Sequence record: OZ195934.1
Direction: 5' to 3' (one strand)
Length of the DNA: 64,000 nt
How positions within the stretch are numbered: the stretch's first letter is position 1; every line of letters starts with the position of its first letter. The notes under the pieces were generated by a model. It was not told the origin of the DNA. It searched no databases and saw nothing but the letters and a program-made list of their open reading frames with translations. The position numbers and the translations under genes are program-made. Below, one piece after another: positions 1-64,000 of this stretch.

Positions 1-2
1 AC

Positions 3-215
3 TTAGAAGACAAAGGCGTTGTATTCTCATACGACGAGAAAGGCAGACCTTGGTGCAATCCCAAACTATGGGACGATGCTAAAGCAGAATACTGCAAAGA
101 GCATAACATCACAATGCTTATCGATGACTCACCGAACTACGTTGACTCATTCGCTGCTCTTGATACTCTGTATCTTCAGCTTACCAATACTAAACGTGAA
201 GATTGGAGAAAGTAA
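3..215 (+). CDS. C-terminal fragment of a probable HAD-superfamily phosphatase/nucleotidase (5' end outside window)
   Basis: Open frame from base 3 reads LEDKGVVF...KAEYCKEHNITMLIDDSPNYV...DWRK*; K...IDD resembles HAD motifs III/IV; the stop overlaps the next ATG (TAATG). Not in the supplied ORF track. Confidence 0.5.
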   Translation, partial: LEDKGVVFSYDEKGRPWCNPKLWDDAKAEYCKEHNITMLIDDSPNYVDSFAALDTLYLQLTNTKREDWRK

Positions 216-3200
216 TGTACGCTCTCAACCCTGACTTTATTAAACGTGCGATTCAACAAGGCGATGCATTCAAACGCGTCGCTGAGATAATCGGTCAAGC
301 GCGTCACGATCACTCGCAACTGCAAAACTGTGTGATACTTGATACACGCGTTGTCGTTGTGCTGTTCGTTGCAGGTCATACTAAACGTGAGTTCGTTACG
401 TACGAAGAGATCAGCGACTACATTCACGAACACGATGTTCAATTCACATAGGCAATATCATGACATTTGATCCTAAAATGAAATCAGCACGCATCATGCA
501 AGAGTATGAACAACTCAAAGATGCTGTGACTCAATGCATTGACTTGCGTGATGATGAGTCTGTAACTCACGTTGAATACTGTAGACAAAGCAATGTGTTC
601 ACTGCTGTTGTCGCTACTGATATGTGGCTCGACAATATACAAGTCGATGGCATTACTGTTGAAACTAAATTGAGAGAAATCGATGAGCTTGAACAAAACA
701 TTCGCGAACAAAATCGCTAGAAGCATCGTGCGTCTGTGTAATCTCAATGAACACGAACGCGTAACTGATATGAAACGTGATGAAGATATGATTATCGTCA
801 CGACTAATCAACGCGATATCATTCTAGACGCTGACGAAATCGCTAAACTGTCTGCTGTAATTAAAGATTGGGAATAACATGAACGCACATGATACTGTTA
901 AACATTACCAACGCATTAAACGAGCAATCGTTACCATCATCGATGAGAACTTCAAAGGCAACTTCACTATCATGGATGCTTTCTATGATGATGAACACAA
1001 GCATTGGGAAGTTAGCGTCTACGATAATGGCGAAACAGTTGAATACTTCATTACTTCGCATGAACTCGACTGCCGATTCGAATTCGAAGACATGAAACTG
1101 TCTGTTCCATTACCTGATGTGCTGTGCATGAACGACGACGTGCTCGACGAACTGAAGAGAAAGCTATGGACGTAAAAGAAACTGTCAATAGACACGCGTT
1201 CATCTTTAAGAAACTCGATGAACTGCTTGAACTAAGCGCGTGCCAATACACTGACCTTGTAGTATGGGATGATGAACGCGAACTGTTCGAAGTCTGCATC
1301 GTCACTGAATCAGAGAATGGCACTGAATATGATGACGTTGAAGTAACGCTCATCGCAATACAAAACTATATCGATAAGGAACTATCATGAATAGCATGAG
1401 ACTAGCACTACCAACTTACCTGCAACATCTAACCGTTGTTGAGAACTCTATCACTGTTGATTCTGCACGCGATAAAGCATTGCTTGTTGAATGGCTGAAG
1501 TCAGCGAAAGCTAAGTTCACTATTGAACAAACAACTATCTCGCGCTGTGTCTATCACGTTAAACGTATCGAGGCGTAATATGAGTCACACGATGAAAGCA
1601 ATGCTGCACACGCTTGAACAAACTGAAATGGCTATTGCACAAGAGTTTGATCTCGATGAACTGTGGCACGGACTGGTTGACTGCACTAACGATAACTTTG
1701 TGTTCTCTATCTGTACCGATGACGTGAAAGATGTCGAACAAGTGCTTGAACAAATACGTGAAGTAAGCTATCAGTTCGATACCATTGATGACCTCAACGA
1801 TGGCGATTGCTATGCCATTGAAGTATACGGCACTAGCGTATGGTTGAGCAAAGACAAACAGTATTGCTTAGTCGTTGGCTCTCAAAACAATCTCGACATG
1901 AACTTCTATCTGTTTGATATGAAGAACAATCGTAATAACGAATGGACTGACGAGTAATGCCGTACGCAATCATCTTGACTAATACTAATGGCGAAACATG
2001 CGAAATCAAACCATTGGTTAACAACTCACTCAAATCTGAATATGGTCTTGAGTGCCGTAAGATTCAACAAAACGCTGCTCTACTCGCTAAACGAATAGAG
2101 AAATTCGACGACGTTGAATCATGTGTCGTTAAACACTATTAACTGAAGCGCAATCACAAGAAAGTGGTTGCGCTTTTTTTTGCAATCAGTATAATGAACA
2201 CAAGAAACAAAAGAATCAAATCGGAGAACATTATGACACTCATTATCTCATTCGTACTCGCTGTCATTACTATCATGACATTCGTTAGTGCTATTAAAAA
2301 CTTCAGCTTCTTGCTGCTACTCCTAAGCGCAATCACTGGACTATGCTCGTACATAATGCTGTACGCGTCATTCATGTAAGGAACAACTATGTCTATTCTA
2401 ATCGCATTGCTAATGGCTTTCTTTGCCATGATGCTGTTCATCAATCTCGTTACTGATTTCTTAACGCTATCAGATACACGATTCTTTGTAATAGCTCTAG
2501 CTATCGCAACTATCGTTAATGCCGCTCACCATATCATTACACATCTATACGGAGTACCACTATGATTGTACAATTGCAGAAACTCATTGAAGAAAACAAC
2601 TCTCACGAGAACTCTATCAATGGCAATATGCTGTTCGCTGAAGTAAACGCGATTCAAGCTCGTATCACTCTCAATAAAGTAGAGATAGAAGAACTGAGCA
2701 AGCAACTCTTTAAACAATTCGTGCAAGTCATTAAAAGAAACAAACACGAAGGCAAATACGATAGAGCTGCTAATCGTTACACTCAGTTCTGGAGCTTCAT
2801 TGAACTAGACAATAAGTTTCTTACTGTTAATCTACGCTATGATGGCTATGATGAACCAGATACGTATGAAGACGTACAAATACCATTACTTGCATTGACT
2901 AATGAAGAACAATTCGCTAAACAACAAATCATTACTCTTGCTCAACAACGTGTAGAATGGAGCATTAGCCATCTAGCTAGACTAGAGAAAGAAATCGTGA
3001 CTGCGCGTGAACGTCTTGCTAAAGATAACGCTGAACTACAACAACTGGTGAACTCAAATGATTAAAGCTATCTGTAATGACATTACTTCTCCTCGTGTAG
3101 ACGATAACACTAAATTACCAACTGGCATTACCGTCGGCTCTTGCTACTCAGTACACATGTACAACGATAACGCAGATAACAACAAACGTCCTCCTATGAT

Positions 3201-3273
3201 TCGTATCACGAACGACTTAGGACAACGCGCTTCGTATGCTGCTGAACGCTTTACACTGCTGCTGAACGAATAA
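215..3273 (+). other. Array of about 11 small, tightly packed hypothetical phage ORFs (60-170 aa), including two short membrane peptides at 2233-2379 and about 2389-2565
   Basis: Consecutive + strand ORFs with overlapping stop/start codons and SD-like motifs; no recognisable family motifs. Confidence 0.75.
2154..2232 (+). promoter_or_regulatory. sigma70-type early promoter cassette
   Basis: TTGCGC 2168-2173, TATAAT 2190-2195, followed by the RBS GGAGAACATT and ATG at 2233; matches the cassette repeated throughout the window. Confidence 0.75.
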
Positions 3274-3857
3274 ACAACGCAACTGTACTCTAACAACACG
3301 CTCGTTCAATACAGAAGCTCTCAGAAGCTCTCAGAGCGTGTTACAGACGATATCAGATGTAATGCTTTTTCATATGACGCACCATGCCTCGTTATTATCA
3401 GCAAATGGTATGACGTGAGAGAATATCACTATGATGTGGGTATGAACGTGTGTCATAAGTGTTTGAATAATATCGCGTCGTACAGAAATATGCAGTATAA
3501 TGAGCTGCGAATTGTGTGTTGGTTAGATGATTGAGATAGAGTGACGAAAATTGGTGAAGTCTCACGCGGACACGTGTAGTCGAGAACAGCCAAGAATGGT
3601 ACACAATTTCGAAAAGGCTAAGCCATCCGCAGATGATTGACAGAAAAGATTTGACACGCTGCGGTTGGTTGTGTTAGCGTAGTCCAGTCCAATAACATAG
3701 AGAGAATGACAGATGATTACATTAAGTGTGTTTTACATAGCGCGAGACATGCCATATGGTGAGCGTCCCGAAGAGTTATATTGGGGTACGGTGTTGATAG
3801 ACGTATTGATGTTTCCAACCGCGTACTTTTTACTTGAATTACTGATGAGAACGTAAG
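3274..3857. other. Longest apparently non-coding interval; several promoter-like hexamers
   Basis: No convincing ORF; CAGAAGCTCT duplicated at 3312-3331; TATAAT near 3496; two TTGACA hexamers near 3636-3655. Confidence 0.55.
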
Positions 3858-3920
3858 ATGAAGCAGATACGTAGACAGAAAAAGCAGCTTGATAAGCAAG
3901 CACTGGTGCAAGATGGTACA

Positions 3921-4442
3921 ATGATCCAAGCATCGAACCATTACAACTCGTACACTGGTTACAAGATGACAATGCCAACTATCAAAGAGATTGAGGGTGG
4001 TACTTGTTTGGTAACAGATGAGAAGTATTTGAAGATATCGTTTGACTCGATGAATGGTTCAGTTGCACGCGGTGAGCGAGATCATGTGCAAGTTAAAGCT
4101 CGATTGCAGTTGCCAGCCAAAGATTGGGCGTGGTATAACTGTAAATGGGTTGGTGATCAGTTGAAATACTTGTACAAAGAGACAGATTTCGTTGATGAAG
4201 AGAACGTATTTGTTGTTGGTGAGTTGATTGACGTACGCGCCATTGGTGATTTCGTTGATGAAGACGAAGTATTAGAGGGTACAGTCGTAGCAGTGAACGA
4301 TACACAGATGGCGGTAGAAGTAAATGGCTTGTTTGTTGTATTCGCTCCGAACGAGTTAGCCAGTACAGAGTCGGTCAGTTCTTGCAGTGAGTTTGTCATT
4401 GATGGTCATTACTTTGCCACTACAGATGATGAGCGCGAGTAA
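3921..4442 (+). CDS. Hypothetical beta-rich (SH3-like repeat) protein
   Basis: Contains IGDFV...LEGTVVAVND; a similar segment occurs in 6949-7461. Start uncertain (ORF is open from 3858). Confidence 0.6.
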   Translation: MIQASNHYNSYTGYKMTMPTIKEIEGGTCLVTDEKYLKISFDSMNGSVARGERDHVQVKARLQLPAKDWAWYNCKWVGDQLKYLYKETDFVDEENVFVVGELIDVRAIGDFVDEDEVLEGTVVAVNDTQMAVEVNGLFVVFAPNELASTESVSSCSEFVIDGHYFATTDDERE

Positions 4443-4471
4443 AAACGATTAATTTCAATTATTTTCGGTAA

Positions 4472-4537
4472 AGGGGTTGACGATTGTCAGCCCTTTTTGC
4501 TATATTAGCTCTATCGAAACGAACAAGAGAGCACATT
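4472..4537 (+). promoter_or_regulatory. Fused terminator hairpin / sigma70 promoter cassette
   Basis: GGGTTGAC-GATT-GTCAGCCC-TTTTT with -35 TTGACG (4477-4482) in the 5' arm; TGcTATATT at 4498-4506; conserved ATCGAAACG; ATG at 4538. Confidence 0.8.
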
Positions 4538-4795
4538 ATGACTTCAACTAAGCTGATTACACGTAGCAAAATCAATCACGATTCACTTTGGGTAAAGATT
4601 CTTACGTCTGATAAGAGTGAAGTCAAGCTGTTCATTGGTCGTAGTGGTGTACGTATTACGCGTAAAGCGACTGCTGCCAATGCTGAACTTATGCGTACAG
4701 TTGGTGAGAACATGACTACCATGTTCCAAGACTTGTACAAAAGCGGCTCTTCATATGGTGAAATCATCAACAAGATTGAAGCTGCATACAAGTAA
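4538..4795 (+). CDS. Hypothetical early protein
   Basis: First ORF after the promoter cassette; RBS GAGAGCACATT. Confidence 0.7.
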   Translation: MTSTKLITRSKINHDSLWVKILTSDKSEVKLFIGRSGVRITRKATAANAELMRTVGENMTTMFQDLYKSGSSYGEIINKIEAAYK

Positions 4796-4904
4796 ATCCA
4801 CCAGCTATAGTCACAAAAAGCGTATAATTAGTCACTTGTATTCGTATTTTCCCGGGGATTTGCGAACGCGAGTGCATATTTAGTCGAAAAATGGAGTAAA
4901 AAGT

Positions 4905-5453
4905 ATGTTTTATCGTATGAAATGGGATGATCAGACGCGTTTTGAGCCATTGAAGAGTGGTGAATTACTGGTATTGGATATAGACGGTCGTCGTATATCG
5001 GGTATGTATGATGGTGTATCGCGTTTATGTGTTGGTGATATTTCAGTTGAGCTAGACGAGTATGCCATTGATGGTGAGTCTATAGAGTACGTGTTGAATG
5101 TACGTAAGCGTGCGACGTATGGTTTTGCTCATGGTTACGAGCGCGTATATTGGGTAAATGGTGTAATGAGTCGTCGAATTGTAGAGCGCGTGCAAGTAAA
5201 AGTGCCGTATGAGCTTGGTATTGGTGATGAGATATACGGTATTACGAAAGAGCTAGATGAAGATGGTGAATATATTACTGCTGATTTAGAGATAATTCGC
5301 TTGACAGGTGCGTATGTGTTATGTGAGAATAGCGGCACGCCTGTGATATTCGACTTAACACGGCCATGTAAGCGTAACACCATTAGCTATTATGCAAGTC
5401 AGTGTGGCAAGTACGAGTGGTTTACACGTTATCAACTAGAGAGTGAGTTATGA
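4905..5453 (+). CDS. Hypothetical beta-rich protein
   Basis: 182-aa ORF with GGAG RBS; has an IGDEI segment resembling those in 3921-4442 and 6949-7461. Confidence 0.7.
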   Translation: MFYRMKWDDQTRFEPLKSGELLVLDIDGRRISGMYDGVSRLCVGDISVELDEYAIDGESIEYVLNVRKRATYGFAHGYERVYWVNGVMSRRIVERVQVKVPYELGIGDEIYGITKELDEDGEYITADLEIIRLTGAYVLCENSGTPVIFDLTRPCKRNTISYYASQCGKYEWFTRYQLESEL

Positions 5454-5833
5454 CCATTTTAGAATTGTTCCAAGAGAAAGCACGTATGTTGTTAGACGAC
5501 GCGGTGTTTATTCGTAACCCTGATTGCTATAGCTGTCAGAATTTAGAAGTACACGTGCGTGAAGTTGCGGGTTCGTATTGTGGTGTTCATGATGAGCTTT
5601 ATCGTTTACAGACGGGGTTCAAAGAAATGCTGCGAACTGATCCGATGGCAGTAATTGGTTTTGAGCTTGCAGAGCCATCTTTGAAGCGTTTAGCAAGTGG
5701 TAATTGCACTGCGTTCGTTCATGTTGTATGCTACGATGAGAACGAAAACATGTACGAAGACGAAGAACTAGCTGCGCGATTCATTGCTGCACGTACAGCA
5801 TGGTTACAATTCATTATTGACAAAGAGGTTTAA
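5450..5833 (+). CDS. Hypothetical protein, tandem paralog 1 of 3
   Basis: MTILELFQEKA...CTAFVHVVCY...AAWLQFIIDKEV pattern shared with the next two genes. Confidence 0.8.
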   Translation: MTILELFQEKARMLLDDAVFIRNPDCYSCQNLEVHVREVAGSYCGVHDELYRLQTGFKEMLRTDPMAVIGFELAEPSLKRLASGNCTAFVHVVCYDENENMYEDEELAARFIAARTAWLQFIIDKEV

Positions 5834-5834
5834 C

Positions 5835-6215
5835 ATGACCATTCTAGCTTATTTCCAAGAGAAAGCAATTCAACTTCTAGAAGACGAGTCTTTTCTTGGT
5901 AATCCGAACGAGTACACTTGCCATGATATGATGGCTCATGTGCCACGTTTGTATGACTCGCGTGACATTAGCAAAGAGATTGAATGCCTGCAAGAGCTAT
6001 TCAAAGCTAAATTGCTTGCTGATTCGATGTCATTGACGGGGTATGAGCTGTCGCGTACGTCTCGAAACATCATGACTGATTCGCTTTGTACTGCGTTTGT
6101 GCATGACGCGTGCTACTCTGAAGAGGGTGGCAAATACGTTTCCGAGCAATACGACGCGGTATTTACTGCTACTCGTAAAGCATGGTTACAATTCATCATT
6201 GAGCAAGAGGCTTAA
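5835..6215 (+). CDS. Hypothetical protein, tandem paralog 2 of 3
   Basis: MTILAYFQEKA...CTAFVHDACY...KAWLQFIIEQEA; start assigned from the GAGG RBS and ATG at 5835. Confidence 0.8.
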   Translation: MTILAYFQEKAIQLLEDESFLGNPNEYTCHDMMAHVPRLYDSRDISKEIECLQELFKAKLLADSMSLTGYELSRTSRNIMTDSLCTAFVHDACYSEEGGKYVSEQYDAVFTATRKAWLQFIIEQEA

Positions 6216-6216
6216 C

Positions 6217-6612
6217 ATGAACATTCTCAAATTGTTCCAAGAACACGCGGCTGAACTGATTCAAGATGACGACTTTCTACAGAACAGAAACATGTACAGT
6301 TGCACTCAGATGTCCACCAATGCGACTATGAAAGCAATGGAAAGTGGTAAGGTCTATTCTAGTGTGTCTGATGAAATTGAATCATTGCAAACTGAATTCA
6401 GAAAACTTTTGCGAGAAGACGCGAAATCTGTGCTTGGATTTGAGCTTCCGCCACGCGTACTTGAAGATCTAGAGAGCCCTTATTGTACTGCGTTCGTACA
6501 TACTGCTTGTTACGATGAGCATGACGAAGAATACACGGGTGATGAATACACACAACGATTTGTAGCAGCCCGTAAAGCATGGTTACAATTCATTATTGAC
6601 AAAGAGGCTTAA
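6217..6612 (+). CDS. Hypothetical protein, tandem paralog 3 of 3
   Basis: MNILKLFQEHA...CTAFVHTACY...KAWLQFIIDKEA. Confidence 0.8.
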   Translation: MNILKLFQEHAAELIQDDDFLQNRNMYSCTQMSTNATMKAMESGKVYSSVSDEIESLQTEFRKLLREDAKSVLGFELPPRVLEDLESPYCTAFVHTACYDEHDEEYTGDEYTQRFVAARKAWLQFIIDKEA

Positions 6613-6613
6613 C

Positions 6614-9600
6614 ATGACATTACACGAGCTATTTCAGATTTCAGAAGACCATCCGTATTACTGTGCGACTTCGAACTTTTACAGTAACGACGCGACTGGT
6701 CATCACGCCACCATGACTGACTTCTTAGATGAGTTTGAAGACGCCGACGTTGACATGAATTACGTGTTTCGTTGGGACATTGATTTTCACGATGGTTCTT
6801 ATTCTGCTGAAGTGCATATGATTGCGCAGCGTAAAGGTATTTTCATGCCGCAGATCATCGAACGTATTGAAGAGCACGAAGTCGAGCGATTCTTAGATTA
6901 CTTGAAACGCCACAAAGACGTTGGCGACTTACTATGGAGCGGTATCTAATGCAGATCATCAAAACAGAAGAAACTAAAGAGCGCAAGAAAGTACCGGCTT
7001 ATACTGGTCAAGTCGCCAAGCTGATTACACGCGACTCGAAGATATTCGGTACATTGCACTCAATCGAAGGCACTAATCGATTCGTTCTAATCACCGTAGA
7101 TGGTACTGAAGTACACCCAATTCAACTAGGGCTTAATCTCACGCCATTGTATCAACTACTCGATGAGCAAGGTAACGCGTTTGATTATCACAACGGTCGC
7201 CTTATCACGCTTGGTGAAGAAACGACTGTAACGACGACCAAGCAAGTTGATATTGTCGTTGGTGATAAGATTACAATGGCGAAGAAGCGTTCAGACCAAG
7301 AAGTCGTTGGTACTGTTGTTGCTGTAGACGCCATGCATCTAGTCATTGCTGATGGTACAGATTGGTACTTGTTCAATTGCGGCAATGCGAGATCACAAGC
7401 CAATCTTGAGAGCGAATGCAGCTTTATGTACATCCCTGGCAAATTGACGGCTAAGACATGAGCTGGTGGGCATTGCCTCTAGCATACTTCGTGATTGCTG
7501 CTTTGTATTACTTGTTCTGTGTAACACACGACTACGTGCTTTACATATGGAAAGGTATACTTGACAATAAAGCACCAATCACCAGTCTTACTACGCATAA
7601 AATTTATGCATTGGTGAGTTTATTATGGCTCCCAATGCTGATATTCTTAACGTACTGTCATTTCAACAACAAGAGAAAAACATGAAAGACTACAACCAAG
7701 TTCTATTGAACGTGAACTACACTAGCGGCACTCGTGTTGCATTCTGGGTTCATAGCTTTACGTACGAACGTTCTATGAGCCAATCGAACATTACGTGGGA
7801 TTCTAGCGGGTTTACGCCAGTCACTAATGACGCTGTAACTCGTGAAGATTTATCACTTGCGGGCATCATTTATGCAGTACGCCCCTTGAAACTAGCGATG
7901 GACTTTGATACAATCGAATCAGTGTTCGTTCTTTCTGAATACAATGGCGAAGATGGAGATAAACCAGATGACGCTGAATAAAATCTACGAAGGCGTTCTG
8001 ATCGTCTTCGGCTTAATCGGGGCTGTAATACTGGCTATTGTCGGCATTGTATGGAGCGTTATCGAGTTCTGCATTGGCATTGCGCTAATGATCTTGACTG
8101 CGATGTTCGGTGCTCTATGTGCTCTAGTCGGTATTGTCATTGCTTGCGTCATTTACCCATTCGCTAAGATTGGTGAATATTTTGGAACTGATAAATCTAA
8201 TTCCGACAAGTAAGCGTATATGGCCAGTTCTAGACATGTGTCGTTGTGACACGTGTCTTACTGAAATGCATACGTCGAAAGCGATAGACGATCATGGTCA
8301 TCATGACGGGTGGGAAATGCCCCCTTATACGATGTACATGTGTCCGTTATGCACTGACGGTTATATGGAAGATTTCTGGCCAAGTCATGAGTCTTACATG
8401 AACTGGCGTACTGAAACAGAGCTATCGCCAGAAGAATTCAAACGACTTTACTATGGAGATTGGCAATGCGAGACGTAACATATATCGTACGACCAGTATT
8501 ATTCGGGTTATTCTGGAAAGTGGTTTTACACGCGAACAGCTATGACCGACGCACAATGAGCTTTCATTTATCGCATTATGCAGCTTCAAGCGCAGCCGTA
8601 ACGTATAGGAATAGCTAATGACCGACAAAATGCAGCTAGTGTTATCTCAAATTCGCAATGGTGATATGACGGTTATTATGCATATCAATGCTGCGGGTGA
8701 TAAGTGCTTTACTTCATTGCTCGACAATACGCCAACCTTGTATTTGACATTGACTTGTCGCGCTTTACTGAAAGCGGGCTTAATACAACCAACACAGACT
8801 GAATACGGTCTGATGATGAAATAGGAACTCATATGCAAATCGGAGACAAGGTGATTGTTGTAGCAGCACCTGCTAGTAACTATCATATCATCAATGGCGA
8901 AGAAGTAACGATCATCAATATGTTCATGTACAAAGACAAAGCGGTCTTTACTTTCATTCATAAAGACATCGGCTATGGCGCGATGCAAGCTCACGGATTC
9001 AAGGTGAAATAATGTTCTATCGATTCTGGGAAACAGACGACGGCGATATGCTAGTTGAAATGCTCGACGACTTGTGCGACGAGGTTGGTACTAAAGCGTA
9101 TATGACAGACATGAACGAAGTCTACCGTACTGAGAGCGGTCGCCATATGCTATTGCAACATGTTCACAATTGGGGTACAGTCGATTTCCAAGATTGGGAT
9201 ATTCGTACTTTACGCGGTCTTGGCAGCTCTATTGAAATGCCGAGTTTAACGCTGTCTCCAAGCGACAAAAGCGTGCTTGAACGTACGGTGAAGAAAGAAG
9301 GGCTTGACTATGCTATGCTGCACTACAGCAAGTATGACGGTGACGTTGGTTTCAACAAAGTCGATTCCAACGAGTTTCACGGTCTGAGAAACGCCTTTGT
9401 CGATGCTCGTCAACAACTACAATCGTGGTTAGCACTGAACGGGATCACTGAATGAACGTAGAAACAATTGACAGAGAGCTATCGATCATACGCAAGCGCA
9501 TATTTGCACTACGTAATGCCGAGCGCGTTCTCTATTCTGAACGTCGAAAAGCAATCTCTGGCGAACCACCTGTTCTACGTACTGGTGATTTACGTTACCG

Positions 9601-10979
9601 TAGTCGTGACGGTCATAGTGGCGTTCAAGATTATGAGAACAATATGTTCTATCGTTTCTTCAACGAATGGGTTTACAATGACATTTTCATTGTGCCAGTT
9701 GCTGGTGGACAGAAGTTCATGCGTTGTCGAGTAGAGCGCCATGCATATGACGGTTATGTTGATCTCATCAAAATAGGAATGTGTGAATGAGTGAAATGGA
9801 ATACAACAAGGGTACGTTACGCCCCGTAACAGATGAACAGTTACAAAAGTTAGACATAGACTTGCCGATTTATTACGACAACATCTACCAATACTTGAAA
9901 GAAGACGGTGCTGAATGGGGCATTCATTTCTTAAACGGTCGTTTCTACGAAGTGAACTATGAAGCCGAGTCTGAAGAACTCACTCATATCGCACGTGCTA
10001 CAGAAGAGCCGAATGGTGACATTCAGTTTGAGACGTATCACTATAACGGTGGTGGTCATTGGACAGAGGTCGTTGAGAAAGCACTTAAAGGTGATATGTA
10101 ATGAAATCATACGCAGTCAAATTCAAAAGCGGTGGTTATGTTCACGAGAACTGGGACTATCAGATTGGTAGTCTTAGATACGAGGGCAATCACACCGATG
10201 ACATTAATAAAGCAAAGCTTTGGAAGAAGCTAGGCATGGTACAGAACTTCATGCGCAATAACGGTCGTTTTTATTCGTCTCGTGGTGAATACGTGATTGT
10301 GGTGATTGAACAAGTGCGCGTAGAAATGGGAGCTATGGGATGAACACAGAAGTCCATGAGTGGATTGATGAGTTGAACGCGTTGTACAAGCGTGGTAGAG
10401 CAGATGATTATCAGTTTGTACAAGCCGATGCTACATTGCACCAAGAGCTTTACTACAAGATTGTAGCAGCGGCAGTAGCTGAATCGTTCCCGATGACAAT
10501 GGTACAGACTGAGAAGCTAGATCGTTACAACATTCTAGTTGATGTGTATAGTCGTGCCGGTCCGCAGCCATATTCGGCTGATAATGAAGTCACTAAAGCG
10601 CAACACGATCTTATGCGTTCACTTGGTGTAGATACACGCGGTTAGGAGCAATCAAATGAGAATAGTTAAGCTCGAAGAGCAGATGAAAGAACTCCAAGCG
10701 GAGATTGACAAAGAGCGCAGTAAGTGTGCTCATACGCGAGTAACTTACAAGATGACCGCCTCTGATGGTGATCCGTATAGTCGTGACACGTATTACAATA
10801 CGGTGCGTTGTATCGACTGTAAAACTGTGCATCGTTTTTGTTCAGACGATGATATCACGAACTATCATATGCGTGGTGAGATTGGTAGTGCGTATGCTAT
10901 TGAAGAAAGCAAGTACAAGGTTTATCTTGAAGTCTTAGCGAAGATCGATGGTACGCCAGTTCCGCCTTACCCGTACTAA
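6614..10979 (+). other. Array of about 14 small hypothetical ORFs, several hydrophobic or Cys-rich (e.g. 6614-6949, 6949-7461, 7458-7685, 9012-9455, 9787-10101, 10656-10979)
   Basis: Contiguous + strand ORFs with overlapping stop/start codons; no family recognised. Confidence 0.7.
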
Positions 10980-11001
10980 ATACATTTCTTTGGGGTATAC
11001 A

Positions 11002-11712
11002 ATGAAGTTCGAACAGTTTATGGAATCGTTGAATCGCACAGTGCCGATACGTTGGAATCATTCGCCTAGCAGAGACCAAGGTGTATTTCGTGTTGGTAGT
11101 GAAGAGTATCACATACAGATTAGCAAGCTGAACAATGAAAGCACATTGAACGTGTCATTCACGGGTGCTAATGCCGATGGTGAGCAATCTCATAGCGCGA
11201 GTGGTAAAGGGAATGAGTTAACGGTACTAGCTACGGTTATACAAGGGATACGTGAGTCTATTGAGCTATACGATCCAGCCAAGATATCATTCGTAGCGAA
11301 TGCAGACGTATCGAGTCGTAAAAAGCTTTATGACAGAATGGTGAAGAAGTTCGCGAAAGAAGAGAATTACAAGTACATCATTTCTGGTGATAACTATACG
11401 CTAGTGCGTGACAGCAAGAAGCATATGTCTTTGCCGAAGCACGATGACTTGAGCGACGCTATGCTATCGCCAGCCACTGTTGATGACGACCTCATTATGG
11501 CGGTTGGATTTGATTCAAGCGATTTATCTGAGAAAGAGATAGACATTTTAGCAGCGCATCCCGACTTGTATGGTTTTACTATTGGTGATCAGACATGGAC
11601 AGACGTGATGATTCCAGATGGTGAACAGCCGAGCGTAGCCGCGATTGAATCAGTGTTTAACAGCATTGGGTTATCGAGTATCATACCTAAGATTAAGTAT
11701 TACGCAAATTAG
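11002..11712 (+). CDS. Hypothetical protein with MKFEQFME N-terminus, possibly a late head-internal protein
   Basis: N-terminus resembles the T4 capsid-targeting sequence pattern MKT(Y/F)xEF(I/L)xE; CTAAATA at 10976-10982 upstream. Confidence 0.55.
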   Translation: MKFEQFMESLNRTVPIRWNHSPSRDQGVFRVGSEEYHIQISKLNNESTLNVSFTGANADGEQSHSASGKGNELTVLATVIQGIRESIELYDPAKISFVANADVSSRKKLYDRMVKKFAKEENYKYIISGDNYTLVRDSKKHMSLPKHDDLSDAMLSPATVDDDLIMAVGFDSSDLSEKEIDILAAHPDLYGFTIGDQTWTDVMIPDGEQPSVAAIESVFNSIGLSSIIPKIKYYAN

Positions 11713-11719
11713 GTGAAAC

Positions 11720-12286
11720 ATGGCAAAGCTTTATTACAACTATAGCGCAATGAACGCGGGTAAATCTGCGCAGTTATTGCAAGCTGCTCATAACTACGAG
11801 CAGAATGGCAGTCAAGTATGGTACTTTAACTACTACGCTGACAATCGTTTTGGAACGGGTAAGATCTCTAGTCGTATTGGCTTAGAGCATGAAGCGACAA
11901 TGTTCAGTGAAGAGTTTGATTTTCGCCATTACTTTATGACTGAGACTACTACGCCGAAAGCGATCTTCATTGATGAATGTCAGTTCTTAACGCCAGAACA
12001 GGTGCTTGTTCTAGGTCGAATTGTTGACGAGTTCAATATCCCTGTGTTATGTTACGGTATACGCAATGATTACATGGGTAATTTATTTGCGGGTTCTGCT
12101 GCGCTTATGTGTCATGCAGATGAGATACGCGAGATTAAAGCGATGTGCAGTCATCCGAGTTGTGGTAAGAAAGCGACTCATATTGCATTGTACATTGGCG
12201 GAGAGCGCGTTTTAGATGGTGAACAGACATATATCGGTGATACAGATTACCGTAGTTTATGTCGCAAACATTTTATGAGAGAATAG
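11720..12286 (+). CDS. tk: Thymidine kinase
   Basis: YSAMNAGKS P-loop, IFIDECQF, CYGIRNDY, C-terminal Zn cysteines (CSHPSCG...LCRKH). Confidence 0.96.
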   Translation: MAKLYYNYSAMNAGKSAQLLQAAHNYEQNGSQVWYFNYYADNRFGTGKISSRIGLEHEATMFSEEFDFRHYFMTETTTPKAIFIDECQFLTPEQVLVLGRIVDEFNIPVLCYGIRNDYMGNLFAGSAALMCHADEIREIKAMCSHPSCGKKATHIALYIGGERVLDGEQTYIGDTDYRSLCRKHFMRE

Positions 12287-12287
12287 C

Positions 12288-13142
12288 ATGGGCTTGTTAG
12301 AGTTCTTAGTTACGCTGTCTTTTTGTTACATTGGTAACATAGTAGGGCGTACAATATCAGTGAGCAATGGTTACTACAAAGGTAAAGAACCATACGCATT
12401 TAAAAACATGTATCACGTACTGAACTTTGCAATTGCATTGTTCGTGTGGTCACTTCCCCTATAGGTATATTATGAAATACGTACGTTATGTTGAACGCAA
12501 CGACAATGAAGGCGAGACATGGATTCGTTGGTTAAAAGAGACTGACCCATTGCTGTCGGTTTTGAAAGAGTACCTTTCTCGTATCTCACTTGAAGCAGAG
12601 GGTTTTGACCCAGACGCTTACGAGCTTGAGACTTACGAAGATGGTGAACTTGTGCTATATGATGAAGCTTATGTAAAAGCGACGCTTGACGAGAGCGATT
12701 ATCACGATGGTTATTTTGATGCGTATCGCGTCGTAGCGATTCATTCGAAGTTCTCGCTTGATTGGATTAAAGACGGTGATCCAGCCGAGCAGCTTTACAA
12801 ACTACAACATTTGGTGAACATTTAATGAAAACGATTATTGAACATGCGACGGCATGGAATAAAGAGCGCGGTTATGACTGCTCAGAAGATGGTCTAGTAG
12901 AGACTATTGTCGAGTGTCTAAGTGAATACACAGTACAGACTACAACCGAGTCTGAGCATCGTTGGTATGATAGACGTTCGGTAGTGCATCAAATCACTAT
13001 TGATGGTGTAGCTCGATACTTCTCGATTCCTGACTTTCATATTACTGGTGACAATAGCGCACGTGATATGGGCTTAGAAGTTGAGTTAAGCGACATTAAA
13101 GAAGTGTACGCGAAAGAGATCACTACTACAGTGTACGAATAG
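12288..13142 (+). other. Three small hypothetical ORFs (12288-12464, 12472-12825, 12825-13142)
   Basis: Contiguous ORFs ending at a terminator. Confidence 0.65.
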
Positions 13143-13160
13143 CGTGACTTGAGTCACACA

Positions 13161-13185
13161 AAAGCCCCTTAATTGGGGTTTTTTT
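13161..13185 (+). terminator. Rho-independent terminator
   Basis: AAAGCCCC-TTAATT-GGGGTTTTTTT; near-identical copy at about 52838-52864. Confidence 0.85.
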
Positions 13186-13205
13186 AGGTTTAATGAAAAT
13201 ACCGG

Positions 13206-13284
13206 TTTACAGCCTAATGGTAAAAGCGTAATATTAACTCATCGAAACGCACAACGCGATTCACAACTGAAAAGAGAGAATATT
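13206..13284 (+). promoter_or_regulatory. sigma70-type early promoter
   Basis: TTTACA 13206-13211, 17-bp spacer, TAATAT 13229-13234, ATCGAAACG, RBS GAGAGAATATT. Confidence 0.8.
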
Positions 13285-13890
13285 ATGCCTTCTAATCTAA
13301 ACAAACTTAAAATCAAAGACATTCGCGACTTCGGTATCTCTACTGTAGAATACAAGGGATTCGAAATCATGGCTACTGAAGACGATGGTGAAATCGTACT
13401 AGCAGCAATCGTTTCTTACGACGAAAACTCTGACGCTCACGTTTCTGTACTAGAAATCTGCGGTGACACGATGAAAGAAGCGAAAGAACTACTTGTTCTT
13501 GAGTTGAACGACATCAAGCACACTTCTAACGAGATTAAAGAACTAGCGATTAAGCACAGCTTCGTTGGTCACTACGACAAGCTTCTTAACAAACTAGCTG
13601 CGCCGAAAGCTGCTAAAGCTGCTAAAGCTAAGACTGTGAAAGTTGCGCCAGTAACTAAGCCAGTTGAAGTAACAGGTACAGTTGTTAAGCCACTTAATGC
13701 ACGCGGTGCAGCGGCTCGTGACCAAGTACGTGTACTAGCTGAAGAGAATCTAATGATGAGCGCAATCAAATTCGAACAGCGTGGCAAATACAAAGACTGG
13801 TACATCATGGCTGCTGATGTTGAAGGTAAAGAGTTCGAACAGCGCCTAGACGTATTCAAGAAATCTCTACGCACTAAAGGTATTCTATAA
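13285..13890 (+). CDS. Hypothetical early protein with acidic N-terminal half and Lys/Ala-rich linker
   Basis: KLAAPKAAKAAKAKTVKVAPVTKPV segment; first gene after the promoter. Confidence 0.75.
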   Translation: MPSNLNKLKIKDIRDFGISTVEYKGFEIMATEDDGEIVLAAIVSYDENSDAHVSVLEICGDTMKEAKELLVLELNDIKHTSNEIKELAIKHSFVGHYDKLLNKLAAPKAAKAAKAKTVKVAPVTKPVEVTGTVVKPLNARGAAARDQVRVLAEENLMMSAIKFEQRGKYKDWYIMAADVEGKEFEQRLDVFKKSLRTKGIL

Positions 13891-16366
13891 TGAACAAGCT
13901 AATAAGAGCCATTCTGTGGCTCTTCATTCAAGTGCGATGGGCTTACTTTCATATTAGTCCATCGTATAAGAAGTTCTACATGATTGCAGACGAAGCGCAC
14001 TTTCAGCATTTAAAGCGCGGTACGATTCACTCTAACTTATCGCTGAGGGATTCTAATGACGTTTCTAGTTAGAATGCACGAGCAGCAAATGCAAGAAGCT
14101 CTAGCAGTGTTAGGCGCACATTTAGAAGAGTGCGGTTTAACAGACAAAGCGAGTAATCACAGAGCGAAGCTAATGGGCTGTGAAGTTGACGAGTGGCGTT
14201 GGAATGATCTAGAAGACAGCACATCGCCAGTATACGAAGCACTGATCGTCGTACAAGGTTACGATTGGATGATTGGTGCAGATTTGAACTTGAAAAGCAA
14301 ACATGAAATTCGGAGAACGAAATGACTTATCTAGAAAAATTACAAGCACTGCGCGATGAACTAGAATCACACTTAGATATCGGTACGTCGCTAGATTATA
14401 TCCGTTCATCATACGGTTTATGTACGTTCTTCAACGCTGAGTTTAAATATGATTTGAAAGAGTGGTGGGTGATCGAGCTTGAGAAAGTTGAGCGTGTTAA
14501 TCCGAATTACGCAACTGTAATGCGCTCACACGAGTCAGACGGGTTCTACATCTATGATCGCACGTTCACTGCTACGCCATGCCAGATGTACGGTGATGAG
14601 CTATACGAGGGCGTTCAAGGTAACATGCGTCTTGAAGTATTGAACTTTATTCTGGAGAAGTACAATGGCTGATATGATTGGTGTTGCTATTTACTTGTTT
14701 GGTCTTGTTGCTATCGCGCTTTACATCGTTATTACTGAAGTGCGCGACAACAAAGACAAGAAAACGCGTGATGATTTCGGTTCACATGTTTTTGTAATCT
14801 CGATTGCATGGCCAGTTGTGGGTATGTTGTTACTGTGTGGTGGTTTAGCTGAACTAACAGATCGCGGTTTCACTGCATTAATAGAAAAGCTAAAGGGGCG
14901 TTAGATGCGAAAGTTCACTATCTCAAGAGCGCGTGTTGTCTATGATCGCACGATAATCGAAACTGCCGAAGACTTGCTAGAGAACATCACAGACGTTCGA
15001 CGTTACAATGATGAGCTTGATTTGTATTACTCAGACGGTCGTCCGGGTATGTTGTCGAAGCTCACTGATATTAAATGTGACGATGTTGGCTTTGATGGTA
15101 AAACATTCGAAGACGCGTTGGCTCATTTCAAAGCCAACCACGAAAAATACTGGGAGGCTCTATGCAACCAATATTCGTAGGCGATAGACTGCCAGAAGTT
15201 AGCGGTGAATATTTCTGCATACGTTTTGGTATGTCTTATGCGCCAGAGCCGATTGACTTTCACGCGCCTGATGAAGACGACGAAGACGATTACCCGCGAT
15301 GGGGTGATACGATACCGCATTACGGTGGTGGCGGTGTTGTGCCGTACAAAGAGTTGTCAAATCGTGAGAAATACTTTCGAGATAACTACGGTCGCGTGAT
15401 GTATTGGTTCGAAAAGCCAGAAGCTACGTTGTCACATTCGCAATTTGTTGAGTTCATGCTTGATGAAATGCGCGAGAAGAACATTGACCCCGACGAAGTA
15501 ACGGGAGTTGCAGACTACAGGAAACACGAATGGAAACTTTAACTACATATCGTTGTGAGTATTGCGGTGAGATTTCGCCAGAGCAAAAAGTTATTGCTAT
15601 TTGTGAAGATCGCTGTGCCAGACACAAAACATTTTTAGACGTTAAGCGTCTTGGTGATATTCAAGCAGAGGCTTACTTGGACAGCATTCGTTTACGTGCT
15701 TGCAGCATTCCGCACTTGTTCAAGATCATTCTAGACGAAGAAGACTTGATCATGGCAGCGGTAGCGCGTTTGCATTTCGTAGATAAACGTCCGCCACCAC
15801 GCATGTACAATTTCAGTTATGAGCACGTACACTTCACGAACGCGTATCAGCCGTTCAAAGAAGATCGTATGACGCACAGCTCACCGATTGGTAAGCCGCG
15901 TTGCCCGCAGTGGCCTAAAGAAGCGACCGTCTCGGGGTTAGCTGCTGCTGTGCGAATCAACTTCAAACAGAAAGGCAACAAGAAGCGCATTGATATTTAC
16001 GAAAAGTACATTCAGTATATCCCTGGTATCAATACGGGTACTGGTGGTGGCTGTGAGAGCGTAAATATTTATTTGACTTTGTGGAAAGAAGACTTTCCAT
16101 TAATGGGGTGATTATGTTGACATTCGACGAACGATTGCGTTTACTAGAGCAAGAGCTAGAGAAGAAAACGCCAGATCAAGTGCTTGCTGAGTTGCAGAGT
16201 CACGCAGCAATCGGTCCGAACGCTGATGAGTATTGCAAAACACTGGTTAAGAGCGATGGTTAAGTTTTTTGCATGTTGGTTATTGATGATTGTTATGTTA
16301 GGCATAGCAAGTCGTGGTGCAATGCCGACAATTGATTTTCCAATTATTTACTCAATTAAGAACTAG
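13890..16366 (+). other. Array of about 9 small hypothetical ORFs, including 15530-16111 with an N-terminal CxxC (YRCEYCG)
   Basis: Contiguous + strand ORFs. Confidence 0.7.
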
Positions 16367-16441
16367 ATCACATTTAAAGGGTTGCTTCGGCAGCCCTTTT
16401 TGCGTTATATTAGCTCTATCGAAACGAAACGGAGCAACACA
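16354..16441 (+). promoter_or_regulatory. CRP-like box plus fused terminator/promoter cassette
   Basis: AATTAAGAACTAGATCACATTT (18/22 match to the CRP consensus); GGGTTGC-TTCG-GCAGCCC-TTTTT; -35 TTGCTT 16382-16387; TATATT 16406-16411; ATG at 16442. Confidence 0.75.
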
Positions 16442-17393
16442 ATGACTGAACTAATGAACTTGCGCGATGTATTCGTCGCAGCACGCGAAGAGATTGTAAA
16501 AGAAACGCACTTACGTGGTGTTAATCTTCCTGCTCAGTGGGTAGCAGAGTGTATCTTTGTTGATTATCTAACTGCTAATCAGCGTCAGACGTTGCACAAT
16601 ACGTTCGAGTCACGCGCTCATTCTGTTGCATTCATTCTTGAAAACATGAAGTAGAGGTCTCTATGTACACTGATTCTGACATCATTAAGACACGTACGTT
16701 CCTCAAGTCAGCGCACGGACAAGCTCTTGTGTGCAACGTAGACCTGTCTGATACCATATTAGATGCTAACAGTGACCAAGAAGCTGTACTTGTTCAGTAC
16801 ATCGCGACTGACGAGTTTGAAAACACTGATTTCGACGAATCAGAGTATGCAGAACTCGACTCGTACATGTATTGTGGTTATTGGTCAAAAAGTTACATCT
16901 TGGGCTTGCAATTACCAATCAAGTCTGTATAATACTTGATATCAACTTAACGCAGAGAGAACATTATGAACTACACACAGCAAACTATCAAAACTTGTAT
17001 CGCTACAATCGAACGTCTTGTGCCAAAAAACAAGATTACTAAGGGTGCGATTCAGAAAGTTCGTGTTGAGTACATGGGTTCAAACAAAGGTAACTTTGAT
17101 GATGAAACTCGTATTGCGTTAAGTTCTATCTGTCACAGTGCAGAACGTCAGCTTGATCGCAAAGCTGCTAATCGTCCGTCGTTTATGAAGTGTGCAGAAA
17201 CGCACTTGAACTTCGATTGGAACAACATTCCTGGGTGCATCGGTTTCGAACGCATCACAGTAGAGGCATAATTATGAAATTAGATGACGCATTAACACTA
17301 TTGTTCTTTGCATTGGGCTGCGTGTTGTATAAATTACGTTGGTTAATCATCGGCTGTGGTATCGGCTACGCAATTGCGGGAGTATTATTTTGA
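16442..17393 (+). other. Four small hypothetical ORFs (16442-16654, 16663-16932, 16966-17271, about 17274-17393)
   Basis: Contiguous ORFs with RBS motifs. Confidence 0.7.
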
Positions 17394-17668
17394 ACTTTTT
17401 TAAGAAAATTCGTGCGCTATTCGCAGCACCTGCACTACCGGAAGTCGGTAGTCTTTGGATTCACAACCCACAACAACTGAAGTATAGCAAAGAATTAGAC
17501 TTAGCTATTGTCACGAACGTGTCAGAAGTGAATCAAACTGTTGAGTTCACTTGGTATCGTTTAGATGGTCGCTTAGTTACGCAAGGCATCATGCAATCGA
17601 GCCGTTTGACGATCCCAGTTCGAGCGTTCTATCAACAACTATCAGAAGAGTACAACGATTTTGACTAG
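17390..17668 (+). CDS. Small SH3-like-fold hypothetical protein (PxVGxxW family)
   Basis: PEVGSLW...IVTNVSE...VEFTW; TTG start after GGGAG. Confidence 0.6.
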   Translation: MNFFKKIRALFAAPALPEVGSLWIHNPQQLKYSKELDLAIVTNVSEVNQTVEFTWYRLDGRLVTQGIMQSSRLTIPVRAFYQQLSEEYNDFD

Positions 17669-18077
17669 AATAAACTGCGTGCCCGTTGAAACGCTCTCTG
17701 ATAAGCATTTGCTTGCCGAATACAAAGAGATTTCTCGTCCATTCAACAAGGTTCAGAAGCGCATAGAAGCTGATACAATGAGTAATATCAATGTAGCTGA
17801 ACATTACATTCTTGGCACAGGGCACGAAACGTTTTTCTTTGACAAACTTTTGTACTTGCACACGCGCTATGTAGCCCTAATCGAAGAGTTATTACATCGC
17901 GATTTCAACATCAACGTTGAGCAATTCGAAGAAATTAGCGATTGGATTGTGACTACGTTTGAACACACGCCGTATTGGAATGATTGGTCACCTCGACCAG
18001 AAGACATGTATTTGAATATGGCAAGACTAGTAAAGCGTTCGAATTTCGACGCAGCAAAAGAAGAGGCATTATCATGA
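17661..18077 (+). CDS. denV: Pyrimidine dimer DNA glycosylase / endonuclease V
   Basis: MTRIN N-terminus (catalytic Thr2), L.DKHLLAEY.EI.R, Y.LGTGH..FF.DKL, all as in T4 endo V. Confidence 0.95.
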   Translation: MTRINCVPVETLSDKHLLAEYKEISRPFNKVQKRIEADTMSNINVAEHYILGTGHETFFFDKLLYLHTRYVALIEELLHRDFNINVEQFEEISDWIVTTFEHTPYWNDWSPRPEDMYLNMARLVKRSNFDAAKEEALS

Positions 18078-19676
18078 TTAACCTATCACTAGCTATCGCG
18101 TCTGAATTCACAGACAAAACAGACCGCGTACTGCCAACTGACATCGTTACACGCGTAAACGAGCGCGTATCAAAGTTCGATTGGAACTATTACACTGCTG
18201 AGTCGAAGTGGTTAGACACTGCTGATCGCGATGTTGTGTTTGATTTCATCGCTGAAGATCTTGGCTTTCAAGATGGTTGGCCATTGTTCGGCTCGTCAAT
18301 GGAATACACTCAGTCGTTTTTCGACAAACTATCAGAACTGGAGAAAGCAGATGCTTAAACGAATCAAAGCATGGTTCAAGAAATTCGAGCCAACACCAAT
18401 TGAAATCGGTCAACAATACGCTCACGTTGACAATACATGGCAACTCAAGACAGAGAAAGTGAGCATTATTGAAATCACTAACGTATCTGTTGATGGTAAA
18501 GATGCGTTGTACTCTCATATTCGAGTTGGCGGCATGACACCTGCATACATTGAACCGTCATCGCCGTTCCCGCGTGAAGATTACAAAACAACTGCTGCGT
18601 ATCTTCGAAGCAAACACATGCGTCTGTTGACTGAAGACGAGCGAATCGACCACGGGTACTTCTAATGAAAAATGCTATTAGAACGTTGTGGCGTGATATG
18701 AAAGTGTTCATTGTCATGCTTATCATGTGCGTGTCACTCATCGTCGGGTCGATGCTCGATCACAATAGAGTGTTTGAGTCTGATCCGCACATTGGCGAAT
18801 CATGGGTATCGTATCAAGAGCCAGAGTTTCACGATGAAGAACGATTAGTAACTCGCGTGAAAGTCGATGCAATCTCGCTTGATGGTGATAAGGTACGTTA
18901 CCGCTATGAAATGATCGATAACGAAACATCACACGCCCCTGATATGACGTTCGAAACGAACAAGAAATGGTTCAAACAAATCTACGACAAGGAATAAATG
19001 ATGGCTTTAGCACACGCCCCACGAGACGAAGAAGACGAAAACCCAAGAGCGTCGTCACATATGCTCCCTCATAAGGGTCGTGTGCCAGCGCCACCAAAGG
19101 CACCGAAAGAGCCTGACATCCCTGAAATCAAAACAGTCAAGATCAAAGAAAAGACGTGGTGGGATTACTTGAAGACCACTATGGTATTCGCGATGATTAT
19201 AATGTTCTTCTGTGCATTGGTTGAGATTGTAGATCGCCCAGATATTGGTGACATTTACTACACATCGACGAGCACAGGGTGGGAATCTGAAGAAGATACA
19301 CGCGTTTACATTGAAATCGTTGACGTGAACGACGATAAAGGTCTAGTTCGCTATAAGTTTTTAGACAATCGTCGCCCTGAAGTGAAAGAAATGCAATACT
19401 ACGTGCTACACAATCTTTTTGAAGAATCATATTTTGGAGTTATTGGTGATGAAAGCAACCGACAAACAAATATATCTGTGCAACTTGCTCATTGATAATG
19501 GCGCGCCATTTGAGCTGAAGCACCCGCACGAGAACAGCATCGAAGCTGCTGACGCGTTCATCAAAGAGAATCGTCACTATCTACAGCGCGGTCTTGTCAA
19601 GCACGAGAATTACTATCAAGCGATGACTGAGCGAAACGGATTAACGCCTGAAGATTTCAACGTGCCAAATATGTGA
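18074..19676 (+). other. Five hypothetical ORFs (18074-18358, 18351-18665, 18665-18997, 18998-19495, about 19458-19676); three share a PxIGxx(W/Y) module
   Basis: PIEIGQQY, PHIGESW and PDIGDIYY followed by similar beta-strand patterns. Confidence 0.7.
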
Positions 19677-19761
19677 TGCAGATCACTAGAAAGTGGTTGT
19701 GCTGTGAGTCGATAAAGCCTATTATAGCTTTACTGACACAGCACAACGAAGCGAGAACATT
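19669..19761 (+). promoter_or_regulatory. CRP-like box plus sigma70 promoter
   Basis: TGTGA-TGCAGA-TCACT 19672-19687; TTGTGC 19697-19702; 17-bp spacer; TATTAT 19720-19725; ATG at 19762. Confidence 0.7.
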
Positions 19762-20048
19762 ATGACTTACACAGAAGCTAAAGCATCAACTGACTTAATC
19801 AAGACTGTTTGTGCAATCAACGAAGAGCAGTTTTACGAAATCATTGCTGCTTCTAACGCTGCGACTGACTTCGAGTTTTCAGCAATGTTCATGCGTGCGC
19901 AGTCAAACGCTCGTAAACAATCGTTAATCAACTACTAAGGTATTACAATGAGCAAATCATTTATCTTGAAAGTTAAAATTTGGCGTGCGACTCGCGCAGT
20001 CGTTCTTTTCACTCACGCAGTATGCGTAGCAATAGCGAGATCTTTCTA

Positions 20049-20537
20049 ATGGAACCAATGACTCTGCGCGTTCAGCGCAAGCGTACTCTTCATCTTGAAG
20101 TTGGTACACGTGTCGAGATATTCGGCAACGGTGAAGTGCATCGCGGTGATGTTGTTCATATCGGCTCAACCGTCGTGTGTGAGGGTGAGAGAAAAGCATT
20201 CTCATTCACTCATAAAATCGTTCAAGGCGAAGATGTGAGTATCAATGGTCACGTGAGAGGTCATGTTTTCTATGGTGGTGATAAGCACGCACTTGAATGG
20301 AAAAATGGTCTGCCACAGATTAGCGTAGTCGAAACGTTCGCTGAACAAATCGGTGTACTTGATTCAGTACCAGTTAAAGTAACTGGCGATGAATATGTAT
20401 CACAATTCGAAGTAGTCTACTACAACGACGTGGCAGTGTGTTTACGCGACCCGCGCTCAGACGAGCTATACGTTTTCTATCGCGGTGAGTCAACGAGCAC
20501 TTGCGAAGCTGCAACATTGGAGCATGTATTATCATGA
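20049..20537 (+). CDS. Hypothetical beta-rich protein
   Basis: LEVGTRVEIF...RGDVVHIG repeat-like architecture. Confidence 0.6.
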   Translation: MEPMTLRVQRKRTLHLEVGTRVEIFGNGEVHRGDVVHIGSTVVCEGERKAFSFTHKIVQGEDVSINGHVRGHVFYGGDKHALEWKNGLPQISVVETFAEQIGVLDSVPVKVTGDEYVSQFEVVYYNDVAVCLRDPRSDELYVFYRGESTSTCEAATLEHVLS

Positions 20538-20854
20538 TAGTTTATCAAAATGCAACTGCGAACGATAAAATGGTTCGCTTTGAGTTACTAGGGAAGCAGA
20601 CTCAAAAACGTGTAGCAGCAAAAGGCGTGCTACGTGTTGAAAAAGAAGCTGTTGAAACGTTCAAACTACTGAGCACTACAACACTGGATTAGAAATGATT
20701 GAGATCATCGATTCAAGACCAATTGGTTTTGAGCAGTTCAATGAATTAATCGATAGCGGCGTTGAAATTGAAAAGCGCCGCCTAGCACTTAAACAAGAAG
20801 AAAGCGTGAACTGGTTTTTAATGCGCTTTCACACACACGGAAACGGAGACATCT

Positions 20855-22009
20855 ATGAACGATAACGAACGCAAAGGTTTACCAGCCGATATCGATTTAG
20901 TCGAGTCAGCAATCAAAGCACTGAAACGCAAGCCGAATGATGTACGTCGTTCGCGTCACTTGAACTCAGTTATGCAACGTCTGGGTGGTCAGATTGATAC
21001 CAAGATTGGTGATTTAATGCGATATAACCATGTTGGTGTTATTGGTAAGTTTCATAATTACCATCAAGGTCACTTTAAGCTAATCAAGCACGCACTTGAA
21101 CTTGGTAAAACTGTGACTGTGTTCTTGTGTCAAGAAGACGATGATCCCGTGCCTACGTACAAGCGTGTTGGTTGGATGCACAGTGACTTTGGTCGTCGTA
21201 TTAACATTGAAGTGATTCAACCGTCAAGTCACAACTTGTCAAACAAGTCTGAGTCTGATCGTCAAGTCAGTAAAGAGTGGGCGGGGTTCTTCGATGACAA
21301 CTATCCAGAAGTTGAAGCGTTCGTCGGCTCTGAGCAATACATCATGTACTGTGCTGAATATGGTAACTTCGATGGTGTTATGTATGATGAAGCGCGAACC
21401 ATCACGCCATGTAGCAGCACGCAAGTTCGCAAACAGAATCAACATGAATTCTATTCACCTGCTGCACAGCAAGACCGCGTTACGAAGATCGCGTTCATCG
21501 GTCCCGAGTCTTGTGGTAAGTCTGTGACTGCTGAACTGATTTGCGAATCAAACGGCTTTGAACTTGTCACTGAGCAAGCACGCGACATGATGGACGACAC
21601 GTTTTACACGATGCAAGACTTGAATGAGTTTGCAGCCGCGCAGAATGTCGAGATCGTCAAGTCTGGTAAGAAAAGTGACGTTGTAATCGCTGACTCAAGC
21701 GCAGTAACTACAGCAATGTATGCGAAGCAAACGTTCGGTGAAGTTCCAAACACGCTTGGTGCGTTAGCTGCGTTCGAAGATATCGATGCATACGTTCTAT
21801 TCAGTCCATTTGAGTTCGTTCAAGACGGTACGCGTGTACAGACTGAGCAGCAACGCAATGAATGGTTCTACAACGCGCAGCAATTTTTACTGAATTCAAA
21901 CAAGCCGTTTCTGTATGTTCGCAAGGGCAATACGTGGGATGAACGTGCTCAAGAAGCTGCGCAAGCAGTATCACTACTCAAACATAAGGTTCAAAATGAT
22001 GATGCCTAG
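20855..22009 (+). CDS. nadR: NadR-like bifunctional NMN adenylyltransferase / ribosylnicotinamide kinase
   Basis: GKFHNYHQGH (HxGH) nucleotidyltransferase motif, R..W, then Walker A GPESCGKS, E.AR and D.Y...DG.R kinase motifs; no HTH domain. Confidence 0.92.
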   Translation: MNDNERKGLPADIDLVESAIKALKRKPNDVRRSRHLNSVMQRLGGQIDTKIGDLMRYNHVGVIGKFHNYHQGHFKLIKHALELGKTVTVFLCQEDDDPVPTYKRVGWMHSDFGRRINIEVIQPSSHNLSNKSESDRQVSKEWAGFFDDNYPEVEAFVGSEQYIMYCAEYGNFDGVMYDEARTITPCSSTQVRKQNQHEFYSPAAQQDRVTKIAFIGPESCGKSVTAELICESNGFELVTEQARDMMDDTFYTMQDLNEFAAAQNVEIVKSGKKSDVVIADSSAVTTAMYAKQTFGEVPNTLGALAAFEDIDAYVLFSPFEFVQDGTRVQTEQQRNEWFYNAQQFLLNSNKPFLYVRKGNTWDERAQEAAQAVSLLKHKVQNDDA

Positions 22010-22346
22010 TATCTGGTTATTTTTCTTCGTGCTGCCATTCGTGATTGTTGCAGTTGTAACAGTCACGTGTCGATACGCATTCATGATTGAATTCAACGCA
22101 CGCAAGCCATTGCAGATGTTGCAAACATTCAAATATCGATTGCTGTTCACGAAAGAACAATGGGAGGATTTCCAAAATGATGGTCGCGACGATCTATGGT
22201 GGGAATTCGGACTATGGTTCATGTTCGATTTAATTCTATTCGGCGTGCTGATTATGATCGCTGATTTAGTAACCGCAATTCCATTGATCATTGCACTTAG
22301 CTTCATGGTCATTCGTTCACTTATTATCGGGGTTAGAAAATTATGA
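21996..22346 (+). CDS. Two-TM membrane protein
   Basis: Two hydrophobic stretches; FDLILFG resembles the neighbouring genes. Confidence 0.65.
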   Translation: MMMPSIWLFFFVLPFVIVAVVTVTCRYAFMIEFNARKPLQMLQTFKYRLLFTKEQWEDFQNDGRDDLWWEFGLWFMFDLILFGVLIMIADLVTAIPLIIALSFMVIRSLIIGVRKL

Positions 22347-22669
22347 TTTCTAAAATTGCACTGCTTTTATACACCCTAAACCTCGCGATTCCGATTATTG
22401 TAATCACAGCCGAAGTGATCATCAATTTCAGTCTTCGCACTAAGCTAAACTGGTCGAAGCCCGTTATCAAATATCAGGGCATGAAGTACAATCGCTTCGG
22501 GCGCGTCGTAGATGCAGCCGACGCTTTTATTAGCTGCATATGGCTCGATGTTATCGTGGGTGGTGTTGTGTTATTCGCAACATTGTTTCTTCTCAACTTC
22601 GCACCGTGGGCGCTTGCTCTAATTGCTACCCCATTTGTTCTTCGTTACCTAACTAGAGGCAAAAAATAA
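22343..22669 (+). CDS. Membrane protein, paralog of 22669-23016
   Basis: KYQGMKY...PWALALIATPFVLRYL. Confidence 0.7.
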   Translation: MISKIALLLYTLNLAIPIIVITAEVIINFSLRTKLNWSKPVIKYQGMKYNRFGRVVDAADAFISCIWLDVIVGGVVLFATLFLLNFAPWALALIATPFVLRYLTRGKK

Positions 22670-23016
22670 TGCTCATTTTTATTCTTTCAACAATCGGCAT
22701 TGTGTATTTGGCAAACGCGTTATTATTTCCAATCTTGAGCTTGCTTGAGCTTCTATACAACTTCAGTTTCATGAAGAACTCAGAACGCATTCGCGATACT
22801 CACTTGAAATATCAGAATGTCAAGTATGGGTGGATTGAAGATGGTCTGTACACTCACGACGACGCGTGGTTCACTGCGATAGTCTTCGATATGCTCATTA
22901 TTGGTATCATGACACCGATATTCATGATGATTGTTTTAAATGTACCGTGGATTGTGCTTGCAATCGCAACTCCATTCGTGCTAAGATTCATCACGAAACT
23001 TAGAAAAAGGAAATAA
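22669..23016 (+). CDS. Membrane protein, paralog of 22343-22669
   Basis: KYQNVKY...PWIVLAIATPFVLRFI. Confidence 0.7.
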   Translation: MLIFILSTIGIVYLANALLFPILSLLELLYNFSFMKNSERIRDTHLKYQNVKYGWIEDGLYTHDDAWFTAIVFDMLIIGIMTPIFMMIVLNVPWIVLAIATPFVLRFITKLRKRK

Positions 23017-23301
23017 CATGTGTCTTAACAACATTTCAACCGAAACACTGAAAGCTGAAATCGCACGACGTGAGCGCGAAGAAAAGCTCAACAACGAGTT
23101 TGTACCGATGTCACCGATGACAGATTTCGAACGTAAGATCGTTCAATCTGCCACAGAAGATATGCAAACACTGATTCTAGGTGACGAAGTTGACACGCAA
23201 TACACATACGAAGCTGTAATGAAAGCAGTATACGGTGATAATGTGTTTGATAAAATCAACAAACTAATCCGCGACTAATCTAAACTTGTGAGAACTATAT
23301 T

Positions 23302-24000
23302 ATGTATGATTTTTTATTCAATATTCAACACACTCTATTCACTATTGCTGATTATCCAGTAAGTGGTCTAGAGTTATGGGCTACATTAACGGGTCTGATC
23401 TGTGTAGTAATGGCGCGCATGAACTTGCGTCACAACTTCACAGTCGGTATCGTCAACTGTATTGGCTTTGCTATCTTGCTCTTCCAAGTGCAATTGTATA
23501 GCGACGTGCTACTGCAAGGCTTCTTTATCTTGGCAAGTATCTACGGTTTTGTGCAGTGGAGCAAGAAAGACGCGAACGAAGTACCGATTACGTACTTGAA
23601 TATGACTCAATGGCGTATCTCAATCATTGCAACACTCGTAGGTACGATGGCATTAGCATACTTCATTGACCCGATTATGAACGCAAGTGGTAGCTTACTA
23701 GTGAGCGACTACACACATATCCCTGCTGAACTAGCGATGCGTGATGCGTTTACGACGTGTGCAAGCATCATGGCGTTCGCTCTAATGTGTCAGCGTAAAG
23801 TCGAAGCATGGTTCTATTGGGTTGCTGTGAACGTTGTGTGCATCTTCAACTACGCTACACAAGGTGTAATTGTGCTTGCTGCTGAATACGCTGTGTTCTT
23901 AATCAACGCAATCTGGGCGCTTTGGGCTTGGCATACGACTGCACATGACAACGCAATCGCTCAAGGTAAAGAATTAGAGTTCATGAAAGAGCAAATCTAA
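23302..24000 (+). CDS. pnuC: PnuC nicotinamide riboside transporter
   Basis: Multi-TM protein with E.WATLTGLICV, QLYSDVLLQ, YGFVQW, DAFTT..S..A, RKVEAW.YW; close to nadR. Confidence 0.92.
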   Translation: MYDFLFNIQHTLFTIADYPVSGLELWATLTGLICVVMARMNLRHNFTVGIVNCIGFAILLFQVQLYSDVLLQGFFILASIYGFVQWSKKDANEVPITYLNMTQWRISIIATLVGTMALAYFIDPIMNASGSLLVSDYTHIPAELAMRDAFTTCASIMAFALMCQRKVEAWFYWVAVNVVCIFNYATQGVIVLAAEYAVFLINAIWALWAWHTTAHDNAIAQGKELEFMKEQI

Positions 24001-24943
24001 TGAAAAGACTAGTATTACGCGATGAATTCGAAGGCAGTACGCATGAGCAGATGGGTAATCTGAACTATGTCTTCGAAAAAGTGCAACCATATTGGGATGA
24101 ATGCTCGATGCTAGACAACGAAGAACGCTTTCGTCTAGCTCAGTGTCATGCAATGTGCATACGTACCGTGCTTCGCAACGCAATCATTGATGGTAATCGA
24201 TGGAAGATCATGAGGCGTCTACAGCAAGAAGAAGCTGACAGACGCGGTCATGGCGACCCAGGCAAGCTTTACTTGTACTACCCACACCATCTTGTCGATG
24301 AAGAATACCCGCTGCACCAGACCTTTCACGTGTCGTATTGCGAGAAAGATGTAGTAAACATCGAAAAAGCACTGCGCGTTAGCAAGTACGCAGGTGGTTA
24401 TAAACTACCTGCTGACCGCATGATGCACGTCGAGACGATGGAAGAAGTGTTCAACGAAATGCGATTCAAGCTGAAACGCAGATTCTTAATGTAGAGGCTA
24501 ACATGTTACTAGAAACAGTATACCACTTGATGAACGACAATGTATATACAACACTCGCGGTGATCATTGCACTTACCGCAGCGATTATGGTTGGTATCGA
24601 GACCAAGATACCTGTTTTAATCTTCATTCCGACTGTGCTGTTTACGTTTCTAGGGACTGTCGGTCTGTTCTATGTGCCAATAGGAGCACTATCATGAGCT
24701 TACCAAGCAACGCACAATTCTTTAAAGTACGCCCTTGTGGTGAACGAGTACACGTAGGCAATATGTTTTGCAACTGCGGATGGTACTATAACGAAGACCA
24801 CTTATTAGGTGACCTTGCAGATGAGATAGAACATAGTAAGATTGTCAACGGCACGATGAAGAAAGACATCGAGTGGGATTACCTTGTAGCCTATGGTTAT
24901 GCACACTCGAAAGAAAAAGTTTTAAGTTATTTGCAATAAACGG

Positions 24944-25009
24944 TTGCGCGTTGTTTCGAAAAAGCCTAATATAGCTCTATCGAAACAACGCAGCACAAGA
25001 GAGAACATT
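24944..25009 (+). promoter_or_regulatory. sigma70-type early promoter
   Basis: TTGCGC 24944-24949, 17 bp, TAATAT 24967-24972, ATCGAAAC, GAGAGAACATT-ATG 25010. Confidence 0.8.
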
Positions 25010-27827
25010 ATGAAAACACATCTACGCGACAATGCGACAACTAGTGTCGACCACATTGAACTTGATATCACAACTGAAGTTCTCGGCTGGTTTAACAATC
25101 AGTACAATCGCGCAGACGGTTGGGTTATTGTCGACCTCGATGAGTTTGAGCGCATTATGCTTGAGCACGCGAATATCGACCACTCAGACGTGTATCGCGT
25201 TATGACTGACGACCGCACGAGCTTGTGTCGCATCAATGTAGAAAGCGAATCATATGCTTTCCTCGACAATGCGGAATATATGGAAACGGGTATGCTTCGT
25301 TTCGAACGACTATCGAAGTACACTAGCTTGTACATCGATTCACACAACGCACTATTAACGCGAGGCAAATAATATGCTTAAACTAACAACTTTCAATCAA
25401 GAATTCGTCGTGCAAGTTGGCATGGCAATTCGAATTCAAAACGTACGCACTGAACAAGTCTTCACTGCGCATGTTGGTCTTATTCGCGGCACTAACGTAG
25501 CAGTGTTCGAAGAAGATGCAATCTATGTATTCAGTGCCGACGACCGTTTAGACGACACTGAAATGTTTCAACTTGCTGACAAAGCAACTCTATCACATCA
25601 CTAAGAGGTAATATTATGTTTGGATTTATTGGCGACGCTATCGACTCTGCTGTAGACTCTGTATCAAATACTGTAGATGACTTTGTACACGATCCAGTTG
25701 GTACGACTGTAGACATGGCTCTATCGCCTGTTTACAACGCTGCTGACGTTCTAGATGGGCTGACAGAAGGCGAGATTCGCGTAATGGCTGCTGCTAAACT
25801 AGGCGCTGACGTTGCGGCTGGGATGGCAATGTCTGAAATCATCGAAGCACTTTCTGAATAGGTGACTGTATGTTGAAAGCTACGACGAAATTTCAAATCT
25901 TTATGTCATTCTTGATGATGTGGCTGTCATGGGATTGGTTTAGTATCAATCACGCGACCGATGCGATACCATACTTCATTGCAATCATTCCGGGTGTTAT
26001 GTGTGGCATGGCGATTCAATCAAGCATCAACGACTTGGGAGATTATTTGAATGATAAGCGTAGTAATTAGACTACTGGCAAGTGTTGTGATGTGCTTAGT
26101 TGCACCACTTGCATATGCAAACGCAGGTAGTATCGGTGTGATATCGGCAACACTTGCAATCACTGCGATCAACTCATCGCTATTTTTAGACTTTAAACGA
26201 TTAATGGACAAACAATGAAACGAGCATTTATAGAGGCAGGCATCGGTGGTATGTCACTTGTAGGCGTACATGGCGAATACCCATACGGTCACGGTAATTA
26301 CTGCACTAATACACAAGGCTACTACTTCACCAATATCTGGGCAGAGAACTTAGAACACGTGCGCGATGTGCTGAATCTATTGCCAGATGGTAAGATAGAA
26401 GTTCTACTGTTTCGCGGTGAGTCTAAAACAAACTACGTGTATGCCTACGTTATAGACGAGCGTGTGCCGAAAGAAGCGTTACATGCTCCTTACTTCTGTG
26501 GTATTAAGACAAACACAGATATTATTCGACATCACTACGACATCCCTGACGACAAATGTCTGTGCGATTTTGACGATCTCAAGTTACTCAGTTTCCGTTC
26601 GTCAAACAACAAAGGTCGTATCAAAGCGTCATGCTACGAGTGCGATACTGTCTTCGAATTTCAGCGCGTTAGAGCAACTGGCGTATATCGTGTGCAGAAA
26701 GCTACCGATGATGGTTGGAATCGATGGGTACTCGCGTGGTTTGACGACGGGACTTTCCGACAACTACCGGATATGGTCGAGCTGTTCCCTAGCGACATCA
26801 TCAAAGTTGACGTTGAGCGCGTGCATGAATTCGGTAGCGGTGCTGAACAAAGTGGCGCGGTTGCCGTAGATGATTTCTTGTTTAACGGAATCGTTAGCAA
26901 AGATGTGAAACAATTGTAACAAAAATCGGCGTTCCTGCGGAGCTAGTGTCTTGCAGACACTTGGCTCCTTGGCGAGGTAAAGATGAACGAGGTAAATCTT
27001 ATGGGTAAAGTTCTTGATGCACGAGGCAACGAGTATGATCTTGATGCTTTATATCGCATAACACCCGCGCACATAAGCAGCGTATATCGTGAACCATCAT
27101 ACATTGGCAAAGTTACTGCTGATTTTGACTTCGCGTACAACGATGTTGAAGAAATCGAAGATGCGAAGATCGGTACGATTAAGCGTCAGCCACCACAGCT
27201 TGAGTTCGGTCACGTGTATTCATTTGTTCTTCTAGCAGATGGTAATCGCGCAGTTGGTATTTGGCATGGCTCTGAAGTTGGCTTTGCATGTGGTCCCGTT
27301 TACGTAACCAAGTCTGAAATCGACTGTTACACAATCAAGAGAATGAATAATGCACTTTAGTATTGAACAACTCGACCAGATCGAGAACAACTATCGCGTA
27401 GTTGATACAATCAATGTAGGTGAGCGTAAAGGTTCACCGCAAGCGAAGTACGTAATCGAAATCACTAAGGGCGATTACTGGCATGGCGGCATGAATGAAA
27501 TGCAGTACGTCGATGATGAACTCGTCGGTCACTGGATTCTTGAATACGCAACTGACCCGTATTGGGATGGCGTCGATAAATGCGTCAAGACTGACGAATG
27601 GACTCGCGCAGTTGAAGTGACTGTAACTACATGGGTGGCGGCAGATGAAGTGTGAATGTTGCGGTGATCCTAACGGCTCAAGTGATGGCGTAGGCATGAT
27701 TCTGTGTGATGATTGCTATTACAATGGCTATCGCGGTGATTCTCGTGCGACTACTGGTCAGACTGAGAAAGGTCAAACGGTATTCGTACCTGCAAGCCTG
27801 TTAGAAAAAGTGAAAGATGTATTGAAA

Positions 27828-27893
27828 AAGGGTTGACTTCGGTCAACCCTTTGCTGTATTCTACGTATACGAAATCAAAACGGAGAACGAAAC
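27828..27893 (+). promoter_or_regulatory. Fused terminator/promoter cassette
   Basis: GGGTTGAC-TTCG-GTCAACCC-TTT with TTGACT 27833-27838 in the stem; TATTCT 27857-27862. Confidence 0.75.
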
Positions 27894-28910
27894 ATGAAAC
27901 TTGAACAGATTAATTGGCTGTGGGATGACAACGAACGTCGTCACCATAAACGCGTATACGACTTCGTTAGCGAAATCGACGGTACTGGTATTCGTCTACT
28001 TGTGAATCGTCACAATCAATACGACTTGAAAGCCGTTCACCCCGAAGTTCCAATGTGCGATGCGTTCGAAATCGAAGAAGAAATCGACGCGACTATCAGC
28101 TTTCACAAGCAAAGCTACACAGTTGTTGAAGTAACTCGCGACTCATTCAGCGTAATGTTCTCTGAGCGTGCTTCTCCGCGTACTATTGAAGATGTGACCA
28201 CACTTATCAACGATTGCTCTTATCAGTGGTCTGAGCAGCGTATAGAGACGCTCATGCAGCGTTACGCTATCGTTTGGAACTCACATCAACAAGGTTACAT
28301 GATTGACACGGTAGTTTATGATAGGGATTGGTCATGAGTGTATCATTGTTTGAAGTATTCGTGTTCTTCGCATCGGTGATTGCACTGATTGGTATTCACG
28401 CGCTCATGTGCAAATGGTCAGACCGTTGCGCACACGACTGGATCACCGTGATAAATGAGACTACGAAAAGTCAAGGTGAGTTATACGGTGAAGCAACGGG
28501 ACGCGTACCATCACCAAAAACATCATATCAACTTGAAGAATTAACGAAGCGCAAGCGCATTGTCATTATGAAGTGCGCAAAGTGTGGGAAACTAGACAAA
28601 ACAGTGGAGACAATCTAATGCAATACACCGTAGACTTTCTAAACAACACACTAGAAGATTTGAAAAGCCAACAACTCGGTTGGGTTGTTTCACGCAATGA
28701 GAAAGCCGACAATGTTGACGAATCGCTTGAACGCGTGGATGGTATCATCGCGGCATTGGCAGTAAAAATCACTTCGCTTGAACATGATCTTGCAATCATC
28801 AAAGCGTCACGCGGTCTGAACGCGAAGTACGTGAAGAATTTAGTTGACAATCACTATCGACTTCATCATAATCTAGATGAGAATGACAATTTCATCGACG
28901 AGGCAAAATA

Positions 28911-29684
28911 ATGAGTATTGAAATCGAACGCAAATGGCTAGTGACACCAGAACAATATCGTCACTTCGTGAGCAACTTGCTTAACGCTGAGAAACAGCAA
29001 ATACAGCAACGTTACTTGCGACGCAAAGAATGCGTGTACAGTGGTGGTGCATTTTACATCTTCCCGAATCACTCAGGCTACGACACCGTGATTCTACGTG
29101 CGCCAGAGGGCTGTCCAGACTTGTCAGGTCAAGATTTACGTAAGCTTGGTGCTCGTGTGCGCTTGTACACACCATCAAACGAGGGTGAATTCACAATCAA
29201 GTTGCCAATCGGTAAAGGCGTGAAGCACGAAATCAACATCAAATTCGATGCTATCGACTTGATTGTAGATGCTGCACGTGAAGATTACGAAGCACGTGAC
29301 ACTGCCGCGACCGGTTTCATTCACAAGATTCGTTGGTCAGAGAAAGTCGATGACATTCAATACGACTGTGACCGATTCAAGAATCGCCCGTATCGCATCA
29401 TCGAAGCTGAGTTCAAGTCAATCGAAGCAGCGAACGAGTACGAGCCATGCTTTGATTACATTCGTGAAGTCACCGACGACAAAGCATTCGCGAACAAAAA
29501 CATGGCGTTTGCATTGAACGAACTCGACATCTTGAAGCACAACATCGAGATCTTTTGTAAAGAACTTGACGACGAAGCGACATACTTCATTGAAGAACGC
29601 GAAGATGTTAGCTACAAAACACACGCAAATCAGTTAAAAATGACTGCGCGTAAACTACGACTACTTACGGGGAACGATCAATGA
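28911..29684 (+). CDS. CYTH-domain (triphosphate tunnel metalloenzyme) protein
   Basis: N-terminal EIERKWL (ExExK), RVR, TIK, HEIN, K.R, D.D.F and IIEAEF strands. Confidence 0.8.
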   Translation: MSIEIERKWLVTPEQYRHFVSNLLNAEKQQIQQRYLRRKECVYSGGAFYIFPNHSGYDTVILRAPEGCPDLSGQDLRKLGARVRLYTPSNEGEFTIKLPIGKGVKHEINIKFDAIDLIVDAAREDYEARDTAATGFIHKIRWSEKVDDIQYDCDRFKNRPYRIIEAEFKSIEAANEYEPCFDYIREVTDDKAFANKNMAFALNELDILKHNIEIFCKELDDEATYFIEEREDVSYKTHANQLKMTARKLRLLTGNDQ

Positions 29685-31827
29685 GAGTTCATGCAATCGA
29701 GATCAACAATCTGACAACTGGCATGATGTGCGGTGGCGTGACTCAACAAGGTAGCTTGAACTTTAAAGTTGACCGCATTCCCGCGGAAGCAATTTATGAA
29801 CGTCACGGCAAGTTTCTGATCAGCAATACCGATGGTGTATGGCGTCATTTCACTATCGGCAGTCAAGGCGGCTTTGCAGGTCGCACATTCAAGCTGAAGA
29901 TGAAAGGCGGTAAAGTCTTCAAAGACAAAGGTTGGCACTACGAAGAATTCGAAGGCAACTTGTGGGATACTGCGGGTGGTCATGAGAAGTGCGAAGAACT
30001 TGCAGGCAGTCAATTGATCTCTATCGCGTTGCGTGCGTCTAGTGATCGTTGTCAAGTGTACTGTGGTGGTTATCTGTTCAGCTTAGAAGAAGTGATTCGT
30101 AAAATCGGCCACCTTGTTACACTGAGCAACCCAACTCAAAACCAATTCATCGACTTTGGTGGCTAATATGAATCAGTTTTTTAAATTAACAGAAGCGGGT
30201 CGCGTGAAAATTAGCAAATTTCTCACGGACGATGAAAAACTGTGCGCGGAAATTTCTGCGTATAAAGATCTCATCGAAGAGCTAGAAGCATTGCGTCACG
30301 AAAAGGCTGGTGATGTTAGTGATGAAATTGCTCACATCACACCCGCGTCTCTCATCTATATGTCTGAGCTGTATCAATCGCGTGATGATATTACGGACAA
30401 GCGAGAAGAAGAGAACAGACATCTTAACGTTGCATGGGAGGCTTGCAATGAACGCAGATCCTAATAAGCGACTTGAACGACGAGTCGCTGAACTCGAACG
30501 TCAAGTTCGAATGCTAATGAGAGTTCCAAAAGAAAGGCTTGGTACTCGCGATCCCGATTACATAATCGAAGACGACTTTGTAGAAATGCACGAAGCAGAT
30601 AATCACTTCGATGCGTTTCGTATTAAAGGTGAGCTAATCGCTGCACTGAGTCAGTCTTCAATTAACTATCTTGAACTGACGTTTGAGAACTATCCTGAAG
30701 CTGCTCGATACAAGGTTTATCAGAATCATCTTATTCAAGAGACGAAGTTGACTGACGCAGACCGTAAGAAGCTCGCTAAAACGCGCTATCTGCTCGCGTC
30801 AGAAGCGGAAGTGGGTGACGTGATAGAATGCCCGGGCTGTGGCACTAAAATCGCTAAGAAGACGTATCAGCATCGTTTCTGTTCGCATAAGATTGTCGGT
30901 CAAAGCACTTGCAAAGACTTCATCAACAATTGGTTCAATCCCAAGCGTCTTGAGCGCACGTTAAAATGGTTGGAAAGCTAATGTTCGGAATATTCAAAAA
31001 GAAAAAATGGTTCGTTGTTGGGCGTTCTGAAAATCTCGACTTATGGACGGTGACACATGACAGACCACAAGTGAAATGTCGTCTATTGCTTCTAGCGTCT
31101 GAGTGTGGTAGCCGCGACTACGTGCTTGATATGCTCGACGCATCGCCTAGCAAATTCAATTCGTCCATTCGCTACTGCATGATTGATCAGATCATCCCAC
31201 GCGAATACGTACATAAGTTCTTGAATGGGTGGACTGCTGACAAGATTAACCGCGTACACGGTCAGAAAGTGTTCAACATCGAGAAGACCCCATACGAATC
31301 ATTCAAATCGTGGAGGTAGCTAATGCCAAGTACCACTTATGTTTGTTTTGATTGTCGCACGACGAAGCGTTCTATAACTGAGCGTTTCTGGCATCACGTA
31401 TCGCACGCTGATCCGTCATTGACGTGTCAACATTGTCGCGGTGAAATGAAACCGTTGTCTAGCAGTCACGCGATACCAAAGAAGAGCGACGACAAAGCAT
31501 GGAGAGCTTTGATGCAGCACGTAAGCCAACTGCGCATCAAACAAGAAGCTGAAAACCGTTGGCGAAATCATAACAGATGCGTGAGGTTACGCGATGAAGC
31601 ACAGAATAGTACATCTTAAAGACGGTCTTGGTATAGACGTGTATCGTCTTCAGTATAAAACGACTTTCTTTCCATTCTGGCGATGGGTGAAAGGTCACGG
31701 AGAAGGCGGATCGTACGGGATTCGTGAGTTCATGACATCAACGACCGCAGAACAGCATATCACGACTCGATTGAATCGAATCAAGAGTCGCAAGCTGCGC
31801 ATAGTCGCATATCGAGAAGCACCTTAG
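29681..31827 (+). other. Six hypothetical ORFs; 30448-30981 and 31323-31619 carry Zn-ribbon Cys motifs
   Basis: CPGCG...FCS...C; CFDC...CQHC. Confidence 0.7.
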
Positions 31828-31925
31828 GGTGCTTTTTTTCGGTTTATTGAAAATAAAGCTTGCATCGTGTTTAGAATAAGCCTAATATGTGTATATCGAA
31901 ACGAAACACAGACAGAGAGAACATT
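31817..31925 (+). promoter_or_regulatory. Terminator followed by sigma70 promoter
   Basis: AAGCACC-TTAG-GGTGCTT-TTTTT; TTGCAT 31860-31865, 17 bp, TAATAT 31883-31888; ATG at 31926. Confidence 0.8.
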
Positions 31926-33890
31926 ATGATTCATCAAACTTCAGAACTAAACGAGCTAATCACTTCAATCGTTCGCAAGCAACTTAAAGATAAAGAAATG
32001 ACTTATGTTCATCTTTACCGCGAACCACGTAAGACTGAAACTCAGTCAAACATCGGTGGTAAGTCGATTCGCTTCTGTGGTGTTCGTACTCGTAACATTT
32101 CTTTCGAACGCTTGCAAACTGTACTATCAGACATCGATAACGAACTAGCGCAACACGGTTACAAAACACTGCTGCGTTCTATGGGCGGTCAGCGTTACTT
32201 CAATACGATTCAAGTAATGAGAGGTTAATATGATTGAGAAGCTTGAGCATATGCTAACCGTGGGTGATATCACGTACGGTTCGTCGTGGGATGAATTCAT
32301 CAAACTCAATGACGACGATAAGATGATCGTTCTTAATGGCACTCTTAAAGATGGTAAGAAGCTGCCGACGTTTGAACACGAAGAGCTTGATCATGTTCTC
32401 GCTACGATTAAACAGTCATTATCTGACCGAGTGAGCGCAATCAATCCGTTGAATCGTTTCATCGTGATTCATTCAGATCACAAAAAATTCAAAGTTCGAT
32501 TTGGTTACGGTGGTATTAGTAAATCACCTGCGAACTTTATTCATGAAATTACAATTGGAGTTAAAAACAAATGATGGATCCCTCAGTAGATATGGACAAC
32601 TGGTCTGAGTTGTCAAAAGATGAGCGTAGTGATCGTCGTCGTGCGATGAATGCAGAACGCGATAAGATGCAAGATACAGTAGACGCACTGTGTGACGCAC
32701 TGCGATACGATCTTGATAGCTATGAAGTTCATACGCACACAATCAAGTTCGACAACGGTACTGAACTGTGGCGTAGCGATTTGAGTCAAATCTGGACAGG
32801 TACGACTACTGAAACAGTCTTCACGCACAAGCAAGCAAGAGAGATTTCAGATGCGTATATCGAGGGGCGTGAAACTAAGAAGACTCGCGCTCAAGAACAA
32901 ATGCAAAAACGCTTCGCGCCTAAGCCGAAGAAAGAAAAGAAAACCGCACCCGTTGAAATAGAAACTAACGGAACTAACGGAACTAATTTAGTCGATGACC
33001 GACCTTGGTGGAGATTTTGGTAATGAACGATACAAAAACAAAACTAGCACTTGCGATCAGTGCAATGAATGAATTCGATGTTGATGTAACATACTCGGCA
33101 GCAAAAGAAACAGATCGCACGAATCGCGGCCCGAGTGTCATGCACGCTCTACCTGCAAACATAAAAGAAATGTGGAAGCATCGTGATGAGTTAAACGCTC
33201 GTATCGTACGCACAATTTACAACACTGGCATTACGATCAGAGAGGGACTTCAAGTAATCGATGATCCACTCGCTGCAATCGGTAAGCGTGTGTCTAAAAA
33301 ATCAGGCAAGCCGTTTAAAGGTGGCGATGATGTCATCACTATTCATGGTGTAATCAAGCACCCGAACACAAAAGGTTATGCGTTCACTTACATGTACGTC
33401 GATGTTCATGGGACTGCTCAGACTTCATACGTACATACATCAATGGTTAAAATCGACTTATCAGAATACACGGAGCTATTCAATGCTAACTAATCTAAGC
33501 ACATTCATTCAAGACAACCCATTCAAAGCACTAGGTCTAGCACTTCTAATTGGTGTTGTTGGTACTAAAATCGTACAAGAGAATCCGCTTGAAGAAAAGC
33601 CATTACTCAAGTATCGAGTAGTGTACGAGCACACGGCAGAATACGGTCGCGAATGTGGCGATACCGGTCCCGGTTACTACTGGTTTGCACAAGAGCTACA
33701 CGAGGGCTTTCTGTCAGATTCATGGGAACCAATGGGTTGGTGTGCTGACACAGAACGCAAAGCGATTGCAAACGCAGAAGATGTAATCAAGAAGCGCGTT
33801 GAAACGATGAACTCTAAGAACAAAGTTTATCAAGCATGGGCAACTAAAGAAGACTCTGTTCGCTTCGAACCGTTAAAGGTGGAAGAATGA
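31926..33890 (+). other. Five hypothetical ORFs (31926-32228, 32230-32574, 32571-33023, about 33023-33493, about 33483-33890)
   Basis: Contiguous ORFs. Confidence 0.7.
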
Positions 33891-34216
33891 TTGAACTTCA
33901 TATCTTAATTGCACTGTTCGCAGTGCATTTCATTGCTGATTTCTTCGTACAGACAGAACATCAAGCACTGAACAAAAGCAAAAACATTTGGCCACTTACT
34001 CGTCACTGCATTACATACGGATTGTGTTTCTTACCATTCGGTGCAGTGTTCGCAATCTTAACTGGTATGCTGCATATCGTTGTTGATTATGCGACATCGC
34101 GAATGACAAGTAAGCTTTGGGCAAAAGGCGAGACTCGTAAATTCTTCCAAGTTATTGGGCTAGATCAGTTCTTACACGCGATTAGTTTAGTAACAGTTTA
34201 CGTTATTTTGCAATAA
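33887..34216 (+). CDS. DUF3307-family membrane protein
   Basis: HFIADFFVQ...H...LHIVVDY...DQFLH His/Asp pattern. Confidence 0.8.
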   Translation: MIELHILIALFAVHFIADFFVQTEHQALNKSKNIWPLTRHCITYGLCFLPFGAVFAILTGMLHIVVDYATSRMTSKLWAKGETRKFFQVIGLDQFLHAISLVTVYVILQ

Positions 34217-34223
34217 TCGAGAT

Positions 34224-34295
34224 AAAGTGGTTGCGCATTGCAGCCACTTTCAGTATTATAGCTCTACTTCCAGAGAACTTAAACAAGAGAACATT
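34224..34295 (+). promoter_or_regulatory. Hairpin-embedded sigma70 promoter
   Basis: AAAGTGGTTGC-GCATT-GCAGCCACTTT; TTGCGC 34231-34236, 17 bp, TATTAT 34254-34259; ATG at 34296. Confidence 0.75.
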
Positions 34296-35050
34296 ATGAA
34301 AATCAACTTACGCAAACTTCTAATGTGGTGGGACGAGCAAGAACAACTAGCTGACGTGTTCACTGAGTTCGTTCTAGAATACGCAATGAAAGCAGGTAGC
34401 GACAACTTCGTTTCTGACTATGCACGTGTTCTACGCGATTCTGGCAAGTTTACAGTGCCGAATCTAGCTGACTTAGAAAGTCTATTGCGTCATGCTGGTT
34501 TGAATACAGAGTTCGACGGTCGTCAAACTCGCGTTAATCTATAGAGGTAATCATGTTCAAGAAATTCTGGTACAAATTATTCGGTGATCCTGAATGGAAA
34601 GTTGCGGGCTATACAAAGCAACATAGTTTTTCAGTGACTTGTTCATGGGGTGATACAGGCAAGGTTACGTGCCGTGCAGTTGTTCTAGTCAACAAACACG
34701 ACGAACGTACCATCAAAATTGTGTATGATGAATATGACTACACTCAGTCATTAAGTGACACACATCATCGTCTCATTGACAAGATTATTTCTGTTAAAAA
34801 GCAAAATCTGATTCACAGTAGTATGTCAACGAAGAAGCTCAACTCGTATGACGACTTTGACTTGTGTCTACACCATAACGCATTCTTTGATTGGGAATCA
34901 TTCAACGACGATTTCATATACGGTGAAGTCAATCTAGATGGCACATTAATCGAAAAGAGCGAAGCGGAATAATGGTAGAGGCGGAAAAATTCCGTCTCAT
35001 CTTAGTGGTATTAGTGAATTTAGTAGTATTAGAGATATTAGGAGTATTAT

Positions 35051-35740
35051 ATGAATCGTAAACTTGCACTTGTAGCTGCATTTGCAGCATTTGCAATGAC
35101 TGGCTGTAATGATGTTACACTCGCAACAACAACAAACGATAAAATTGTTGCAGTGCGTGATGTTTTAAATCACGAAGAATCTGTTATGATTAATCGCTGG
35201 CTTCAATTAGCAAGTGGCGATTCGTACTTGTACGATGATATGTGGGCTGCGCTTGCAACTCGTAACAAGTATGGCGGTACGTCAAATAAACGCGCAGACT
35301 CAGAACTACCATTCTGTGATGTGATCGAGGGTGTCGTAAAGAGTGAAAAACGTATACGTGATTCATTCAAAGGCACGTTGTCTAATCAGTGGAAGACGAA
35401 ATACGGTTTGACTCTTGCTCAACAGTGTGATTACACGCCACCACTGACGAAGAAAGAAAAAATGGCGTTGCTTGAAGAGCGAGAAATCGATCTTAAACTT
35501 GAAGACGCATCACCGAAGCCAACAACGATGAACGAAGTCGTTGATTCGGTTAACACGTTGCTTGACCCGCATGAGTATGACTATCTGATTGAGTCTGCGC
35601 GTGAGTGTAAACGTGCTAAGGTGAAGTTGTTGAGTCTGACTAACGTAGGTCAACCATTGACGATACAAGACGGTGACGACGCTCGTAAGCTAATCATCGA
35701 ATGTAAAATGCACAAACTAGAAGTGGAATTGAACAAATGA
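35051..35740 (+). CDS. Predicted lipoprotein, paralog of 51674-52393
   Basis: Signal peptide with lipobox MTGC; PFCDVI, QW..KYG.TL..QC, C.RAK.KL, C.MH.LEVELNK. Confidence 0.8.
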   Translation: MNRKLALVAAFAAFAMTGCNDVTLATTTNDKIVAVRDVLNHEESVMINRWLQLASGDSYLYDDMWAALATRNKYGGTSNKRADSELPFCDVIEGVVKSEKRIRDSFKGTLSNQWKTKYGLTLAQQCDYTPPLTKKEKMALLEEREIDLKLEDASPKPTTMNEVVDSVNTLLDPHEYDYLIESARECKRAKVKLLSLTNVGQPLTIQDGDDARKLIIECKMHKLEVELNK

Positions 35741-36519
35741 AAAAACTAACATGTGATGTTATGCTGAGACGCGGCGTTGATCTACACGATGGTGATACAA
35801 TCGCGAACGTTGACGATGATGATTGGTCGGTAGCGTTCTGGGGTCAATGTTGCCAGACGATTATATCTGGTCAGAACGTATGCCCTGCTTGGGTTATTCG
35901 AAACTTCGCTTGGCGCGATTACTCGATGAACAAGCCGACTGAGGGTAGCAACTATCCGGTTGAATACAGAGTCGCAGGTGGTGGTATTGGTTTCACGACC
36001 TCCAATCATCTTGCTCAAACTAAACTAATTAAAGAATGGAGACCTTGCATGAAATCGTTGCAAGTCGATACCGTAACACCGAAGAGCGTTGAAGAACTTC
36101 TTGAAGAACTTGGGGAAATGCCGTCAACGACTGCTGAACAAGTTGTCGATGAATCACTCCCTGCTAACGGAACGCAGTCGCTGCACGAAGAAAACGGCAT
36201 GACAGATGCAGAACTAGACGAAGCACTCGACGTAATCACTGAGTTCGCGACTGAACCTGACGACCTTCCGCGCCTTGATATGTCTAAAGTTGCTACTGTG
36301 ATTTACATGGGCAAGCCTCACGCGATTATCGGTGATGACCCGTTTGACTTTGAATACATGTACCTCATCGGTGATAATCAAATCGCGGTGCGTGTTCCCA
36401 AGACTCAAGTCGCGACACAAACCGAGTTCGACGAAGCAGCGCGATTCGAGCTTGAACACAAACAGATGTGGACAACTCAAGACTACGTTCACTTGATTCG
36501 TTCTGTTCGCGAAGTGTAA
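35737..36519 (+). CDS. Hypothetical protein with acidic central region
   Basis: 260-aa ORF overlapping the upstream stop codon. Confidence 0.75.
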   Translation: MKKLTCDVMLRRGVDLHDGDTIANVDDDDWSVAFWGQCCQTIISGQNVCPAWVIRNFAWRDYSMNKPTEGSNYPVEYRVAGGGIGFTTSNHLAQTKLIKEWRPCMKSLQVDTVTPKSVEELLEELGEMPSTTAEQVVDESLPANGTQSLHEENGMTDAELDEALDVITEFATEPDDLPRLDMSKVATVIYMGKPHAIIGDDPFDFEYMYLIGDNQIAVRVPKTQVATQTEFDEAARFELEHKQMWTTQDYVHLIRSVREV

Positions 36520-36525
36520 TGTTTA

Positions 36526-36566
36526 AGCCCTCCTAAATATGTCATATAATCATATGCAGGAGGGCT
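36526..36566 (+). promoter_or_regulatory. Late-promoter candidate inside an SD-sequestering hairpin
   Basis: AGCCCTCCT (36526-36534) / AGGAGGGCT (36558-36566) perfect inverted repeat covering the SD; CTAAATA at 36533-36539. Confidence 0.75.
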
Positions 36567-36570
36567 ACGC

Positions 36571-37104
36571 ATGCCAATGCAAACATCGGGAGCTATTTCC
36601 CTTAACGATATCAAAACATACTTTGGCGGTGATACGTCTGTCCCGATGAACTCATATTATCGAGGTGGCGCGTACATCCCCGACATTACAGAAAATGCAG
36701 CAATACCTACGTCTGGACAAATCAGTATAAACAACTTCTACGGCGCTATGCGTCTAACTGCGGTTGATACTACTCGCAACACGAGTCGAAGCACTGATAG
36801 CACACGAACAACGTCGTATACGACTAGCTGGACTAGTTCATGGACGACTACATGGCAAACGAAGCGCGGTTCGTCGAGATCTACAGGTTATACAACTACA
36901 TGGTCAACAAGTACAGGCTGTGGTAAGGGTGTATGTGGATCTCAGAACACGAGTCGAAGCACATCAAGATCGACCGGTTACACAACATATTGGTACACGA
37001 GTCGAACTACAAGTCGAGGGACGAATCGCGGTACCGCTCGAAGCACAGCATATTCGTATACTACTACATGGTCGACAACATTCTCGACTCAAACACCGGA
37101 ATAA
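36571..37104 (+). CDS. Thr/Ser/Arg/Trp-rich period-4 repeat protein; predicted long beta-hairpin fibre/adhesin with an N-terminal attachment domain
   Basis: N-terminal domain with duplicated TSG.IS..(D/N) motifs, then TSRS/TSWT period-4 repeats mirrored around GCGKGVCG. Confidence 0.8.
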   Translation: MPMQTSGAISLNDIKTYFGGDTSVPMNSYYRGGAYIPDITENAAIPTSGQISINNFYGAMRLTAVDTTRNTSRSTDSTRTTSYTTSWTSSWTTTWQTKRGSSRSTGYTTTWSTSTGCGKGVCGSQNTSRSTSRSTGYTTYWYTSRTTSRGTNRGTARSTAYSYTTTWSTTFSTQTPE

Positions 37105-37106
37105 TC

Positions 37107-37316
37107 ATGACAGAAAGTGAGAAAAACGAGCTACAACGGCTCAATAATGAGGTGAATCGTTTGAATGAAGTTTGTGCTAACTTACAAGAAAGTCAAACGA
37201 TCATCCTTGAAACTATAATTGACCACATCGCGTCGCTAGATGCAGACCGCGATACATTATTGCGTAGTTACGACGATGCGATTCAACGTATCATCGATAA
37301 GCACAGTGGTGAATAA
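37107..37316 (+). CDS. Small coiled-coil protein (possible assembly partner)
   Basis: ELQRLNNEVNRLNEVCANLQE heptad pattern; 2 nt after the fibre gene stop codon. Confidence 0.7.
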   Translation: MTESEKNELQRLNNEVNRLNEVCANLQESQTIILETIIDHIASLDADRDTLLRSYDDAIQRIIDKHSGE

Positions 37317-38165
37317 ATGTTACATGAAATTCGTGAAGAGACTCAGGGGTTTAATAATGCGTGTCGTATAGGCACGCTTGTTCTCAGTGATCATAAGCCG
37401 TACGATTCGTGCTTCGAAGCACTTGAAATATTACGCTCAAATGGATATCCGTGTAACTTCGATATCAATCATGACAATGGCGGCGGGTTTAGTACGAATG
37501 AATGGGTGTCTCAGTTAAGAGCATTTTCCGTTCGCTATATGAAATCCTCTGTTCATACAAAAGCACTTGTTCAGTCATTCTATGACAATGAGCATGATCA
37601 TGTAATCGAGCTGCCGAAACGCGGGGACAAATACAAGCTAAAATCACTTGCTCCTTGTTTCAAGCAATACAATCGAATCGTGTTCATTGGTGGTACTAAT
37701 CTGATTCATTCACATATGGATTTAGACAAGATTGATGTCATTCTTGACATGGATTCTAGTGTCGTGATAAAGCCACACCCACTTACAAATGTACAAGACA
37801 TGAAAATGTTGACCGAGCGTTATGGTAAAGGTCGCGTTCTGTACAACAAATTGAATGGGATCGAATTGCTGCAACAGTGTGAGCGTGCATGGATCCCCGT
37901 CTCGTCTGAAATGTGGTTCACTTGTGCCTTTTTAGGTATCCCGTACGACACGATCACGAAGTCTGACTACGAGATTGGTGGCACGTACTACGCGATGTTA
38001 GAAGCAATGAAGATCATTCAACGTGACACTAAGTTGCCGATGAACGTCATCGCGTCGCGAATCATCACATCACCAACGTCTGGTATATACACGTCGATGT
38101 ATGCATTCAAACAAAACTATCCCAACTTCATTGCGAATGTTCAATCACATGGTGGGCGCGTATGA
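37317..38165 (+). CDS. GT-B glycosyltransferase-like protein (capsule biosynthesis KpsC/KpsS-like)
   Basis: VVIKPHP motif followed by LLQQCE...SS...FLGIP, typical of the C-terminal Rossmann domain. Confidence 0.55.
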   Translation: MLHEIREETQGFNNACRIGTLVLSDHKPYDSCFEALEILRSNGYPCNFDINHDNGGGFSTNEWVSQLRAFSVRYMKSSVHTKALVQSFYDNEHDHVIELPKRGDKYKLKSLAPCFKQYNRIVFIGGTNLIHSHMDLDKIDVILDMDSSVVIKPHPLTNVQDMKMLTERYGKGRVLYNKLNGIELLQQCERAWIPVSSEMWFTCAFLGIPYDTITKSDYEIGGTYYAMLEAMKIIQRDTKLPMNVIASRIITSPTSGIYTSMYAFKQNYPNFIANVQSHGGRV

Positions 38166-38806
38166 TCAATTTAGACATCCATACTTTAATTTCAAGTGAG
38201 GCGCAAGTCGATTCACTTATAATGTTCAGCACGTCGTTTCGATTGCATCACGCAGATAATGCAGGGGTCATTAAATGCGTCGTTCTCCCGCCAATCGATA
38301 TAGAATCATTACCGTCAATTGATGGCGTGGATTATGTTCGAACATTCACATCCAAATACGTATTCTTGTCAGTCGATAACTTTTTCATCAATAAGATCTA
38401 TGCTGTGTATAGCGCACATCGAGACCGAAACTCAATTCGTAGCTATTTCAATGATGATGAATCGACAGACTTCATGATCGTTAATGATAACGATGGCGAA
38501 GATGTTGAGAATATTCATATGAATATCAATTTCAGTTTTGACAGTCATGGGGATCGAAATGATTACTATAAACGACTGGTTCAAATGAAAGACGTGGTAA
38601 GCATCAACACTAAGAAATTCAAGCTGACCGACCGAACGCAAATAAACAGTTTGTACACTTTACTGTTCCCATGGGAGACTTACTTCGACTCGATGCGACG
38701 AGCAACTGGTCTAAGTGAAGAGTTTATCAGTGATGTGATGTTCAATTGTCAACGATTTTCACATGGCATTGTATATCGCCATAGTGGTTTATTAAATGTG
38801 AGTTAA
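38162..38806 (+). CDS. Hypothetical protein in the modification cluster
   Basis: 214 aa, translationally coupled; no motif recognised. Confidence 0.7.
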   Translation: MINLDIHTLISSEAQVDSLIMFSTSFRLHHADNAGVIKCVVLPPIDIESLPSIDGVDYVRTFTSKYVFLSVDNFFINKIYAVYSAHRDRNSIRSYFNDDESTDFMIVNDNDGEDVENIHMNINFSFDSHGDRNDYYKRLVQMKDVVSINTKKFKLTDRTQINSLYTLLFPWETYFDSMRRATGLSEEFISDVMFNCQRFSHGIVYRHSGLLNVS

Positions 38807-38808
38807 TT

Positions 38809-39495
38809 ATGAAAGAAGTTATATTGATATCAGGTCTAGACAGCATCGTTTTGTATGAAATGCTAAAGTCGGCTAGTCCGAATCTCATTCCAGTTTATTT
38901 CAAATGGGGATTTGACATTGATGACGCGGAAATCAAGATGCTGCCGTCCGGTACTAAAATTCACGAAGTCCCTGAATGGATGCAATTTGACACCGATGGC
39001 AAGCTTGGTGGGGATGAGTGTATCAACTTAGATGGGCGTGATACGATCATGATGAACTTGGTTATGCACATCTACAAGCCGTATGTTATCTACAAAGGCA
39101 CGATTGCAAACGACACGTCATATGTGGAATCTCATGTTGAATTTACTGAGAAAATAAGTAGAACGTGGCGTCTTATCAACAGACACGAGTGTGACATTAA
39201 ACATCCGTTTATAAAGAAGACTAAGCGTGATATTATCGCGTATGCTAACAAGCTCGGAATTGACGCACGTGATTATCAATATTGCTACAATGCTGTGGGT
39301 AATTGTGGCGTATGTAATAAGTGTCGAATGACTCGATTATTGAGTATGTATTCCGACAATCCTGACGTTGAATTTTTACGCAGTTATCTTGGTGAGTGTC
39401 AAAAATCAGCGACGAAGAAAATCGGCGACTACTTGGTGTCGGGTGATGTCGTCGAAGAACTAACAACTTTTTTAAGGAAGTATAATGAAAATTGA
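38809..39495 (+). CDS. QueC-like PP-loop ATP pyrophosphatase
   Basis: N-terminal ILISGLDS (degenerate SGGxDS), PF...TK..I, and C-terminal Zn site YC......CGVCNKC. Confidence 0.75.
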   Translation: MKEVILISGLDSIVLYEMLKSASPNLIPVYFKWGFDIDDAEIKMLPSGTKIHEVPEWMQFDTDGKLGGDECINLDGRDTIMMNLVMHIYKPYVIYKGTIANDTSYVESHVEFTEKISRTWRLINRHECDIKHPFIKKTKRDIIAYANKLGIDARDYQYCYNAVGNCGVCNKCRMTRLLSMYSDNPDVEFLRSYLGECQKSATKKIGDYLVSGDVVEELTTFLRKYNEN

Positions 39496-40156
39496 ACATC
39501 ATTTGATTGATGGACGTGATTTGATTGTTATTGATGATGCGTTCTCAAGCGCAGATCTTAGCACAATATCACACGTCATTCATGGGATCACTGACGCTCA
39601 TTGGGCTGAGGGGCACGACGAAAACTTGCTTCGATATTCAGGCATTCATGCCATGAACGTAGATGCAGGAACGGACAGTGCAGATAGCGTAATTCGCGGT
39701 GACTGTGTGTTTTTAGAAAACTTACCAGAACACGAATTTATATGTGGGTTGGTTGACAGTGCGATCATCAATGCGTTCTCTACTGTGTCTATCGTAAGTG
39801 ACGATGACAAGGCGAAGATACTAGAAGACAAGAACGAGTTTTTCTGCCGCGTGTTGCGATACATGCCTGGGTATTACGATGACTGTGCAGATGGCGACAA
39901 CTTCTTGCACACGGACATTCGACTTGGGGTGATGTTCACTCCCGTTATCAATCCAGAAGAGCCGCAAAGCACTCTTTATTACGAAGATGATAAATTCGAA
40001 ACGCCTGTCCTGACACTCGATCACAAGCCCGGTCGTTTAGTTGTGTTTGACGGTCGAATTGTTCATGCTCCTAGTAAGTGTTTTAAAGTACCGCGCTATG
40101 CGATGTCGCTACACAACGACAATGATATGCGCCATTATTTGTCGAAGTTTAGATAG
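39485..40156 (+). CDS. 2OG-Fe(II) oxygenase (prolyl-hydroxylase-like)
   Basis: LIVIDDAF start, HTD...KPGRLVVFDGRIVH...R facial triad and 2OG-binding Arg. Confidence 0.85.
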   Translation: MKIEHHLIDGRDLIVIDDAFSSADLSTISHVIHGITDAHWAEGHDENLLRYSGIHAMNVDAGTDSADSVIRGDCVFLENLPEHEFICGLVDSAIINAFSTVSIVSDDDKAKILEDKNEFFCRVLRYMPGYYDDCADGDNFLHTDIRLGVMFTPVINPEEPQSTLYYEDDKFETPVLTLDHKPGRLVVFDGRIVHAPSKCFKVPRYAMSLHNDNDMRHYLSKFR

Positions 40157-40162
40157 GTTATT

Positions 40163-41056
40163 ATGAGTTCAATCGAAAGAATAGCTGATAAAATGATTCA
40201 CATTTATGATGATGGAATCAAGCGTGCGCAGTGGTACTTTGGTAGTCGAACTCATGACTTTTATCTGTACGGTGTCGGTGAACTACTTGACGTAGTTCGC
40301 CAGTACCCATTCATTGACATGCAGACTAAGCCAGTGGGTACGCTTGTTAAACGTGGCGAGCCTGCGATTGTTGTTACTATCAACTCAAACGAATTGTTGC
40401 AATATGGCAATATGATCGAGACGTTGATTTACAATCGTATTTGGTATGCGTCAACCGTTGGTACAATTCTGCATAACATGCGCGATCATTTGCATTCGAA
40501 TGGATTTGATGTTTATCGTGCATTTCCTCAGATGGGTCGTGCAAGTGTCAATGAACATCAAACGAAAGTTGCTAGTGACATTTTCAGTCGTGTATTTTAC
40601 AAGCTCAATGATTCGCTACGTTCAGTTGCGACTCATAATGAAATACTCATGACTAGTGAGACGTTTTGTATTGAAAACTATCATAGTGTGATGGCTGATA
40701 CGTACGACATACGCGAGTTTTGTAAACTTGCAAACTCACTGAACTATTCAGGTGAGATTATGGTTGATTCTAAGCCAATCATTGATAACATTGAATACGT
40801 GCTATCAGAAACGCCTAATACGGTATGCCAAGTTGAATCAGTGACACGAGAGGAATGGTACGACATTGTTACTCATTTCAGTGGGAATGAACGAGTGCTA
40901 TTCGGAATTGGTAGTTGTTGTTTTACGAATGTGAATAGAGACACGCTTGGGTTCGTGTACAAGACGTGCGCGATACATCGAGGCGACGAGTGGATTGCTG
41001 TTAGTAAGCAGACTAAAAACAAAGAAACATTCAGTGGTTATGTAGAGGAATTGTGA
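40163..41056 (+). CDS. Hypothetical alpha/beta protein in the modification cluster
   Basis: 297 aa, coupled to the radical SAM gene; family not recognised. Confidence 0.7.
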   Translation: MSSIERIADKMIHIYDDGIKRAQWYFGSRTHDFYLYGVGELLDVVRQYPFIDMQTKPVGTLVKRGEPAIVVTINSNELLQYGNMIETLIYNRIWYASTVGTILHNMRDHLHSNGFDVYRAFPQMGRASVNEHQTKVASDIFSRVFYKLNDSLRSVATHNEILMTSETFCIENYHSVMADTYDIREFCKLANSLNYSGEIMVDSKPIIDNIEYVLSETPNTVCQVESVTREEWYDIVTHFSGNERVLFGIGSCCFTNVNRDTLGFVYKTCAIHRGDEWIAVSKQTKNKETFSGYVEEL

Positions 41057-42060
41057 TGAAGAAATACTGCATGGCGCCATTTGCGTCACCTGCAATCACG
41101 CCAGACGGATTTAAGCTGTGCTCATATCCCGGTCAGAAAGTGTACGACGATTTGAGCTTCTGGAATAGTGAAGAGATACAAGAACTGCGCAGGATCATTC
41201 GTGACGGCGGAACGCCCGAGTCGTGTGCTGCGTGTATGGCGTCACGTGATGGGATGTTAATTACGCACAACGTGCATGAATTACGCGATGATTACGTTCC
41301 GATCAATTTTAAGAACTTGTTCATTGCGAGAAGCAATAAGTGTGATTATGCATGTGAAATGTGCTCGTCATCAATATCGCATTCGTACGACAGGATGTTC
41401 AATGACGGTAAGATCGGGATTGTTGAGAACAATTTTGACTTGACTCCGTATCTGCACGAGACTAGACACGCTGCTATTTCGGGTGGAAACCCTGTTTTAG
41501 ATAAAAAACTCATTGAAATAATCGACCAGCTTGATGTTGATCGTCTGGAATCTATGTTCTTCACTAGTAACGGGTCGGTATTCCCAGATGCGTTTTTAGA
41601 TTCAATCAAGCGATTGGAGCGTACTGACATCAGCTTGATATTTTCAATTGACGGCCCACAAGAATACAACGAAAGCGTTCGTATCGGCTGTAAGCAATCT
41701 CGTTTTTATAGCACAGTTAAGAAAGTAATGGAGCGTGTTCGTGACAATTCGAACATTTATACATGCTTCGAATTCACTGCTACTAACACGTCGATTACTA
41801 AAATGGCAGAAATGTATGATGAAATAATCATGACTCTGACTAATGAAGAGCTGTCACGCATCAAATTTGTGTTCAATACATGTTCATTTCCGCATTCGAT
41901 GTCATGTTTCAACTTGAGCAGTGAACAGTATGCTACCATCGAGGTGCAAATTGCATACTTTGAGTCGATTATGCGAACATCGCCACAGCATTTAACTGAA
42001 GCGATTCTGAAGAGACTCCGTGAGTACAAAGAACGCTACGACTCGCAGCGAATTTTATAA
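41053..42060 (+). CDS. Radical SAM enzyme with N-terminal twitch/SPASM-like Fe-S domain
   Basis: CMAPF...LC...CAAC, then SNKCDYACEMC (CxxxCxxC), SGGNP, TSNGS, FSIDG. Confidence 0.9.
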   Translation: MMKKYCMAPFASPAITPDGFKLCSYPGQKVYDDLSFWNSEEIQELRRIIRDGGTPESCAACMASRDGMLITHNVHELRDDYVPINFKNLFIARSNKCDYACEMCSSSISHSYDRMFNDGKIGIVENNFDLTPYLHETRHAAISGGNPVLDKKLIEIIDQLDVDRLESMFFTSNGSVFPDAFLDSIKRLERTDISLIFSIDGPQEYNESVRIGCKQSRFYSTVKKVMERVRDNSNIYTCFEFTATNTSITKMAEMYDEIIMTLTNEELSRIKFVFNTCSFPHSMSCFNLSSEQYATIEVQIAYFESIMRTSPQHLTEAILKRLREYKERYDSQRIL

Positions 42061-43149
42061 TATAATTGACTGATCGATGAAAGACAGTAACACAGGGGAA
42101 GACTTTTCTAAGTCTTCCCTTTTTGCTTTCTGCAACGTCTCTTTACAAAATGCGAGCCAATTCACGTGTGAGTATTTCGAGAATGATTGAACAGACTTCA
42201 ACTCATTCAACACGCGTCTGTTTGCAGTGCAATCGTCTGCGTTTTGCATTACCGAAATTGAGTGTTTCATGAAGTCTGGGTGCGCGTTTGACATAGCCAT
42301 ATTCGTCGGCATTGATATGAACCCAATTCCAATCTCAATGTCAGGGAACGCACTCGTCAGTTCAGGGAATCGCTCGATGTTATACAGTGTAATCGTAGCA
42401 AGAAGAGACACATCGTACATGCTACGATAAGTCTTCGCCTTGCTAATGAACTCACAAAGCCGATTGTAGTTGATGAATCGTCGCTGCACGTTGTTCACAT
42501 CTTCAACACCATCGATTGATATAACCAATCTAACGTGCTTGCCTGACATGTGCAGGTTGAACATATGAGTGAAGAAATCGCTACCATCCCGCATCGTAGA
42601 TGAATTACCATTTGTTACGATGGTCACTTCGTTTACATCGGCATCAATCAGAGATTCTACAAGTTCAGTCCCGCGCTTCATATCCTGCAAATTACCACCA
42701 AGTATTCGTATCGTATCTGCACCAGTCACATCATTGATCGATTGTATACACTCATCGATATTGTCGATGTTTTGAATCTGTTCTGGGTTGTATTGTTTCG
42801 AATACGTTCGAGAAAACTCGTCGCCACACATTATACACGCGCCTGAACACTCATTTGACGGGTACAATATCAAATTGCGCACATCGCTGACTGATACATT
42901 GGTTGAAATTACCGCGTTGTCTTGTTGGAATCGATGTTGTAGATCAGATGAAATACAATACTTGCACGAATCGGGTAGGTCATCGAATCGATGTTCGATC
43001 ATTGCTTCACGCACGTCAGTGATTGTTTTGTTGTTTAATGCGCTTGATGCGTCAGTGTCATTGTAGCGTATGTATGACATACAGCATGAGCTATATGATT
43101 CAGCGGCAATCCCGAAGTCAGTGAATGGGGCAGTGCAAAGAGGTTTCAT
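42055..43149 (-). CDS. Radical SAM enzyme with N-terminal twitch/SPASM-like Fe-S domain
   Basis: CTAPF...SCC...CKYC, SNECSGACIMC, LGGN, VTNG, ISIDG. Confidence 0.9.
   Translation of the reverse strand: MKPLCTAPFTDFGIAAESYSSCCMSYIRYNDTDASSALNNKTITDVREAMIEHRFDDLPDSCKYCISSDLQHRFQQDNAVISTNVSVSDVRNLILYPSNECSGACIMCGDEFSRTYSKQYNPEQIQNIDNIDECIQSINDVTGADTIRILGGNLQDMKRGTELVESLIDADVNEVTIVTNGNSSTMRDGSDFFTHMFNLHMSGKHVRLVISIDGVEDVNNVQRRFINYNRLCEFISKAKTYRSMYDVSLLATITLYNIERFPELTSAFPDIEIGIGFISMPTNMAMSNAHPDFMKHSISVMQNADDCTANRRVLNELKSVQSFSKYSHVNWLAFCKETLQKAKREDLEKSSPVLLSFIDQSIIL
42096..42124 (+). terminator. Rho-independent terminator for the + strand operon, lying within the convergent radical SAM gene
   Basis: GGGAAGACTT-TTCT-AAGTCTTCCC-TTTTT, perfect 10-bp stem. 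Confidence 0.8.
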
Positions 43150-43185
43150 AGTTTATTCTCATAATATTCGATGTATAATTAATTC

Positions 43186-43192
43186 TATTTAG
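43186..43192 (-). promoter_or_regulatory. Late-promoter candidate CTAAATA
   Basis: Reverse strand reads CTAAATA, 37 nt upstream of the 43149 start codon. Confidence 0.5.
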
Positions 43193-43202
43193 CGGGGTTT
43201 AT

Positions 43203-44126
43203 ATGAACCGAATAGCGTCATTCAATCGAGTCGATTCGTCATACGATTACATAACAGATAACGGGCTTGCCAATGTCCCGACAGTATTACAAGCACTGTA
43301 CAATATGATGATTGCGACTGATCGCGATGTTGAATACGGAGTTTCAACTGACAGAACCGACGTTCTGTATCTCGGTATATGTTTTGTTGAATATTCATAC
43401 AACACAGATCGCGAACATTTTAACGATGTCATACGCATGATTGGATCGTCGAATCGCATTGTGATTGTGTATAACTCATGGCAGGTCAAGGGTGCATTGA
43501 AATGGATTCGCGATAATGTCAATCTGAGTTCTTCGCTTGAGCGTGTACTCTCCGCTGATATTGCACTTGCACCGTTATATGAAAATCACGACGTTGAGTT
43601 GATAGAGCAAACATTCGGTCATCGCGTGTTGACATACAACCCGTCGATGCATATTGATTGCAAAGACTACGGGACATTTACTCGAAACAAAAAACGACAA
43701 GTTGTGTATGGAGAGCTTGATATGAATCTCGCGTCTACGTTTACTCAACGTTTCAATATACCAGAATCAGAATTCTTGATGTTCAATTTCAAAAATGTCA
43801 TACACGAAAAGCTGTTAGTTGAAAAGTATTACAGCGAGTCGTGGTTTGTTTTGATGCCGTCTCACTTGGGTGATACGTGCGGTATGGGTTTCTGGCGTTC
43901 GAAAGTACAACACGCGATTAATGTAGGCTCGATAATCATCACCGATGAGCATGAATATTGCAATCTCGGTGAAGCATTTCGCTATACGTACGACGACGTT
44001 CGCTGTATGAGCGACGACGAGCTTTTAGCGGTAGCACATGAACAATGTATCGCGTTTGAAATGAACCTCTCAGAGACGCGTACGCTTGCGAATTTCGACC
44101 AACAATTGAGGAGTATCAGCTTGTGA
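43203..44126 (+). CDS. GT-B glycosyltransferase-like protein resembling T4 beta-glucosyltransferase
   Basis: KKRQVVYG and FWRSKVQHAINVGSIIITDE recall T4 BGT KKTLDVIYGG and RVWETMASDAVMLIDE (alignment from memory, not computed). Confidence 0.5.
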   Translation: MNRIASFNRVDSSYDYITDNGLANVPTVLQALYNMMIATDRDVEYGVSTDRTDVLYLGICFVEYSYNTDREHFNDVIRMIGSSNRIVIVYNSWQVKGALKWIRDNVNLSSSLERVLSADIALAPLYENHDVELIEQTFGHRVLTYNPSMHIDCKDYGTFTRNKKRQVVYGELDMNLASTFTQRFNIPESEFLMFNFKNVIHEKLLVEKYYSESWFVLMPSHLGDTCGMGFWRSKVQHAINVGSIIITDEHEYCNLGEAFRYTYDDVRCMSDDELLAVAHEQCIAFEMNLSETRTLANFDQQLRSISL

Positions 44127-45457
44127 GTAGAATCACATTAGCAATTCCGATGGCTGGGATGGGTAGTCGAATGGGTGCGATATCAGAAATCGTACCGAAA
44201 GGTTTGATCAACTATCACAATCACACATTCTTGTATCACATTTATCGTTATTATGAAGACGCGTTCGACGAGTGTGTAGTTACCGTGAACTCGAAATTCA
44301 GACCGATGCTTGAGCAGTACGCAGAGAACTTCAATCTGACGCTGACTATAATCAATGATGATACGTATGACGGTAACTCGAACATTCTGCATCACTGTAA
44401 AGGCGATGTGATCTTGAACTGGTGCGATGTTGTCCCGGTTGACGTTGACGTTCGCGACTTGAAATCAGGCGTCACGGTGTTCACTAAAGACGGTACGGGT
44501 CGTTTCGTCTACGATAACGGGGTAACTGAAGTTTCAACTGACTCTGGTGATTTCTGTGGGATATACGCGATACGCGACTGTGAATATGACATCGTTAATG
44601 GTGATTTCGTAGATGTCATGATCGCGAATAACTTTGATGTTGATTTGCGCGAGTGTGATGTCGTTGATCTCGGAAGCTTTGATAAGCTTTCTTTGACGCA
44701 AGACACGCTACCGACTGCGAGATATTTCAATGAAATCACATACCACGACGGGGTGATTCGAAAGCGTGCAGTTGGCGACGAGCTTAGTCGATTCAAAATA
44801 TCTAGAGAGATTGAGGTATTAAAGGAAGGGCGCGTTGGTTACGTTGAATTGATTGATCATGATGATGATTCATATACCATGCCAGTCTTGTACGGAACGA
44901 TGCCGACTCGGCTAACACCGCCTATGATCAACAAGGGTGATGATGTCAGCGAAGATGATATTCGCGTCGAAATATCTGAGCGAGTTCTATCTAGAATCGA
45001 AAGCATCACTGAATATACGCACATTGATATTGATGAGCTGCGCGTTAAGTTGCATGAACTTGAATCGTATGTGATAGAAAATACTCATGCTTTCTATGAC
45101 ATACACGGTGATATGATTTGCGACAACGCGTTCGATACTGACAATGGGGTTGTGTTTATTGACCCGCGTGGTTACTTCGGTAATGGAACACGCGGGCCGA
45201 TTGAATATGACACGAGCAAGTTTCTATACAGTGTTAACGGTTACTTTGATTTCAATTACAACGTCATGTACGACGGTGATTTCGAGAAGTACGACAATCA
45301 CAGTGAAATGTCATTGCTTGAAGAAGCATGGGTCGCGACTCACTGGCTTGCATTGGCAGGATTCTTCAAGAACAACCCATCGAAAGCAATTGGTGCATAT
45401 CACATTGGTATGAACAAGTTGTGTCGTTTCATCGCGACTCTAAGCGCGTCTCGTTGA
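44123..45457 (+). CDS. Nucleotidyltransferase fused to an APH/choline-kinase-like domain
   Basis: IPMAGMGSRM...PKGL N-terminal NTase signature, WCDV, and C-terminal HGD...N...FIDPRGYFG kinase motifs. Confidence 0.85.
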   Translation: MSRITLAIPMAGMGSRMGAISEIVPKGLINYHNHTFLYHIYRYYEDAFDECVVTVNSKFRPMLEQYAENFNLTLTIINDDTYDGNSNILHHCKGDVILNWCDVVPVDVDVRDLKSGVTVFTKDGTGRFVYDNGVTEVSTDSGDFCGIYAIRDCEYDIVNGDFVDVMIANNFDVDLRECDVVDLGSFDKLSLTQDTLPTARYFNEITYHDGVIRKRAVGDELSRFKISREIEVLKEGRVGYVELIDHDDDSYTMPVLYGTMPTRLTPPMINKGDDVSEDDIRVEISERVLSRIESITEYTHIDIDELRVKLHELESYVIENTHAFYDIHGDMICDNAFDTDNGVVFIDPRGYFGNGTRGPIEYDTSKFLYSVNGYFDFNYNVMYDGDFEKYDNHSEMSLLEEAWVATHWLALAGFFKNNPSKAIGAYHIGMNKLCRFIATLSASR

Positions 45458-45972
45458 TTAACGTCGCGCTCAACTAGTATGCACTTCACACCTGCGCAGT
45501 TGTCTTCAACGTCGCGTATATTATCGATACGGTCATCAATGAAGTATTCAACGTTGTCTATTTCATTGATGTACTTTGACTTTGATTCATGAAACTCGAT
45601 GCTGATCAGCTCGTCAATTAGAGTCGGGAACAACGCATTTAAGTTGAATTGTCTATTGCACCATGCAGTGCGACTCCATCCGAACTTGGTAAGCGCGATT
45701 ATCTTGTGCGTCTTTGCTAATTCGGTAAGGCATTCTAAAGCATCTTCATACGCAGGCATGTATCTCGCGCTTGCGTGTTCAGTATAGGCGCCCATCAGCT
45801 TACCAATTTCACTATTCGATGCATTGACGAACATTTCACTTGCTCTAATGTCAGTCGGTATCAGTGACAAGTCGTTGAGCTTGTGTGCCATCCCGATATC
45901 ATTCATGAAAAACGGAAGATTCGATTTCCAATTCAAAAGTACCCCATCTACGTCAATTACTATCGTTTTCAT
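45400..45972 (-). CDS. HAD-superfamily phosphatase / nucleotidase
   Basis: IDVDGVL (DxD), ALT, SK, FIDD motifs I-IV. Confidence 0.9.
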   Translation of the reverse strand: MKTIVIDVDGVLLNWKSNLPFFMNDIGMAHKLNDLSLIPTDIRASEMFVNASNSEIGKLMGAYTEHASARYMPAYEDALECLTELAKTHKIIALTKFGWSRTAWCNRQFNLNALFPTLIDELISIEFHESKSKYINEIDNVEYFIDDRIDNIRDVEDNCAGVKCILVERDVNQRDALRVAMKRHNLFIPM

Positions 45973-45995
45973 TATAAATATCCATGTAAATAAAG

Positions 45996-46002
45996 TATTT
46001 AG
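45996..46002 (-). promoter_or_regulatory. Late-promoter candidate CTAAATA
   Basis: Reverse strand reads CTAAATA, 24 nt upstream of the HAD start codon. Confidence 0.5.
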
Positions 46003-46032
46003 AATTTTTTTTGATTTATTTTCATTTTGTTG

Positions 46033-46128
46033 TTGACAGATGTTGTAGAAAATGTAATTATGTATACATCAGCTCAACACTGAAACAACAAACAAAACAA
46101 ACAAAACAATCTTTAAAAGGAAGATAAC
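46033..46128 (+). promoter_or_regulatory. sigma70-type promoter with A-rich leader
   Basis: TTGACA 46033-46038, TAATTA near 46055, AAAAC repeats, AGGA RBS. Confidence 0.55.
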
Positions 46129-46314
46129 ATGAAAACATTAAAAACAATCTCTCTAGCAGTATTACTTACATTCGCATCAGCTTCAGCATTCGCAGGCGGC
46201 ACTATGGGTGGTAACCCTGGCTTCGAAATGTGTAAGATTGGCGCTATCAAATGTGGTGTACCGCTTAAAACTGAAACCCCGAAAGCTGACACTACTGAAG
46301 TTAAAACTAAGTAG
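46129..46314 (+). CDS. Small secreted peptide with a Cys pair
   Basis: Sec signal peptide ending AFA, mature GGTMGGNPGFEMCKIGAIKCGVP...; strong RBS. Confidence 0.7.
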   Translation: MKTLKTISLAVLLTFASASAFAGGTMGGNPGFEMCKIGAIKCGVPLKTETPKADTTEVKTK

Positions 46315-47420
46315 TGACTAGAATTCTGATAAACATGTCGCTTGCAAACATTGGTGATGCGCTAATATGCGCCAAATCTGCACTGAAGTTTGCAAGCACA
46401 TTACGAGAAAATCAGCAATCATTCAAGGTTGAACTATACTACAATAACTCACTATTTGAAAATCAAATGGTAGATGTGTTGCGCGGTCTAGTTGAACATC
46501 ACCATCTCCATACGTGTGTTGATGTCGTCACTGACTGTCAGCACTCGCCTGATATATACATCAGACCATCATTCGGTCACTGTCACACAGAAGTTGAAAA
46601 CACATTTACACAAGACACACGCACATTTGGCGCACAATTAGACGATTGTGAGCGTGATTATAATGTCGTGTACGACTTACGACTATTCTCCTTAATCCAC
46701 GCACCGCTGTGGGCGGCAGAGAATGAGCTATATCGTCGCGTCATGCGTGATGTGTTTGATATTGATAGTGACAGTCTATACTCGTTTGATACGTTCGGTG
46801 CACGCGTAGATCGTCAGAAGAAACATAATATTCTAGTTCATCTTAGTGAGCGCGGTTCGTCGCTTCGCATGGAGAATTCGAAGTTTGTCGATTTTATACG
46901 AGAGTACAGTAAGGTCGCAGACGAAATGCCACGCGTGACGTTTACGGTTCATAAAAACATTGACAATGTGCGTGCAGTCGCAGCCTCAATTGACAATGAT
47001 GTTGAATTGGTAGAAATGACGCTGTTCGACTTGTCTCGTCACATGCGCGATAATGTCGATCTCGTAATCACGAATTCGTGTGGTGTTCTCCACGTGGCAG
47101 GTGCATTCGGCGTGAAAACAGTCGAATTGTCGAACACGGATGATGTGTGGCACCCTATTCGTTGGCAACCACCATCATGCGCGAATAGCCATTTCTTGGT
47201 ATCCGCATTCCCGGGATGGGAGCGTAACATCAATTTCGAGCGTGCAGCCAATGGCGTAGTTACGTGGATGAGCGACGATTCGTGCTTGATGAGTCACATC
47301 AACAGCGGGATGCGTTTAACTCACGATACAATATGCAAGTCGTTATGTGACGAAGTAACAGTTCATGAGCGATGTGCATATACAATGACAATCGATGCCT
47401 TGTATAAAACGAAATTTTAA
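46314..47420 (+). CDS. GT9-like glycosyltransferase (heptosyltransferase fold)
   Basis: NIGDAL at the N-terminus and DLVITNSCGVLHVAGAFGVKTV...RWQP, matching the GT9 DSG..H.A.A motif. Confidence 0.8.
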   Translation: MTRILINMSLANIGDALICAKSALKFASTLRENQQSFKVELYYNNSLFENQMVDVLRGLVEHHHLHTCVDVVTDCQHSPDIYIRPSFGHCHTEVENTFTQDTRTFGAQLDDCERDYNVVYDLRLFSLIHAPLWAAENELYRRVMRDVFDIDSDSLYSFDTFGARVDRQKKHNILVHLSERGSSLRMENSKFVDFIREYSKVADEMPRVTFTVHKNIDNVRAVAASIDNDVELVEMTLFDLSRHMRDNVDLVITNSCGVLHVAGAFGVKTVELSNTDDVWHPIRWQPPSCANSHFLVSAFPGWERNINFERAANGVVTWMSDDSCLMSHINSGMRLTHDTICKSLCDEVTVHERCAYTMTIDALYKTKF

Positions 47421-47497
47421 GTTTAACATGCGCTCAATTCGTCATACACTGTAAATCTAGCAATACTGCTAACAATCGCATATTTGGGGAGTCCATC

Positions 47498-49057
47498 ATG
47501 CAAAAATTAAATAAAGTAACACAAGCAATCGGTCAAATTCAAAACATCGGAACAGGCACTAACTTCATTGGTGCGTCAACTAACATCGTAACGGCAGTTG
47601 ACAGTTATAAAGTCTCACACTGGTCACAATTCCCACGCGGTCTTGAGATCAGCCAATATTACGTCGAAAGCCGAGGCGGCAAGTTCGACAAGATTATGGT
47701 CGATGGTATTGCACGCATGTGTCGTATTCTCGAAAAGGGTGTTTCGAAAGGTGATGTAGCGTATGCGAAGCGATTGTTCAAGAAGCACTTTGGTTCTGAA
47801 GTGTTCAATGACAAGGGTTTTGATATCATCGTCAACGAACTGAACGGCAAACTGCCAATCAAGATTCGTGCGGTGAAAGAGGGCATCGTCGTGCCGACAA
47901 AACACCCAATCTTGACAGTTGAGAACACGGATTCACGTTTCGGCTGGTTACCCGGTTATCTTGAAACGTTCGTCTTGCGTGCTATCTGGTACCCGACTAC
48001 AGTAGCGACTATTTCGTTTGAAGTTAAGAAAATCATCCGCCAGTACATGAAGAAGACTGTAGATGATGAGCTTATCCCTCAACTCGAACCGTTTAAGCTT
48101 CACGACTTTGGAGCACGTGGTGTCTCTAGTGCAGAATCAGCAGCGATTGGCGGCTCTTCTCACTTGAAAAACTTTTTAGGCACTGACACGGTAGAAGCAC
48201 TGGTTGACGTTGAAGAGCTTTACGGCGATGATTTAGAAGATTTCATCGCGGGATTCTCTATCCCTGCACGTGAGCACTCAACAACAACAATCTACAAGAA
48301 AATGGGCGAAGACCTAGCGTTCTTGAACTCGATTGACCAATGGGGTGGCGGTCTATACGCTTGTGTAATGGATTCATACGATTACGAAGCAGCTATGGAA
48401 CGTGTATCAACTGGTCGATTCAAAGAACTGATCATCAGTAAAGGCGGAACGTTCATCGCTCGTCCTGACTCTGGTGTGCCAGTAGATGTAGTCATGAAAG
48501 GTCTAGAAATTCTCGGTAAGAACGTTGGCTACACAGTCAATAGCAAGGGCTACAAAGTGTTACACCCTAGCTACCGCATCATTCAAGGTGACGGTGTGAA
48601 TATCGAAGAGATTCGCAGAATCTTAGACTTCATGGAAGCTAAGGGCTGGTCTGCGGAAAACATTGCATTCGGCATGGGCGGTGGTTTGCTTCAGCAATCT
48701 GACCGTGATACTCAACGATTCGCAATGAAAATGTCAGCAGCAATCATCAACGGTGAATACGTTTCTGTGTTCAAGATGCCAAAGACTGACCCAAGCAAAG
48801 CTTCTAAAGCGGGATTCTTGGATCTTATCGCGGTAAAACCAGACGAGCCAAACCCAGCCGCACGCGGTTATGTTACTGTCTCGACTGAGAGCTATGAATC
48901 ACGCGTACACCCGAACAGTGTTATGGTGACTGTGTTTGAAGATGGTGAAACAGTTTACGACTTCTCACTTGCAGAAGCGCGCCACTTCTCTGACGAACAA
49001 GCGAACTTTCTTAACGAAGGCGAGTGGAAAATCAATAAAAAGCCATTAACGGCTTAA
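47498..49057 (+). CDS. nadV: Nicotinamide phosphoribosyltransferase
   Basis: DSYKVSH, HDFGARG, GTD, SIPAREHS, DSYD, RPDSG, QGDG, FGMGG.LLQ..RD. Confidence 0.96.
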   Translation: MQKLNKVTQAIGQIQNIGTGTNFIGASTNIVTAVDSYKVSHWSQFPRGLEISQYYVESRGGKFDKIMVDGIARMCRILEKGVSKGDVAYAKRLFKKHFGSEVFNDKGFDIIVNELNGKLPIKIRAVKEGIVVPTKHPILTVENTDSRFGWLPGYLETFVLRAIWYPTTVATISFEVKKIIRQYMKKTVDDELIPQLEPFKLHDFGARGVSSAESAAIGGSSHLKNFLGTDTVEALVDVEELYGDDLEDFIAGFSIPAREHSTTTIYKKMGEDLAFLNSIDQWGGGLYACVMDSYDYEAAMERVSTGRFKELIISKGGTFIARPDSGVPVDVVMKGLEILGKNVGYTVNSKGYKVLHPSYRIIQGDGVNIEEIRRILDFMEAKGWSAENIAFGMGGGLLQQSDRDTQRFAMKMSAAIINGEYVSVFKMPKTDPSKASKAGFLDLIAVKPDEPNPAARGYVTVSTESYESRVHPNSVMVTVFEDGETVYDFSLAEARHFSDEQANFLNEGEWKINKKPLTA

Positions 49058-49165
49058 AATGTGACGTAGATCACACAAAACAATGACAAAAGGGTTGCTT
49101 CGGCAACCCTTTTTGCGTATTATAGCTCTATCGAAACGAAACGACGAAAACAAAGAGAGAACATT
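49057..49165 (+). promoter_or_regulatory. CRP-like box plus fused terminator/promoter cassette
   Basis: AAATGTGACGTAGATCACACAA (TGTGA-N6-TCACA at 49060-49075); GGGTTGC-TTCG-GCAACCC-TTTTT; TTGCTT 49095-49100, 17 bp, TATTAT 49118-49123. Confidence 0.8.
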
Positions 49166-50057
49166 ATGCAACTAACTACTACAATGACTAAAGCGCAAAA
49201 ACTTAAAGTAATCGAAGGTTTCAACTTTGAACGTGCAACTGGTCAAAGTCAGTACAAATACCGCAACGGTACTTACATCATGGAAGGTGGTGATACTGCA
49301 CGTCGTCTTCAACTTGTTTCTACTCTAATCACTGGTAAGCCATGTGAGATTGCAGAAGCATCACTTGAGAACTTCGTAGATGTTGTATACATGCAAGCTA
49401 TGTGTGACACGTTCTTCAGCATGTACAATGATAAGTCTGGTCAAGATGAACTTGGTGCTAAAATTCTTGCGAAATTCGTAAAATAACGCTTGACTCGAAT
49501 CACCAAAAAGCCGATAATACTTGTACTGAAACGAAACACACAAAGAGAGAACATTATGACTAAGCTAACTATCAAGCAACGCACTCACGACTTCGACGGC
49601 GAAAAAGAAACTATCTTCACTGTAAATGGTTGTAACATCATCTATTGTGTGTTCACAAGCGATGGTCGCAATTGGGGTTATCAAGTTCGCTCGTTTGCAG
49701 GTGCTGATAACAACAAAATTGTTGCTACTGGTCGCAACTGGTCAGATGTCCGTTCAAAAGCGCGTAAGCTTGCACCTGAGCTTTACGCACAACACGCTGC
49801 ACATCACGGGTTGTAATATGTACGCAATAAAAGCTGTAAGTCATTACGTTCAATTCGTTCTCAAGACTGTGAGCGTAAGTGGCTTCCCAAAGTATACGCG
49901 AATGTATACGTTCAATTTAGCATTAATCACCACGTTCGCTACGCGTGAAGAGTGTCAGAAAATGATCGACGAGTACGATCCTAAACCTGACGCTTGCCTG
50001 CCGTGGCGAGTATACAAACTAGATGATCACGAAATCAAACAACTGGAGTTACACTAA
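49166..50057 (+). other. Three small hypothetical ORFs (49166-49486, 49556-49816, 49818-50057) with an internal promoter (TTGACT 49490, GATAAT 49513)
   Basis: GAGAACATT-ATG RBS pattern. Confidence 0.7.
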
Positions 50058-51334
50058 TGGGTTCATTCAATACAACATGCGCTATCACTCGTACACCAAT
50101 TCAAGAAGGCGCACTTGCACGTGTATTTTTCTTAGAAATGGACGCATGGGCGCTGAATAACAGCTATCGAAATGGTCTTATCGGCAACATCATGACTGGT
50201 TGTGGCTGTTACCCATGGGATAACTTCAAGATTCTCGGTTTACCTCTTCTCGGTAAGTACGATGACTACAATCGCTACGTATTTCAAGACTCTGCGACTG
50301 AACAACTGACGTTAGACGCGATTCGCGAACGCTACTTGCCGAATAAAATCGCCGAGGGCAAGACGATGGAAGACTACAACAGTTGTCATGATTACATGGA
50401 AATTTCGAACATTTCTGACATGCATGAACTGCAAGACATGGAACATTCAAGTGCATTGCGCATCAAGAGCGTGCATGGTTACCCAACGCACGTCGTTAAA
50501 ATGGCGATTCACGAAGAAGTGTACCAAATGATGCTTGAAGGTACGATGCGTGAGGGTTGGGGCGAAGACGCGAAGACGTACACGTTTGCAGACGAAGTAC
50601 AAGCGTGCCTCAAACAACACACTAACGTTGCGACGGGCTGGGATTCGCTGACAGAAGAGCAGAAAGATTACATCAATGCAGTACGTGACGGTATGTATGC
50701 GAAAGCAGATGCGGGTGAAATCAACGAGCGCACCGAAAAGCCGTATACTCGCGAAGCTACTGACATGCGTGTTGAGCGTCTTATCGAATCATTCGCTGAG
50801 GGACTTGATCTCGGTCTTCGTGAACGCACAGAATGGTTCGCCCGAATCGACTTGCGTCAGATGTTCCGTGATGTCGGTGAAGACGAAGAAGCGACCGATG
50901 CTGAACTTCTAGCACTCGCTGAAGCGTATATCGGTGCTAAGTGGTGCGCTCGTTGGATGCAATGCCACAATTACGAATTCGGTCCCGCGATGACTTGTGG
51001 TCAAGACTACGACACGTCATCACACTCAAGCCGTCTACGTAAGCTTGCAGACATCATTGAGAGCAAGAAAAGCGAATATCACTACGAAGAGGCAGTCGAA
51101 GTTAAAACTATTCGTAGCGTGCGTTCTGAGCTGTCAGTCGCTGAGATTAAACGTCGATTCACTGAATGGTACGATGAGTCTGATACAGAATACAAAGACA
51201 TGATTGCCATCGTTGACAAGTCAGTTGGTTCGCTTTACGTAGTCGGTGATGAAAGTGAATTCGATAAGTTCAACGAAACATATGGTGTTATTCGTGACTT
51301 CGTAAATGGCGACGAAATTTATATCGTCGAATAG
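50057..51334 (+). CDS. Large acidic hypothetical protein (MGSFNTTC N-terminus)
   Basis: 425-aa ORF coupled by TAATG. Confidence 0.8.
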   Translation: MGSFNTTCAITRTPIQEGALARVFFLEMDAWALNNSYRNGLIGNIMTGCGCYPWDNFKILGLPLLGKYDDYNRYVFQDSATEQLTLDAIRERYLPNKIAEGKTMEDYNSCHDYMEISNISDMHELQDMEHSSALRIKSVHGYPTHVVKMAIHEEVYQMMLEGTMREGWGEDAKTYTFADEVQACLKQHTNVATGWDSLTEEQKDYINAVRDGMYAKADAGEINERTEKPYTREATDMRVERLIESFAEGLDLGLRERTEWFARIDLRQMFRDVGEDEEATDAELLALAEAYIGAKWCARWMQCHNYEFGPAMTCGQDYDTSSHSSRLRKLADIIESKKSEYHYEEAVEVKTIRSVRSELSVAEIKRRFTEWYDESDTEYKDMIAIVDKSVGSLYVVGDESEFDKFNETYGVIRDFVNGDEIYIVE

Positions 51335-51345
51335 TAAAAAAGTTG

Positions 51346-51404
51346 TTGACAATGCCAGTGAGAAAGCCGATAATTCTCTCACTGGCTAACACAGAGAGAA
51401 AATT
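51346..51404 (+). promoter_or_regulatory. sigma70 promoter whose -10 box lies in the loop of a 10-bp inverted repeat
   Basis: TTGACA 51346-51351; GCCAGTGAGA (51354-51363) / TCTCACTGGC (51377-51386); GATAAT 51369-51374. Confidence 0.7.
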
Positions 51405-51673
51405 ATGAAAAATCAGATTGTTTTGACGATTCAGAATGCTTGGTGTCGCCGTCGTGCATATCGTGTGCTCTTCGAAAAGCCGACTTTCGGTGAGAAACGC
51501 AAAGCGCGTTGGGAAGAAGAATGCAAAGAATTTTGGTATGTCTTAGGTCGATTGAATGCAGAATTCGTTGACAATTGCCCTGAAGACTGCGAACTTGTTC
51601 TAACATGTGCGCGAGTACCACGCAATGCCACTCAAATGTATTACGTTCAATATCAGAAAAGGACAAGCAAATA

Positions 51674-52393
51674 ATGAAAAAACTACTTACAGCAGCAACA
51701 CTAATCGGTTCACTATTCCTAGTTGGTTGTAACGAAACAACTGACAACACAGACAACGATCTGTTACTGAATGCATTGCCTGCAATGTCGAAAACTGAAA
51801 AAGATATGCTTGATCATTTGACTCAATCAGCATACTTGAGCTATCACAACGATACGTATGCAGAGATTATTCGCACTCGTATCACATTCGGTCGCGACGT
51901 TACAGCACGTCCCGATGAACTTGTACCGTTCTGTGATGTAATTGGTACTGTGAACGCTGACGAGAAATCTCGTGATGTTGTGGGTCGTCACTTTACTCTG
52001 AATTCTCAGTGGTTCGAGAAATACGGTATCACTCTGACTACACAGTGTAATCAAATTCAATACGACAAAGAACAGATTGAACAAGCGCGTCAACGCATGG
52101 TCGAACAAGCAAAAGCTGACGAACTTGAAGTATCAAACTCAGTTGTTTCGAAAGAAGCAGTACGAGTTGAGAAGATTCTAGAAGACACAGTGATCATCAA
52201 AGATGAAGCTGTATTGTCACCTGAATTGGTACGTGAGCTGCGTCAATCAGTTACTGACTGTAATCGCGCTAAAATCAAACTAATCGGCATCGTTGATTCT
52301 GGTGAGACTTTGACAACTACACACTACGATGACGTGCAAAGTCTTGTACTACAGTGTGAAATGCATCAACTTGAAGTTGAATTGAACAAATAA
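51674..52393 (+). CDS. Predicted lipoprotein, paralog of 35051-35740
   Basis: Lipobox LVGC; PFCDVI; ends QCEMHQLEVELNK. Confidence 0.8.
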   Translation: MKKLLTAATLIGSLFLVGCNETTDNTDNDLLLNALPAMSKTEKDMLDHLTQSAYLSYHNDTYAEIIRTRITFGRDVTARPDELVPFCDVIGTVNADEKSRDVVGRHFTLNSQWFEKYGITLTTQCNQIQYDKEQIEQARQRMVEQAKADELEVSNSVVSKEAVRVEKILEDTVIIKDEAVLSPELVRELRQSVTDCNRAKIKLIGIVDSGETLTTTHYDDVQSLVLQCEMHQLEVELNK

Positions 52394-52402
52394 GGGAATA
52401 TC

Positions 52403-52822
52403 ATGAAATACTTAATCGCAATCGTACTGTTAACAATGTCTAGCTTCTCTTTCGCAAGCGATTGGACGGTAACAAATGGCGTTGCTTCTACGAAAGAAAT
52501 TTCATCTTCTGGTATCAATGCCGTAATGGAAGTCAGTAATCAAAATGGGGCGCAGTTGATATTCGATAGCGTGTCATGTACATTCACTAATGAACGTCGC
52601 GAGTTTCTAGACTTCCGCAATCTCAACGTGCAAATGGATGACCTAGAGCCTGTAAAAATCCTCGGTCAGCTTTATTGTAAAGCACCCGGTAAAGCGATGT
52701 ACGAAATTGAGCCTAGTCAATTGACGATGTTTCTCGGGATGTTCAAAGTAGGATCTACTGTCACATTCGGTGATGTTCAGTTCAGCGCAATGGGATTCAC
52801 TAAAGCATTGAATCAACTTTAA
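52403..52822 (+). CDS. Secreted hypothetical protein
   Basis: Sec signal peptide MKYLIAIVLLTMSSFSFA. Confidence 0.75.
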   Translation: MKYLIAIVLLTMSSFSFASDWTVTNGVASTKEISSSGINAVMEVSNQNGAQLIFDSVSCTFTNERREFLDFRNLNVQMDDLEPVKILGQLYCKAPGKAMYEIEPSQLTMFLGMFKVGSTVTFGDVQFSAMGFTKALNQL

Positions 52823-52938
52823 GTGACTTGAGTCACAAAAAAGCCCCTTAATCGGGGCTTTTTTAGGTTTGTGGTTGCACGACACACCAAGAACGCGTAC
52901 TATTACTCCATCGAAACGACGAAGACAAAGAGAACATT
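52820..52938 (+). promoter_or_regulatory. Palindrome/CRP-like box, terminator and promoter (duplicate of the 13141 element)
   Basis: GTGACTTGAGTCAC, AAAGCCCC-TTAATC-GGGGCTTTTTT, TTGCAC 52875-52880, TACTAT 52898-52903. Confidence 0.8.
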
Positions 52939-53229
52939 ATGAACATTGACATTTCAACATTCGCTATCTACACGCCAGACGAAATCATTTTGAACTACCG
53001 TGACAAAGAAGTTCGCAACTTCATGGTAGTCGTTGAATCACCAGAGGGTATGCGCCTGACACTTGACACTGGTTTCGGTGACGACTGCGAAGCTGCCAAT
53101 CGCACTGCTAAGAAGATTCGTGAAAAGAACATCATCAATCTACAACATTGGAGCGGTTGGTTTGCAGTTTACGGTTCAAATGCGTGGCAAGGTATTGGCA
53201 AAAAAGTTGAAGACTACGAAATCAAATAA
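52939..53229 (+). CDS. Hypothetical early protein
   Basis: First ORF after the cassette. Confidence 0.7.
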   Translation: MNIDISTFAIYTPDEIILNYRDKEVRNFMVVVESPEGMRLTLDTGFGDDCEAANRTAKKIREKNIINLQHWSGWFAVYGSNAWQGIGKKVEDYEIK

Positions 53230-53236
53230 CAGACAC

Positions 53237-53263
53237 AAAAAAGGGAGCTATATGCTCCCTTTT
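53237..53263. terminator. Bidirectional terminator between convergent genes
   Basis: AAAAAAGGGAGC-TATAT-GCTCCCTTTT. Confidence 0.85.
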
Positions 53264-53264
53264 G

Positions 53265-54320
53265 TTATTTTACCATTTTGATTTCTATCTTGTTGGTCAT
53301 GTATGCCATTTTCTTTTCGAACTCGACATCATATTCTGGTCGATGTTCATACTCAACTGACAACATTTCTTTCAAGCAGCGATACAGCTCGTTCTTGTAG
53401 TACCCTTCTTTCATGCCTTGCATTTGCTTGTATTGCTTCTGCATAGCTTCTTTGATGATATCGGGGTGCATGAACTTGATTGACATTTCACGCGGTGCTT
53501 TCACAGTACCGAAATCAACGTACACTTGAGCCTTTTCTGCGACTTGAATGAAGTCGTAGATTGTGTCGTAGCTCATGCGCGATAGCGTGTGGTGCATACA
53601 CAAGTGTTTGCTGTGTGCTTTAAGAATCGGCACGTTAGCAAGCATCAAGTCGTGATCGATATTCTGGCGTATATATTCGTTGCGCTCTTTACCACCATCA
53701 CATGAGATTGTGAACACAATTCGTTCGCGGTATTCTTTACACACTGCAAGAATCTTTTTAGCCAAAGGAGTGTGCAGCACAGTTCCGTTTGTTAGAATGA
53801 ACACTTCTGCTTTAGTGTCTTCAAGCACTTCTTTCAGCACTTCAAGAGTACGCTTGTCCATGAACGGTTCACCGCCATACAGAACAACAGTTTCAACGCC
53901 TTTCGGGATGCTGAAGTCAAGCTGCTTGTAGTCGTATTCATCTTCTATGTCGTACAAGTCCATGTACGTCTTGCTGTTCTTGCCGAAACACATACGACAT
54001 GCAAGGTTACATTTGTTTGACATCAAGATTTGAATCGTTCGCGGGTGCTCTTCTAACGCTTCATATTCGAAGTATTTCTGGTCAGAAAGTTCACCGTAGC
54101 TCATACACTCTTTGCAGTATTCTGGTAACGTGTCGTAGTCGAACATGCGTTCGCGCACTTCATTGATGATATCAGAGTGCCACCAGTCTTCAACGTTCTT
54201 GAATGACTCACTTAGCTGAGAACAGCAAATGTGATAACCGTCTGGCTTCGCGTCGCGTGTGTTGAATGGAGAGCCGCACAGCGGCTTTCTCCCGTCTTTG
54301 AATCCGAACTTATCTAACAT
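53265..54320 (-). CDS. Radical SAM enzyme with N-terminal twitch/SPASM-like Fe-S domain (third paralog)
   Basis: CGSPF...ICC...CKEC, SNKCNLACRMC, YGGEPF, LTNGT, ISCDG. Confidence 0.9.
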   Translation of the reverse strand: MLDKFGFKDGRKPLCGSPFNTRDAKPDGYHICCSQLSESFKNVEDWWHSDIINEVRERMFDYDTLPEYCKECMSYGELSDQKYFEYEALEEHPRTIQILMSNKCNLACRMCFGKNSKTYMDLYDIEDEYDYKQLDFSIPKGVETVVLYGGEPFMDKRTLEVLKEVLEDTKAEVFILTNGTVLHTPLAKKILAVCKEYRERIVFTISCDGGKERNEYIRQNIDHDLMLANVPILKAHSKHLCMHHTLSRMSYDTIYDFIQVAEKAQVYVDFGTVKAPREMSIKFMHPDIIKEAMQKQYKQMQGMKEGYYKNELYRCLKEMLSVEYEHRPEYDVEFEKKMAYMTNKIEIKMVK

Positions 54321-54589
54321 TAGTTTAACTCATCTAGCAGTGATTGAAATTCTTCGTCACGCGCAGCATCAATTGTGCCATTCATGAGTGCTTCAAGAGC
54401 CGATAGAGATTGAATCTCTGGTGCTTTTGGTCGAAGATCTTCGAGAATGTGAATCAACGATTCTTGTGGTAAATCGTTATACACGATTTCGTCTGGTAAT
54501 TCGTGTTTGTAAACACAGCCATCACCCCAATCGATTACGACTGCGTGTTCCCATTTGTCAATTTCTAGTATTTTAAAGTTCGGTTTCAT
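54320..54589 (-). CDS. Small acidic hypothetical protein
   Basis: 89 aa, coupled between the GT4 and radical SAM genes. Confidence 0.7.
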   Translation of the reverse strand: MKPNFKILEIDKWEHAVVIDWGDGCVYKHELPDEIVYNDLPQESLIHILEDLRPKAPEIQSLSALEALMNGTIDAARDEEFQSLLDELN

Positions 54590-55595
54590 GTTTTAATCCC
54601 CAGAGTGTTTCCCACTGCTCTCTTGACTGAGCGCGGTACATTTCAATATTCAATTTTTCATGTGGTTTGTTGATAACTTCTTTAACGATGTTCGCCAAGT
54701 TACTATTGTTTATATCAGCGAATTGAACCGGAAATATGAAGTCGCGGGTATACGGCGCATCGTATTGCACAACGCACGGGATGTATTGACTCGCTTCTAA
54801 TATTGCATACGGCATGATCTCGATGTGAGACATGTGAAGCAAGCATTTACTCTTCATCATCGCAGCGATTACTTTCTCGCGTGGCTGACATACGTGAACT
54901 TTGCAGTCTAATCCAGGTGGGGGAGTAGTCGTTCCCGTGCTGTATACATGCACTGTAAGCCCGCTCTTAGCTAACGAGCGAAGCATTTCGGGTATTTGCT
55001 TACGTTTGTATGCGCCTGAAACAATAACTACGTCAGTCTCTTCAGCAGCGTCTAGTTCTTCTTGTGATATCGTGGGTAGTTCGAATGGCTCAAACGCAGT
55101 GACATGTTTGCCACCCATTAGATGATCGCCCCAATACTTGATGCCGTCAGATTGACATACGTTAGTCACGAGTCGTTCCATTCCCATCATTTGGCGCCAC
55201 TGTTCAAGATTGTACATTTTGTTGATGTCCATGTACTTCTTGTAACTCTCAGGTACGATCAAGTCGCCGAAGTGATGTTGGTTATAGCATTTGCGATTCG
55301 CTTCAATACAAGCGCGTAGAGCTTCAAATGAGTGCGTATAGATGATAGTGTCGTCATCTAGTGATTGTATAACCATCGCGTTTGCTTTGTAGTCATCAAA
55401 TGCGCGATTGGTAAGAACATGTTCGCAACCGAAGTCCCAGTATTTTGCATGAGGACAATATTTGTCACCAAGTACAATCACTTTGACATCGCAATTATAC
55501 GTCTTCATTAATCGGACGTGATCTTGAATGAATGTATAGATACCGCCACCGATACCTAGCATAAAATCAGTGACCACATAACGAACCTTTTTCAT
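54573..55595 (-). CDS. GT4-family (GT-B) glycosyltransferase
   Basis: GIGGGIY N-terminal Gly loop; SHIEIMPYAILEAS (Ex7E) motif. Confidence 0.85.
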   Translation of the reverse strand: MKKVRYVVTDFMLGIGGGIYTFIQDHVRLMKTYNCDVKVIVLGDKYCPHAKYWDFGCEHVLTNRAFDDYKANAMVIQSLDDDTIIYTHSFEALRACIEANRKCYNQHHFGDLIVPESYKKYMDINKMYNLEQWRQMMGMERLVTNVCQSDGIKYWGDHLMGGKHVTAFEPFELPTISQEELDAAEETDVVIVSGAYKRKQIPEMLRSLAKSGLTVHVYSTGTTTPPPGLDCKVHVCQPREKVIAAMMKSKCLLHMSHIEIMPYAILEASQYIPCVVQYDAPYTRDFIFPVQFADINNSNLANIVKEVINKPHEKLNIEMYRAQSREQWETLWGLKHETEL

Positions 55596-55664
55596 AAATT
55601 TGTTGACTCTCTGTTTGTTATTGTGTAAGCTCTATTTTAACGCAAGCAACATGGGAATTAAACA

Positions 55665-56346
55665 ATGCGAATTCTTTCGCAAGACCTTATTCGCTTACGC
55701 GTTGAAGAGTTACCGTTTGTTAGATTAGACGTTGACAAGCAGCGCAGAATATGCGAGTATTTAAACACGCTAGATGATGAAACAATCTATGCGCTTGAAG
55801 AACACACCGAAGATGCCGACGGCACTCGTAAAATTTTGAAATTCTTATTGAAGAAAATTGGAGAAAAATGATATGGCTTACGAATCAGTATTTAACGGAA
55901 CAAATCGTTACAAAGTTCTACGCGAGGGTCGCGAATACATCAACAAAGTAGCACACAGACACGGTGCAGTTGATAAAGGTATTTACGTGACTATTGACTA
56001 TCATGTAATTGACAGAATCATGGATCACGAATTCCCTGCTCGTGTATTCGAAGTCATCGTCGGTCGATTGATCAAAAATCACCAAGATGAGATCATGAAG
56101 CTTGCGAATATGTCAGACGACGAACGCCCGAAGCACATCAACGTGTACGGTAACAAGCCAGGCTCACCTTACATGGTTGGCGTGACAATCAACAAAGCAG
56201 CAACTGGTAAAGTTTACGTGAATCTGCGTACTTGTTACAAAGAACGCAACAGTAAATATCGTCAACGCATCATCGAAGCATACAAAATTCGTGTGAAGAC
56301 ATCTTCAGAGATTGAAGCTGAAAATGCAGTGATTGACGACTTCTAA
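55665..56346 (+). other. Two hypothetical ORFs (55665-55871, 55873-56346)
   Basis: Coupled ORFs; promoter TTGACT 55603 / TAAGCT 55626. Confidence 0.7.
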
Positions 56347-56367
56347 ATAGAAAACAATTTAAAAAGC

Positions 56368-56395
56368 ACTACCGTCCTCAATGGGCGGTAGTTTT
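56368..56395 (+). terminator. Rho-independent terminator
   Basis: ACTACCGTCC-TCAAT-GGGCGGTAGT-TTT. Confidence 0.75.
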
Positions 56396-56492
56396 CGTTT
56401 GAGTAAAATATAATGACAAAAATGTTTATTCACAGTCGTATTGATACGATAATGTGAAACATCAGAGAACAATAACAAACAGGGGAATATTG

Positions 56493-58739
56493 ATGCTTGT
56501 AGTAAAGTCTTCCGGTATAACGGAAGAGTATGAAGAAAGAAAGTTGATGCGCGTTCTATCAGATGCATGTGAGAACACGTCCATCGACCCACGACATCTT
56601 CTAGACCGTGTAAAAGCACAGCTTGTAGACGGTATGACGAGCAAAGACATTCAAAAGGCAGCAGTTAAAATCGCAGCCGATAGCATTACAGTAGAAGAGC
56701 CCGACTATCAATACGTCGCTGCTCGTCTCGCTATGTATGGTCTTCGCAAAGATGTATATGGTCAGTTCGACCCAATCCCATTCAAACAACTAATCGAAAA
56801 GAACACAGCAATCGACGTTTACGATCCTGAGATTCTAGAAAAATGGTCAGACGAAGAGCTGCGCATTCTAGAAACGAACGTGATTCATGAGCGCGACTTT
56901 GAATTCGCATACGCAGGCGTGATGCAGCTCAAAGAGAAATACTTGTGTAAAAACCGCGCAACTCAAGAAATTTACGAGTCGCCACAGTATGCTTACATGC
57001 TGATCGCGATGTGCTTGCACCAAGACGAGCCAACGAATCGTATTCAACACGTTATTGACTTCTATAACGCGGTAGCAACTCAGAAACTTTCATTACCAAC
57101 TCCGATTATGGCGGGTGTTCGTACACCAACACGTCAATTCAGCTCGTGTGTGAAAATCGAATCTGGTGATTCACTAGACTCAGTAAATGGCGTAGCTTCA
57201 GCAATCGTGAAGTACATCAGTAAACGTGCAGGTATCGGCGTGAACGGTGGACGTATTCGTGCTGAGGGTTCAGTCGTTCGTGCAGGTGAAATTCGTCACA
57301 CTGGCGTTATCCCATTCTGGAAGCACTTTCAAACAGCAGTGAAATGTTGTTCGCAAGGTGGCGTACGTGGTGGTGCTGCAACTCTAACTTACCCGTTGTG
57401 GCATTTAGAAGTTGAGAAACTACTTGTACTGAAGAACAACAAAGGCGTAGAAGAAAACCGTATTCGTCACCTAGATTACAGCGTATCGATTTCTCGATTG
57501 ATGCTTAAACGTCTAGTTGCTAACGATTACATCACGCTTTTCAGTCCAGATGAAGTTGGCGGTCAATTATACGAGACGTATCACACTGATCCAGACGAAT
57601 TTGAACGTCTGTACACGCAACTGGAAGCTGATTCAAGCATTCGTAAGAAGCGTATCAAAGCAAGTGAATTGTTCAGCATGTTCTCTCAAGAACGCGCATC
57701 AACTGGTCGTATCTACCCGATCTTTGTTGATAACTTGAACCAACAGTCTCCGTACAAAGAAGCGATCAAGCAATCGAACTTGTGTATGGAAATCGCATTG
57801 CCGACATACCCGCTTGAAGCTGACAAAGATGGCAACACTGACGGCACGGGCGAAATCGCTCTGTGTACTCTTGCTGCATACAACTTAGGTGCTATCGAAT
57901 CACCCGATGAGTTTAAGCAACTAGCAAGAATCGTTATTCGTGCGCTTGATAATCTACTTGATTACCAAGACTACCCTGTAGCTGAAGCGTTGAAAGCTAA
58001 GAAACGTCGCGCTCTAGGTGTTGGTATTACGAACTTTGCTTACTTCTTAGCGAAGAACTTTGTTGGTTACGATGATTCTGCGAAGTATCTTGTGCATGAG
58101 TGGATGGAAGCAATGTCTTTCTACAACATTCAAGCATCGATGGAACTTGCGATGGAACGCGGTGCTAACGATTGGCACAGTCGCACTAAGTGGGCTGACG
58201 GTCTAATGCCCGTTGATCGCTACAACAAAAACGTAGATAAACTAGTCAAACCAGTTTACAAACGTGATTGGGACTGGCTACGCGGTGAAGTTTTACGTCA
58301 CGGTATGCGTAACGATACGACTTCAGCATTCATGCCGTGTGAAAGTAGCTCACAAGTTTCAAACAGTACAAACGGCATTGAGCCGCCACGTGCTCTTGTA
58401 TCAACTAAACAGTCGAAAGACGGTCTGTTCAACCAAGTTGTTCCAGAAGTTGATTTATTAAAAGACGAATACGGTCTAGCATGGAAAGTGTGTGCGAAAG
58501 ACAACTACGGTTATCTTGCACTTGTAGCTATCATGCAGAAGTTTGTTGATCAGTCGATTTCGGCAAACACAAGTTACGACCCAGAACAATGGGACGATAA
58601 CAAGATTCGTATTGAACGACTGTTCGAAGAGCTGGCATATTGTAGTCACTACGGCATCAAGACTCTTTATTACTCAAACACCCGCGATGGTGCAGATGGT
58701 AACGAAGATGATGCAGATTGTGATGGTTGTAAAGTTTAA
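56493..58739 (+). CDS. nrdA: Ribonucleotide reductase class Ia alpha subunit
   Basis: N-terminal ATP cone, PTPIMAG...FSSC, SQGG.RGG, QSNLCMEI, C-terminal CDGCK; start after the GGGG RBS. Confidence 0.98.
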   Translation: MLVVKSSGITEEYEERKLMRVLSDACENTSIDPRHLLDRVKAQLVDGMTSKDIQKAAVKIAADSITVEEPDYQYVAARLAMYGLRKDVYGQFDPIPFKQLIEKNTAIDVYDPEILEKWSDEELRILETNVIHERDFEFAYAGVMQLKEKYLCKNRATQEIYESPQYAYMLIAMCLHQDEPTNRIQHVIDFYNAVATQKLSLPTPIMAGVRTPTRQFSSCVKIESGDSLDSVNGVASAIVKYISKRAGIGVNGGRIRAEGSVVRAGEIRHTGVIPFWKHFQTAVKCCSQGGVRGGAATLTYPLWHLEVEKLLVLKNNKGVEENRIRHLDYSVSISRLMLKRLVANDYITLFSPDEVGGQLYETYHTDPDEFERLYTQLEADSSIRKKRIKASELFSMFSQERASTGRIYPIFVDNLNQQSPYKEAIKQSNLCMEIALPTYPLEADKDGNTDGTGEIALCTLAAYNLGAIESPDEFKQLARIVIRALDNLLDYQDYPVAEALKAKKRRALGVGITNFAYFLAKNFVGYDDSAKYLVHEWMEAMSFYNIQASMELAMERGANDWHSRTKWADGLMPVDRYNKNVDKLVKPVYKRDWDWLRGEVLRHGMRNDTTSAFMPCESSSQVSNSTNGIEPPRALVSTKQSKDGLFNQVVPEVDLLKDEYGLAWKVCAKDNYGYLALVAIMQKFVDQSISANTSYDPEQWDDNKIRIERLFEELAYCSHYGIKTLYYSNTRDGADGNEDDADCDGCKV

Positions 58740-58748
58740 AGGTAGATA

Positions 58749-59870
58749 ATGAAAACGATTTTTAATACAGAAGTAGTTGCTCACTTAGAGCAACCGCTTT
58801 TCTTGGGCGAAGACCCAAACATTTCACGCTTCGAAACTACGAAGCACTCGGTATTCGAACAACTGACTGAAAAGCAGCTATCGTTTTTCTGGCGACCAGA
58901 AGAAGTTGACTTGACGCTTGACGCTCAAGAATTCGAACGTATGCCCGAGCACTGGAAGCACGTGTTCACGCAGAACTTGAAATACCAATCTCTGCTTGAT
59001 TCAGTACAAGGTCGTGCACCGACACTTGCGCTTCTACCGATTGTTAGTGACGTTTCTCTAGAGAACTGGATCACTACATGGGGTTTCAGTGAAACTATTC
59101 ACTCACGCTCATACACGCACATCATGCGTAACTTGTACGCGAACCCAAGTGAAATCTTCGACGAGATCATTCTTGACGACGCGATCATGAAGCGTGCGAA
59201 AGCAGTTACTGAATACTACGACCGATTGATGCGCGAAACGCATAAACTTGAGCAGCTTAAATCGATGCAACTCGACGAAGCAATCGTTCTTATGCAAGAA
59301 ACTGACGTGAAAGAAGCACTTTACTTGTGTATGCACGCAGTGAACGCGCTTGAAGCTATTCGTTTCTACGTTTCGTTTGCATGTACTTTCAACTTTGCCG
59401 AGCAAGGTATCATGGAAGGCAACGCGAAAGTAATGAAGCTGATCGCACGTGATGAGCAATTGCACTTGAAAGGTACTCAAGCTCTTATCTCATTGTGGCA
59501 GAACTACAAAGATGATCCAGAAATGGCTCGAATTTCTGAGGCTCTTCAATCAGAAGCTGAAGCAATTTTCATCGAAGTAGCTGAACAAGAGAAAGAATGG
59601 GCGAATAGTCTGTTCTCTAAAGGCACTGTACCCGGTCTTAATGCTGAAATTCTATGTACATACGTTGAATATCTAACGAATAGTCGCATGAATTCAGCGG
59701 GATTGAACTCACCATACCCGAAACACAAGCACCCATTACCGTGGATTAAGAAGTGGCTAAATAGTGATTCAGTACAAGTGGCAGCACAAGAAGCTGAATT
59801 GAGTTCGTACTTGGTTGGTCAGCTTGATTCAACAGTGCGCCCAGAATTCTTAGAAACGTTAGAGGTGTAA
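58749..59870 (+). CDS. nrdB: Ribonucleotide reductase class Ia beta subunit
   Basis: FFWRPEEVD, LDSVQGR, ETIHSRSY, LEAIRFYVSF, IARDEQLH. Confidence 0.98.
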   Translation: MKTIFNTEVVAHLEQPLFLGEDPNISRFETTKHSVFEQLTEKQLSFFWRPEEVDLTLDAQEFERMPEHWKHVFTQNLKYQSLLDSVQGRAPTLALLPIVSDVSLENWITTWGFSETIHSRSYTHIMRNLYANPSEIFDEIILDDAIMKRAKAVTEYYDRLMRETHKLEQLKSMQLDEAIVLMQETDVKEALYLCMHAVNALEAIRFYVSFACTFNFAEQGIMEGNAKVMKLIARDEQLHLKGTQALISLWQNYKDDPEMARISEALQSEAEAIFIEVAEQEKEWANSLFSKGTVPGLNAEILCTYVEYLTNSRMNSAGLNSPYPKHKHPLPWIKKWLNSDSVQVAAQEAELSSYLVGQLDSTVRPEFLETLEV

Positions 59871-59871
59871 T

Positions 59872-60168
59872 TTGTTGTTAGAAATATTTGGTTGGGATCC
59901 CGAAGACTTTCGTTGTGGCCCATGCTTGAAAGCAAAGCGTTTAGCAGAAACACGCGGTATGGTTTACGATTTCATTCCGCTTGCTAAAGAAAAAATCGAA
60001 GAGAATCACGCGCTAAATCGCGAAGAACTCGAAAAACGAATGGCAGAACACGCCATCGAGTTGAAAACTCTTCCGCAAATCTTCTTTGATGGTAAATTGA
60101 TTGGTGGCTTTGATGATTTCAAAGCGAAAATTCAAGCACTTGAAGAAGAACGATGGAATCGTATGTAA
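59872..60168 (+). CDS. nrdC: Glutaredoxin
   Basis: CGPC active site, TLPQIF.DG..IGGF; directly after nrdB. Confidence 0.92.
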   Translation: MLLEIFGWDPEDFRCGPCLKAKRLAETRGMVYDFIPLAKEKIEENHALNREELEKRMAEHAIELKTLPQIFFDGKLIGGFDDFKAKIQALEEERWNRM

Positions 60169-60182
60169 AATAATCAATAAAA

Positions 60183-60238
60183 GGGTTGACTTCGGTCAGC
60201 CCTTTTTTGTATCATTCAGGCTGAACACGGAGAATATT
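60183..60238 (+). promoter_or_regulatory. Fused terminator/promoter cassette
   Basis: GGGTTGAC-TTCG-GTCAGCCC-TTTTTT; TTGACT 60186-60191; TATCAT 60210-60215. Confidence 0.75.
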
Positions 60239-60793
60239 ATGAAACGCTTTTTAACTTTGATGCTTTTACTCGCGTCAACAACTGCAACTGCTTCACAGTG
60301 CGCGTACAGATCTGAATTCAACGACTACCAATGGGAAAACATTCGAACTGTTTACATTGCGGGTTGGTACACGGGATTCAAATGGTCACTCGCTGCTATA
60401 ACCATCGTTGAGACGAGCGCAGGGCTTGATAAAGAGAACGAACGCACGAAAGACTATGGATTGATGCAGAACAACATCAAGACCGCTAAGAAGCGTCTGA
60501 AAGCATGGCAAGACGCAGGTCGCGATTTCGGTGAGTACGACATCACGAAAGACGATGACGTGCGCAGATTGCTGCTTGAGAATCATGATATCTCTATCGC
60601 GCTTGCAGTCGAAGAGCTACGCTTTTGGAAGCGTGTTCGAAACGGTAATTGGCACGAAATCTATGCAAGCTATAATGGCGGCTATTACAAAGGTCAGTCG
60701 TGGGAGAATTGGTCTCTGCACTACACTGATAAAGTCATAACTGCTCTATCTAAAATACAACAATGTGAATCACTACTAAATCGAGGTCTATAA
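60239..60793 (+). CDS. Secreted lysozyme-like / SLT transglycosylase
   Basis: Signal peptide, AITIVETSAG (catalytic Glu), YGLMQ, YASYNGG. Confidence 0.8.
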   Translation: MKRFLTLMLLLASTTATASQCAYRSEFNDYQWENIRTVYIAGWYTGFKWSLAAITIVETSAGLDKENERTKDYGLMQNNIKTAKKRLKAWQDAGRDFGEYDITKDDDVRRLLLENHDISIALAVEELRFWKRVRNGNWHEIYASYNGGYYKGQSWENWSLHYTDKVITALSKIQQCESLLNRGL

Positions 60794-61234
60794 TGTCAGT
60801 TTATCTAATCGCAGCAAGCATCGTAATCGCTTTCCCGGCTCTTAAAGCTATCTTTTGTCTATTCAATTGGCACACGTGGGACTATAAGAAAGGCGGTCAT
60901 CGCGAATGTCGTTGGTGCAAGAAGTCGCAATCACGCGTACGTATTGGTAAAGATCAGGGGTGGCACTAATGGTTAATGCAGCAGAACGACTCAATCTAAT
61001 TGCATTGTGTAAAGACCGATGCACGTACAATCTAAAATATGCTTGTCATATGTTCGAAGAGCATGGCTTTGAATTCTATTGTATGGATAAGCCGCTCGTT
61101 GGCGATGAAATTAACAGCGTGACCTTTCTATACAAAGGCATCATGGCTCAGATTACGCCAAACACGTACTTCGGTTGTACAGTGAACATCTTGACCGATG
61201 AACATGGTATTTTAAAATAATTTGAATAAAGTGG

Positions 61235-61315
61235 TTTACAAGGTCTGCGGATGGCTGTAATATTCTCTACATCGAAACGAAACACACAAATCGACTACTA
61301 AAGAGAGAACATTAC
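61235..61315 (+). promoter_or_regulatory. sigma70-type promoter
   Basis: TTTACA 61235-61240, 17 bp, TAATAT 61258-61263, ATCGAAACG. Confidence 0.8.
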
Positions 61316-62320
61316 ATGCAAGCAATCATCACTAACGCACTTTACCGCAAAACAGAAATCAACGGCACATTCACTCTTATCGAAAAATGTTGGAATTCGT
61401 CTGACGCTGGTGAGAAGAACGGTCGTATGAAAATCATGTTAGACGGTGCTGTTCGCACGATTCGAGTGAACAAAGAAGATGTACAGTACGTTGATGAAGC
61501 TGACGCGTCTCAAACACCAGTAGCTGCACTAGCGCCTGTAGTTGTTCAAGAAACGACTGAAGAAATCGCAGACCGCATCATTGAAGCGTTCGACGCAATG
61601 GACATCTTCACGGTTGGTGCTATCGCAGGTCACGTTAAGTCACTTATCATTTCTGGCGCAGCAGGTGTTGGTAAAACATTCACTCTAGAGCGTGAACTAA
61701 AAGCAGCAGAAGCACGCGGTGACATCAACTTCAAGAAAGTAGCAGGTACTTGTTCTGGCATCGGTCTTTTCACTAAACTTTGGGAATGTCGCGGTCCAAA
61801 TGATGTTCTACTACTAGACGACGTAGACGTTTTCAAAGACGAAGATCAAATGAACACTCTAAAAGCTGCACTAGATACTGGCGAAGAGCGTTGGGTTTCT
61901 TGGGCAAAAGCAAGCTCTTACCTAGAAGAGCAAGGCATCGACAAAGAATTCTTGTTTGAAGGGACTGTAATCTTTATCTCAAACAAAGACTTTGACCGCG
62001 AACTAGCAGCGAACACTAAGCTTTCTCCACACTTCGAAGCTTTAATCTCGCGCTCAATCTACCTTGACCTTGGTGTTCACACTAAAGAAGAAATCATGGT
62101 ACGCATTAAGCAAGTAGTTTCTGCTTCAACTATGCTAGAAGATCTTGGTCTAGTTACTGAACAAATCGTAGACATGCTAACGTGGATCGAGTCTCACATC
62201 TTCGAATTGCGTTCACTTTCTCTTCGTACTTGTTTACACATCGCTGATATGATGTTAACCTCTCCTACGAAGTGGAAATCACTTGCTAAGATGACTATGC
62301 TTACAAAGAAGCGTAAATAG
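61316..62320 (+). CDS. AAA+ P-loop ATPase
   Basis: Walker A GAAGVGKT, Walker B LLLDDVD, sensor IFISN, ALISRS arginine finger. Confidence 0.85.
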   Translation: MQAIITNALYRKTEINGTFTLIEKCWNSSDAGEKNGRMKIMLDGAVRTIRVNKEDVQYVDEADASQTPVAALAPVVVQETTEEIADRIIEAFDAMDIFTVGAIAGHVKSLIISGAAGVGKTFTLERELKAAEARGDINFKKVAGTCSGIGLFTKLWECRGPNDVLLLDDVDVFKDEDQMNTLKAALDTGEERWVSWAKASSYLEEQGIDKEFLFEGTVIFISNKDFDRELAANTKLSPHFEALISRSIYLDLGVHTKEEIMVRIKQVVSASTMLEDLGLVTEQIVDMLTWIESHIFELRSLSLRTCLHIADMMLTSPTKWKSLAKMTMLTKKRK

Positions 62321-62331
62321 ATTTTTAAACT

Positions 62332-62350
62332 GGGGCTTTCGAGCCCCTTT
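62332..62350 (+). terminator. Rho-independent terminator
   Basis: GGGGCT-TTCG-AGCCCC-TTT. Confidence 0.7.
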
Positions 62351-62367
62351 GTCAACTGAGGAAAACG

Positions 62368-63654
62368 ATGGAGAGAAAACTTACAGATATTGTAAATGAT
62401 GAAGCACTTGAATATGCAATGTACACAATCGAGAATCGAGCTTTAGCAAATGGCGTTGATGGTTTGAAACCAGTTCAACGCTTTGTGCTTTATAGCGTTC
62501 TGCGCGACGCATCGACATCGTTTGATAAGGTAGCAGCACTCGGTAGCTCAGTTTCAAAGATTGGTTACAATCACGGTGAGACTTCAGCCCAAGACGCTCT
62601 AGCGTTAATGGCAGCTAACTGGAAAAACAACTTGTCGATTGTTGAAGGGCGCGGTAACTTCGGTTCGCGAATGGTTCAAGAGCCCGCGAGTGCTCGTTAC
62701 GTGTACGCGAAGCTGCACGAAAACTTCAAGCAATACTTCAAAGATATTCACCTTGCACCGGAACACAAAGACGTTGAACACGTCCCACCACAGTTCTACG
62801 TGCCCGTGATACCGACAATTCTATTGAATGGCGTGTTCGGTGTTGCGACCGGCTTTGCGTGTAACATTCTACCGCACGATCCGAAATGGGTTAAGAAAGC
62901 AGTTGTTGAATATCTCAGCGGCAAAGAAATCAGTGAGCCAGTGATCATGTATCCCGAGTTCAACGGTCGCGTTGAAAAGCTTGAGCATAACAAGTACGCA
63001 CAGATTGGTACAGTTGAGATTAGCGGTCTGACAGCAGTCGTTACAGAAGTTCCGACGACGTTCGATCACACAAAATATCTCGCAGTGCTTGACAAACTCA
63101 CAGAATCGGGTAAAATCAGTAGCTATGTTGATGAGACTAGCGAGACGTTTCAATTCAGAGTGCGTTGCAAGCGCGGGACGAAGATGGACGAAGCGAATAT
63201 CATCAAACTGTTAAAGCTTCAGTCTAATGCGACTCAGAACATCAACGTTATCGACGAGAACTATGAGATTCGTCATTTTAACGATGTCAGAGAGCTTGTG
63301 AAGTGGTTCGTTGACTACAGACTAACGTTCTTACCAACTCGCATCAAAGACGCGATACAGACGACTACAGCGCGTTCTAGTTTAGCGATTGCGAAAGCAT
63401 CGTTCATCAAAGACGTTGTTAGTGGTAGGATTGTATTGTTCGGTAAGAAGCGTGCTGAAGTTTCAAAAGAGCTGAAAGCAGACGAGCGATATTCACCGCA
63501 CGTAACTGAGCTTCTAAATATGTCGGTTGATAAAATGACCGACGATGAGATTGCAAAACTCGATAAAGACTCAGAATCAGCGTTGAAAGAACTCGATTAC
63601 TGGAATAAGACAACTCCGCAAAAAGAGTTTATCAAAGATCTAAAGGGTATATAA
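62368..63654 (+). CDS. 52: DNA topoisomerase II medium subunit (T4 gp52-like)
   Basis: RAL....DGLKPVQR, YNHGE, GRGNFGS, ASARY catalytic Tyr, GVATGFACNI; about 430 aa with no C-terminal pinwheel. Confidence 0.95.
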   Translation: MERKLTDIVNDEALEYAMYTIENRALANGVDGLKPVQRFVLYSVLRDASTSFDKVAALGSSVSKIGYNHGETSAQDALALMAANWKNNLSIVEGRGNFGSRMVQEPASARYVYAKLHENFKQYFKDIHLAPEHKDVEHVPPQFYVPVIPTILLNGVFGVATGFACNILPHDPKWVKKAVVEYLSGKEISEPVIMYPEFNGRVEKLEHNKYAQIGTVEISGLTAVVTEVPTTFDHTKYLAVLDKLTESGKISSYVDETSETFQFRVRCKRGTKMDEANIIKLLKLQSNATQNINVIDENYEIRHFNDVRELVKWFVDYRLTFLPTRIKDAIQTTTARSSLAIAKASFIKDVVSGRIVLFGKKRAEVSKELKADERYSPHVTELLNMSVDKMTDDEIAKLDKDSESALKELDYWNKTTPQKEFIKDLKGI

Positions 63655-63896
63655 TGAACAACATAATCGTAAATAACGGTTTTGTTCAAGTCACAGATCA
63701 TGCTACACTATTCGGCGACGAAGAAGTTATCTTCGTCGAACCGATGAATCTCACTGATTTAGTGTGTTCACTTGGCTTGTACAAATCGAAATCTCAAGCT
63801 CGTCAAGCAAAGCGCGTTGGTGAGATACCTCCCGGTTACTCAGAATTCAAAGGCAACAAGAAAACGCCTCTGTACGTCTGGAACCCAACAGAATAG
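63654..63896 (+). CDS. Stand-alone S4-like RNA-binding domain protein
   Basis: LTDLVCSLGLYKSKSQARQ resembles the S4 / TyrRS C-terminal motif. Confidence 0.55.
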   Translation: MNNIIVNNGFVQVTDHATLFGDEEVIFVEPMNLTDLVCSLGLYKSKSQARQAKRVGEIPPGYSEFKGNKKTPLYVWNPTE

Positions 63897-63905
63897 GTGA
63901 AAATA

Positions 63906-64000
63906 ATGGTAAAATGGACTGAAATGTTCTACTCAATTCAGGGCGAAGGCAAATACACTGGTCAAGCTAGTTTATTCTTTCGCTTCTGGGGCTGCAACTT
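63906..64000 (+). CDS. queE: QueE 7-carboxy-7-deazaguanine synthase (5' fragment)
   Basis: Manual translation MVKWTEMFYSIQGEGKYTGQASLFFRFWGCN matches the QueE signature E.F.SIQGEG...G....F.R..GCN. Confidence 0.85.
   Translation, partial: MVKWTEMFYSIQGEGKYTGQASLFFRFWGCN

What the first reader, a model, noticed from the sequence alone, without database searches (positions are those of the whole stretch)
36526..47420. Candidate phage RiPP-like / virion post-translational modification cluster built around the zipper protein
Seen: the zipper gene heads a translationally coupled run of coiled-coil protein, KpsS-like GT, unknown, QueC-like PP-loop enzyme, 2OG-Fe(II) oxygenase, unknown and radical SAM. 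This converges on a second radical SAM gene, followed by a BGT-like GT, an NTase-kinase fusion, a HAD phosphatase and a GT9. Established: SPASM/twitch radical SAM enzymes form aromatic-to-basic side-chain C-C crosslinks in RiPPs (StrB Lys-Trp, RrrB Arg-Tyr); 2OG oxygenases hydroxylate residues; GTs can O-glycosylate Ser/Thr. Inference: the enzymes staple the cross-strand Arg-Trp/Tyr pairs and/or hydroxylate and glycosylate the Ser/Thr face, producing a heavily modified virion appendage. I cannot name a characterised system with this organisation.
Basis: partly seen in the sequence, partly recalled or inferred. Interest (0 to 1): 0.9.

Follow-up and report, generated by a model that had tools for sequence, protein, structure and literature searches.

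The report
Phage fibre-protein glycosylation gene island
A KVP40-like Vibrio phage carries a tightly packed enzyme operon. Its conserved core is a Thr/Ser-rich fibre-associated protein paired with a KpsC-like glycosyltransferase, a pair that recurs next to tail-fibre genes in many unrelated phages. This points to virion protein glycosylation, not the RiPP-style crosslinking first proposed.

Summary
The gene run is real. The window matches Vibrio phage D483/6E35.1a (Straboviridae) at 100% identity, and the block is conserved in KVP40-like phages.

There are three exceptions:
- The second 'unknown' is a truncated NAMPT-family protein.
- The 'BGT-like GT' has no detectable homology to anything.
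- 'GT9' is only a weak GT-B signal.

The RiPP/crosslink reading is not supported. The radical SAM (rSAM) enzymes carry an N-terminal twitch domain and no RRE. In these phages they always sit beside glycosyltransferases.

The new result is a three-gene cassette:
- a small protein with a ~60-aa N-terminal domain and a Thr/Ser/aromatic-rich tail (the 'zipper');
- a short coiled-coil protein;
- a GT-B enzyme with the K-x-H-P motif of KpsC-type transferases.

This cassette recurs at the tail-fibre/neck junction of unrelated phages that lack the other enzymes. Among 80 IMG/VR loci with the N-terminal domain, the transferase accompanies 9 of the 10 Thr/Ser-rich versions and 0 of the other 70 (p = 4e-11).

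Most likely the transferase O-glycosylates the fibre-associated protein. The vibriophage-specific enzymes (Cap9-like QueC, 2OG oxygenase, NAMPT-like protein, two rSAMs, HAD, kinase-nucleotidyltransferase) would then tailor the glycan. None of this has been tested biochemically.

The parts
36526..36566 (+). Stable RNA hairpin whose 3' arm is the zipper gene's Shine-Dalgarno sequence. The loop holds TAAATA/TATAAT-like boxes.
   Evidence: Folding gives -24.4 kcal/mol, z = -4.46, and 0 of 200 shuffles fold as well. Sequence read. F86 and KVP40 have TAAATA-containing boxes about 40-50 nt upstream of their start codons.
36571..37104 (+). 'Zipper' protein, 177 aa. It has a ~60-aa N-terminal domain shared with small proteins encoded just after tail-fibre genes, followed by a Thr/Ser/Arg/Trp/Tyr-rich tail.
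37107..37316 (+). 69-aa coiled-coil partner. In some metagenomic homologues it is fused to the N-terminus of the transferase.
   Evidence: Equivalent small coiled-coil genes occur in DLP_6, L053, L038 and Cr30.
37317..38165 (+). GT-B glycosyltransferase-like protein, 282 aa ('X282'), with invariant K-x-H-P, G-x-N and S-E motifs. Its nearest relatives are KpsC/KpsS-type (Capsule_synth) transferases.
38162..38806 (+). 214-aa protein of unknown fold ('X214'). It is found only in KVP40-like phages and in one 95-kb IMG/VR contig (L038), always directly after the transferase.
38809..39495 (+). Short QueC-family ATP pyrophosphatase, closest to CBASS Cap9. It is a second paralogue; the canonical QueC is elsewhere in the genome.
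39485..40156 (+). 2OG/Fe(II)-oxygenase-like protein, 223 aa. Absent from KVP40.
40163..41056 (+). Truncated NAMPT/NAPRTase-family protein, 297 aa.
41053..42060 (+). Radical SAM enzyme with an N-terminal four-Cys twitch-like domain (rSAM1).
42055..43149 (-). Second radical SAM enzyme of the same family (rSAM2), convergent with rSAM1.
43203..44126 (+). 307-aa protein of unknown function. Present only in the 6E35.1a/D48x clade and F86.
44123..45457 (+). Sugar-1-phosphate nucleotidyltransferase-like N-terminus fused to a probable APH/choline-kinase-fold kinase.
   Evidence: The H-G-D-x4-N motif was read.
45400..45972 (-). HAD-family hydrolase, a homologue of T4 30.2. Kept next to the island in KVP40, F86 and D479.
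46129..46314 (+). 61-aa conserved small protein. An exact TATAAATA box lies upstream at 45973-45980.
46314..47420 (+). Present in only 7 of the 18 phages compared in PMC12028318.

Best explanation
The region is a phage glycosylation island built around a mobile three-gene cassette.

**The cassette.**
- The first gene encodes a small fibre- or neck-associated protein. Its ~60-residue N-terminal domain probably anchors it to the virion, and its Thr/Ser/aromatic-rich tail is the acceptor.
- The second gene encodes a short coiled-coil partner.
- The third encodes a GT-B glycosyltransferase with the K-x-H-P motif typical of enzymes that use CMP-activated ulosonic acids (KpsC/KpsS, sialyltransferases).
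- The transferase most likely O-glycosylates the Thr/Ser-rich tail, giving a mucin-like glycoprotein on the particle.

**The vibriophage additions.** In KVP40-like vibriophages the cassette has moved from the fibre/neck junction into the plastic early-strand region. There it is fused into one operon with tailoring enzymes:
- an unknown 214-aa protein (X214);
- a Cap9-like QueC-family ATP pyrophosphatase, which would form amide bonds on a carboxylate, possibly a 7-deazaguanine carboxylate;
- a 2OG oxygenase;
- a truncated NAMPT-like protein;
- two N-terminal-twitch rSAM enzymes;
- a HAD phosphatase.

The V. crassostreae clade adds a sugar kinase-nucleotidyltransferase and one or two further GT-B-like proteins. 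These would supply and elaborate the sugar.

**Shown:** gene content, homology, and co-occurrence of the cassette parts.

**Inferred:** that the zipper is the acceptor, the nature of the sugar, and that the extra enzymes act on the same product.
For: **1. The transferase looks like a GT-B enzyme of the KpsC type.**
- There are 154 family representatives, with invariant K152-x-H154-P155, G126-x-N128 and E198.
- The best PDB sequence hits are KpsC, over the HP-motif region.
- Family members hit Capsule_synth, GT52 and polysialyltransferase models.
- The AF2 model has pLDDT 76 and pTM 0.77.
- Its Foldseek hits are almost all GT-B transferases, including KpsC, the WaaA CMP-Kdo domain, SdgB and GtfA. 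Viral GTs and a 'capsule polysaccharide biosynthesis protein' also appear.

**2. The pairing with a Thr/Ser-rich protein is specific.**
- In 9 of 10 loci with a transferase homologue, the ORF with the densest S+T content in all six frames lies directly upstream of it.
- Among 80 IMG/VR loci holding the zipper N-terminal domain, the transferase is present in 9 of the 10 with a tail of S+T >= 0.40. The tenth runs off its contig.
- It is present in 0 of the other 70. Fisher p = 4e-11.

**3. The cassette belongs with fibres.**
- N-domain homologues follow tail-fibre genes in RTH11, JC1, BUCTxx99 and DLP_6.
- The cassette lies between fibre and neck, holin or terminase genes in Quill_5.2, Cr30, DLP_6, L014, L016-18 and L053.

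**4. The coiled-coil protein is fused to the transferase** in P0012 and P0021.

**5. The operon is tight and stays together.**
- The block is collinear from D483 to KVP40.
- It stays contiguous in D479 despite rearrangement.
- L038 keeps zipper, coiled coil, transferase, X214 and an rSAM.
- The block is lost as a unit in nt-1 and in K566/K567 (PMC12028318).

**6. The rSAM family travels with GTs.**
- The K566 replacement island runs rSAM-GT8-rSAM-rSAM-GT4-like-rSAM-GT8.
- A third rSAM in this window sits beside a GT4-like gene (annotation).
Against: - No biochemical or proteomic evidence exists for glycosylation, or even for the zipper being in virions.
- The transferase's similarity to KpsC is marginal (E 0.01; Foldseek E 2e-3 to 5e-2; TM about 0.3), because the N-terminal half of the model is poor.
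- In DLP_6 the protein upstream of the coiled-coil/transferase pair is fibre-like but not especially Thr/Ser-rich.
- QueC-like, NAMPT-like, 2OG and rSAM genes are missing from most cassette-bearing lineages, so their link to the zipper rests only on operon structure within one phage group.
- In KVP40-like phages the cassette lies on the early strand among non-structural genes. Published virion mass spectrometry lists none of the island's annotated proteins.
- The authors of PMC12028318 read the island as anti-defence.
Confidence: 0.42

Rival explanations
1. **Anti-defence / auxiliary-metabolism patchwork** (the reading in PMC12028318). The genes are independent counter-defence or metabolic modules collected in a plastic region:
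- a QueC paralogue for 7-deazaguanine DNA chemistry, or as a Cap9/QatC mimic;
- a NAMPT-like protein for NAD+ reconstitution alongside NadV;
- viperin-like rSAMs.

On this reading the zipper is unrelated.
For: - PADLOC hits: QueC model at E 2.8e-9 and pVip at E 2e-6.
- NadV lies immediately downstream.
- The phage does make dPreQ1 DNA.
- The island is swapped for a different one in K566/K567.
- The region is a run of small early-strand genes.
Against: - The canonical QueC sits with FolE about 60 kb away.
- Start and stop codons overlap throughout the operon.
- The transferase and zipper form a cassette tied to fibre genes elsewhere.
- The NAMPT-like protein lacks the NAMPT_N domain and about 85 central residues.
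- The pVip hit is weak, and the rSAM family is defined by an N-terminal twitch domain that viperins lack.
Confidence: 0.2
2. **The first reader's model.** A RiPP-like system in which the rSAM enzymes staple Arg-Trp/Tyr pairs of the zipper, the 2OG oxygenase hydroxylates it, and the GTs glycosylate it.
For: - The rSAM core resembles peptide-modifying enzymes (CteB, SkfB, YydG, SuiB) about as well as it resembles small-molecule enzymes.
- The zipper heads the operon.
- A Cap9-like enzyme is a known protein modifier.
Against: - No RRE/PqqD-like domain and no C-terminal SPASM domain. The auxiliary Cys domain is N-terminal and matches the twitch domain of BtrN, a carbohydrate enzyme.
- 7 of the 9 cassette-bearing IMG/VR loci have no rSAM.
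- The Caulobacter phages, L014 and L015 have none within the sequence examined.
- Zipper-like partners vary from 1% to 9% Arg.
- The rSAM family co-occurs with GTs where no zipper is present.
Confidence: 0.06
3. **DNA hypermodification.** The island elaborates a modified base in phage DNA, for example by decorating the aminomethyl group of dPreQ1 or attaching sugars, as T-even phages do with hydroxymethylcytosine.
For: - 15% of dG is dPreQ1 in 6E351A.
- The QueC paralogue keeps the residues that contact the deazaguanine in Cap9: R77, Y105, E/D and L74 in the alignment, read.
- A phosphoribosyltransferase-like protein, a HAD phosphatase and GTs are the kinds of enzyme seen in nucleoside pathways (my own knowledge).
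Against: - The published DNA mass spectrometry reports dPreQ1 itself and mentions no heavier adduct.
- Transferase homologues sit in fibre/neck modules of phages without any deazaguanine genes nearby.
- No DpdA/TGT-like gene is in the island.
Confidence: 0.1
4. **Host envelope remodelling.** The enzymes alter host LPS or capsule during infection (superinfection exclusion, or release from debris), with lipid or glycan acceptors rather than a phage protein.
For: - KpsC/KpsS relatives normally extend lipid-linked Kdo.
- The K566 replacement island carries a PagP-like gene, lipid A genes and a lipoprotein.
- There is a weak heptosyltransferase signal in the 368-aa protein.
Against: - This does not explain the near-perfect pairing of the transferase with Thr/Ser-rich versions of a fibre-linked protein.
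- It does not explain the cassette's place in structural modules.
Confidence: 0.1

Closest known systems
Mycobacteriophage virion glycosylation (phage-encoded GTs decorating capsid and tail-tube subunits; Freeman et al. 2023, cited from my own knowledge)
   Same: Phage-encoded glycosyltransferases lie near structural genes. The acceptor is a Ser/Thr-rich extension of a virion protein.
   Different: Different GT families and different hosts (Gram-negative here). Here the acceptor is a dedicated small protein with its own anchor domain. No experimental proof exists here.
KpsC/KpsS beta-Kdo transferases (Capsule_synth PF05159, GT107), and the HP-motif sialyl- and polysialyltransferases
   Same: GT-B-type fold, invariant K-x-H-P motif, and best sequence and fold matches.
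   Different: The phage protein is a single ~280-aa unit that falls below the Pfam threshold. The known enzymes act on lipid or glycan acceptors, not on a Thr/Ser-rich protein. The donor sugar here is unknown.
Serine-rich-repeat and SD-repeat adhesin glycosylation (GtfA/GtfB, SdgA/SdgB), and flagellin O-glycosylation with nonulosonic acids
   Same: A dedicated GT-B enzyme is encoded beside a low-complexity Ser/Thr-rich surface protein. The weak FlmC-family hit of the 2OG protein and the PP-loop enzyme recall nonulosonate tailoring.
   Different: Homology is at fold level only. Those are bacterial systems with export machinery.
Cap9 of type IV CBASS (QueC-family enzyme that joins 7-carboxy-7-deazaguanine to a protein N-terminus)
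   Same: Best solved relative at E 1.6e-5, aligned end to end. It matches the PADLOC CBASS-QueC model. The base-contact residues and the Zn cluster are conserved.
   Different: There is no CD-NTase, Cap10 or Cap11 nearby. The PP-loop reads SG[LI]DS, one residue shorter. It is encoded by a phage, not by a defence system.
rSAM/SPASM RiPP maturases (StrB, RrrB, CteB, SuiB)
   Same: Radical SAM core and an auxiliary Fe-S Cys cluster.
   Different: The auxiliary domain is N-terminal and twitch-like. There is no RRE and no leader/core precursor logic. The genomic partners are GTs.

Membership tests
rSAM-dependent RiPP system | Maturase carries an RRE (PqqD-like) domain, or a separate RRE protein is present | tested here: not met
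   Pfam and NCBIfam scans of every island protein found none.
rSAM-dependent RiPP system | C-terminal SPASM/twitch auxiliary-cluster domain | tested here: not met
   The four invariant Cys (C6, C23, C58, C61) are N-terminal. They match the BtrN twitch domain at E 2e-4. The best NCBIfam model is NF033640, the twitch domain-containing rSAM family.
rSAM-dependent RiPP system | Precursor and maturase co-occur across genomes | tested here: not met
   Zipper-like genes occur without an rSAM in 7 of the 9 cassette loci and in the Caulobacter phages. The rSAM family occurs without a zipper in nt-1 and K566.
Capsule_synth / KpsC-KpsS (GT107) | HP motif in a GT-B nucleotide-sugar domain | tested here: met
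   K152-x-H154-P155 is invariant in 65 sequences. It aligns to the KpsC HP motif. The predicted fold is GT-B.
Capsule_synth / KpsC-KpsS (GT107) | Score above the Pfam PF05159 gathering threshold | tested here: not met
   The window protein gives no hit. The Quill_5.2 homologue scores 19.8 bits against a threshold of 20. Only 2 of 65 family members hit at E <= 0.01.
Capsule_synth / KpsC-KpsS (GT107) | Uses CMP-Kdo as donor | not testable with these tools
   The donor is only inferred from the motif.
QueC family (PF06508) | Pfam domain above threshold, and the Zn-binding Cys cluster | tested here: met
   42.6 bits against a threshold of 22. C159, C166, C169 and C172 are invariant.
QueC (preQ0 synthase, equivalog TIGR00364) | Equivalog score and a canonical SGGxDS PP-loop | tested here: not met
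   32.6 bits against a cutoff of 150.3. The loop reads SG[LI]DS in all four orthologues. A canonical QueC exists elsewhere in the genome.
Type IV CBASS Cap9 | Operon with a CD-NTase and the TGT-like Cap10 | tested here: not met
   No such genes in the island or the window.
NAMPT/NAPRTase | Complete catalytic core plus the NAMPT_N domain | tested here: not met
   PF04095 scores 27.6 bits against a threshold of 20.8, but only two segments align to NAMPT structures. hhalign to the phage's own NadV covers 37-295 against 107-442, with long gaps. NCBIfam equivalog cutoffs are not reached.
2OG/Fe(II) oxygenase | HxD...H facial triad | tested here: met
   H142, D144 and H194 are invariant in three orthologues. 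Family hits are sub-threshold: FlmC at E 9e-5 and PhyH at E 7e-3.
T4 beta-glucosyltransferase-like GT (the 307-aa protein) | Any detectable similarity to BGT or another GT | tested here: not met
   No hit in Pfam, NCBIfam, PHROGs, PADLOC or PDB sequences.
GT9 heptosyltransferase (the 368-aa protein) | PF01075 above threshold | tested here: not met
   12.6 bits against a threshold of 22, E 0.08. The Epimerase_2 hit at E 1.3e-3 also points to a GT-B-like C-terminal half.

The most novel reading that the evidence does not exclude
The island makes a nucleobase- or nucleoside-bearing glycoconjugate on a virion protein. The proposed route is:

1. The phage's own 7-deazaguanine pathway supplies 7-carboxy-7-deazaguanine.
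2. The Cap9-like enzyme joins it by an amide bond to an amine on the zipper protein or on its glycan.
3. The NAMPT-like protein and the HAD phosphatase add and trim a ribose at N9.

This would be the first phage-side use of deazaguanylation, and a new class of virion decoration.
Probability: 0.07. Interest if true: 0.9.

Novelty: new variant of a known kind. Interest (0 to 1): 0.6.

Why it matters
Phage-encoded glycosylation of virion proteins is documented, to my knowledge, only for mycobacteriophages.

A conserved, portable acceptor-plus-transferase cassette at the fibre/neck junction of many Gram-negative phages would matter in three ways:
- Glyco-decoration of phage particles would be much more widespread than known.
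- A large family of unannotated proteins would gain a function: 154 transferase clusters and 319 N-domain relatives in IMG/VR.
- There would be a concrete target for understanding how particles interact with host surfaces, mucus or immune recognition.

The finding also flags a gene missed by current annotation of a well-studied oyster-pathogen phage collection. It shows a Cap9-like QueC paralogue in a phage, outside any defence system.

Tried and rejected
**Searches that found nothing or little:**
- Word-indexed protein searches for the transferase and X214 returned only near-identical proteins. An alignment query returned six.
- Pattern scans for the transferase and the NAMPT-like protein in IMG/VR found only KVP40.
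- The NAMPT-like protein was not found in GTDB genomes.
- Two single-protein scans found nothing.
- Three alignments were too diverse for the scanner.
- PDB sequence searches found nothing for X214, the 307-aa protein, the 368-aa protein or the zipper N-domain.
- Literature searches for the rSAM family name and for KVP40 expression timing gave nothing usable.

**Structure prediction:**
- A single-sequence AF2 model of X214 failed, with pLDDT 30. It was not used.

**Ideas rejected:**
- That the island's QueC is the phage's preQ0 synthase. A canonical copy sits with FolE elsewhere.
- That the phospho-histidine of NAMPT is conserved in the truncated paralogue. hhalign does not align it.
- That the zipper region is merely a DNA repeat. 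Only one weak 12-nt array is present, and the N-domain is under purifying selection.

I also recalled generic family motifs (PP-loop, CxxxCxxC, HxD...H) and the T4 late-promoter octamer. Only the octamer went into a tool. No conclusion rests on the recalled NAMPT fragments.

Full report
**Origin and observation.** The window is a stretch of a KVP40-like myovirus. The finding's region is 100% identical to Vibrio phage D483 and to 6E35.1a (Straboviridae; host Vibrio crassostreae), and 99% identical to a dozen sister isolates.

They are packed as described. Same-strand junctions are 0-6 nt spacers or 1-11 nt overlaps, and the two radical SAM (rSAM) genes converge and overlap by 6 nt.

The block is syntenic in F86 (49-65% protein identity), KVP40 (35-50%) and D479. 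KVP40 lacks the 2OG-like gene, the 307-aa gene, the nucleotidyltransferase-kinase and the 368-aa gene. Only 7 of the 18 phages compared in PMC12028318 have the 368-aa gene.

**The zipper gene is real but under-annotated.** The OZ-series records do not call it. They call a 127-aa alternative-frame ORF instead. MW824377 calls it 'putative cell wall mannoprotein'.

It is conserved in F86, KVP40 and D479. Its first 61 codons give pN 0.17 against pS 0.71 versus F86, so dN/dS is about 0.08.

**Gene-by-gene check.**
- *282-aa protein.* It has 154 cluster representatives in 1.84 billion proteins. K-x-H-P, G-x-N and S-E motifs are invariant. A family profile finds KpsC beta-Kdo transferases as its only meaningful PDB sequence hits, at E 0.01 and aligned on the HP motif. 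Individual members touch Capsule_synth, GT52 and polysialyltransferase models. The AF2 model has pLDDT 76 and pTM 0.77, with a poor N-terminal quarter. Foldseek against the PDB retrieves GT-B glycosyltransferases almost exclusively: LanGT2, SpnG, KpsC, SdgB, GtfA and the WaaA CMP-Kdo domain, at E 2e-3 to 5e-2. Against BFVD it retrieves viral GTs and a capsule-synthesis protein. 'KpsS-like GT' is therefore a fair label, at moderate confidence.
- *QueC-like protein.* It passes Pfam but not the QueC equivalog. Its best solved relative is Cap9 of type IV CBASS, at E 1.6e-5 and aligned end to end, compared with E 0.13 for QueC itself. It matches the PADLOC CBASS-QueC model over its whole length. 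In that alignment the residues that contact the deazaguanine in Cap9 (L83, R86, Y115, D117) correspond to conserved L74, R77, Y105 and E/D. The Zn cysteines are invariant. The PP-loop is one residue shorter, reading SG[LI]DS.
- *223-aa protein.* It has only weak family hits (FlmC, PhyH) but an invariant HxD...H triad.
It aligns to the phage's own NadV over the catalytic core with long deletions and has no NAMPT_N domain.
- *The two rSAMs, a third at 53265-54320, and the four in phage K566.* They form one family with four invariant N-terminal cysteines plus CxxxCxxC. The N-terminal part matches the twitch domain of BtrN. The core matches peptide-modifying and small-molecule rSAMs equally well. 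No RRE or C-terminal SPASM domain was found.
- *307-aa 'BGT-like GT'.* It matched nothing in any library.
- *368-aa 'GT9'.* It gives only sub-threshold GT-B signals.
- *444-aa protein.* It has a nucleotidyltransferase N-terminus. Its C-terminal half has an H-G-D-x4-N motif and a weak choline-kinase hit.
- *HAD.* It is the T4 30.2 homologue.

**What the surroundings and relatives show.** The zipper's ~60-aa N-terminal domain is a widespread module. In Xanthomonas phage RTH11, Burkholderia phage JC1 and Stenotrophomonas phages BUCTxx99 and DLP_6, it heads small proteins encoded immediately after tail-fibre genes. Their C-terminal parts are quite different, and no transferase homologue lies in the fetched flanks: within 6 kb in RTH11, JC1 and BUCTxx99, and not tested at that DLP_6 locus.

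Homologues of the transferase lie in structural modules of unrelated phages:
- Caulobacter podovirus Quill_5.2: T7-type tail fibre, then a 184-aa Thr/Ser/Tyr-rich protein, then the transferase, then holin.
- Caulobacter myovirus Cr30: fibre-like proteins, a coiled coil, a 116-aa Thr/Tyr-rich protein, the transferase, then neck.
- A T7-like metagenomic contig (L014), L015 and L016-18.

In 9 of 10 such loci, the ORF with the highest S+T density in all six frames is the one directly upstream of the transferase. DLP_6 is an exception: a fibre-like 492-aa ORF and a coiled coil precede the transferase there.

The sharpest test used 80 IMG/VR loci that hold the N-terminal domain (319 relatives were found). 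Ten have a tail with S+T >= 0.40. Nine of those ten have the transferase next door, and the tenth runs off its contig. None of the other 70 has it. Fisher p = 4e-11. So the transferase tracks the Thr/Ser-rich tail, not the anchor domain.

The coiled-coil gene also tracks the transferase. It is adjacent in the vibriophages, DLP_6, L053 and L038, and fused to it in P0012 and P0021.

In T4-like carriers (Cr30, DLP_6, L053) the cassette lies between the fibre genes and the neck genes.

**The other enzymes.** They are clade-restricted. Of the nine cassette-bearing IMG/VR loci, only KVP40 and L038 have an rSAM or X214, and only KVP40 has the QueC-like and NAMPT-like genes.

Three things argue that they nonetheless belong together in the vibriophages:
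- the overlapping reading frames;
- collinearity across deep divergence;
- contiguity despite rearrangement in D479, where both rSAMs moved upstream of the zipper.

L038 keeps zipper, coiled coil, transferase, X214, a 250-aa protein and an rSAM.

The block is absent as a whole from nt-1 and from K566/K567. There it is replaced by an island of four rSAMs of the same family interleaved with two GT8 genes and a GT4-like gene, plus a lipoprotein and a PagP-like gene. The third rSAM in the window also sits by a GT4-like gene. This repeated rSAM-GT pairing argues for sugar chemistry rather than peptide stapling.

**Published context (PMC12028318).**
- The canonical FolE/QueD/QueE/QueC/DpdA/QueF cluster is about 60 kb away, and 15% of dG is dPreQ1.
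- The authors call VP6E351A_0314-0326 (the transferase through the 61-aa ORF) an ancestral anti-defence island.
- Their particle proteome of 94 proteins contains none of the island's annotated proteins.
- The zipper ORF is not in their gene list, so it could not have been scored.
- The 229-aa protein encoded two genes upstream (35051-35740) was detected at low counts, and so was NadV.

**Mechanism.** The best-supported model is that the zipper-like protein is a fibre- or neck-associated acceptor, and that the HP-motif GT-B enzyme O-glycosylates its Thr/Ser-rich tail with help from the coiled-coil partner. The vibriophage-specific enzymes would tailor or supply the sugar. Gene content, homology and co-occurrence are shown. 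The acceptor, the donor and the unity of the pathway are inferred. My confidence is about 0.4.

The rivals are:
- an anti-defence patchwork (0.2);
- DNA hypermodification (0.1);
- host envelope remodelling (0.1);

**Comparison and novelty.** The nearest known systems are mycobacteriophage virion glycosylation, SRRP/SD-repeat and flagellin glycosylation, KpsC/KpsS, and Cap9. The membership tests show that the island cannot be filed under RiPPs, CBASS, canonical QueC, NAMPT, BGT or GT9. The transferase meets the motif and fold criteria of the KpsC-type family but not its Pfam threshold. I rate the finding a new variant of a known kind.

Noticed in passing
window 36526-36566: A hairpin of -24.4 kcal/mol (z = -4.46) pairs the zipper's AGGAGG Shine-Dalgarno sequence with an upstream arm. 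The loop carries CTAAATATG and TATAAT. F86 and KVP40 have TAAATA boxes at a similar distance. This resembles the T4 arrangement in which a late promoter inside a hairpin frees the ribosome site only on late transcripts (my own knowledge).
   Followed up: partly
window 45973-45980 (+): The only exact TATAAATA in the 64 kb window lies just upstream of the 61-aa ORF and the 368-aa GT-B-like gene. One match is no more than chance expects.
   Followed up: no
window 36571-37104 versus 36933-37316: The OZ-series annotation of D483/6E351A omits the conserved 177-aa zipper gene and calls an alternative-frame 127-aa ORF. Proteomic searches based on that annotation cannot detect the zipper protein.
   Followed up: yes
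window 53265-55595 (-): A third N-terminal-twitch rSAM, an 89-aa ORF and a GT4-like 340-aa protein form a module. It is kept even in nt-1 and K566, which lack the main island.
   Followed up: partly
L019 (Vibrio phage K566) 8042-20828: The island that replaces this one in K566 holds a lipoprotein, four rSAMs of the same family, two GT8 genes, a GT4-like gene, a Ser/Thr/Tyr/Gly-rich 225-aa protein, a PagP-like gene and an LpxC-like gene.
   Followed up: partly
L022-L101 (IMG/VR): The ~60-aa N-terminal domain (consensus features YYRGG and PTSG) has at least 319 relatives. Its C-terminal partners are modular. About a third of the 80 kept loci have Gly-rich tails (G about 0.3), and 37 of 80 follow an ORF of 300 aa or more. 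It has no Pfam or PDB relative.
   Followed up: partly
L008 (Vibrio phage D479) 7076-8167; L038 9947-10981: D479 and the L038 contig carry a different rSAM, with no N-terminal twitch domain and a long C-terminal extension, in place of rSAM2.
   Followed up: no
window 35051-35740: The 229-aa protein encoded two genes upstream of the zipper was detected at low spectral counts (4 and 2) in published 6E351A particles, as was NadV (47498-49057).
   Followed up: no
window 38809-39495: The QueC paralogue's PP-loop is SG[LI]DS in all four orthologues, one residue shorter than the canonical loop, while the base-contact and Zn residues are kept.
   Followed up: partly

Follow-up and report, generated by a model that had tools for sequence, protein, structure and literature searches.

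The DNA analysed here, referred to as the window, is a stretch of 64,000 nt from sequence record OZ195934.1. It belongs to Vibrio phage 6E35.1a/D483, a KVP40-like phage of 253 kb from the Straboviridae (Schizotequatrovirus type). A 2.5-kb test stretch of the window was 100% identical to Vibrio phages D483, K491, 6E35-1b, 6E35.1a and others; the host of these 253-kb phages is Vibrio crassostreae. The element under study is a 51-nt spacer between a gene for 260 aa and a gene for 177 aa, within a long plus-strand series of accessory and metabolic genes (PnuC, NadR-like, QueC-like, NAPRTase, radical SAM). The flanking genes and the features of the spacer, all on the plus strand, are the following.

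35737 to 36519: upstream gene, 260 aa, phrog_13539, the last of a tightly packed co-oriented series
36521 to 36526: GTTTAA, candidate -35 element, sigma-70/T4-early-like (GTTTAA-N18-TATAAT), by pattern match
36526 to 36534: outer 5' arm AGCCCTCCT, the anti-Shine-Dalgarno strand, by sequence and fold
36532 to 36539: CCTAAATA, putative gp55-type late promoter box with the core CTAAATA at 36533 to 36539, by motif, position weight matrix (PWM) and orthologue position
36537 to 36541: inner 5' stem ATATG, by sequence and fold
36542 to 36550: 9-nt loop TCATATAAT, holding the predicted late start and the -10-like TATAAT
36545 to 36550: TATAAT, perfect -10-like element in the loop, by pattern match and missed in the preliminary description
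36551 to 36555: inner 3' stem CATAT, by sequence and fold
36556 to 36558: predicted start of the candidate sigma-70 transcript, 6 to 8 nt after TATAAT
36558 to 36566: outer 3' arm AGGAGGGCT, forming a perfect 9 bp with the 5' arm and holding AGGAGG
36558 to 36563: Shine-Dalgarno sequence AGGAGG, 7 nt 5' of the ATG at 36571
36571 to 37104: regulated gene, 177 aa (MW824377 p0320/QZI87587; QZI87587.1), with a conserved N-terminus and a variable tail
37107 to 42060: seven more co-oriented genes without spacers, including a QueC-like gene, a NAPRTase gene and a radical-SAM gene

The preliminary description of this DNA had reported a perfect 9-bp inverted repeat that buries the AGGAGG, an inner ATATG/CATAT stem and an overlap of CTAAATA with the 5' arm. 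Each of these was found in place, and the predicted RNA fold was the structure described there. The outer and inner stems are parted by a 2x2 internal loop, and CTAAATA takes in the final 2 nt of the outer 5' arm together with the initial 3 nt of the inner 5' stem. The minimum free energy of the RNA from 36515 to 36585 was -25.6 kcal/mol, compared with -13.2 +/- 2.4 kcal/mol for 200 dinucleotide shuffles (z = -5.2), none of which was as stable. For the isolated hairpin, the value was -20.6 kcal/mol at 37 C and -25.1 kcal/mol at 25 C. Genome-wide comparisons were made on a composite genome consisting of MW824377 1-193100 and the reverse-complemented window, in which 431 genes were predicted. 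The cost of opening the ribosome-binding site (RBS), 23.3 kcal/mol, was the highest of all these genes (mean 6.0, SD 3.15), and the 177-aa gene was the only one with a full AGGAGG Shine-Dalgarno sequence. The 14-mer made up of arm and box occurs once in the window, its own complement aside. No match with E <= 1 was obtained when 36200 to 36900 was scanned with the Rfam 15 covariance models. When a ribosome terminates at 36519, it may open the first 2 to 5 bp of the outer stem and leave the Shine-Dalgarno-proximal pairs in place.

The genome contains genes for a gp55 homologue (phrog_234, E = 2e-57) and for a sliding clamp. Genome-wide, N(A/C)TAAATA was strongly enriched 17 to 49 nt 5' of start codons. 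A site was counted as being in promoter position when it was non-coding and 10 to 70 nt before a start codon on the same strand; 8.6% of the genome is non-coding. In the composite genome, 8 of 16 copies of TCTAAATA, 7 of 18 copies of TATAAATA and both copies of CCTAAATA were in promoter position, as were 0 of 21 copies of NGTAAATA. Upstream of the genes for the major capsid protein, prohead core, sheath, wac, tail lysozyme (annotated p0217) and vertex, the box is TATAAATA. Either TCTAAATA or ACTAAATA is found upstream of the genes for the tail tube, the proximal long-tail-fibre protein, a gp48-like tube cap and head completion and of another tail-fibre gene. CTAAATA is also the late consensus of the schizo-T-even phage Aeh1 (PMC1524935; PMC2988020).

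In the spacer, the last A of the CCTAAATA box lies 31 nt 5' of the ATG. At -13 and -12, the box reads CC instead of the TA of T4, and one other CCTAAATA is present in the genome. With a leave-one-out PWM, this site scored 14.1 bits and ranked 12th of 27, ahead of the promoters for capsid, sheath, tube and wac; scores this high were reached at 27 of 506,654 genome positions, a chance of about 3e-5 per position. According to the virion proteomics of 6E35.1a (PMC12028318, Table S8), the products of several motif-bearing genes are found in virions, with values of 21.5 for p0071, 27.5 for p0184, 47.5 for p0203, 38.5 for p0114, 177.5 for Alt and 11 for p0276. The gene for p0071, a virion protein by these data (PMC12028318), is the sole other gene with CCTAAATA and is oriented against the early genes. 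The only motif-bearing hypothetical protein that was not detected in 6E35.1a virions is p0309 (PMC12028318). The enrichment, the use at tail tube and fibre genes, the virion proteomics of other motif-bearing genes, the PWM score and the position in orthologues lend credibility to CTAAATA as a gp55-type late promoter of this phage.

Late boxes were observed in several other settings. Within the window, the minus-strand genes at 45400-45972 (p0309) and 42055-43149 (radical SAM) have TCTAAATA (46003-45996) and GCTAAATA (43193-43186) upstream. This fits p0042, p0071 and alt, in that genes running against the early direction carry late boxes. Late boxes also lie in or beside terminator-like hairpins (MW824377 128917, 148915 and 123820; L012). 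Upstream of p0203, such a hairpin with a late box reads GGTCTTC-TAAATA-AGAAGACC; upstream of p0219, GAGCGGCTAAATAGTCGCTC is followed by a T-run; and upstream of the tail tube gene, the sequence is GAGGGGC...GCCCCTCTAAATA. A weaker version of the hairpin design was seen at wac (fibritin), at MW824377 133689-133760 (L012 33689-33760, minus strand). Its arms are CCTTTGTATTG and CAATACAAGGG, with TATAAATA in the loop and the Shine-Dalgarno sequence AAGGGA in the 3' arm, and its opening cost is 12.4 kcal/mol.

In T4, the late box lies at -13 to -6 relative to the start (PMC1524935). By this rule, late transcription would start 6 nt beyond the box, at 36544 to 36546, which places the start in the loop and past both 5' strands. 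The geometry of the motif thus bears out the earlier proposal that a transcript starting in the hairpin lacks the 5' arm, since a start at about 36545 would exclude both 5' strands. In read-through RNA, modelled with 51 to 250 nt of upstream context, the probability that the Shine-Dalgarno sequence is unpaired was 0.005, and opening the region from it to the AUG cost 21 to 23 kcal/mol. In late RNA starting at 36544 to 36546, the corresponding values at 37 C were 0.65 and 8.3 kcal/mol. This contrast held at 25 and 15 C. Among 27 genes with late motifs, the difference between read-through and late RNA was 14.3 kcal/mol here, and the next largest was 6.1 kcal/mol. The fold predictions also agree with the claim that early read-through mRNA folds, because the predicted hairpin would sequester the Shine-Dalgarno sequence in any transcript arriving from upstream.

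The arrangement of the genes would allow read-through from upstream. The stop codon of the 260-aa gene (TAA, 36517-36519) is located 7 nt 5' of the hairpin, and the packed series to which this gene belongs begins at a promoter of the promoter-early stem-loop (PeSL) type in the spacer at 34216-34296. A terminator scan gave no candidate site from 34300 to 36520. Transcription from the PeSL promoter through these co-oriented, packed genes may enter the 177-aa gene. From 36571 to 42060, eight genes follow end to end without room for another promoter. Since the seven downstream genes have no intergenic spacer, transcription to them must cross the 177-aa gene. Two genes 5' of the hairpin lies p0322 (35051-35740, 229 aa, phrog_8733), whose product was recorded at low abundance (3) in virions (PMC12028318, Table S8).

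PeSL-type cassettes are present in the window at 4480-4520, 24948-24991, 27827-27852 and 34230-34290. They have an AAAGGG...CCCTTT stem that holds TTGAC or TTGCG, followed by a TAWWAT -10 element and then by a leader that they share, AGCTCTATCGAAAC...GAGAGAACATTATG. Their organisation agrees with the consensus published for nt-1 and KVP40, in which an A3-4G3-loop-C3T3-4 terminator stem has TTGYVH inside and the -10 element downstream (TTGYVH-N17-TAWWAT; PMC4122927). The hairpin in the 51-nt spacer was considered as such a cassette and rejected: its AGCCCTCCT/AGGAGGGCT stem has no T-run, the -35-like TTTAAG/GTTTAA is outside the stem, and only TATAAT fits. It was also rejected as an intrinsic terminator, as the stem is followed by ACGCATGCC with no U-tract and the hairpin was not listed by the terminator scan.

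The boundary of a gene module lies immediately 5' of the hairpin. K566/K567 and two metagenomic relatives depart from the window at 36510-36521. The breakpoints are before the hairpin and not inside it, indicating that the hairpin is part of the downstream module. K566/K567 share the upstream gene, but the block at 36571-41056 is replaced in them by a PeSL and one gene for 475 aa, whose product has a signal-peptide-like N-terminus. The metagenomic relatives (X7 and X8) depart at 36510 into AATAAATAAAAGTTTAAC... A search for sequencing runs listed DNA runs and no RNA run. Four of the DNA runs yielded these two relatives, a further one (X5) identical to the window and another (X6) whose contig ends near 36396. 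No hairpin variants, and hence no covariation, were found in the four runs. The hairpin sequence was identical in 16 of 16 close relatives, so that covariation within the clade is absent.

More distant sequences were compared through the conserved N-terminal 66 aa of the 177-aa protein, which have homologues in F86 (71% identity), KVP40 and relatives (50%), VS2/QD01 (47%) and D479 (44%). The corresponding box is TCTAAATA in F86 and CATAAATA in KVP40, VS2 and QD01. The distance from the last A of the box to the ATG is 31 nt in the window and F86 and 31 to 32 nt in KVP40, VS2 and QD01. In the five-sequence alignment, TAAATA is invariant and the remainder of the spacer has diverged, apart from an equally invariant ATAT at the position of TATAAT. 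In the predicted folds of F86, KVP40, VS2 and QD01, the Shine-Dalgarno sequence is paired with a strand that lies upstream of the box or overlaps it and that would be absent from late RNA. F86 is predicted to form a helix of 8 bp, the 5' strand of which overlaps the box. In the fold predicted for the KVP40 clade, a helix of 9 to 10 bp closes a multiloop that encloses the box and a separate hairpin. The helices of the window and of F86 occupy the same position and differ by C:G to G:C and C:G to T:A, which are compensatory double changes, and by C:G to T:G. These pairs were read from the folds, as the Shine-Dalgarno cores of the window and F86 were offset by one column in the MAFFT alignment.

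In the orthologues, the helices are modest. Their opening costs of 7.6 to 9.2 kcal/mol are in the normal range for this genome, and their differences between read-through and late RNA, 5.0 to 5.6 kcal/mol, fall roughly within the top tenth of motif-bearing genes. The comparison covers three lineages and predicted folds. The D479 orthologue has neither the box nor the occlusion. In viral contigs, no related loci were found for the 177-aa or the upstream 260-aa protein, and the pattern TAAATA-N24-38-ATGCCAATGCA gave 119 non-specific matches, none of which encodes the N-terminal motif. The hairpin structure and its exceptional rank, the validity of the promoter motif, the geometry and the conservation of this logic among orthologues were all established in silico.

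The product of the regulated gene consists of the conserved 66-aa N-terminal module and a hypervariable tail rich in Thr, Ser, Arg, Trp and Tyr, the "zipper". The ORF is intact and in frame, with its composition kept, in D482, F86 and KVP40. Between the window and the D482 clade, all 57 substitutions fall within 36777-37094, the Thr/Ser/Arg/Trp-rich tail (about 18% divergence), and none is in the first 206 nt of the gene or in the spacer. Many phage proteins carry the N-terminal module together with a fused Gp38 adhesin (P0005, PF05268, 48 bits), Gly_rich_2 or PKD domain. On one contig, the gene with the module is located two genes after that for a GpJ-like tail tip protein. Structure neighbours in an atlas include GP38 and Gp38_N clusters, which serve as a lead only. 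Neither the 177-aa protein nor its N-terminal piece had a Pfam match, and PHROGs gave only a family of unknown function for the protein. The fusions of the module and the hypervariable tail make a tail-fibre-associated role in host interaction plausible, and a role in the virion is likewise plausible from the sequence.

The OZ-series annotation (D483; VP6E351A, PMC12028318) has three spurious calls in place of 36571-37104 (36539-36649; 36896-36985 on the minus strand; 36933-37316), and the correct ORF is given in MW824377 (p0320). In the 6E35.1a proteome, VP6E351A_0311 (36 aa), 0312 and 0313 occupy the place of the 177-aa ORF. Because this ORF is missing from the mass-spectrometry proteome, the published virion proteomics is blind to its product.

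We consider that the 51-nt spacer is a T4-type translational gate with a promoter inside a hairpin, with a probability of about 0.65, and that the 177-aa gene is probably translated solely from locally started transcripts, as the fold models suggest. Read-through RNA from the upstream early-type operon would carry both arms and fold (about -21 kcal/mol), leaving the gene untranslated. RNA polymerase would go on into the seven spacer-less metabolic genes, as the U-less hairpin would not terminate it. After the onset of replication, gp55-RNA polymerase would use the CCTAAATA box overlapping the 5' arm to start at about 36545. The late RNA, without both 5' strands, would expose the strongest Shine-Dalgarno sequence of the genome, and the protein made late would probably be a tail-fibre-associated, adhesin-like virion component. 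The start sites, the timing, the repression in vivo and the role of the protein are what we infer. The co-oriented virion genes p0114 and p0276, which are also in early regions, have a U-tract terminator and a late box instead. A terminator at the present site would starve the downstream genes, which may be why a U-less stem that occludes the Shine-Dalgarno sequence silences translation alone.

The preliminary conclusion that the protein is strictly late is not secured, because the sigma-70-type match nested in the hairpin could yield early transcripts without the 5' arm. Counting both strands, the genome has 16 matches to the pattern GTTTAN-N17/18-TATAAT. About 11 of these sites, that in the spacer among them, are non-coding and just 5' of genes, which include nrdH, a dNMP kinase gene and queC; about 1.4 would be expected from the non-coding fraction of 8.6%. 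Judged by these positions, the pattern is evidently a real promoter class of this phage, and it resembles the T4 early -35 element GTTTAC (PMC1524935). In the window, this second promoter class, (t)tGTTTAN-N17/18-TATAAT, was seen at 36521-36550 and on the minus strand near 43151-43179. The genes behind it belong to DNA metabolism, and looser copies stand before the primase, polymerase and topoisomerase genes; the phage group is MotA-less and AsiA-bearing. A sigma-70 match on the opposite strand (TTGGCA-17-TATGAT, 36577-36549, 10/12) was set aside as a consensus match only and probably due to chance; fewer such matches were found in this region than in shuffles.

The chance that the nested promoter is active at this locus falls slightly short of even. 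If it fires, the gene would be locally promoted only rather than late only. Under the corresponding alternative, a working sigma-70-type promoter, alone or with the late box, would express the 177-aa gene and the seven downstream metabolic genes before replication, and the hairpin would be a translational insulator that only uncouples the gene from read-through. The surplus of the pattern in promoter positions speaks for this, as do the leaders of 18 to 19 nt after the -10 element that occur also at nrdH and primase and the lack of any other promoter spacer in the downstream block. RNA from 36557 would moreover leave the Shine-Dalgarno sequence accessible (probability unpaired 0.42; opening cost 6.0 kcal/mol). 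However, TATAAT may be an A/T-rich initiation region of the TATA(A/T) type that is common after late boxes in this phage, and the corresponding ATAT is the part kept throughout the orthologue alignment. A GTTTA-type -35 element was not found at the KVP40, VS2 and QD01 orthologues, F86 has just a weak TTGTTG-N17-TATATT, and a generic sigma-70 scan did not call the site. The costliest Shine-Dalgarno-occluding hairpin of the genome would also be nearly without purpose if the gene were translated early. On balance, we regard expression that is not late-only as somewhat unlikely. A promoter-nested translational insulator, in which sigma-70- and gp55-type promoters share one hairpin at the head of the eight-gene block, is a tentative and rather improbable extension. 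With it, upstream polymerase would pass to the metabolic genes, and the adhesin-like zipper protein would be made from locally started RNA only. The same logic in three schizo-T4 lineages with non-homologous helices would then imply strong selection against untimely synthesis, possibly because the 177-aa protein is aggregation-prone or toxic.

The hairpin might instead serve the upstream operon or genome plasticity, as a 3'-end stabiliser, a U-less terminator or a PeSL-like cassette, its overlap with the Shine-Dalgarno sequence being incidental. Its position 7 nt after a stop codon, the divergence of K566/K567 and the two metagenomic relatives next to it, and the frequency of PeSL cassettes in the window, which are known also in nt-1/KVP40 (PMC4122927), are in line with such a function. 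We nevertheless hold it to be very unlikely. The stem is followed by ACGCAUGCC without the U-tract that the terminators of this phage have, the PeSL consensus is absent (the stem is not A3-4G3...C3T3-4, and the loop has no TTGYVH -35 element), and the breakpoints precede the hairpin. The 3' arm, moreover, is exactly the Shine-Dalgarno sequence, and the unrelated helices of the orthologues pair theirs too. A chance inverted repeat with chance motif matches and no regulatory role is the least probable explanation, to which we give hardly any weight. The evidence is in silico, and in a clade where the element is invariant, selection on pairing is invisible; but the z score of -5.2, the first rank among 431 genes, the unique AGGAGG, the late-box score expected at about 3e-5 and the position of the box in three lineages all speak against chance.

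If the gate operates as proposed, the timing device of T4 e, soc and 49 extends to the large KVP40-like vibriophages, for which no transcript maps were found in the literature searched. The strongest Shine-Dalgarno sequence of the genome combined with its strongest occluding stem makes a clean, testable case, and the results support CTAAATA as a late-promoter variant that functions alongside TATAAATA within a single genome. The analysis also flags a hypervariable, probably tail-fibre-associated gene that is mis-split in the OZ-series annotation. The phage group has a broad host range and is studied for host-range evolution, and this gene is invisible to its published virion proteomics.

The statement in the preliminary description that T4 e, soc and 49 use this arrangement is confirmed by a review, which adds I-TevI (PMC3014915). 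For T4 gene e (lysozyme), an initiation hairpin with internal late promoters has been described (McPheeters et al.; reviewed in PMC3014915). As there, the Shine-Dalgarno sequence and AUG are predicted to be paired in long early transcripts, the gp55-type late promoter would lie in the DNA encoding the 5' strand so that late RNA without this strand would be translated, and the gene lies co-directionally in what is probably an early transcription unit. The present locus differs in belonging to the KVP40-like subgroup with a Vibrio host, in its unrelated gene, in its CCTAAATA rather than TATAAATA box, in its longer, GC-richer stem with a full AGGAGG and in the possible sigma-70 promoter nested in the hairpin; it is known from sequence and predicted folds.

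A predicted delay of translation through an occluded RBS is also shared with T4 soc, 49 and I-TevI and with mobE of the Aeromonas phage Aeh1, for which an RBS-sequestering hairpin is reported (Gibb & Edgell 2007, 2009, as cited in PMC3014915). T4 soc similarly encodes a late virion accessory protein in an early region, and Aeh1 is a schizo-T-even phage whose late consensus, CTAAATA, has the same core as the box here. There is no sequence homology of genes or helices with soc, 49, I-TevI or mobE, and the products of mobE and I-TevI are homing endonucleases, not virion proteins. With PeSL cassettes (PMC2839356, PMC4122927), the spacer shares an intergenic stem-loop with a sigma-70-like promoter and a position at a boundary at which relatives differ in their gene modules. 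In contrast to them, its -35-like element is outside the stem, its -10-like element is in the loop and its 3' arm is the Shine-Dalgarno sequence. Of the traits that define the e/soc/49/I-TevI class, sequestration of the Shine-Dalgarno sequence is predicted by the fold models, and the placement of the late promoter is supported by motif and geometry. The locus is thus a well-supported new example of a trick known from T4 and not a new principle.

Follow-up and report, generated by a model that had tools for sequence, protein, structure and literature searches.

A gene for a small, Ser/Thr-rich protein lies within the window, i.e., the whole 64,000-nucleotide stretch of sequence record OZ195934.1 that was analyzed, behind a strong Shine–Dalgarno (SD) sequence placed 7 nt 5′ of the ATG (Table 1). 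The protein corresponds to QZI87587.1 of phage 6E35.1a, where the record label is “putative cell wall mannoprotein.” Its one match in NCBIfam scored 13.9 bits, where the cut-off is 650, and membership of a curated Ser-rich surface protein family was not found; because this sole match is far below the cut-off, we consider that the label reflects composition only. In residues 61–176, 62 of the 116 residues are Ser or Thr and 9 are Gly, with no Gly runs. Trp, Tyr, and Thr are abundant in the region of the predicted ribbon described below, and the net charge is about +11. The ORF was left uncalled in at least four of the OZ records inspected (D486, D490, D491s, and D525), and three short ORFs are annotated in its place in the records that omit it. 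It is also missing from the re-annotation of 6E35.1a used in a previous study, on which the virion proteomics of that study rested (PMC12028318). Because the gene is absent from the inspected re-annotated records, the proteomics and the receptor-binding-protein screens were blind to the 177-aa protein.

Table 1. Features at the locus, in window coordinates.
Feature	Position	Strand	Remarks
RNA stem-loop	36526..36566	+	−25.6 kcal/mol, z −5.2; 0/200 shuffles fold equally well
Late-promoter-like box CCTAAATA	36532..36539	+	31 nt 5′ of ATG; at junction of stem-loop 5′ arm and loop
Gene for anchor-plus-hairpin protein (hairpin predicted)	36571..37104	+	ATG start, intact ORF, 177 aa
N-terminal anchor domain (residues 1–62)	36571..36756	+	Two related motifs, residues 4–19 and 46–59
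Arm 1 (residues 63–116)	36757..36918	+	Tetrad T-x-[Arg or aromatic]-x; blocks Arg3-aromatic4-Arg2-aromatic2
Tip loop C117-G-K-G-V-C122-G (residues 117–123)	36919..36939	+	Symmetry centre
Arm 2 (residues 124–177)	36940..37101	+	Same tetrad; blocks Arg2-aromatic2-Arg4-aromatic3, mirror complement of arm 1
69-aa gene	37107..37316	+	Starts 2 nt past the stop; adjoins the predicted-hairpin gene in all Vibrio-phage orthologues
282-aa gene, invariant K-P-H-P	37317..38165	+	Homologue after an anchor-family gene in contig L014, E 7e-6

The region immediately upstream of the gene combines a stem-loop with a promoter-like box. The 9-nt 5′ arm of the stem-loop (36526–36534) pairs with the 3′ arm (36558–36566), which contains the SD sequence AGGAGG (36558–36563). 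TAAATA is kept upstream in four of the five orthologues, with TAAGTA in D479, and the box reads TCTAAATA in F86 and CATAAATA in KVP40 and VS2. The exact 8-base late-promoter consensus of the T4 type occurs once in the window, at a place other than the 177-aa gene; the + strand of the window contains only 13 copies of TAAATA. At similar distances from their genes, TATAAATA lies before the sheath, scaffold, and major head protein genes of the phage, and TCTAAATA before its tail tube and proximal long tail fibre genes. We accepted the variant box because the same variant precedes the tail tube and proximal fibre genes, and the 177-aa gene may accordingly be one of those expressed late. For T4 soc and e, the late promoter has been described as lying within a hairpin that masks the SD with its 3′ arm, which limits translation to late transcripts. 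The window phage has both the hairpin and the box, and F86 has a weaker hairpin of another sequence that likewise covers the SD (z −2.4), whereas no significant counterpart was found upstream of the orthologue in KVP40, D479, or VS2.

The gene maps to ∼160.5 kb in the window phage group, about 34 kb from the fibre cluster (195–204 kb), and does not directly follow a tail-fibre or tail-tip gene. The relatives K566 and K567 are without it: a whole block has been swapped, with a breakpoint at window position 36521, just upstream of the gene, which is the first in that block. Because K566 and K567 are viable and adsorb fast, the gene is dispensable. The block starting at the 282-aa gene has been described as an ancestral anti-defence island (PMC12028318), and the 177-aa gene is situated at the left edge of this block, just ahead of the 282-aa gene. 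Among the neighbors, none of which scored above the curated cut-offs of NCBIfam, the 69-aa product is a possible partner of the 177-aa protein. No informative family match was found for it, it has no similarity to the product of a 62-aa gene in the same place on the distant contig L014, and PADLOC gave one weak match (PDC-S06, E = 0.018). The 282-aa product may be functionally linked to the anchor-family protein. Homologues of the neighboring 282-aa and 214-aa proteins form two clusters.

The N-terminal domain and the gene contexts of its family

The earlier note had described a duplicated motif at the N-terminus and had suggested that this domain might anchor the protein to a tail fibre. The duplication is real and is conserved in relatives. 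The domain, of ∼60 aa with two related Ser-Gly-x-Ile-Ser…Phe/Tyr-Gly motifs, belongs to the phrog_30374 family (E = 4.5e-20 with the whole protein and 4.4e-17 with residues 1–64), and S6, G7, F18, G19, Y29, Y30, G33, P46, G49, I51, F56, and G58 are invariant or nearly so. In a HMMER search over 1.84 billion representatives, the number of matching clusters, defined at 50% identity, was 1,977 with a threshold of E ≤ 1e-3 and 122 with one of E ≤ 1e-10. In a word-indexed search, 34 matches were found for the anchor-domain family and none at E ≤ 0.001 when the arms alone were the query. Most of the matches among those listed covered the anchor domain alone or extended only partway into the arms. 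Among solved structures, no relative of the anchor domain was found by sequence or profile.

Outside the KVP40 group, the anchor-family gene starts at or overlaps the stop codon of a tail-fibre or tail-tip gene in eight of the nine contexts (RTH11, JC1, IG49, YL1, Itty13, Dolphis, BUCTxx99, and metagenome contig L024); in the ninth, Rb1, one gene lies between the tail gene and the anchor-family gene. The upstream fibres of JC1, Dolphis, Itty13, and YL1 carry a C-terminal module common to both distal long-tail-fibre subunits of the window phage, and that of JC1 also matches T2 gp37 within this module. The C-terminal modules of the relatives themselves are GP38-type Gly-rich, PKD-like, or discoidin-like, and four of these proteins (P0004, P0011, P0014, and P0017) carry PF05268, with P0017 also matching phrog_2056. 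Given that genes of the family usually come immediately after those for tail fibres, docking on a fibre or some other part of the tail is the most likely function of the domain, and this gene context supports the suggested anchoring.

Mirror complementarity between the arms

In the tetrads of both arms, position 0 is R, Y, W, or F, positions 1 and 3 are Ser, Thr, Gly, Asn, or Ala, and position 2 forms a near-invariant ladder, with Thr in 115 of 130 cases (88%) across the orthologues. The earlier note had claimed that the arms are complementary about the loop at i + j = 240, and every element of this claim was recovered. All 11 Arg of residues 67–173 lie opposite an aromatic residue (R69-F171, R73-W167, R79-Y161, Y83-R157, W87-R153, W91-R149, W95-R145, R99-W141, R103-Y137, Y107-R133, and W111-R129), K98 lies opposite Y142, the six Thr–Thr pairs named there are all present in this register, and the loop G116-C117-G-K-G-V-C122-G123, in which a C117–C122 disulfide is possible, occupies the symmetry centre. 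Arg blocks always face aromatic blocks, giving 12 basic–aromatic pairs and no like–like clashes. When registers of i + j = 220–261 were scanned, none besides 240 exceeded 7 pairs, and the pairing signal echoed at ±4 from it with a period of 4.

The block order is mirrored rather than repeated (3-4-2-2 in arm 1 and 2-2-4-3 in arm 2), and no repeat of longer period was found in the arms other than the two arms themselves. At the DNA level, direct repeats with a spacing of 168 nt connect only the arm ends; with these repeats confined to the ends and the block order mirrored, simple tandem duplication was rejected as a full explanation. A DNA palindrome was also rejected as the source of the mirror, because the reverse complements of Arg codons never encode aromatic residues, and a single 14-nt imperfect inverted repeat was present.

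To what extent the pattern could arise by chance depended on what was held constant. When residues 61–177 were shuffled and the best register was taken, none of 5,000 shuffles reached 12 pairs (maximum 8); when the 28 R/K/F/W/Y positions were fixed and their identities permuted, 12 pairs were reached in 4 of 5,000 and 2 of 2,000 permutations. A run-preserving null, in which the Arg and aromatic runs of arm 2 were kept intact and their order was shuffled, gave 110 of 1,500 (∼0.07) for the window protein, and 1 of its 27 circular shifts also attained 12 pairs. Once the block structure is granted, the mirror pattern of the window protein alone is suggestive. Under the same run-preserving null, the numbers were 62/1,500 for F86, 7/1,500 for KVP40, 0/1,500 for D479, and 69/1,500 for VS2 among the orthologues, and 19/1,500 for P0001, 0/1,500 for P0008, and 4/1,500 for P0041 among the other relatives. 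Of the window protein and the four orthologues, most withstand this null. At the level of the family, the comparison of sequences makes the mirror complementarity convincing.

Syntenic, conserved ORFs of 168–185 aa are present in F86, KVP40, D479, VS2, QD01, and V07, and the orthologous ORFs share 45–64% identity. The orders of the Arg and aromatic blocks in F86, KVP40, D479, and VS2 are divergent, and each is mirror-complementary in its own right, with 9–13 pairs and no clashes. The earlier note had proposed a test of whether these positions covary about the Cys loop as the repeat length changes; in the orthologues, the arm length changes symmetrically, with the two sides altered equally. In 8/8 Vibrio-phage orthologues, the C-terminal residue lies opposite the fourth residue past the anchor motif, in a register that was chosen from Arg–aromatic pairing alone. 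The symmetry centre falls within a Gly/Lys-rich loop in every orthologue; the window phage, F86, and D479 have a Cys pair, which KVP40 and VS2 lack. A recombined allele in D486 and D490 differs from the window gene at 57 nucleotides, all in codons 67–177, with 30 synonymous and 12 non-synonymous codon changes. It retains all 11 Arg–aromatic pairs, and the only altered pair is the one in which K98S occurs together with Y142N. Judged from these comparisons, the arms are under purifying selection. Furthermore, in the metagenomic relatives P0001 and P0008, arms of the same type surround a globular insert at the symmetry centre; from shared motifs recognized by eye, this insert appears to be the domain that lies between both anchor motifs of the short relatives P0016 and P0022–P0033. 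The block order, arm length, altered pair, and central insert all support a single fold-back of the arms about the loop, as had been proposed. Because the Arg and aromatic residues of the arms mirror one another and change together in relatives, a very long β-hairpin is the most likely fold, and we regard the fold-back as highly probable.

The outcome of structure prediction, which had been suggested as a check, was mixed. With the arms alone, AlphaFold2 returned a low-confidence meander outside the tip (pLDDT 58), and with the full protein and an alignment of 24 sequences the model was unusable (pLDDT 45); what agreed with the proposal was a turn at K119-G120, at the predicted centre, with a local pLDDT of 73–75. 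The β-meander was rejected as unsupported; in our own reading of the sequence, a register near i + j = 202 would oppose W91 to W111, W95 to Y107, and R99 to R103. A Foldseek search of the PDB with the arm model gave nothing at E ≤ 0.001, and sequence and profile searches of the PDB with the protein, P0017, and the family alignment gave no meaningful match. To our knowledge, there is no experimental precedent for a coreless two-stranded ribbon of comparable length.

Proposed role, alternatives, and comparison with known systems

We propose an explanation with two modules, an anchor and a hairpin, which as a whole we consider reasonably probable. Residues 1–62 would attach the protein to a fibre or to some other tail structure, and residues 63–177 would fold back at C117-GKGV-C122 to form a two-stranded antiparallel β-ribbon of ∼54 pairs and ∼18 nm. 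One face of the ribbon would carry the cross-strand Arg–aromatic pairs, which may form cation–π contacts between the arms, alternating with Thr–Thr pairs, and the opposite face would carry small polar residues only. Which arm contributes the Arg and which the aromatic residue differs between pairs, and this two-letter code would determine the register. Some relatives would use the ribbon as a stalk topped by a globular domain; a bare loop would form the tip in the window phage and the rest of the KVP40-like phages, and therefore the ribbon itself would be the working surface there. Its most plausible role would be that of an accessory adhesin or a spacer contacting the cell envelope.

The product is thus most likely a virion (tail-fibre) accessory protein with a cation–π-zipped β-ribbon of ∼18 nm. 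We put association with the virion or tail at slightly better than even, and an adhesin-type role is tentative, at appreciably less than an even chance. The hairpin would most likely be a rod of a kind without earlier description. The broader proposition, that it is a free-standing coreless rod of ∼18 nm with a two-letter register code, evolving by two-sided flips and symmetric insertions, and that such rods form a new natural class serving as stalk or contact surface in a large phage tail family, is plausible and falls not far short of an even chance. The gap in annotation has a practical side: no OmpK-binding candidate was found among the annotated fibres, and K566 and K567, which lack the gene, were reported to use LamB instead (PMC12028318). 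We consider it improbable that the 177-aa protein is the missing OmpK-side adhesin of KVP40-like phages.

An intracellular role is unlikely. In that case, the product would be a counter-defence or host-takeover protein belonging to the replaceable island downstream, with its QueC, NAD-salvage, and radical-SAM genes, and the basic ribbon would bind a nucleic acid, a signalling nucleotide, or a defence protein of the host instead of being part of the virion, as might be expected of a gene that opens the block swapped whole in K566 and K567, adjoins the anti-defence island (PMC12028318), and has no structural genes nearby; the high net charge would also suit such a protein. However, PADLOC gave no match to the 177-aa protein, the anchor family outside the KVP40 group directly follows a tail gene in all but one of the nine contexts examined, where it is one gene off, and the relatives bear surface modules. 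The late-promoter-like box and a Cys pair closing a loop of 4–8 residues, which fits an oxidizing, extracellular setting, also argue against an intracellular role.

There is a small chance that the arms are mainly a substrate for modification, a possibility also raised in the earlier note, the Thr/Ser ladder being O-glycosylated or otherwise modified by the products of neighboring genes, such as the 282-aa K-P-H-P protein, so that the modified rod is the functional surface; this reading is compatible with the hairpin. In the distant contig L014, a homologue of the 282-aa protein likewise comes after an anchor-family gene, and glycosyltransferase family 8 and radical-SAM genes lie nearby; this arrangement points in this direction, as does the near-invariance of Thr at the ladder positions. 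The 282-aa family profile also matched the glycosyltransferase KpsC (6mgb), but below threshold and without significance (E = 0.65), and the 282-aa and 214-aa proteins have no function in Pfam, NCBIfam, or PHROG. Moreover, synteny is conserved in T4-like phages in general, and anchor-family genes in other phages have no such neighbors.

It is doubtful that the last 115 residues form a disordered, low-complexity “sticker and spacer” region, in which Arg and aromatic stickers lie among Ser/Thr/Gly spacers and the mirror has arisen incidentally, through tandem duplication of units made of an Arg block and an aromatic block. The extreme Ser/Thr content, the low AlphaFold2 confidence, the direct repeats joining the arm ends, and the results of the run-preserving null and circular shifts for the window protein are as such a region would give. 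Against it stand the strict period of 4 with its Thr ladder, the absence of clashes in five orthologues of differing block order (including the irregular D479, at 0/1,500 under the strict null), the exactly symmetric changes in arm length, the pair altered on both sides, the purifying selection on the arms, and the domains inserted exactly at the centre. Finally, the reading that the ORF is no gene and arose by accident in a spacer rich in repeats, which the omissions from the OZ records and from the 6E35.1a re-annotation might suggest, is already contradicted by the homology of the N-terminal domain with ∼2,000 protein clusters, the intact orthologues, the predominance of synonymous changes in the swapped cassette (30 vs. 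12), and the SD sequence.

Among the closest known systems are the T2/S16-type gp38 tail-fibre adhesins, which constitute Pfam PF05268 (PMC3157838). Like them, the window protein is small and modular, and its predicted anchor and exchangeable C-terminal module would correspond to their N-terminal attachment domain (of the T2/T6/K3 types) and C-terminal specificity module. Additionally, genes for its relatives immediately follow fibre genes with a C-terminal module that T2 gp37 shares, some relatives have a GP38-type Gly-rich C-terminus, and the C-terminal module of the window protein itself has been swapped by recombination between near-identical phages. In contrast to gp38, the window protein has no Gly-rich motifs, the S16 gp38 structure, like all solved structures, was matched by neither the protein nor the family profile, and the window gene does not follow the distal long-tail-fibre genes; after the two distal-subunit genes come another fibre gene and a gene for a 187-aa phrog_15749 protein. 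Members of the large, unnamed anchor-domain family are encoded next to tail-fibre genes across many lineages of phages and have interchangeable C-terminal modules; because of this adjacency and these modules, the family is likely to be an under-recognized layer of host recognition.

The arms resemble the Trp–Arg ladder seen in thrombospondin type 1 repeats and in the WSXWS motifs of cytokine receptors in that Arg and Trp of adjacent strands would stack by cation–π contacts in an elongated, core-poor β-structure, whereas those ladders occur in three-stranded, disulfide-rich eukaryotic domains of ∼60 residues, in which one strand bears WxxW and a second the Arg (PMC6954052). In the arms, there would be two strands with a period of 4 instead of 3 and at most one Cys pair, both residue types would lie on both strands in a mirror code with Thr–Thr rungs, and the structure would be ∼10 times longer; WxxW facing Arg in three strands was not found. 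The ice-binding Thr array that the earlier note had considered is unsupported, because Thr alternates with Arg or aromatic residues on the same face and leaves no TxT array, i.e., Thr at i and i + 2 on the flat, Thr-only face of a β-solenoid. The central sheet of Borrelia OspA and the repeats of staphylococcal SasG and Aap are single-layer β-sheet rods that serve as rigid surface spacers. Like the predicted ribbon, they are elongated β-structures without a conventional hydrophobic core, but they are three-stranded or built of repeated domains without an Arg/aromatic mirror code, and sequence similarity to them was not found. Tryptophan zippers and related designed β-hairpins are synthetic peptides of 12–20 residues with cross-strand aromatic or cation–π pairs. 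As in these peptides, cross-strand pairs on one face would set the stability and register of the predicted hairpin, which in contrast would be natural, 115 residues long, and under selection in phages. If the fold is true, it is a natural, very long β-hairpin whose strands are aligned by an Arg/aromatic code that is both simple and readable, and it would offer insight into the stabilization of coreless β-structures and a template for rigid protein rods.

The gene of the predicted hairpin protein and its upstream signals

Over the 6 kb compared, the window is 100% identical to the Vibrio phages D483, D525, K575, 6E35-1b, and 6E35.1a, which are 253-kb KVP40-like Straboviridae with Vibrio crassostreae as the host of isolation. 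The hairpin gene (anchor domain, residues 1–62; arm 1, 63–116; loop, 117–123; arm 2, 124–177) has a strong Shine-Dalgarno sequence that ends 7 nt 5' of the ATG. Its product is named "putative cell wall mannoprotein" in GenBank MW824377; we rejected this label, which reflects composition only, the single NCBIfam match reaching 13.9 bits where the cut-off is 650. The ORF is uncalled in the OZ records inspected (D486, D490, D491s, and D525) and in the re-annotation of 6E35.1a in PMC12028318, and the orthologues were likewise overlooked in the records of phages F86 and D479. Between window positions 36541 and 37316, the records OZ195931, OZ195933, OZ195947, OZ196389, and the re-annotated 6E35.1a list instead ORFs of 36, 29/32, and 127 aa, the last being the real downstream 69-aa gene with an out-of-frame N-terminal extension. 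Proteomics and receptor-binding-protein screens were blind to the 177-aa protein because they were built on annotations without its ORF, and for the same reason the virion proteomics of PMC12028318 was unable to score it. In that dataset, a 229-aa protein encoded among genes of unknown function (lipoprotein-like N-terminus, phrog_8733) has an abundance of 3 in viral particles (Table S8; PMC12028318).

A TAAATA motif is kept in four of the five orthologues (D479 has TAAGTA), and the window copy ends 31 nt 5' of the ATG. In the window stem-loop, the sequence before and into this late-promoter-like box pairs with the Shine-Dalgarno sequence, and the box lies at the junction of the 5' arm and the loop. 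This resembles an arrangement in T4 by which only late transcripts are translated. Late-only translation of this kind would be a lead only, because the F86 hairpin, of different sequence and masking the Shine-Dalgarno sequence alike, is weaker, and no such masking stem-loop was present upstream of the KVP40, D479, and VS2 orthologues.

Features of the hairpin gene, its orthologues, the anchor family, and neighbouring loci
Feature	Genome or gene	Position	Details
Hairpin-protein gene	window	36571-37104 (+)	intact ORF, 177 aa
Stem-loop	window	36526-36566	9-bp stem, -25.6 kcal/mol, z -5.2
Late-promoter-like box	sheath, scaffold, major head genes		TATAAATA
Late-promoter-like box	tail tube, proximal fibre genes		TCTAAATA
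Late-promoter-like box	hairpin gene, window		CCTAAATA
Late-promoter-like box	F86 orthologue		TCTAAATA
Late-promoter-like box	KVP40 and VS2 orthologues		CATAAATA
Arm-coding cassette	window, against D490 (L010) and D486 (L011)	36769-37101	17% divergence
229-aa protein	window	35051-35740
282-aa gene	window	37317-38165	invariant K-P-H-P and S-E motifs
223-aa protein	window	39485-40156
Syntenic orthologue	F86		185 aa
Syntenic orthologue	KVP40		KVP40.0254, 176 aa counted from internal Met
Syntenic orthologue	D479		170 aa
Syntenic orthologues	VS2 and QD01		168 aa
Syntenic orthologue	V07		176 aa
Anchor gene at fibre/tip stop	Xanthomonas phage RTH11		second paralogue close by
Anchor gene at fibre/tip stop	Burkholderia phage JC1
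Anchor gene at fibre/tip stop	Rhizobium phage IG49
Anchor gene at fibre/tip stop	Ralstonia phage YL1
Anchor gene at fibre/tip stop	Pseudomonas phages Itty13 and Dolphis
Anchor gene at fibre/tip stop	Stenotrophomonas phage BUCTxx99
Anchor gene at tail-gene stop	siphophage contig		preceded by GpJ-like protein and 281-aa protein
Tandem anchor-family paralogues	RTH11 (L007)	6001-6471, 7020-7502
Tandem anchor-family paralogues	T4-like metagenome contig (L014)	997-1398, 1402-1773
Distal long-tail-fibre genes	K575 (L026)	5110-9539	526 and 925 aa
Replacement block	K566 (L002)	8524-14525

Mirror pairing of the two arms

The earlier note had observed that Arg and aromatic residues of the two arms lie opposite each other at i+j=240, and every pair that it listed was found. 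The pairing comprises 12 basic–aromatic pairs with 0 like–like clashes and Thr–Thr pairs between them, and its symmetry centre is C117-GKGV-C122, as had been described. The chance level varied with the null model chosen. Shuffling of the whole tail gave 12 pairs in 0/5000 trials (maximum 8), and permuting the identities at fixed R/K/F/W/Y positions gave 12 pairs in 4/5000 and 2/2000 trials; when each Arg or aromatic run in arm 2 was kept whole and only the order of the runs was shuffled (the run-preserving null), 12 pairs occurred in 110/1500. One of the 27 circular shifts scored 12 as well. In the window protein alone, the pattern is real, yet given its block structure just suggestive.

Origins in the DNA itself were rejected: direct repeats 168 nt apart tie the arm ends only, and the one inverted repeat is 14 nt long and imperfect. 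The blocks (3-4-2-2 in arm 1 and 2-2-4-3 in arm 2) form a mirror complement, not a simple repeat, and Arg codons, when reverse-complemented, do not give aromatic residues, which removes inverted DNA as the source. Taken together, these observations argue that the pattern is selected at the protein level.

Among the syntenic orthologues, the order of the Arg/aromatic blocks varies, and D479 is irregular with one long Arg run. Mirror complementarity about a Gly/Lys-rich centre nevertheless extends to these homologues, with 11 pairs in F86, 9 in KVP40, 13 in D479, and 9 in VS2, and no clashes. The run-preserving null gave 62, 7, 0, and 69 of 1500 trials, respectively, and 19, 0, and 4 of 1500 for the metagenomic relatives P0001, P0008, and P0041. 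With the register picked by Arg–aromatic pairing alone, the C-terminal residue lay opposite the fourth residue past the anchor motif in every case, over protein lengths of 168 to 185 aa, so that changes in arm length are always shared equally between both arms. The tetrad is T-x-[Arg/aromatic]-x. Thr fills 115 of the 130 ladder positions, the two remaining tetrad positions hold small polar residues, and 18 of the ladder Thr are the same in all sequences of the five-way alignment. We accept the mirror pattern on this evidence from relatives: complementarity despite differing block orders, the run-preserving null, equal changes in arm length, and the conserved tetrad.

Between the window and the D486/D490 allele, 57 nucleotides differ, every one of them in codons 67–177 (17%), against 0 in codons 1–66, three in the 600 nt upstream, and three in the 260 nt downstream, and the phages are elsewhere ~99% identical. 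Since the differences are confined to these codons, the arm cassette (~330 bp, sharply bounded by the anchor/arm junction on one side and the stop codon on the other) was swapped by recombination. Of the changed codons, 30 are synonymous and 12 non-synonymous, which indicates purifying selection on the hairpin reading frame. All 11 Arg–aromatic pairs are preserved (11/11), and the sole altered pair, K98–Y142 on the opposite face, changed in both partners, to S and N.

Anchor family and genomic setting

Residues 1–62 match phrog_30374 (function unknown). HMMER against 1.84 billion representatives returned 1977 clusters at E<=1e-3, of which 122 also passed E<=1e-10, and the matches listed lie mostly within the anchor domain only or reach just partly into the arms; sequence and profile searches found no related solved structure for this domain. 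Its C-terminal partners are highly diverse (GP38-type Gly-rich, PF05268; Gly_rich_2; PKD-like; unknown globular domains). In the tabulated contexts outside the KVP40 group, the anchor-family gene begins right at the stop codon of a tail-fibre or tail-tip gene or overlaps it; Xanthomonas phage Rb1 has one gene in between. The upstream fibres of JC1, Dolphis, Itty13, and YL1 have their C-terminal 100 residues in common with both distal long-tail-fibre subunits of the window phage. For JC1, this module of the fibre is matched by T2 gp37 as well, which in T2-type phages is the fibre bearing the gp38 adhesin (PMC3157838). The two adjoining K575 genes annotated "distal long tail fibre subunit" both end in this module of T2 gp37 and of the fibres preceding anchor-family genes elsewhere, and no small adhesin gene follows either. 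Adjacent anchor-family paralogues suggest alternative heads for one docking site.

In the window phage, ~34 kb separate the hairpin gene from the fibre cluster. It opens a block (hairpin gene, 69-, 282-, and 214-aa genes, queC, and more) wholly replaced in the related phages K566 and K567 by a gene for a putative lipoprotein of 475 aa along with several radical-SAM genes; the breakpoint is window 36521, and homology ends one base past the stop codon of a 260-aa gene. From the 282-aa gene onward, the block is described as an ancestral anti-defence island (PMC12028318), and an intracellular island function of the hairpin protein is a main rival to the tail-associated reading. Owing to the missing annotation of the hairpin gene, the published island boundary (VP6E351A_0314) was placed ~800 bp too far to the right. 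The receptor is reported to be LamB for K566 and K567 and OmpK for the other phages, and the annotated fibres yielded no candidate for OmpK binding (PMC12028318).

Fold, neighbours, and known systems

The full-protein structure model (24 homologues) had a pLDDT of 45, and the arms-only model (single sequence) one of 58, with strands at 84–99, 103–118, 121–137, and 162–174. Of the long hairpin envisaged in the earlier note, the turn was recovered at the predicted centre, K119–G120 (pLDDT 73–75 nearby), but the remainder was a low-confidence meander. We rejected the meander as unsupported by the sequence pattern, because like residues would face one another; a Foldseek search with the arm model gave no match. 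That the arms are a disordered sticker-spacer region is a further main rival. The fold-back hairpin is a fold that we infer from the covariation and not from the model. P0001 and P0008 have similar arms (10 pairs each) and a globular domain of ~50–80 residues at the centre, and this position of the insert, precisely at the symmetry centre, agrees with the prediction for an antiparallel stalk. In P0041, the arm spacing is different and a discoidin-like domain is N-terminal to the anchor. Judged by eye from shared motifs, the globular domain of P0001 and P0008 also occurs in the short relatives P0016 and P0022-P0033, between one N-terminal and one C-terminal anchor motif; given this split, the anchor may be a two-piece clasp that accepts insertions at two separate points.

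A third main rival is that the arms are a modification substrate. The 69-aa gene, kept in all Vibrio-phage orthologues, begins 2 nt past the hairpin-gene stop codon. A homologue of the 282-aa protein occupies the equivalent relative position in the distant T4-like metagenome contig (E 7e-6), beside its two tandem anchor-family genes. The family profile has a sub-threshold match (E 0.65) to the glycosyltransferase KpsC (Kdo-transferase), and the 282-aa protein may be a glycosyltransferase; a modification role for it is possible but unsupported. The 223-aa protein after queC weakly matches FlmC-type 2OG-Fe(II) oxygenases (E 8.6e-5, far below cut-off).

The best-supported reading is a protein of two modules, a tail-associated anchor and a fold-back beta-ribbon of ~54 residue pairs. 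One face of the ribbon would alternate Arg–aromatic pairs with Thr–Thr rungs, and the other would present small residues. The ribbon would serve as a stalk in the relatives and end in a short tip loop in the window protein, putatively Cys-bridged in the V. crassostreae phages and not in KVP40. We infer that the gene is expressed late and that its product attaches to the virion and acts as an adhesin or spacer. In a literature search, Arg–aromatic ladders or zippers were found in eukaryotic cases only. The Trp–Arg ladder of thrombospondin repeats (PMC6954052) is similar in its Arg–aromatic pairing but has another period, another number of strands, and a different length and origin. Although the defining features of gp38 were absent where tested, the hairpin protein would resemble the gp38-type modular adhesins in its workings.

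Follow-up and report, generated by a model that had tools for sequence, protein, structure and literature searches.

Radical SAM paralogues with an N-terminal twitch domain and their association with a predicted fibre glycosylation cassette in a KVP40-like Vibrio phage

Introduction

What do three paralogous radical SAM enzymes (rSAMs) do in a phage genome, and on which substrate would they act? The window analysed here, 64,000 nucleotides of record OZ195934.1, comes from a KVP40-like Vibrio phage and encodes three such proteins. A sequence-only reading of the window had proposed that they form a permuted, peptide-modifying family with the auxiliary iron-sulfur domain at the N terminus, the paralogues perhaps being specialised for different Arg-aromatic pairs. 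Marine myophages have GT8 glycosyltransferase genes in their hypervariable tail-fibre regions, and radical SAM gene cassettes have been noted there as well (PMC7029224).

Results

All three predicted rSAM genes were found as open reading frames (Table 1), with pairwise identities of 23 to 26% among their products. The rSAM-A and rSAM-C genes are convergent and overlap by 6 nt. In each protein, SNxCxxxCxxC comes after an N-terminal domain with four conserved cysteines. In rSAM-A, the N-terminal cysteines are C6, C23, C58, and C61, within a twitch domain of approximately residues 1 to 86 (nt 41053-41310), and the radical SAM triad is C97/C101/C104 (nt 41341-41364). The corresponding residues are C5, C22/23, C62, and C65 with the triad C101/C105/C108 in rSAM-C, and C15, C32/33, C69, and C72 (approximately nt 54081-54284) with the triad C104/C108/C111 in rSAM-B; rSAM-A has C-S where the other two read C-C. 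The start of rSAM-C in the public D483 annotation is 23 codons too late, so that the first cysteine is lost from the annotated protein. The longer start is backed by the alignment of a 45-sequence set, in which P18, C32, C69, and C72 are invariant. Among 77 distant homologues, the conservation of the four N-terminal cysteines and of the CxxPF proline is at least 90%, indicating a family feature rather than chance. Against PF04055 (gathering threshold, 29.5), rSAM-A (36 bits) and rSAM-B (50.5 bits) score above the threshold, whereas rSAM-C, with an intact CxxxCxxC motif, falls slightly below it (25.5). In the predicted model of rSAM-B (pLDDT 92), the N-terminal domain consists of a beta-hairpin (strands 21-25 and 28-30) and then helices, and the C-terminal extension is entirely helical.

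Table 1. Features of the rSAM region (positions in the window)
Feature	Position	Strand	Remarks
Zipper protein, 177 aa	36571..37104	+	41% Thr+Ser, period-4 repeat; candidate acceptor or substrate
282-aa family protein	37317..38165	+	Invariant K-P-H-P motif; predicted Kdo/sialyl-transferase-like GT-B fold
214-aa conserved partner	38162..38806	+	Position matches GT2-like genes of other cassettes
QueC-like PP-loop protein	38809..39495	+	Fused to rSAM-A orthologue in related phage
223-aa protein	39485-40156	+	Weak FlmC-type 2OG-Fe(II) oxygenase match
Truncated NAPRTase/NAMPT-like protein, 297 aa	40163-41056	+	Syntenic in L007
rSAM-A (rSAM1), 335 aa	41053..42060	+	Orthologue KVP40.0260; phrog_14086; NF033640, 100.6 bits
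rSAM-C (rSAM2), 364 aa	42055..43149	-	Orthologue KVP40.0261; NF033640, 113.5 bits
Accessory sugar-type genes	43203..47420	.	Partly absent from KVP40
rSAM-B (rSAM3), 351 aa	53265..54320	-	Orthologue KVP40.0272; NF033640, 135.7 bits
89-aa protein	54320-54589	-	Between 340-aa GT-B-like gene and rSAM-B
GT-B/Glycos_transf_1-like protein, 340 aa	54573-55595	-	Weak, E 0.013; KVP40.0274 matched PF00534

A profile of the N-terminal domain was compared with solved structures, and the sole match was to residues 165-248 of BtrN (E 9.9e-6), which is 2-deoxy-scyllo-inosamine dehydrogenase (PDB 4M7T/4M7S). All four cysteines aligned with those of the BtrN C-terminal twitch, and the full-length rSAM profile matched BtrN as two swapped pieces. 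As judged from these alignments, the N-terminal domain of about 85 residues is a true twitch domain, homologous to that of BtrN cysteine for cysteine. The domain order is therefore circularly permuted, as had been proposed: the twitch precedes the core in the window rSAMs but follows it in BtrN, and the two cores are only distantly related. The same order is seen in homologues, where Pfam SPASM precedes the core (e.g., at 408-469 of P0021, with the core at 504-670). The three rSAMs themselves have four or five cysteines and lack the seven-Cys SPASM motif (PF13186, CxxCx5Cx3C); Pfam SPASM gave E 0.27 for rSAM-A and no match for rSAM-B and rSAM-C. No PqqD/RRE match was obtained at E<=1 in the three proteins, in agreement with the sequence-only reading, nor was one found among the neighbouring genes.

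The top match of all three rSAMs is NCBIfam NF033640 (N_Twi_rSAM), aligned end to end from residue 3-13 of each protein, and the same model is the top match for 77 of 77 homologues. By this profile assignment, the N-terminal-twitch layout is already catalogued and is not new. The scores of the three proteins (approximately 101 to 136 bits, or 133, 113, and 101 bits when the model was run on the genome) are below the curated cut-off of 170 bits, and the proteins are best regarded as a divergent sister branch. They share with NF033640 a four-Cys twitch at the N terminus and the CxxxCxxC core after it, but in the tree they stand apart as a phage branch with full support, linked to a fibre and glycosyltransferase cassette. 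A literature search found no published function for the NF033640 family. An identity as QueE was rejected, since QueE models gave generic scores of at most 36 bits, far under their cut-offs of 206 to 260, and neither TGT nor DpdA was found in the phage genome.

A tree built from 118 family members separates the 14 cassette-linked rSAMs from the 104 others by a single split with a support of 100, and all three window rSAMs fall inside this clade. The rSAM-A lineage includes the QueC fusion of locus L007 and the rSAM of locus L090, and rSAM-B is sister to GT8-linked rSAMs. On this phylogeny, the three paralogues diverged long ago and do not represent recent specialisation. The idea of one paralogue for each Arg-aromatic pair type fails, because zipper proteins in loci with a single rSAM (L012, L098, and L100) hold Trp, Tyr, Phe, and Arg together. 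Fusions among the homologues comprise four GT8-rSAM proteins, one QueC-rSAM protein (P0025), and one with a HAD domain; a fusion of QueC to rSAM-A occurs in three independent contigs (L007-L009).

All 14 loci of the clade carry a cassette in which a zipper protein is combined with a Kdo/sialyl-transferase-like glycosyltransferase; GT2 and GT8 may or may not be present. Cassettes sit among tail-fibre genes. The rSAM branch occurs together with them in several unrelated phages, which bears out the genetic tie between rSAM and zipper protein that had been suspected. Each fourth residue of the zipper repeat is Arg or aromatic, and the N-terminal domain of the protein is also found in tail-fibre-module proteins; in these respects it does not resemble the usual short precursor peptide with leader and core. 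The gene immediately preceding the cassette encodes a zipper homologue in L007, L012, L098, L100, and L090, and zipper and 282-family homologues flank the rSAMs in L007, L010, L012, L090, L098, L099, and L100/101. The 282-aa family is the most constant partner of Thr/Ser repeat proteins. Of 59 assessable loci, 54 have a gene for a protein of 30% or more Thr+Ser that ends within 1.3 kb of the 282-aa gene on its upstream side, compared to a background of approximately 9%, which argues for this protein as the acceptor. The zipper protein is thus a candidate glycoprotein. Fold comparison matched the 282-aa family moderately to KpsC (Z 9.8) and WbbB (Z 9.0), and also to sialyltransferases, with the HP motif kept; the sequence match to KpsC (E 1.1) is not significant alone. 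The predicted model would thus place this partner in the fold class of KpsC, WbbB, and polysialyltransferase, which have the same HP motif. An rSAM is present in 8 of 80 loci with the 282-aa glycosyltransferase and Thr/Ser protein, one of them strong. Most of these cassettes are without an rSAM, indicating that it is an optional extra.

In other cassettes, GT2-like and GT8 genes lie between the 282-aa gene and the rSAM. GT8 was not found in the present phage, and hhalign gave no support for the 214-aa partner as a GT2 homologue. Flippase, polymerase, and lipid-carrier genes were not seen in the cassettes, and a CMP-sugar synthase was not identified. Elsewhere among viral loci, a gene for an SDR nucleotide-sugar epimerase/dehydratase abuts a family member, and GHMP kinase genes are recurrent in these loci. 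The accessory genes at 43203..47420 encode a 307-aa GT-like protein, a 444-aa NTP-transferase plus kinase, a 190-aa HAD protein (minus strand), and a 368-aa GT9/epimerase-like protein. The rSAM-B gene is the last of a three-gene minus-strand unit headed by the GT-B-like gene, in which stops and starts overlap or abut. The 223-aa and 297-aa neighbours of rSAM-A are both syntenic in L007. A QueE-like rSAM gene is located just beyond the window, a weak PTPS-like frame elsewhere in the phage, and NadV near the rSAM region.

Discussion

The best explanation, and in our judgement an even call, is that the rSAMs are divergent paralogues which contribute an oxidative radical step to the maturation of a glycosylated fibre protein, with a sugar a likelier substrate than a peptide. 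The core cluster would cleave SAM, and the 5'-deoxyadenosyl radical would take a hydrogen atom from the substrate. The predicted, fully Cys-ligated auxiliary [4Fe-4S] cluster would then accept the second electron, and the outcome would be either a two-electron oxidation or a subsequent rearrangement or cross-link. There is a precedent in BtrN, whose auxiliary cluster has four-Cys ligation and is the proposed acceptor of the second electron in oxidation of a carbohydrate-like substrate (PMC9012708). The substrate would most likely be a sugar of an O-glycan built by the cassette glycosyltransferases on Ser/Thr of the fibre protein, or a nucleotide-sugar precursor, and each of the three paralogues may serve a different step. 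A sugar is favoured because the 282-aa family folds like KpsC, WbbB, and sialyltransferases; because of the GT2-like and GT8 neighbours, the GT8-, QueC-, and HAD-rSAM fusions, and the co-orientation of rSAM-B with a GT-B-like gene; and because SDR nucleotide-sugar enzyme and GHMP kinase genes stand beside family members elsewhere. In addition, most solved twitch enzymes, which are among the nearest folds, work on sugars or nucleotides (BtrN, BlsE, and MoaA). Counting against this explanation are the NF033640 scores below the cut-off, the optional nature of the rSAM, the missing GT8, the lack of GT2 support for the 214-aa partner, the moderate fold match of the 282-aa family (Z about 9-10), and the inclusion of the peptide maturases TigE, SkfB, CteB, and SuiB among the nearest full-length matches.

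The SPASM/twitch peptide maturases (SkfB, TigE, CteB, SuiB, and anSME) are the nearest full-length matches in fold (SkfB, Z 13.7) and sequence (TigE, E 1e-22), and the occurrence of a protein with an unusual repeat next to the rSAM gene is a further likeness. However, peptide maturases have a C-terminal SPASM/twitch and usually an N-terminal RRE, whereas the window rSAMs have neither RRE nor the seven-Cys motif and belong to a family with glycosyltransferase fusion partners. BlsE (Z 13.0), a nucleoside-sugar enzyme, and the nucleotide-modifying MoaA and viperin (both Z 12.1) are also among the top fold matches but have the core alone in common with the window rSAMs. The neighbouring PP-loop protein and the protein with a weak FlmC-type match are reminiscent of flagellin-sugar tailoring. 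Flagellins are O-glycosylated on Ser/Thr with nonulosonic acids, and the acceptor candidate here is likewise very Ser/Thr-rich. Mycobacteriophages encode glycosyltransferases that decorate their virion proteins, as proposed here, but we know of no radical SAM enzyme or Thr/Ser period-4 repeat protein described in that system.

The rSAMs might instead act directly on the zipper polypeptide, introducing Arg-aromatic or Cys/Thr cross-links, epimerisation, or oxidation that stiffens a long beta-hairpin, with the glycosyltransferases serving a separate purpose. We consider this unlikely. The strict synteny of the clade with zipper homologues would fit it, as would L090, where the rSAM has a zipper-like gene immediately on one side and the 282-aa gene on the other and both GT8 and GT2 are absent, and the peptide maturases among the best neighbours. 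Zipper proteins in rSAM loci also tend to be richer in Trp (3-9% versus mostly 0-2%), but the zipper-like protein of L090 has 1.2% Trp, and L085 has Trp-rich repeat proteins but no rSAM across 150 kb of contig. A cysteine at the presumed hairpin turn occurs in several zipper proteins, although not in all. The absence of an RRE, the presence of all aromatic types in single-rSAM cassettes, and fusion partners (GT8, QueC-like, and HAD) that are not peptide-binding domains likewise speak against it. Of the original proposal of a permuted peptide-modifying family, the permuted order stands, the family is one already catalogued, and peptide cross-linking becomes one option beside recurrent glycosyltransferase partners.

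Still less probable is a small-molecule or nucleotide pathway apart from the fibre, in which rSAM-A and rSAM-C together with the QueC-like and NAPRTase-like proteins would make a modified base or nucleotide, e.g., 7-deazapurine-like or nicotinamide-related. The adjacency of these genes, the QueC fusions, and the QueE-like, PTPS-like, and NadV genes are consistent with this. However, QueE-model matches are generic, TGT/DpdA is absent, all three paralogues belong to the cassette-linked clade, and the closest relative of rSAM-A (L090) lies between a zipper-like gene and the 282-aa glycosyltransferase gene without a QueC- or NAPRT-like partner. Least probable, and in our view very unlikely, is remodelling of a host surface glycan (LPS or capsule), e.g., against superinfection, with the rSAMs tailoring the sugar and the Thr/Ser protein a mere neighbour. 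Kdo-transferase-like and GT8 enzymes are typical of LPS and capsule, and phage GT8 genes in marine myophage tail-fibre regions have been read in this way (PMC7029224). Both the frequency of Thr/Ser-rich proteins upstream of the 282-aa gene and the lack of flippase, polymerase, and lipid-carrier genes argue against it.

Returning to fibre glycoprotein maturation, it is conceivable, though unlikely, that the cassette-linked rSAMs perform an undescribed radical modification on the tail-fibre glycoprotein, e.g., a C-C or C-heteroatom link from the glycan, or from its Kdo/nonulosonic sugar, to Trp/Tyr/Arg side chains of the period-4 repeat, or radical tailoring of protein-bound sugars. If either holds, the N_Twi_rSAM family would gain its first function, and such heavily modified phage fibres would constitute a new class. 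The two-gene cassette of a hyper-Thr/Ser repeat protein and a Kdo/sialyl-transferase-like enzyme is widespread in marine phage tail-fibre modules, which suggests that glycosylated fibres are common in marine phages and may affect host recognition. The phage branch is also a tractable entry point to a large family, as KVP40 is a cultured model phage whose rSAM genes have a small recurring partner set, namely a single repeat protein plus one to three glycosyltransferases. In a representative library, the N-terminal-twitch family gave thousands of matches at E<=0.001, many of which may reflect the common core only, and single viral loci hold arrays of up to 11 paralogues.

Domain order of the three radical SAM enzymes

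The three radical SAM paralogs of the window (rSAM-A, rSAM-B, and rSAM-C) share 23 to 26% pairwise identity, and within the first ~75 residues all of them carry the pattern C-x2-P-F ... C(C/S) ... C-x2-C, followed by S-N-x-C-x3-C-x2-C. The sequence-only reading had placed an auxiliary-type cysteine domain ahead of the radical SAM core, and this arrangement is present in all three open reading frames (ORFs) and conserved in homologs. Conservation of the four N-terminal cysteines and the proline is 90% or higher in 77 homologs taken from a full HMMER scan covering 1.8 billion representatives, and the radical SAM triad does not vary among them; in an alignment of 45 sequences that is cleaner, P18, C32, C69, and C72 (rSAM-B numbering) show no variation. 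Because it is conserved across homologs, the N-terminal cysteine pattern is a real family signature.

SPASM and twitch domains have been described as C-terminal extensions (PMC9012708). Pfam searches of the window proteins recovered the Radical_SAM core alone, with SPASM at an E value of 0.27 in one of the three, and they gave no match to a PqqD/RRE domain, in line with the sequence-only reading. The top model for all three was NCBIfam NF033640 (N_Twi_rSAM, twitch domain-containing radical SAM protein), with alignments starting at residues 3 to 13 and E values of 1e-28 to 2e-39; the scores, 100.6 to 135.7 bits, lie under the cutoff of 170. NF033640 was matched by all 77 homologs (best E value, 2.7e-195). 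Pfam SPASM was significant in 41 of them, and it directly precedes a radical SAM core in the fused and tandem homologs that were scanned individually.

A profile of the first ~90 residues of 18 family members was compared with all PDB sequences. BtrN was the sole significant match (positions 3 to 79 against BtrN 165 to 248; E value, 9.9e-6), with the four conserved cysteines aligned onto four cysteines of that segment. The auxiliary cluster of BtrN has four Cys ligands and is the proposed electron acceptor in a two-electron oxidation (PMC9012708). The full-length profile matched BtrN in two swapped pieces, the core (86 to 205) with BtrN 16 to 126 and the N terminus (5 to 81) with BtrN 168 to 252, which amounts to a circular permutation of a twitch enzyme. 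The permuted order proposed from sequence is thus upheld by the top model, the scanned homologs, and the swapped BtrN match, and the assignment of the three window enzymes as permuted twitch radical SAM enzymes is secure. The layout is not new, being already curated as NF033640, and phage proteins of this type are grouped in PHROGs as phrog_14086. A literature search on the N-terminal twitch, NF033640, or the function of the KVP40 enzymes found nothing relevant.

The AlphaFold model of rSAM-B (pLDDT, 92.3; pTM, 0.91) has an N-terminal beta-hairpin followed by helices, matching the expectation for a twitch domain, and its C-terminal ~60 residues are helical. A fold search with rSAM-B returned generic radical SAM cores alone (SkfB, Z score of 13.7; BlsE, 13.0; MoaA and viperin, 12.1), with SuiB, CteB, and anSME as further matches, and found no solved structure with a twitch domain before the core.

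Phage identity and gene neighborhood

Positions 40000 to 55000 of the window are 100% identical to Vibrio phages D483, K575, and 6E35.1a, among others; these are ~253-kb KVP40-like T4-type phages that infect Vibrio crassostreae and related hosts. Subtracting 124000 from a D483 record coordinate gives the window coordinate. KVP40.0260, KVP40.0261, and KVP40.0272 are the KVP40 counterparts of the three radical SAM genes, and KVP40.0254 is that of the zipper protein. The public D483 annotation lacks the ORF of the zipper protein, a Thr/Ser-rich period-4 repeat protein in which every fourth residue is Arg or aromatic, and starts rSAM-C 23 codons late, so that the first twitch Cys is lost; KVP40 is annotated with the long form of both.

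Locations of the genes discussed
Feature	Sequence	Coordinates	Strand	Remark
Zipper protein	Window	36571-37104	+	First in the series upstream of rSAM-A
Small ORF	Window	36933-37316	+	Between zipper and 282-aa genes; as listed overlaps the zipper end, probably starts later
282-aa protein	Window	37317-38165	+	After the small ORF
214-aa protein	Window		+	Between 282-aa and QueC-like genes
QueC-like PP-loop protein	Window	38809-39495	+	
FlmC-type 2OG oxygenase-like protein	Window		+	Weak match; between QueC-like and NAPRTase-like genes
Truncated NAPRTase-like protein	Window	40163-41056	+	Directly upstream of rSAM-A
rSAM-A	Window	41053-42060	+	335 aa (ORF listing)
rSAM-C	Window	42055-43149	-	364 aa (ORF listing)
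rSAM-B	Window	53265-54320	-	351 aa (ORF listing)
SDR gene	L134	9156-9998		Example of SDR gene abutting rSAM
rSAM	L134	9998-11143		
L118 entry	L118	4769-6193		Listed with SDR/Trp-halogenase-like neighbors of N_Twi_rSAM

rSAM-C is convergent with rSAM-A. Downstream of the two lie a glycosyltransferase (GT)-like gene, an NTP-transferase plus kinase, a HAD protein, and a GT9/epimerase-like gene, a sugar-type set that is partly missing in KVP40. rSAM-B is the last gene of a minus-strand unit, after a GT-B-like gene and an 89-aa ORF. A small ORF (~60 to 80 aa) separates the zipper and 282-aa genes in distant phages too (L007:8279-8521 and L012:7391-7579), and its product is coiled-coil-like in L012.

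A predicted glycosyltransferase paired with Thr/Ser repeat proteins

K-P-H-P is invariant in the family of the 282-aa protein. Its structural model (pLDDT, 85) best matched CMP-ulosonic-acid transferases, namely, the KpsC beta-Kdo transferase (Z score of 9.8; 215 residues aligned), the WbbB Kdo transferase (9.0), the KpsC 2,7 transferase (8.6), and a polysialyltransferase (8.4). KpsC also ranked first in a sequence-profile search, at a nonsignificant E value of 1.1.

The 282-aa family is common in viral contigs; of the 109 relatives found, 80 were kept. In 54 of the 59 assessable loci, a protein with at least 30% Thr plus Ser, and often 50 to 65%, ends no more than 1.3 kb upstream of the 282-aa gene, against a background of about 9%. 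In these upstream proteins, which have a repeat period of 4, Thr/Ser alternates with aromatic, basic, or Asn residues, and the window zipper (41% Thr plus Ser) is a short member of the class. A radical SAM match was found in the flank of 8 of the 80 loci and was strong in one of these 8. The core unit is therefore the repeat protein with its glycosyltransferase, and the radical SAM enzyme is an accessory. This two-gene cassette of a Kdo/sialyl-transferase-like enzyme and a hyper-Thr/Ser protein (up to 65%) is widespread (loci L017 to L096 and the window), and we found no description of it. In the repeat protein at L090:4351-5451, a Gly-rich linker and a Hint/intein-like domain (E value of 0.008 for a weak match to Pfam Hint_2) form the C-terminal end, suggesting that the repeat region undergoes self-cleavage or becomes attached.

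Radical SAM genes in tail fiber cassettes

HMMs built from the window proteins detected the 282-aa family in all other phage radical SAM loci fetched (L007, L010, L012/13, and KVP40) and zipper family members in KVP40, L007, and L012, the last with two copies. An IMG/VR scan with the closest rSAM-B relatives added L098, L099, and L100/101, where the zipper gene is followed by the 282-aa gene, a ~220-aa gene, between one and three GT8 genes, and the radical SAM gene; in L090, a zipper-like gene, an rSAM-A-type gene, and the 282-aa gene follow one another in that order. L100, L012, and L010 have a GT2-like ~220-aa gene. The window 214-aa protein was considered as the equivalent of this GT2-like product, which was unsupported (hhalign probability, 0.3%). 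The cassettes lie inside tail fiber modules, with neighbors that include an SU10 adaptor, tail fiber N-terminal and repeat domains, a tail-tip fiber, and Peptidase_S74.

In a FastTree phylogeny of 118 family domains, all 14 radical SAM domains from cassette loci fell on one side of a single split (support, 100) from the 104 others, and the cassette label required one change versus a shuffled mean of 13.5, figures to be read with the long branches and with sampling steered by our own queries. The tree contains three old lineages: A (rSAM-A, KVP40.0260, the L007 fusion, and L090), B (rSAM-B, sister to GT8-linked enzymes), and C (rSAM-C and KVP40.0261). It is well supported that lineages A and B are part of a fiber protein maturation cassette; the placement of lineage C, also well supported, comes through clade membership.

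Domain fusions among the 77 homologs comprise GT8-N_Twi_rSAM (n = 4), QueC-like-rSAM (n = 1), and a fusion with HAD (n = 1), besides several tandem radical SAM doublets. Three independent metagenome contigs of a related phage (L007:10001-11677, L008, and L009) encode an rSAM-A ortholog with a fused QueC-like PP-loop domain; the surrounding gene order mirrors the window, and the radical SAM half is 46% identical to rSAM-A.

Candidate substrates

We propose that the enzymes would act on a sugar, either protein bound or nucleotide activated, with the fiber protein as the predicted glycosylated acceptor. A sugar is favored because glycosyltransferases and sugar-type enzymes make up both the constant and the fusion partners, because the only solved sequence relative of the twitch domain is the carbohydrate dehydrogenase BtrN, and because other family members abut nucleotide-sugar enzymes. 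We give a sugar substrate an even chance, an estimate that includes the cassette premise. A serious rival, though an unlikely one, is direct action on the zipper polypeptide, as the sequence-only reading had it. Tight radical SAM-zipper synteny, clearest in L090, and the peptide maturases among the fold neighbors speak for it, as does a tendency of repeats in radical SAM loci to be Trp rich. Trp content is mostly 3 to 9% where the locus has a radical SAM gene (window, L007, L012, L098, and L100), and the repeat proteins without one (L019 to L086) are mostly Phe/Tyr with 0 to 2% Trp. However, the trend is not clean: L085, L025, L061, L067, and L090 are exceptions, and no member of the radical SAM family is encoded in the 150 kb of contig available for L085 (7.5% Trp) or in four further contigs, all of these contigs being incomplete. 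The further suggestion of one paralog per Arg-aromatic pair is not supported, as single-enzyme cassettes have every aromatic type and the paralogs are ancient.

A distinct route to a base or nucleotide, in which the QueC-like and NAPRTase-like genes would take part, appears improbable, since the genome has no TGT/DpdA and the L090 locus weakens the case. The same absence led us to reject 7-deazaguanine DNA modification as the main reading. Host-glycan remodeling seems similarly improbable in view of the very strong link between the 282-aa glycosyltransferase and the Thr/Ser protein. Outside the window, the D483 record contains a weak tandem PTPS (QueD-like) frame at 97736-98572 and a QueE-like radical SAM enzyme at about 188137-188442; together with the QueC-like gene, and with no TGT/DpdA, these could represent a deazapurine pathway that is incomplete or unconventional.

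The wider N_Twi_rSAM family

Distant N_Twi_rSAM genes in viral contigs reach 11 paralogs per 20 kb. Arrays of 5 to 11 tandem paralogs within 20 kb occur in L154, L103, L150, L105, and L011 (viral) and L014 (bacterial chromosome), some with methyltransferases alongside. In L014, five consecutive genes adjoin an SAH hydrolase; bacterial contexts here come from a few metagenome contigs. A 281-aa gene of the L014 array was tried as a 282-aa family member and gave no match.

Recurrent neighbors of the family are an abutting SDR nucleotide-sugar epimerase/dehydratase, a GHMP kinase, methyltransferases, and a Trp-halogenase-like flavoenzyme. The SDR gene abuts the radical SAM gene in a group of 16 single-enzyme viral loci, and across the wider set, 10 loci have the flavoenzyme gene after the radical SAM gene. 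SPN3US-type jumbo phages carry two adjacent relatives near virion and tail assembly genes. Those of Salmonella phage SPN3US (gp102 and gp103; L176) and its relatives are 26 to 30% identical to rSAM-B, and in SEGD1-type relatives the match extends over the N-terminal region. The SPN3US pair adjoins a virion structural protein, a DUF4376 protein, and a tail assembly chaperone.
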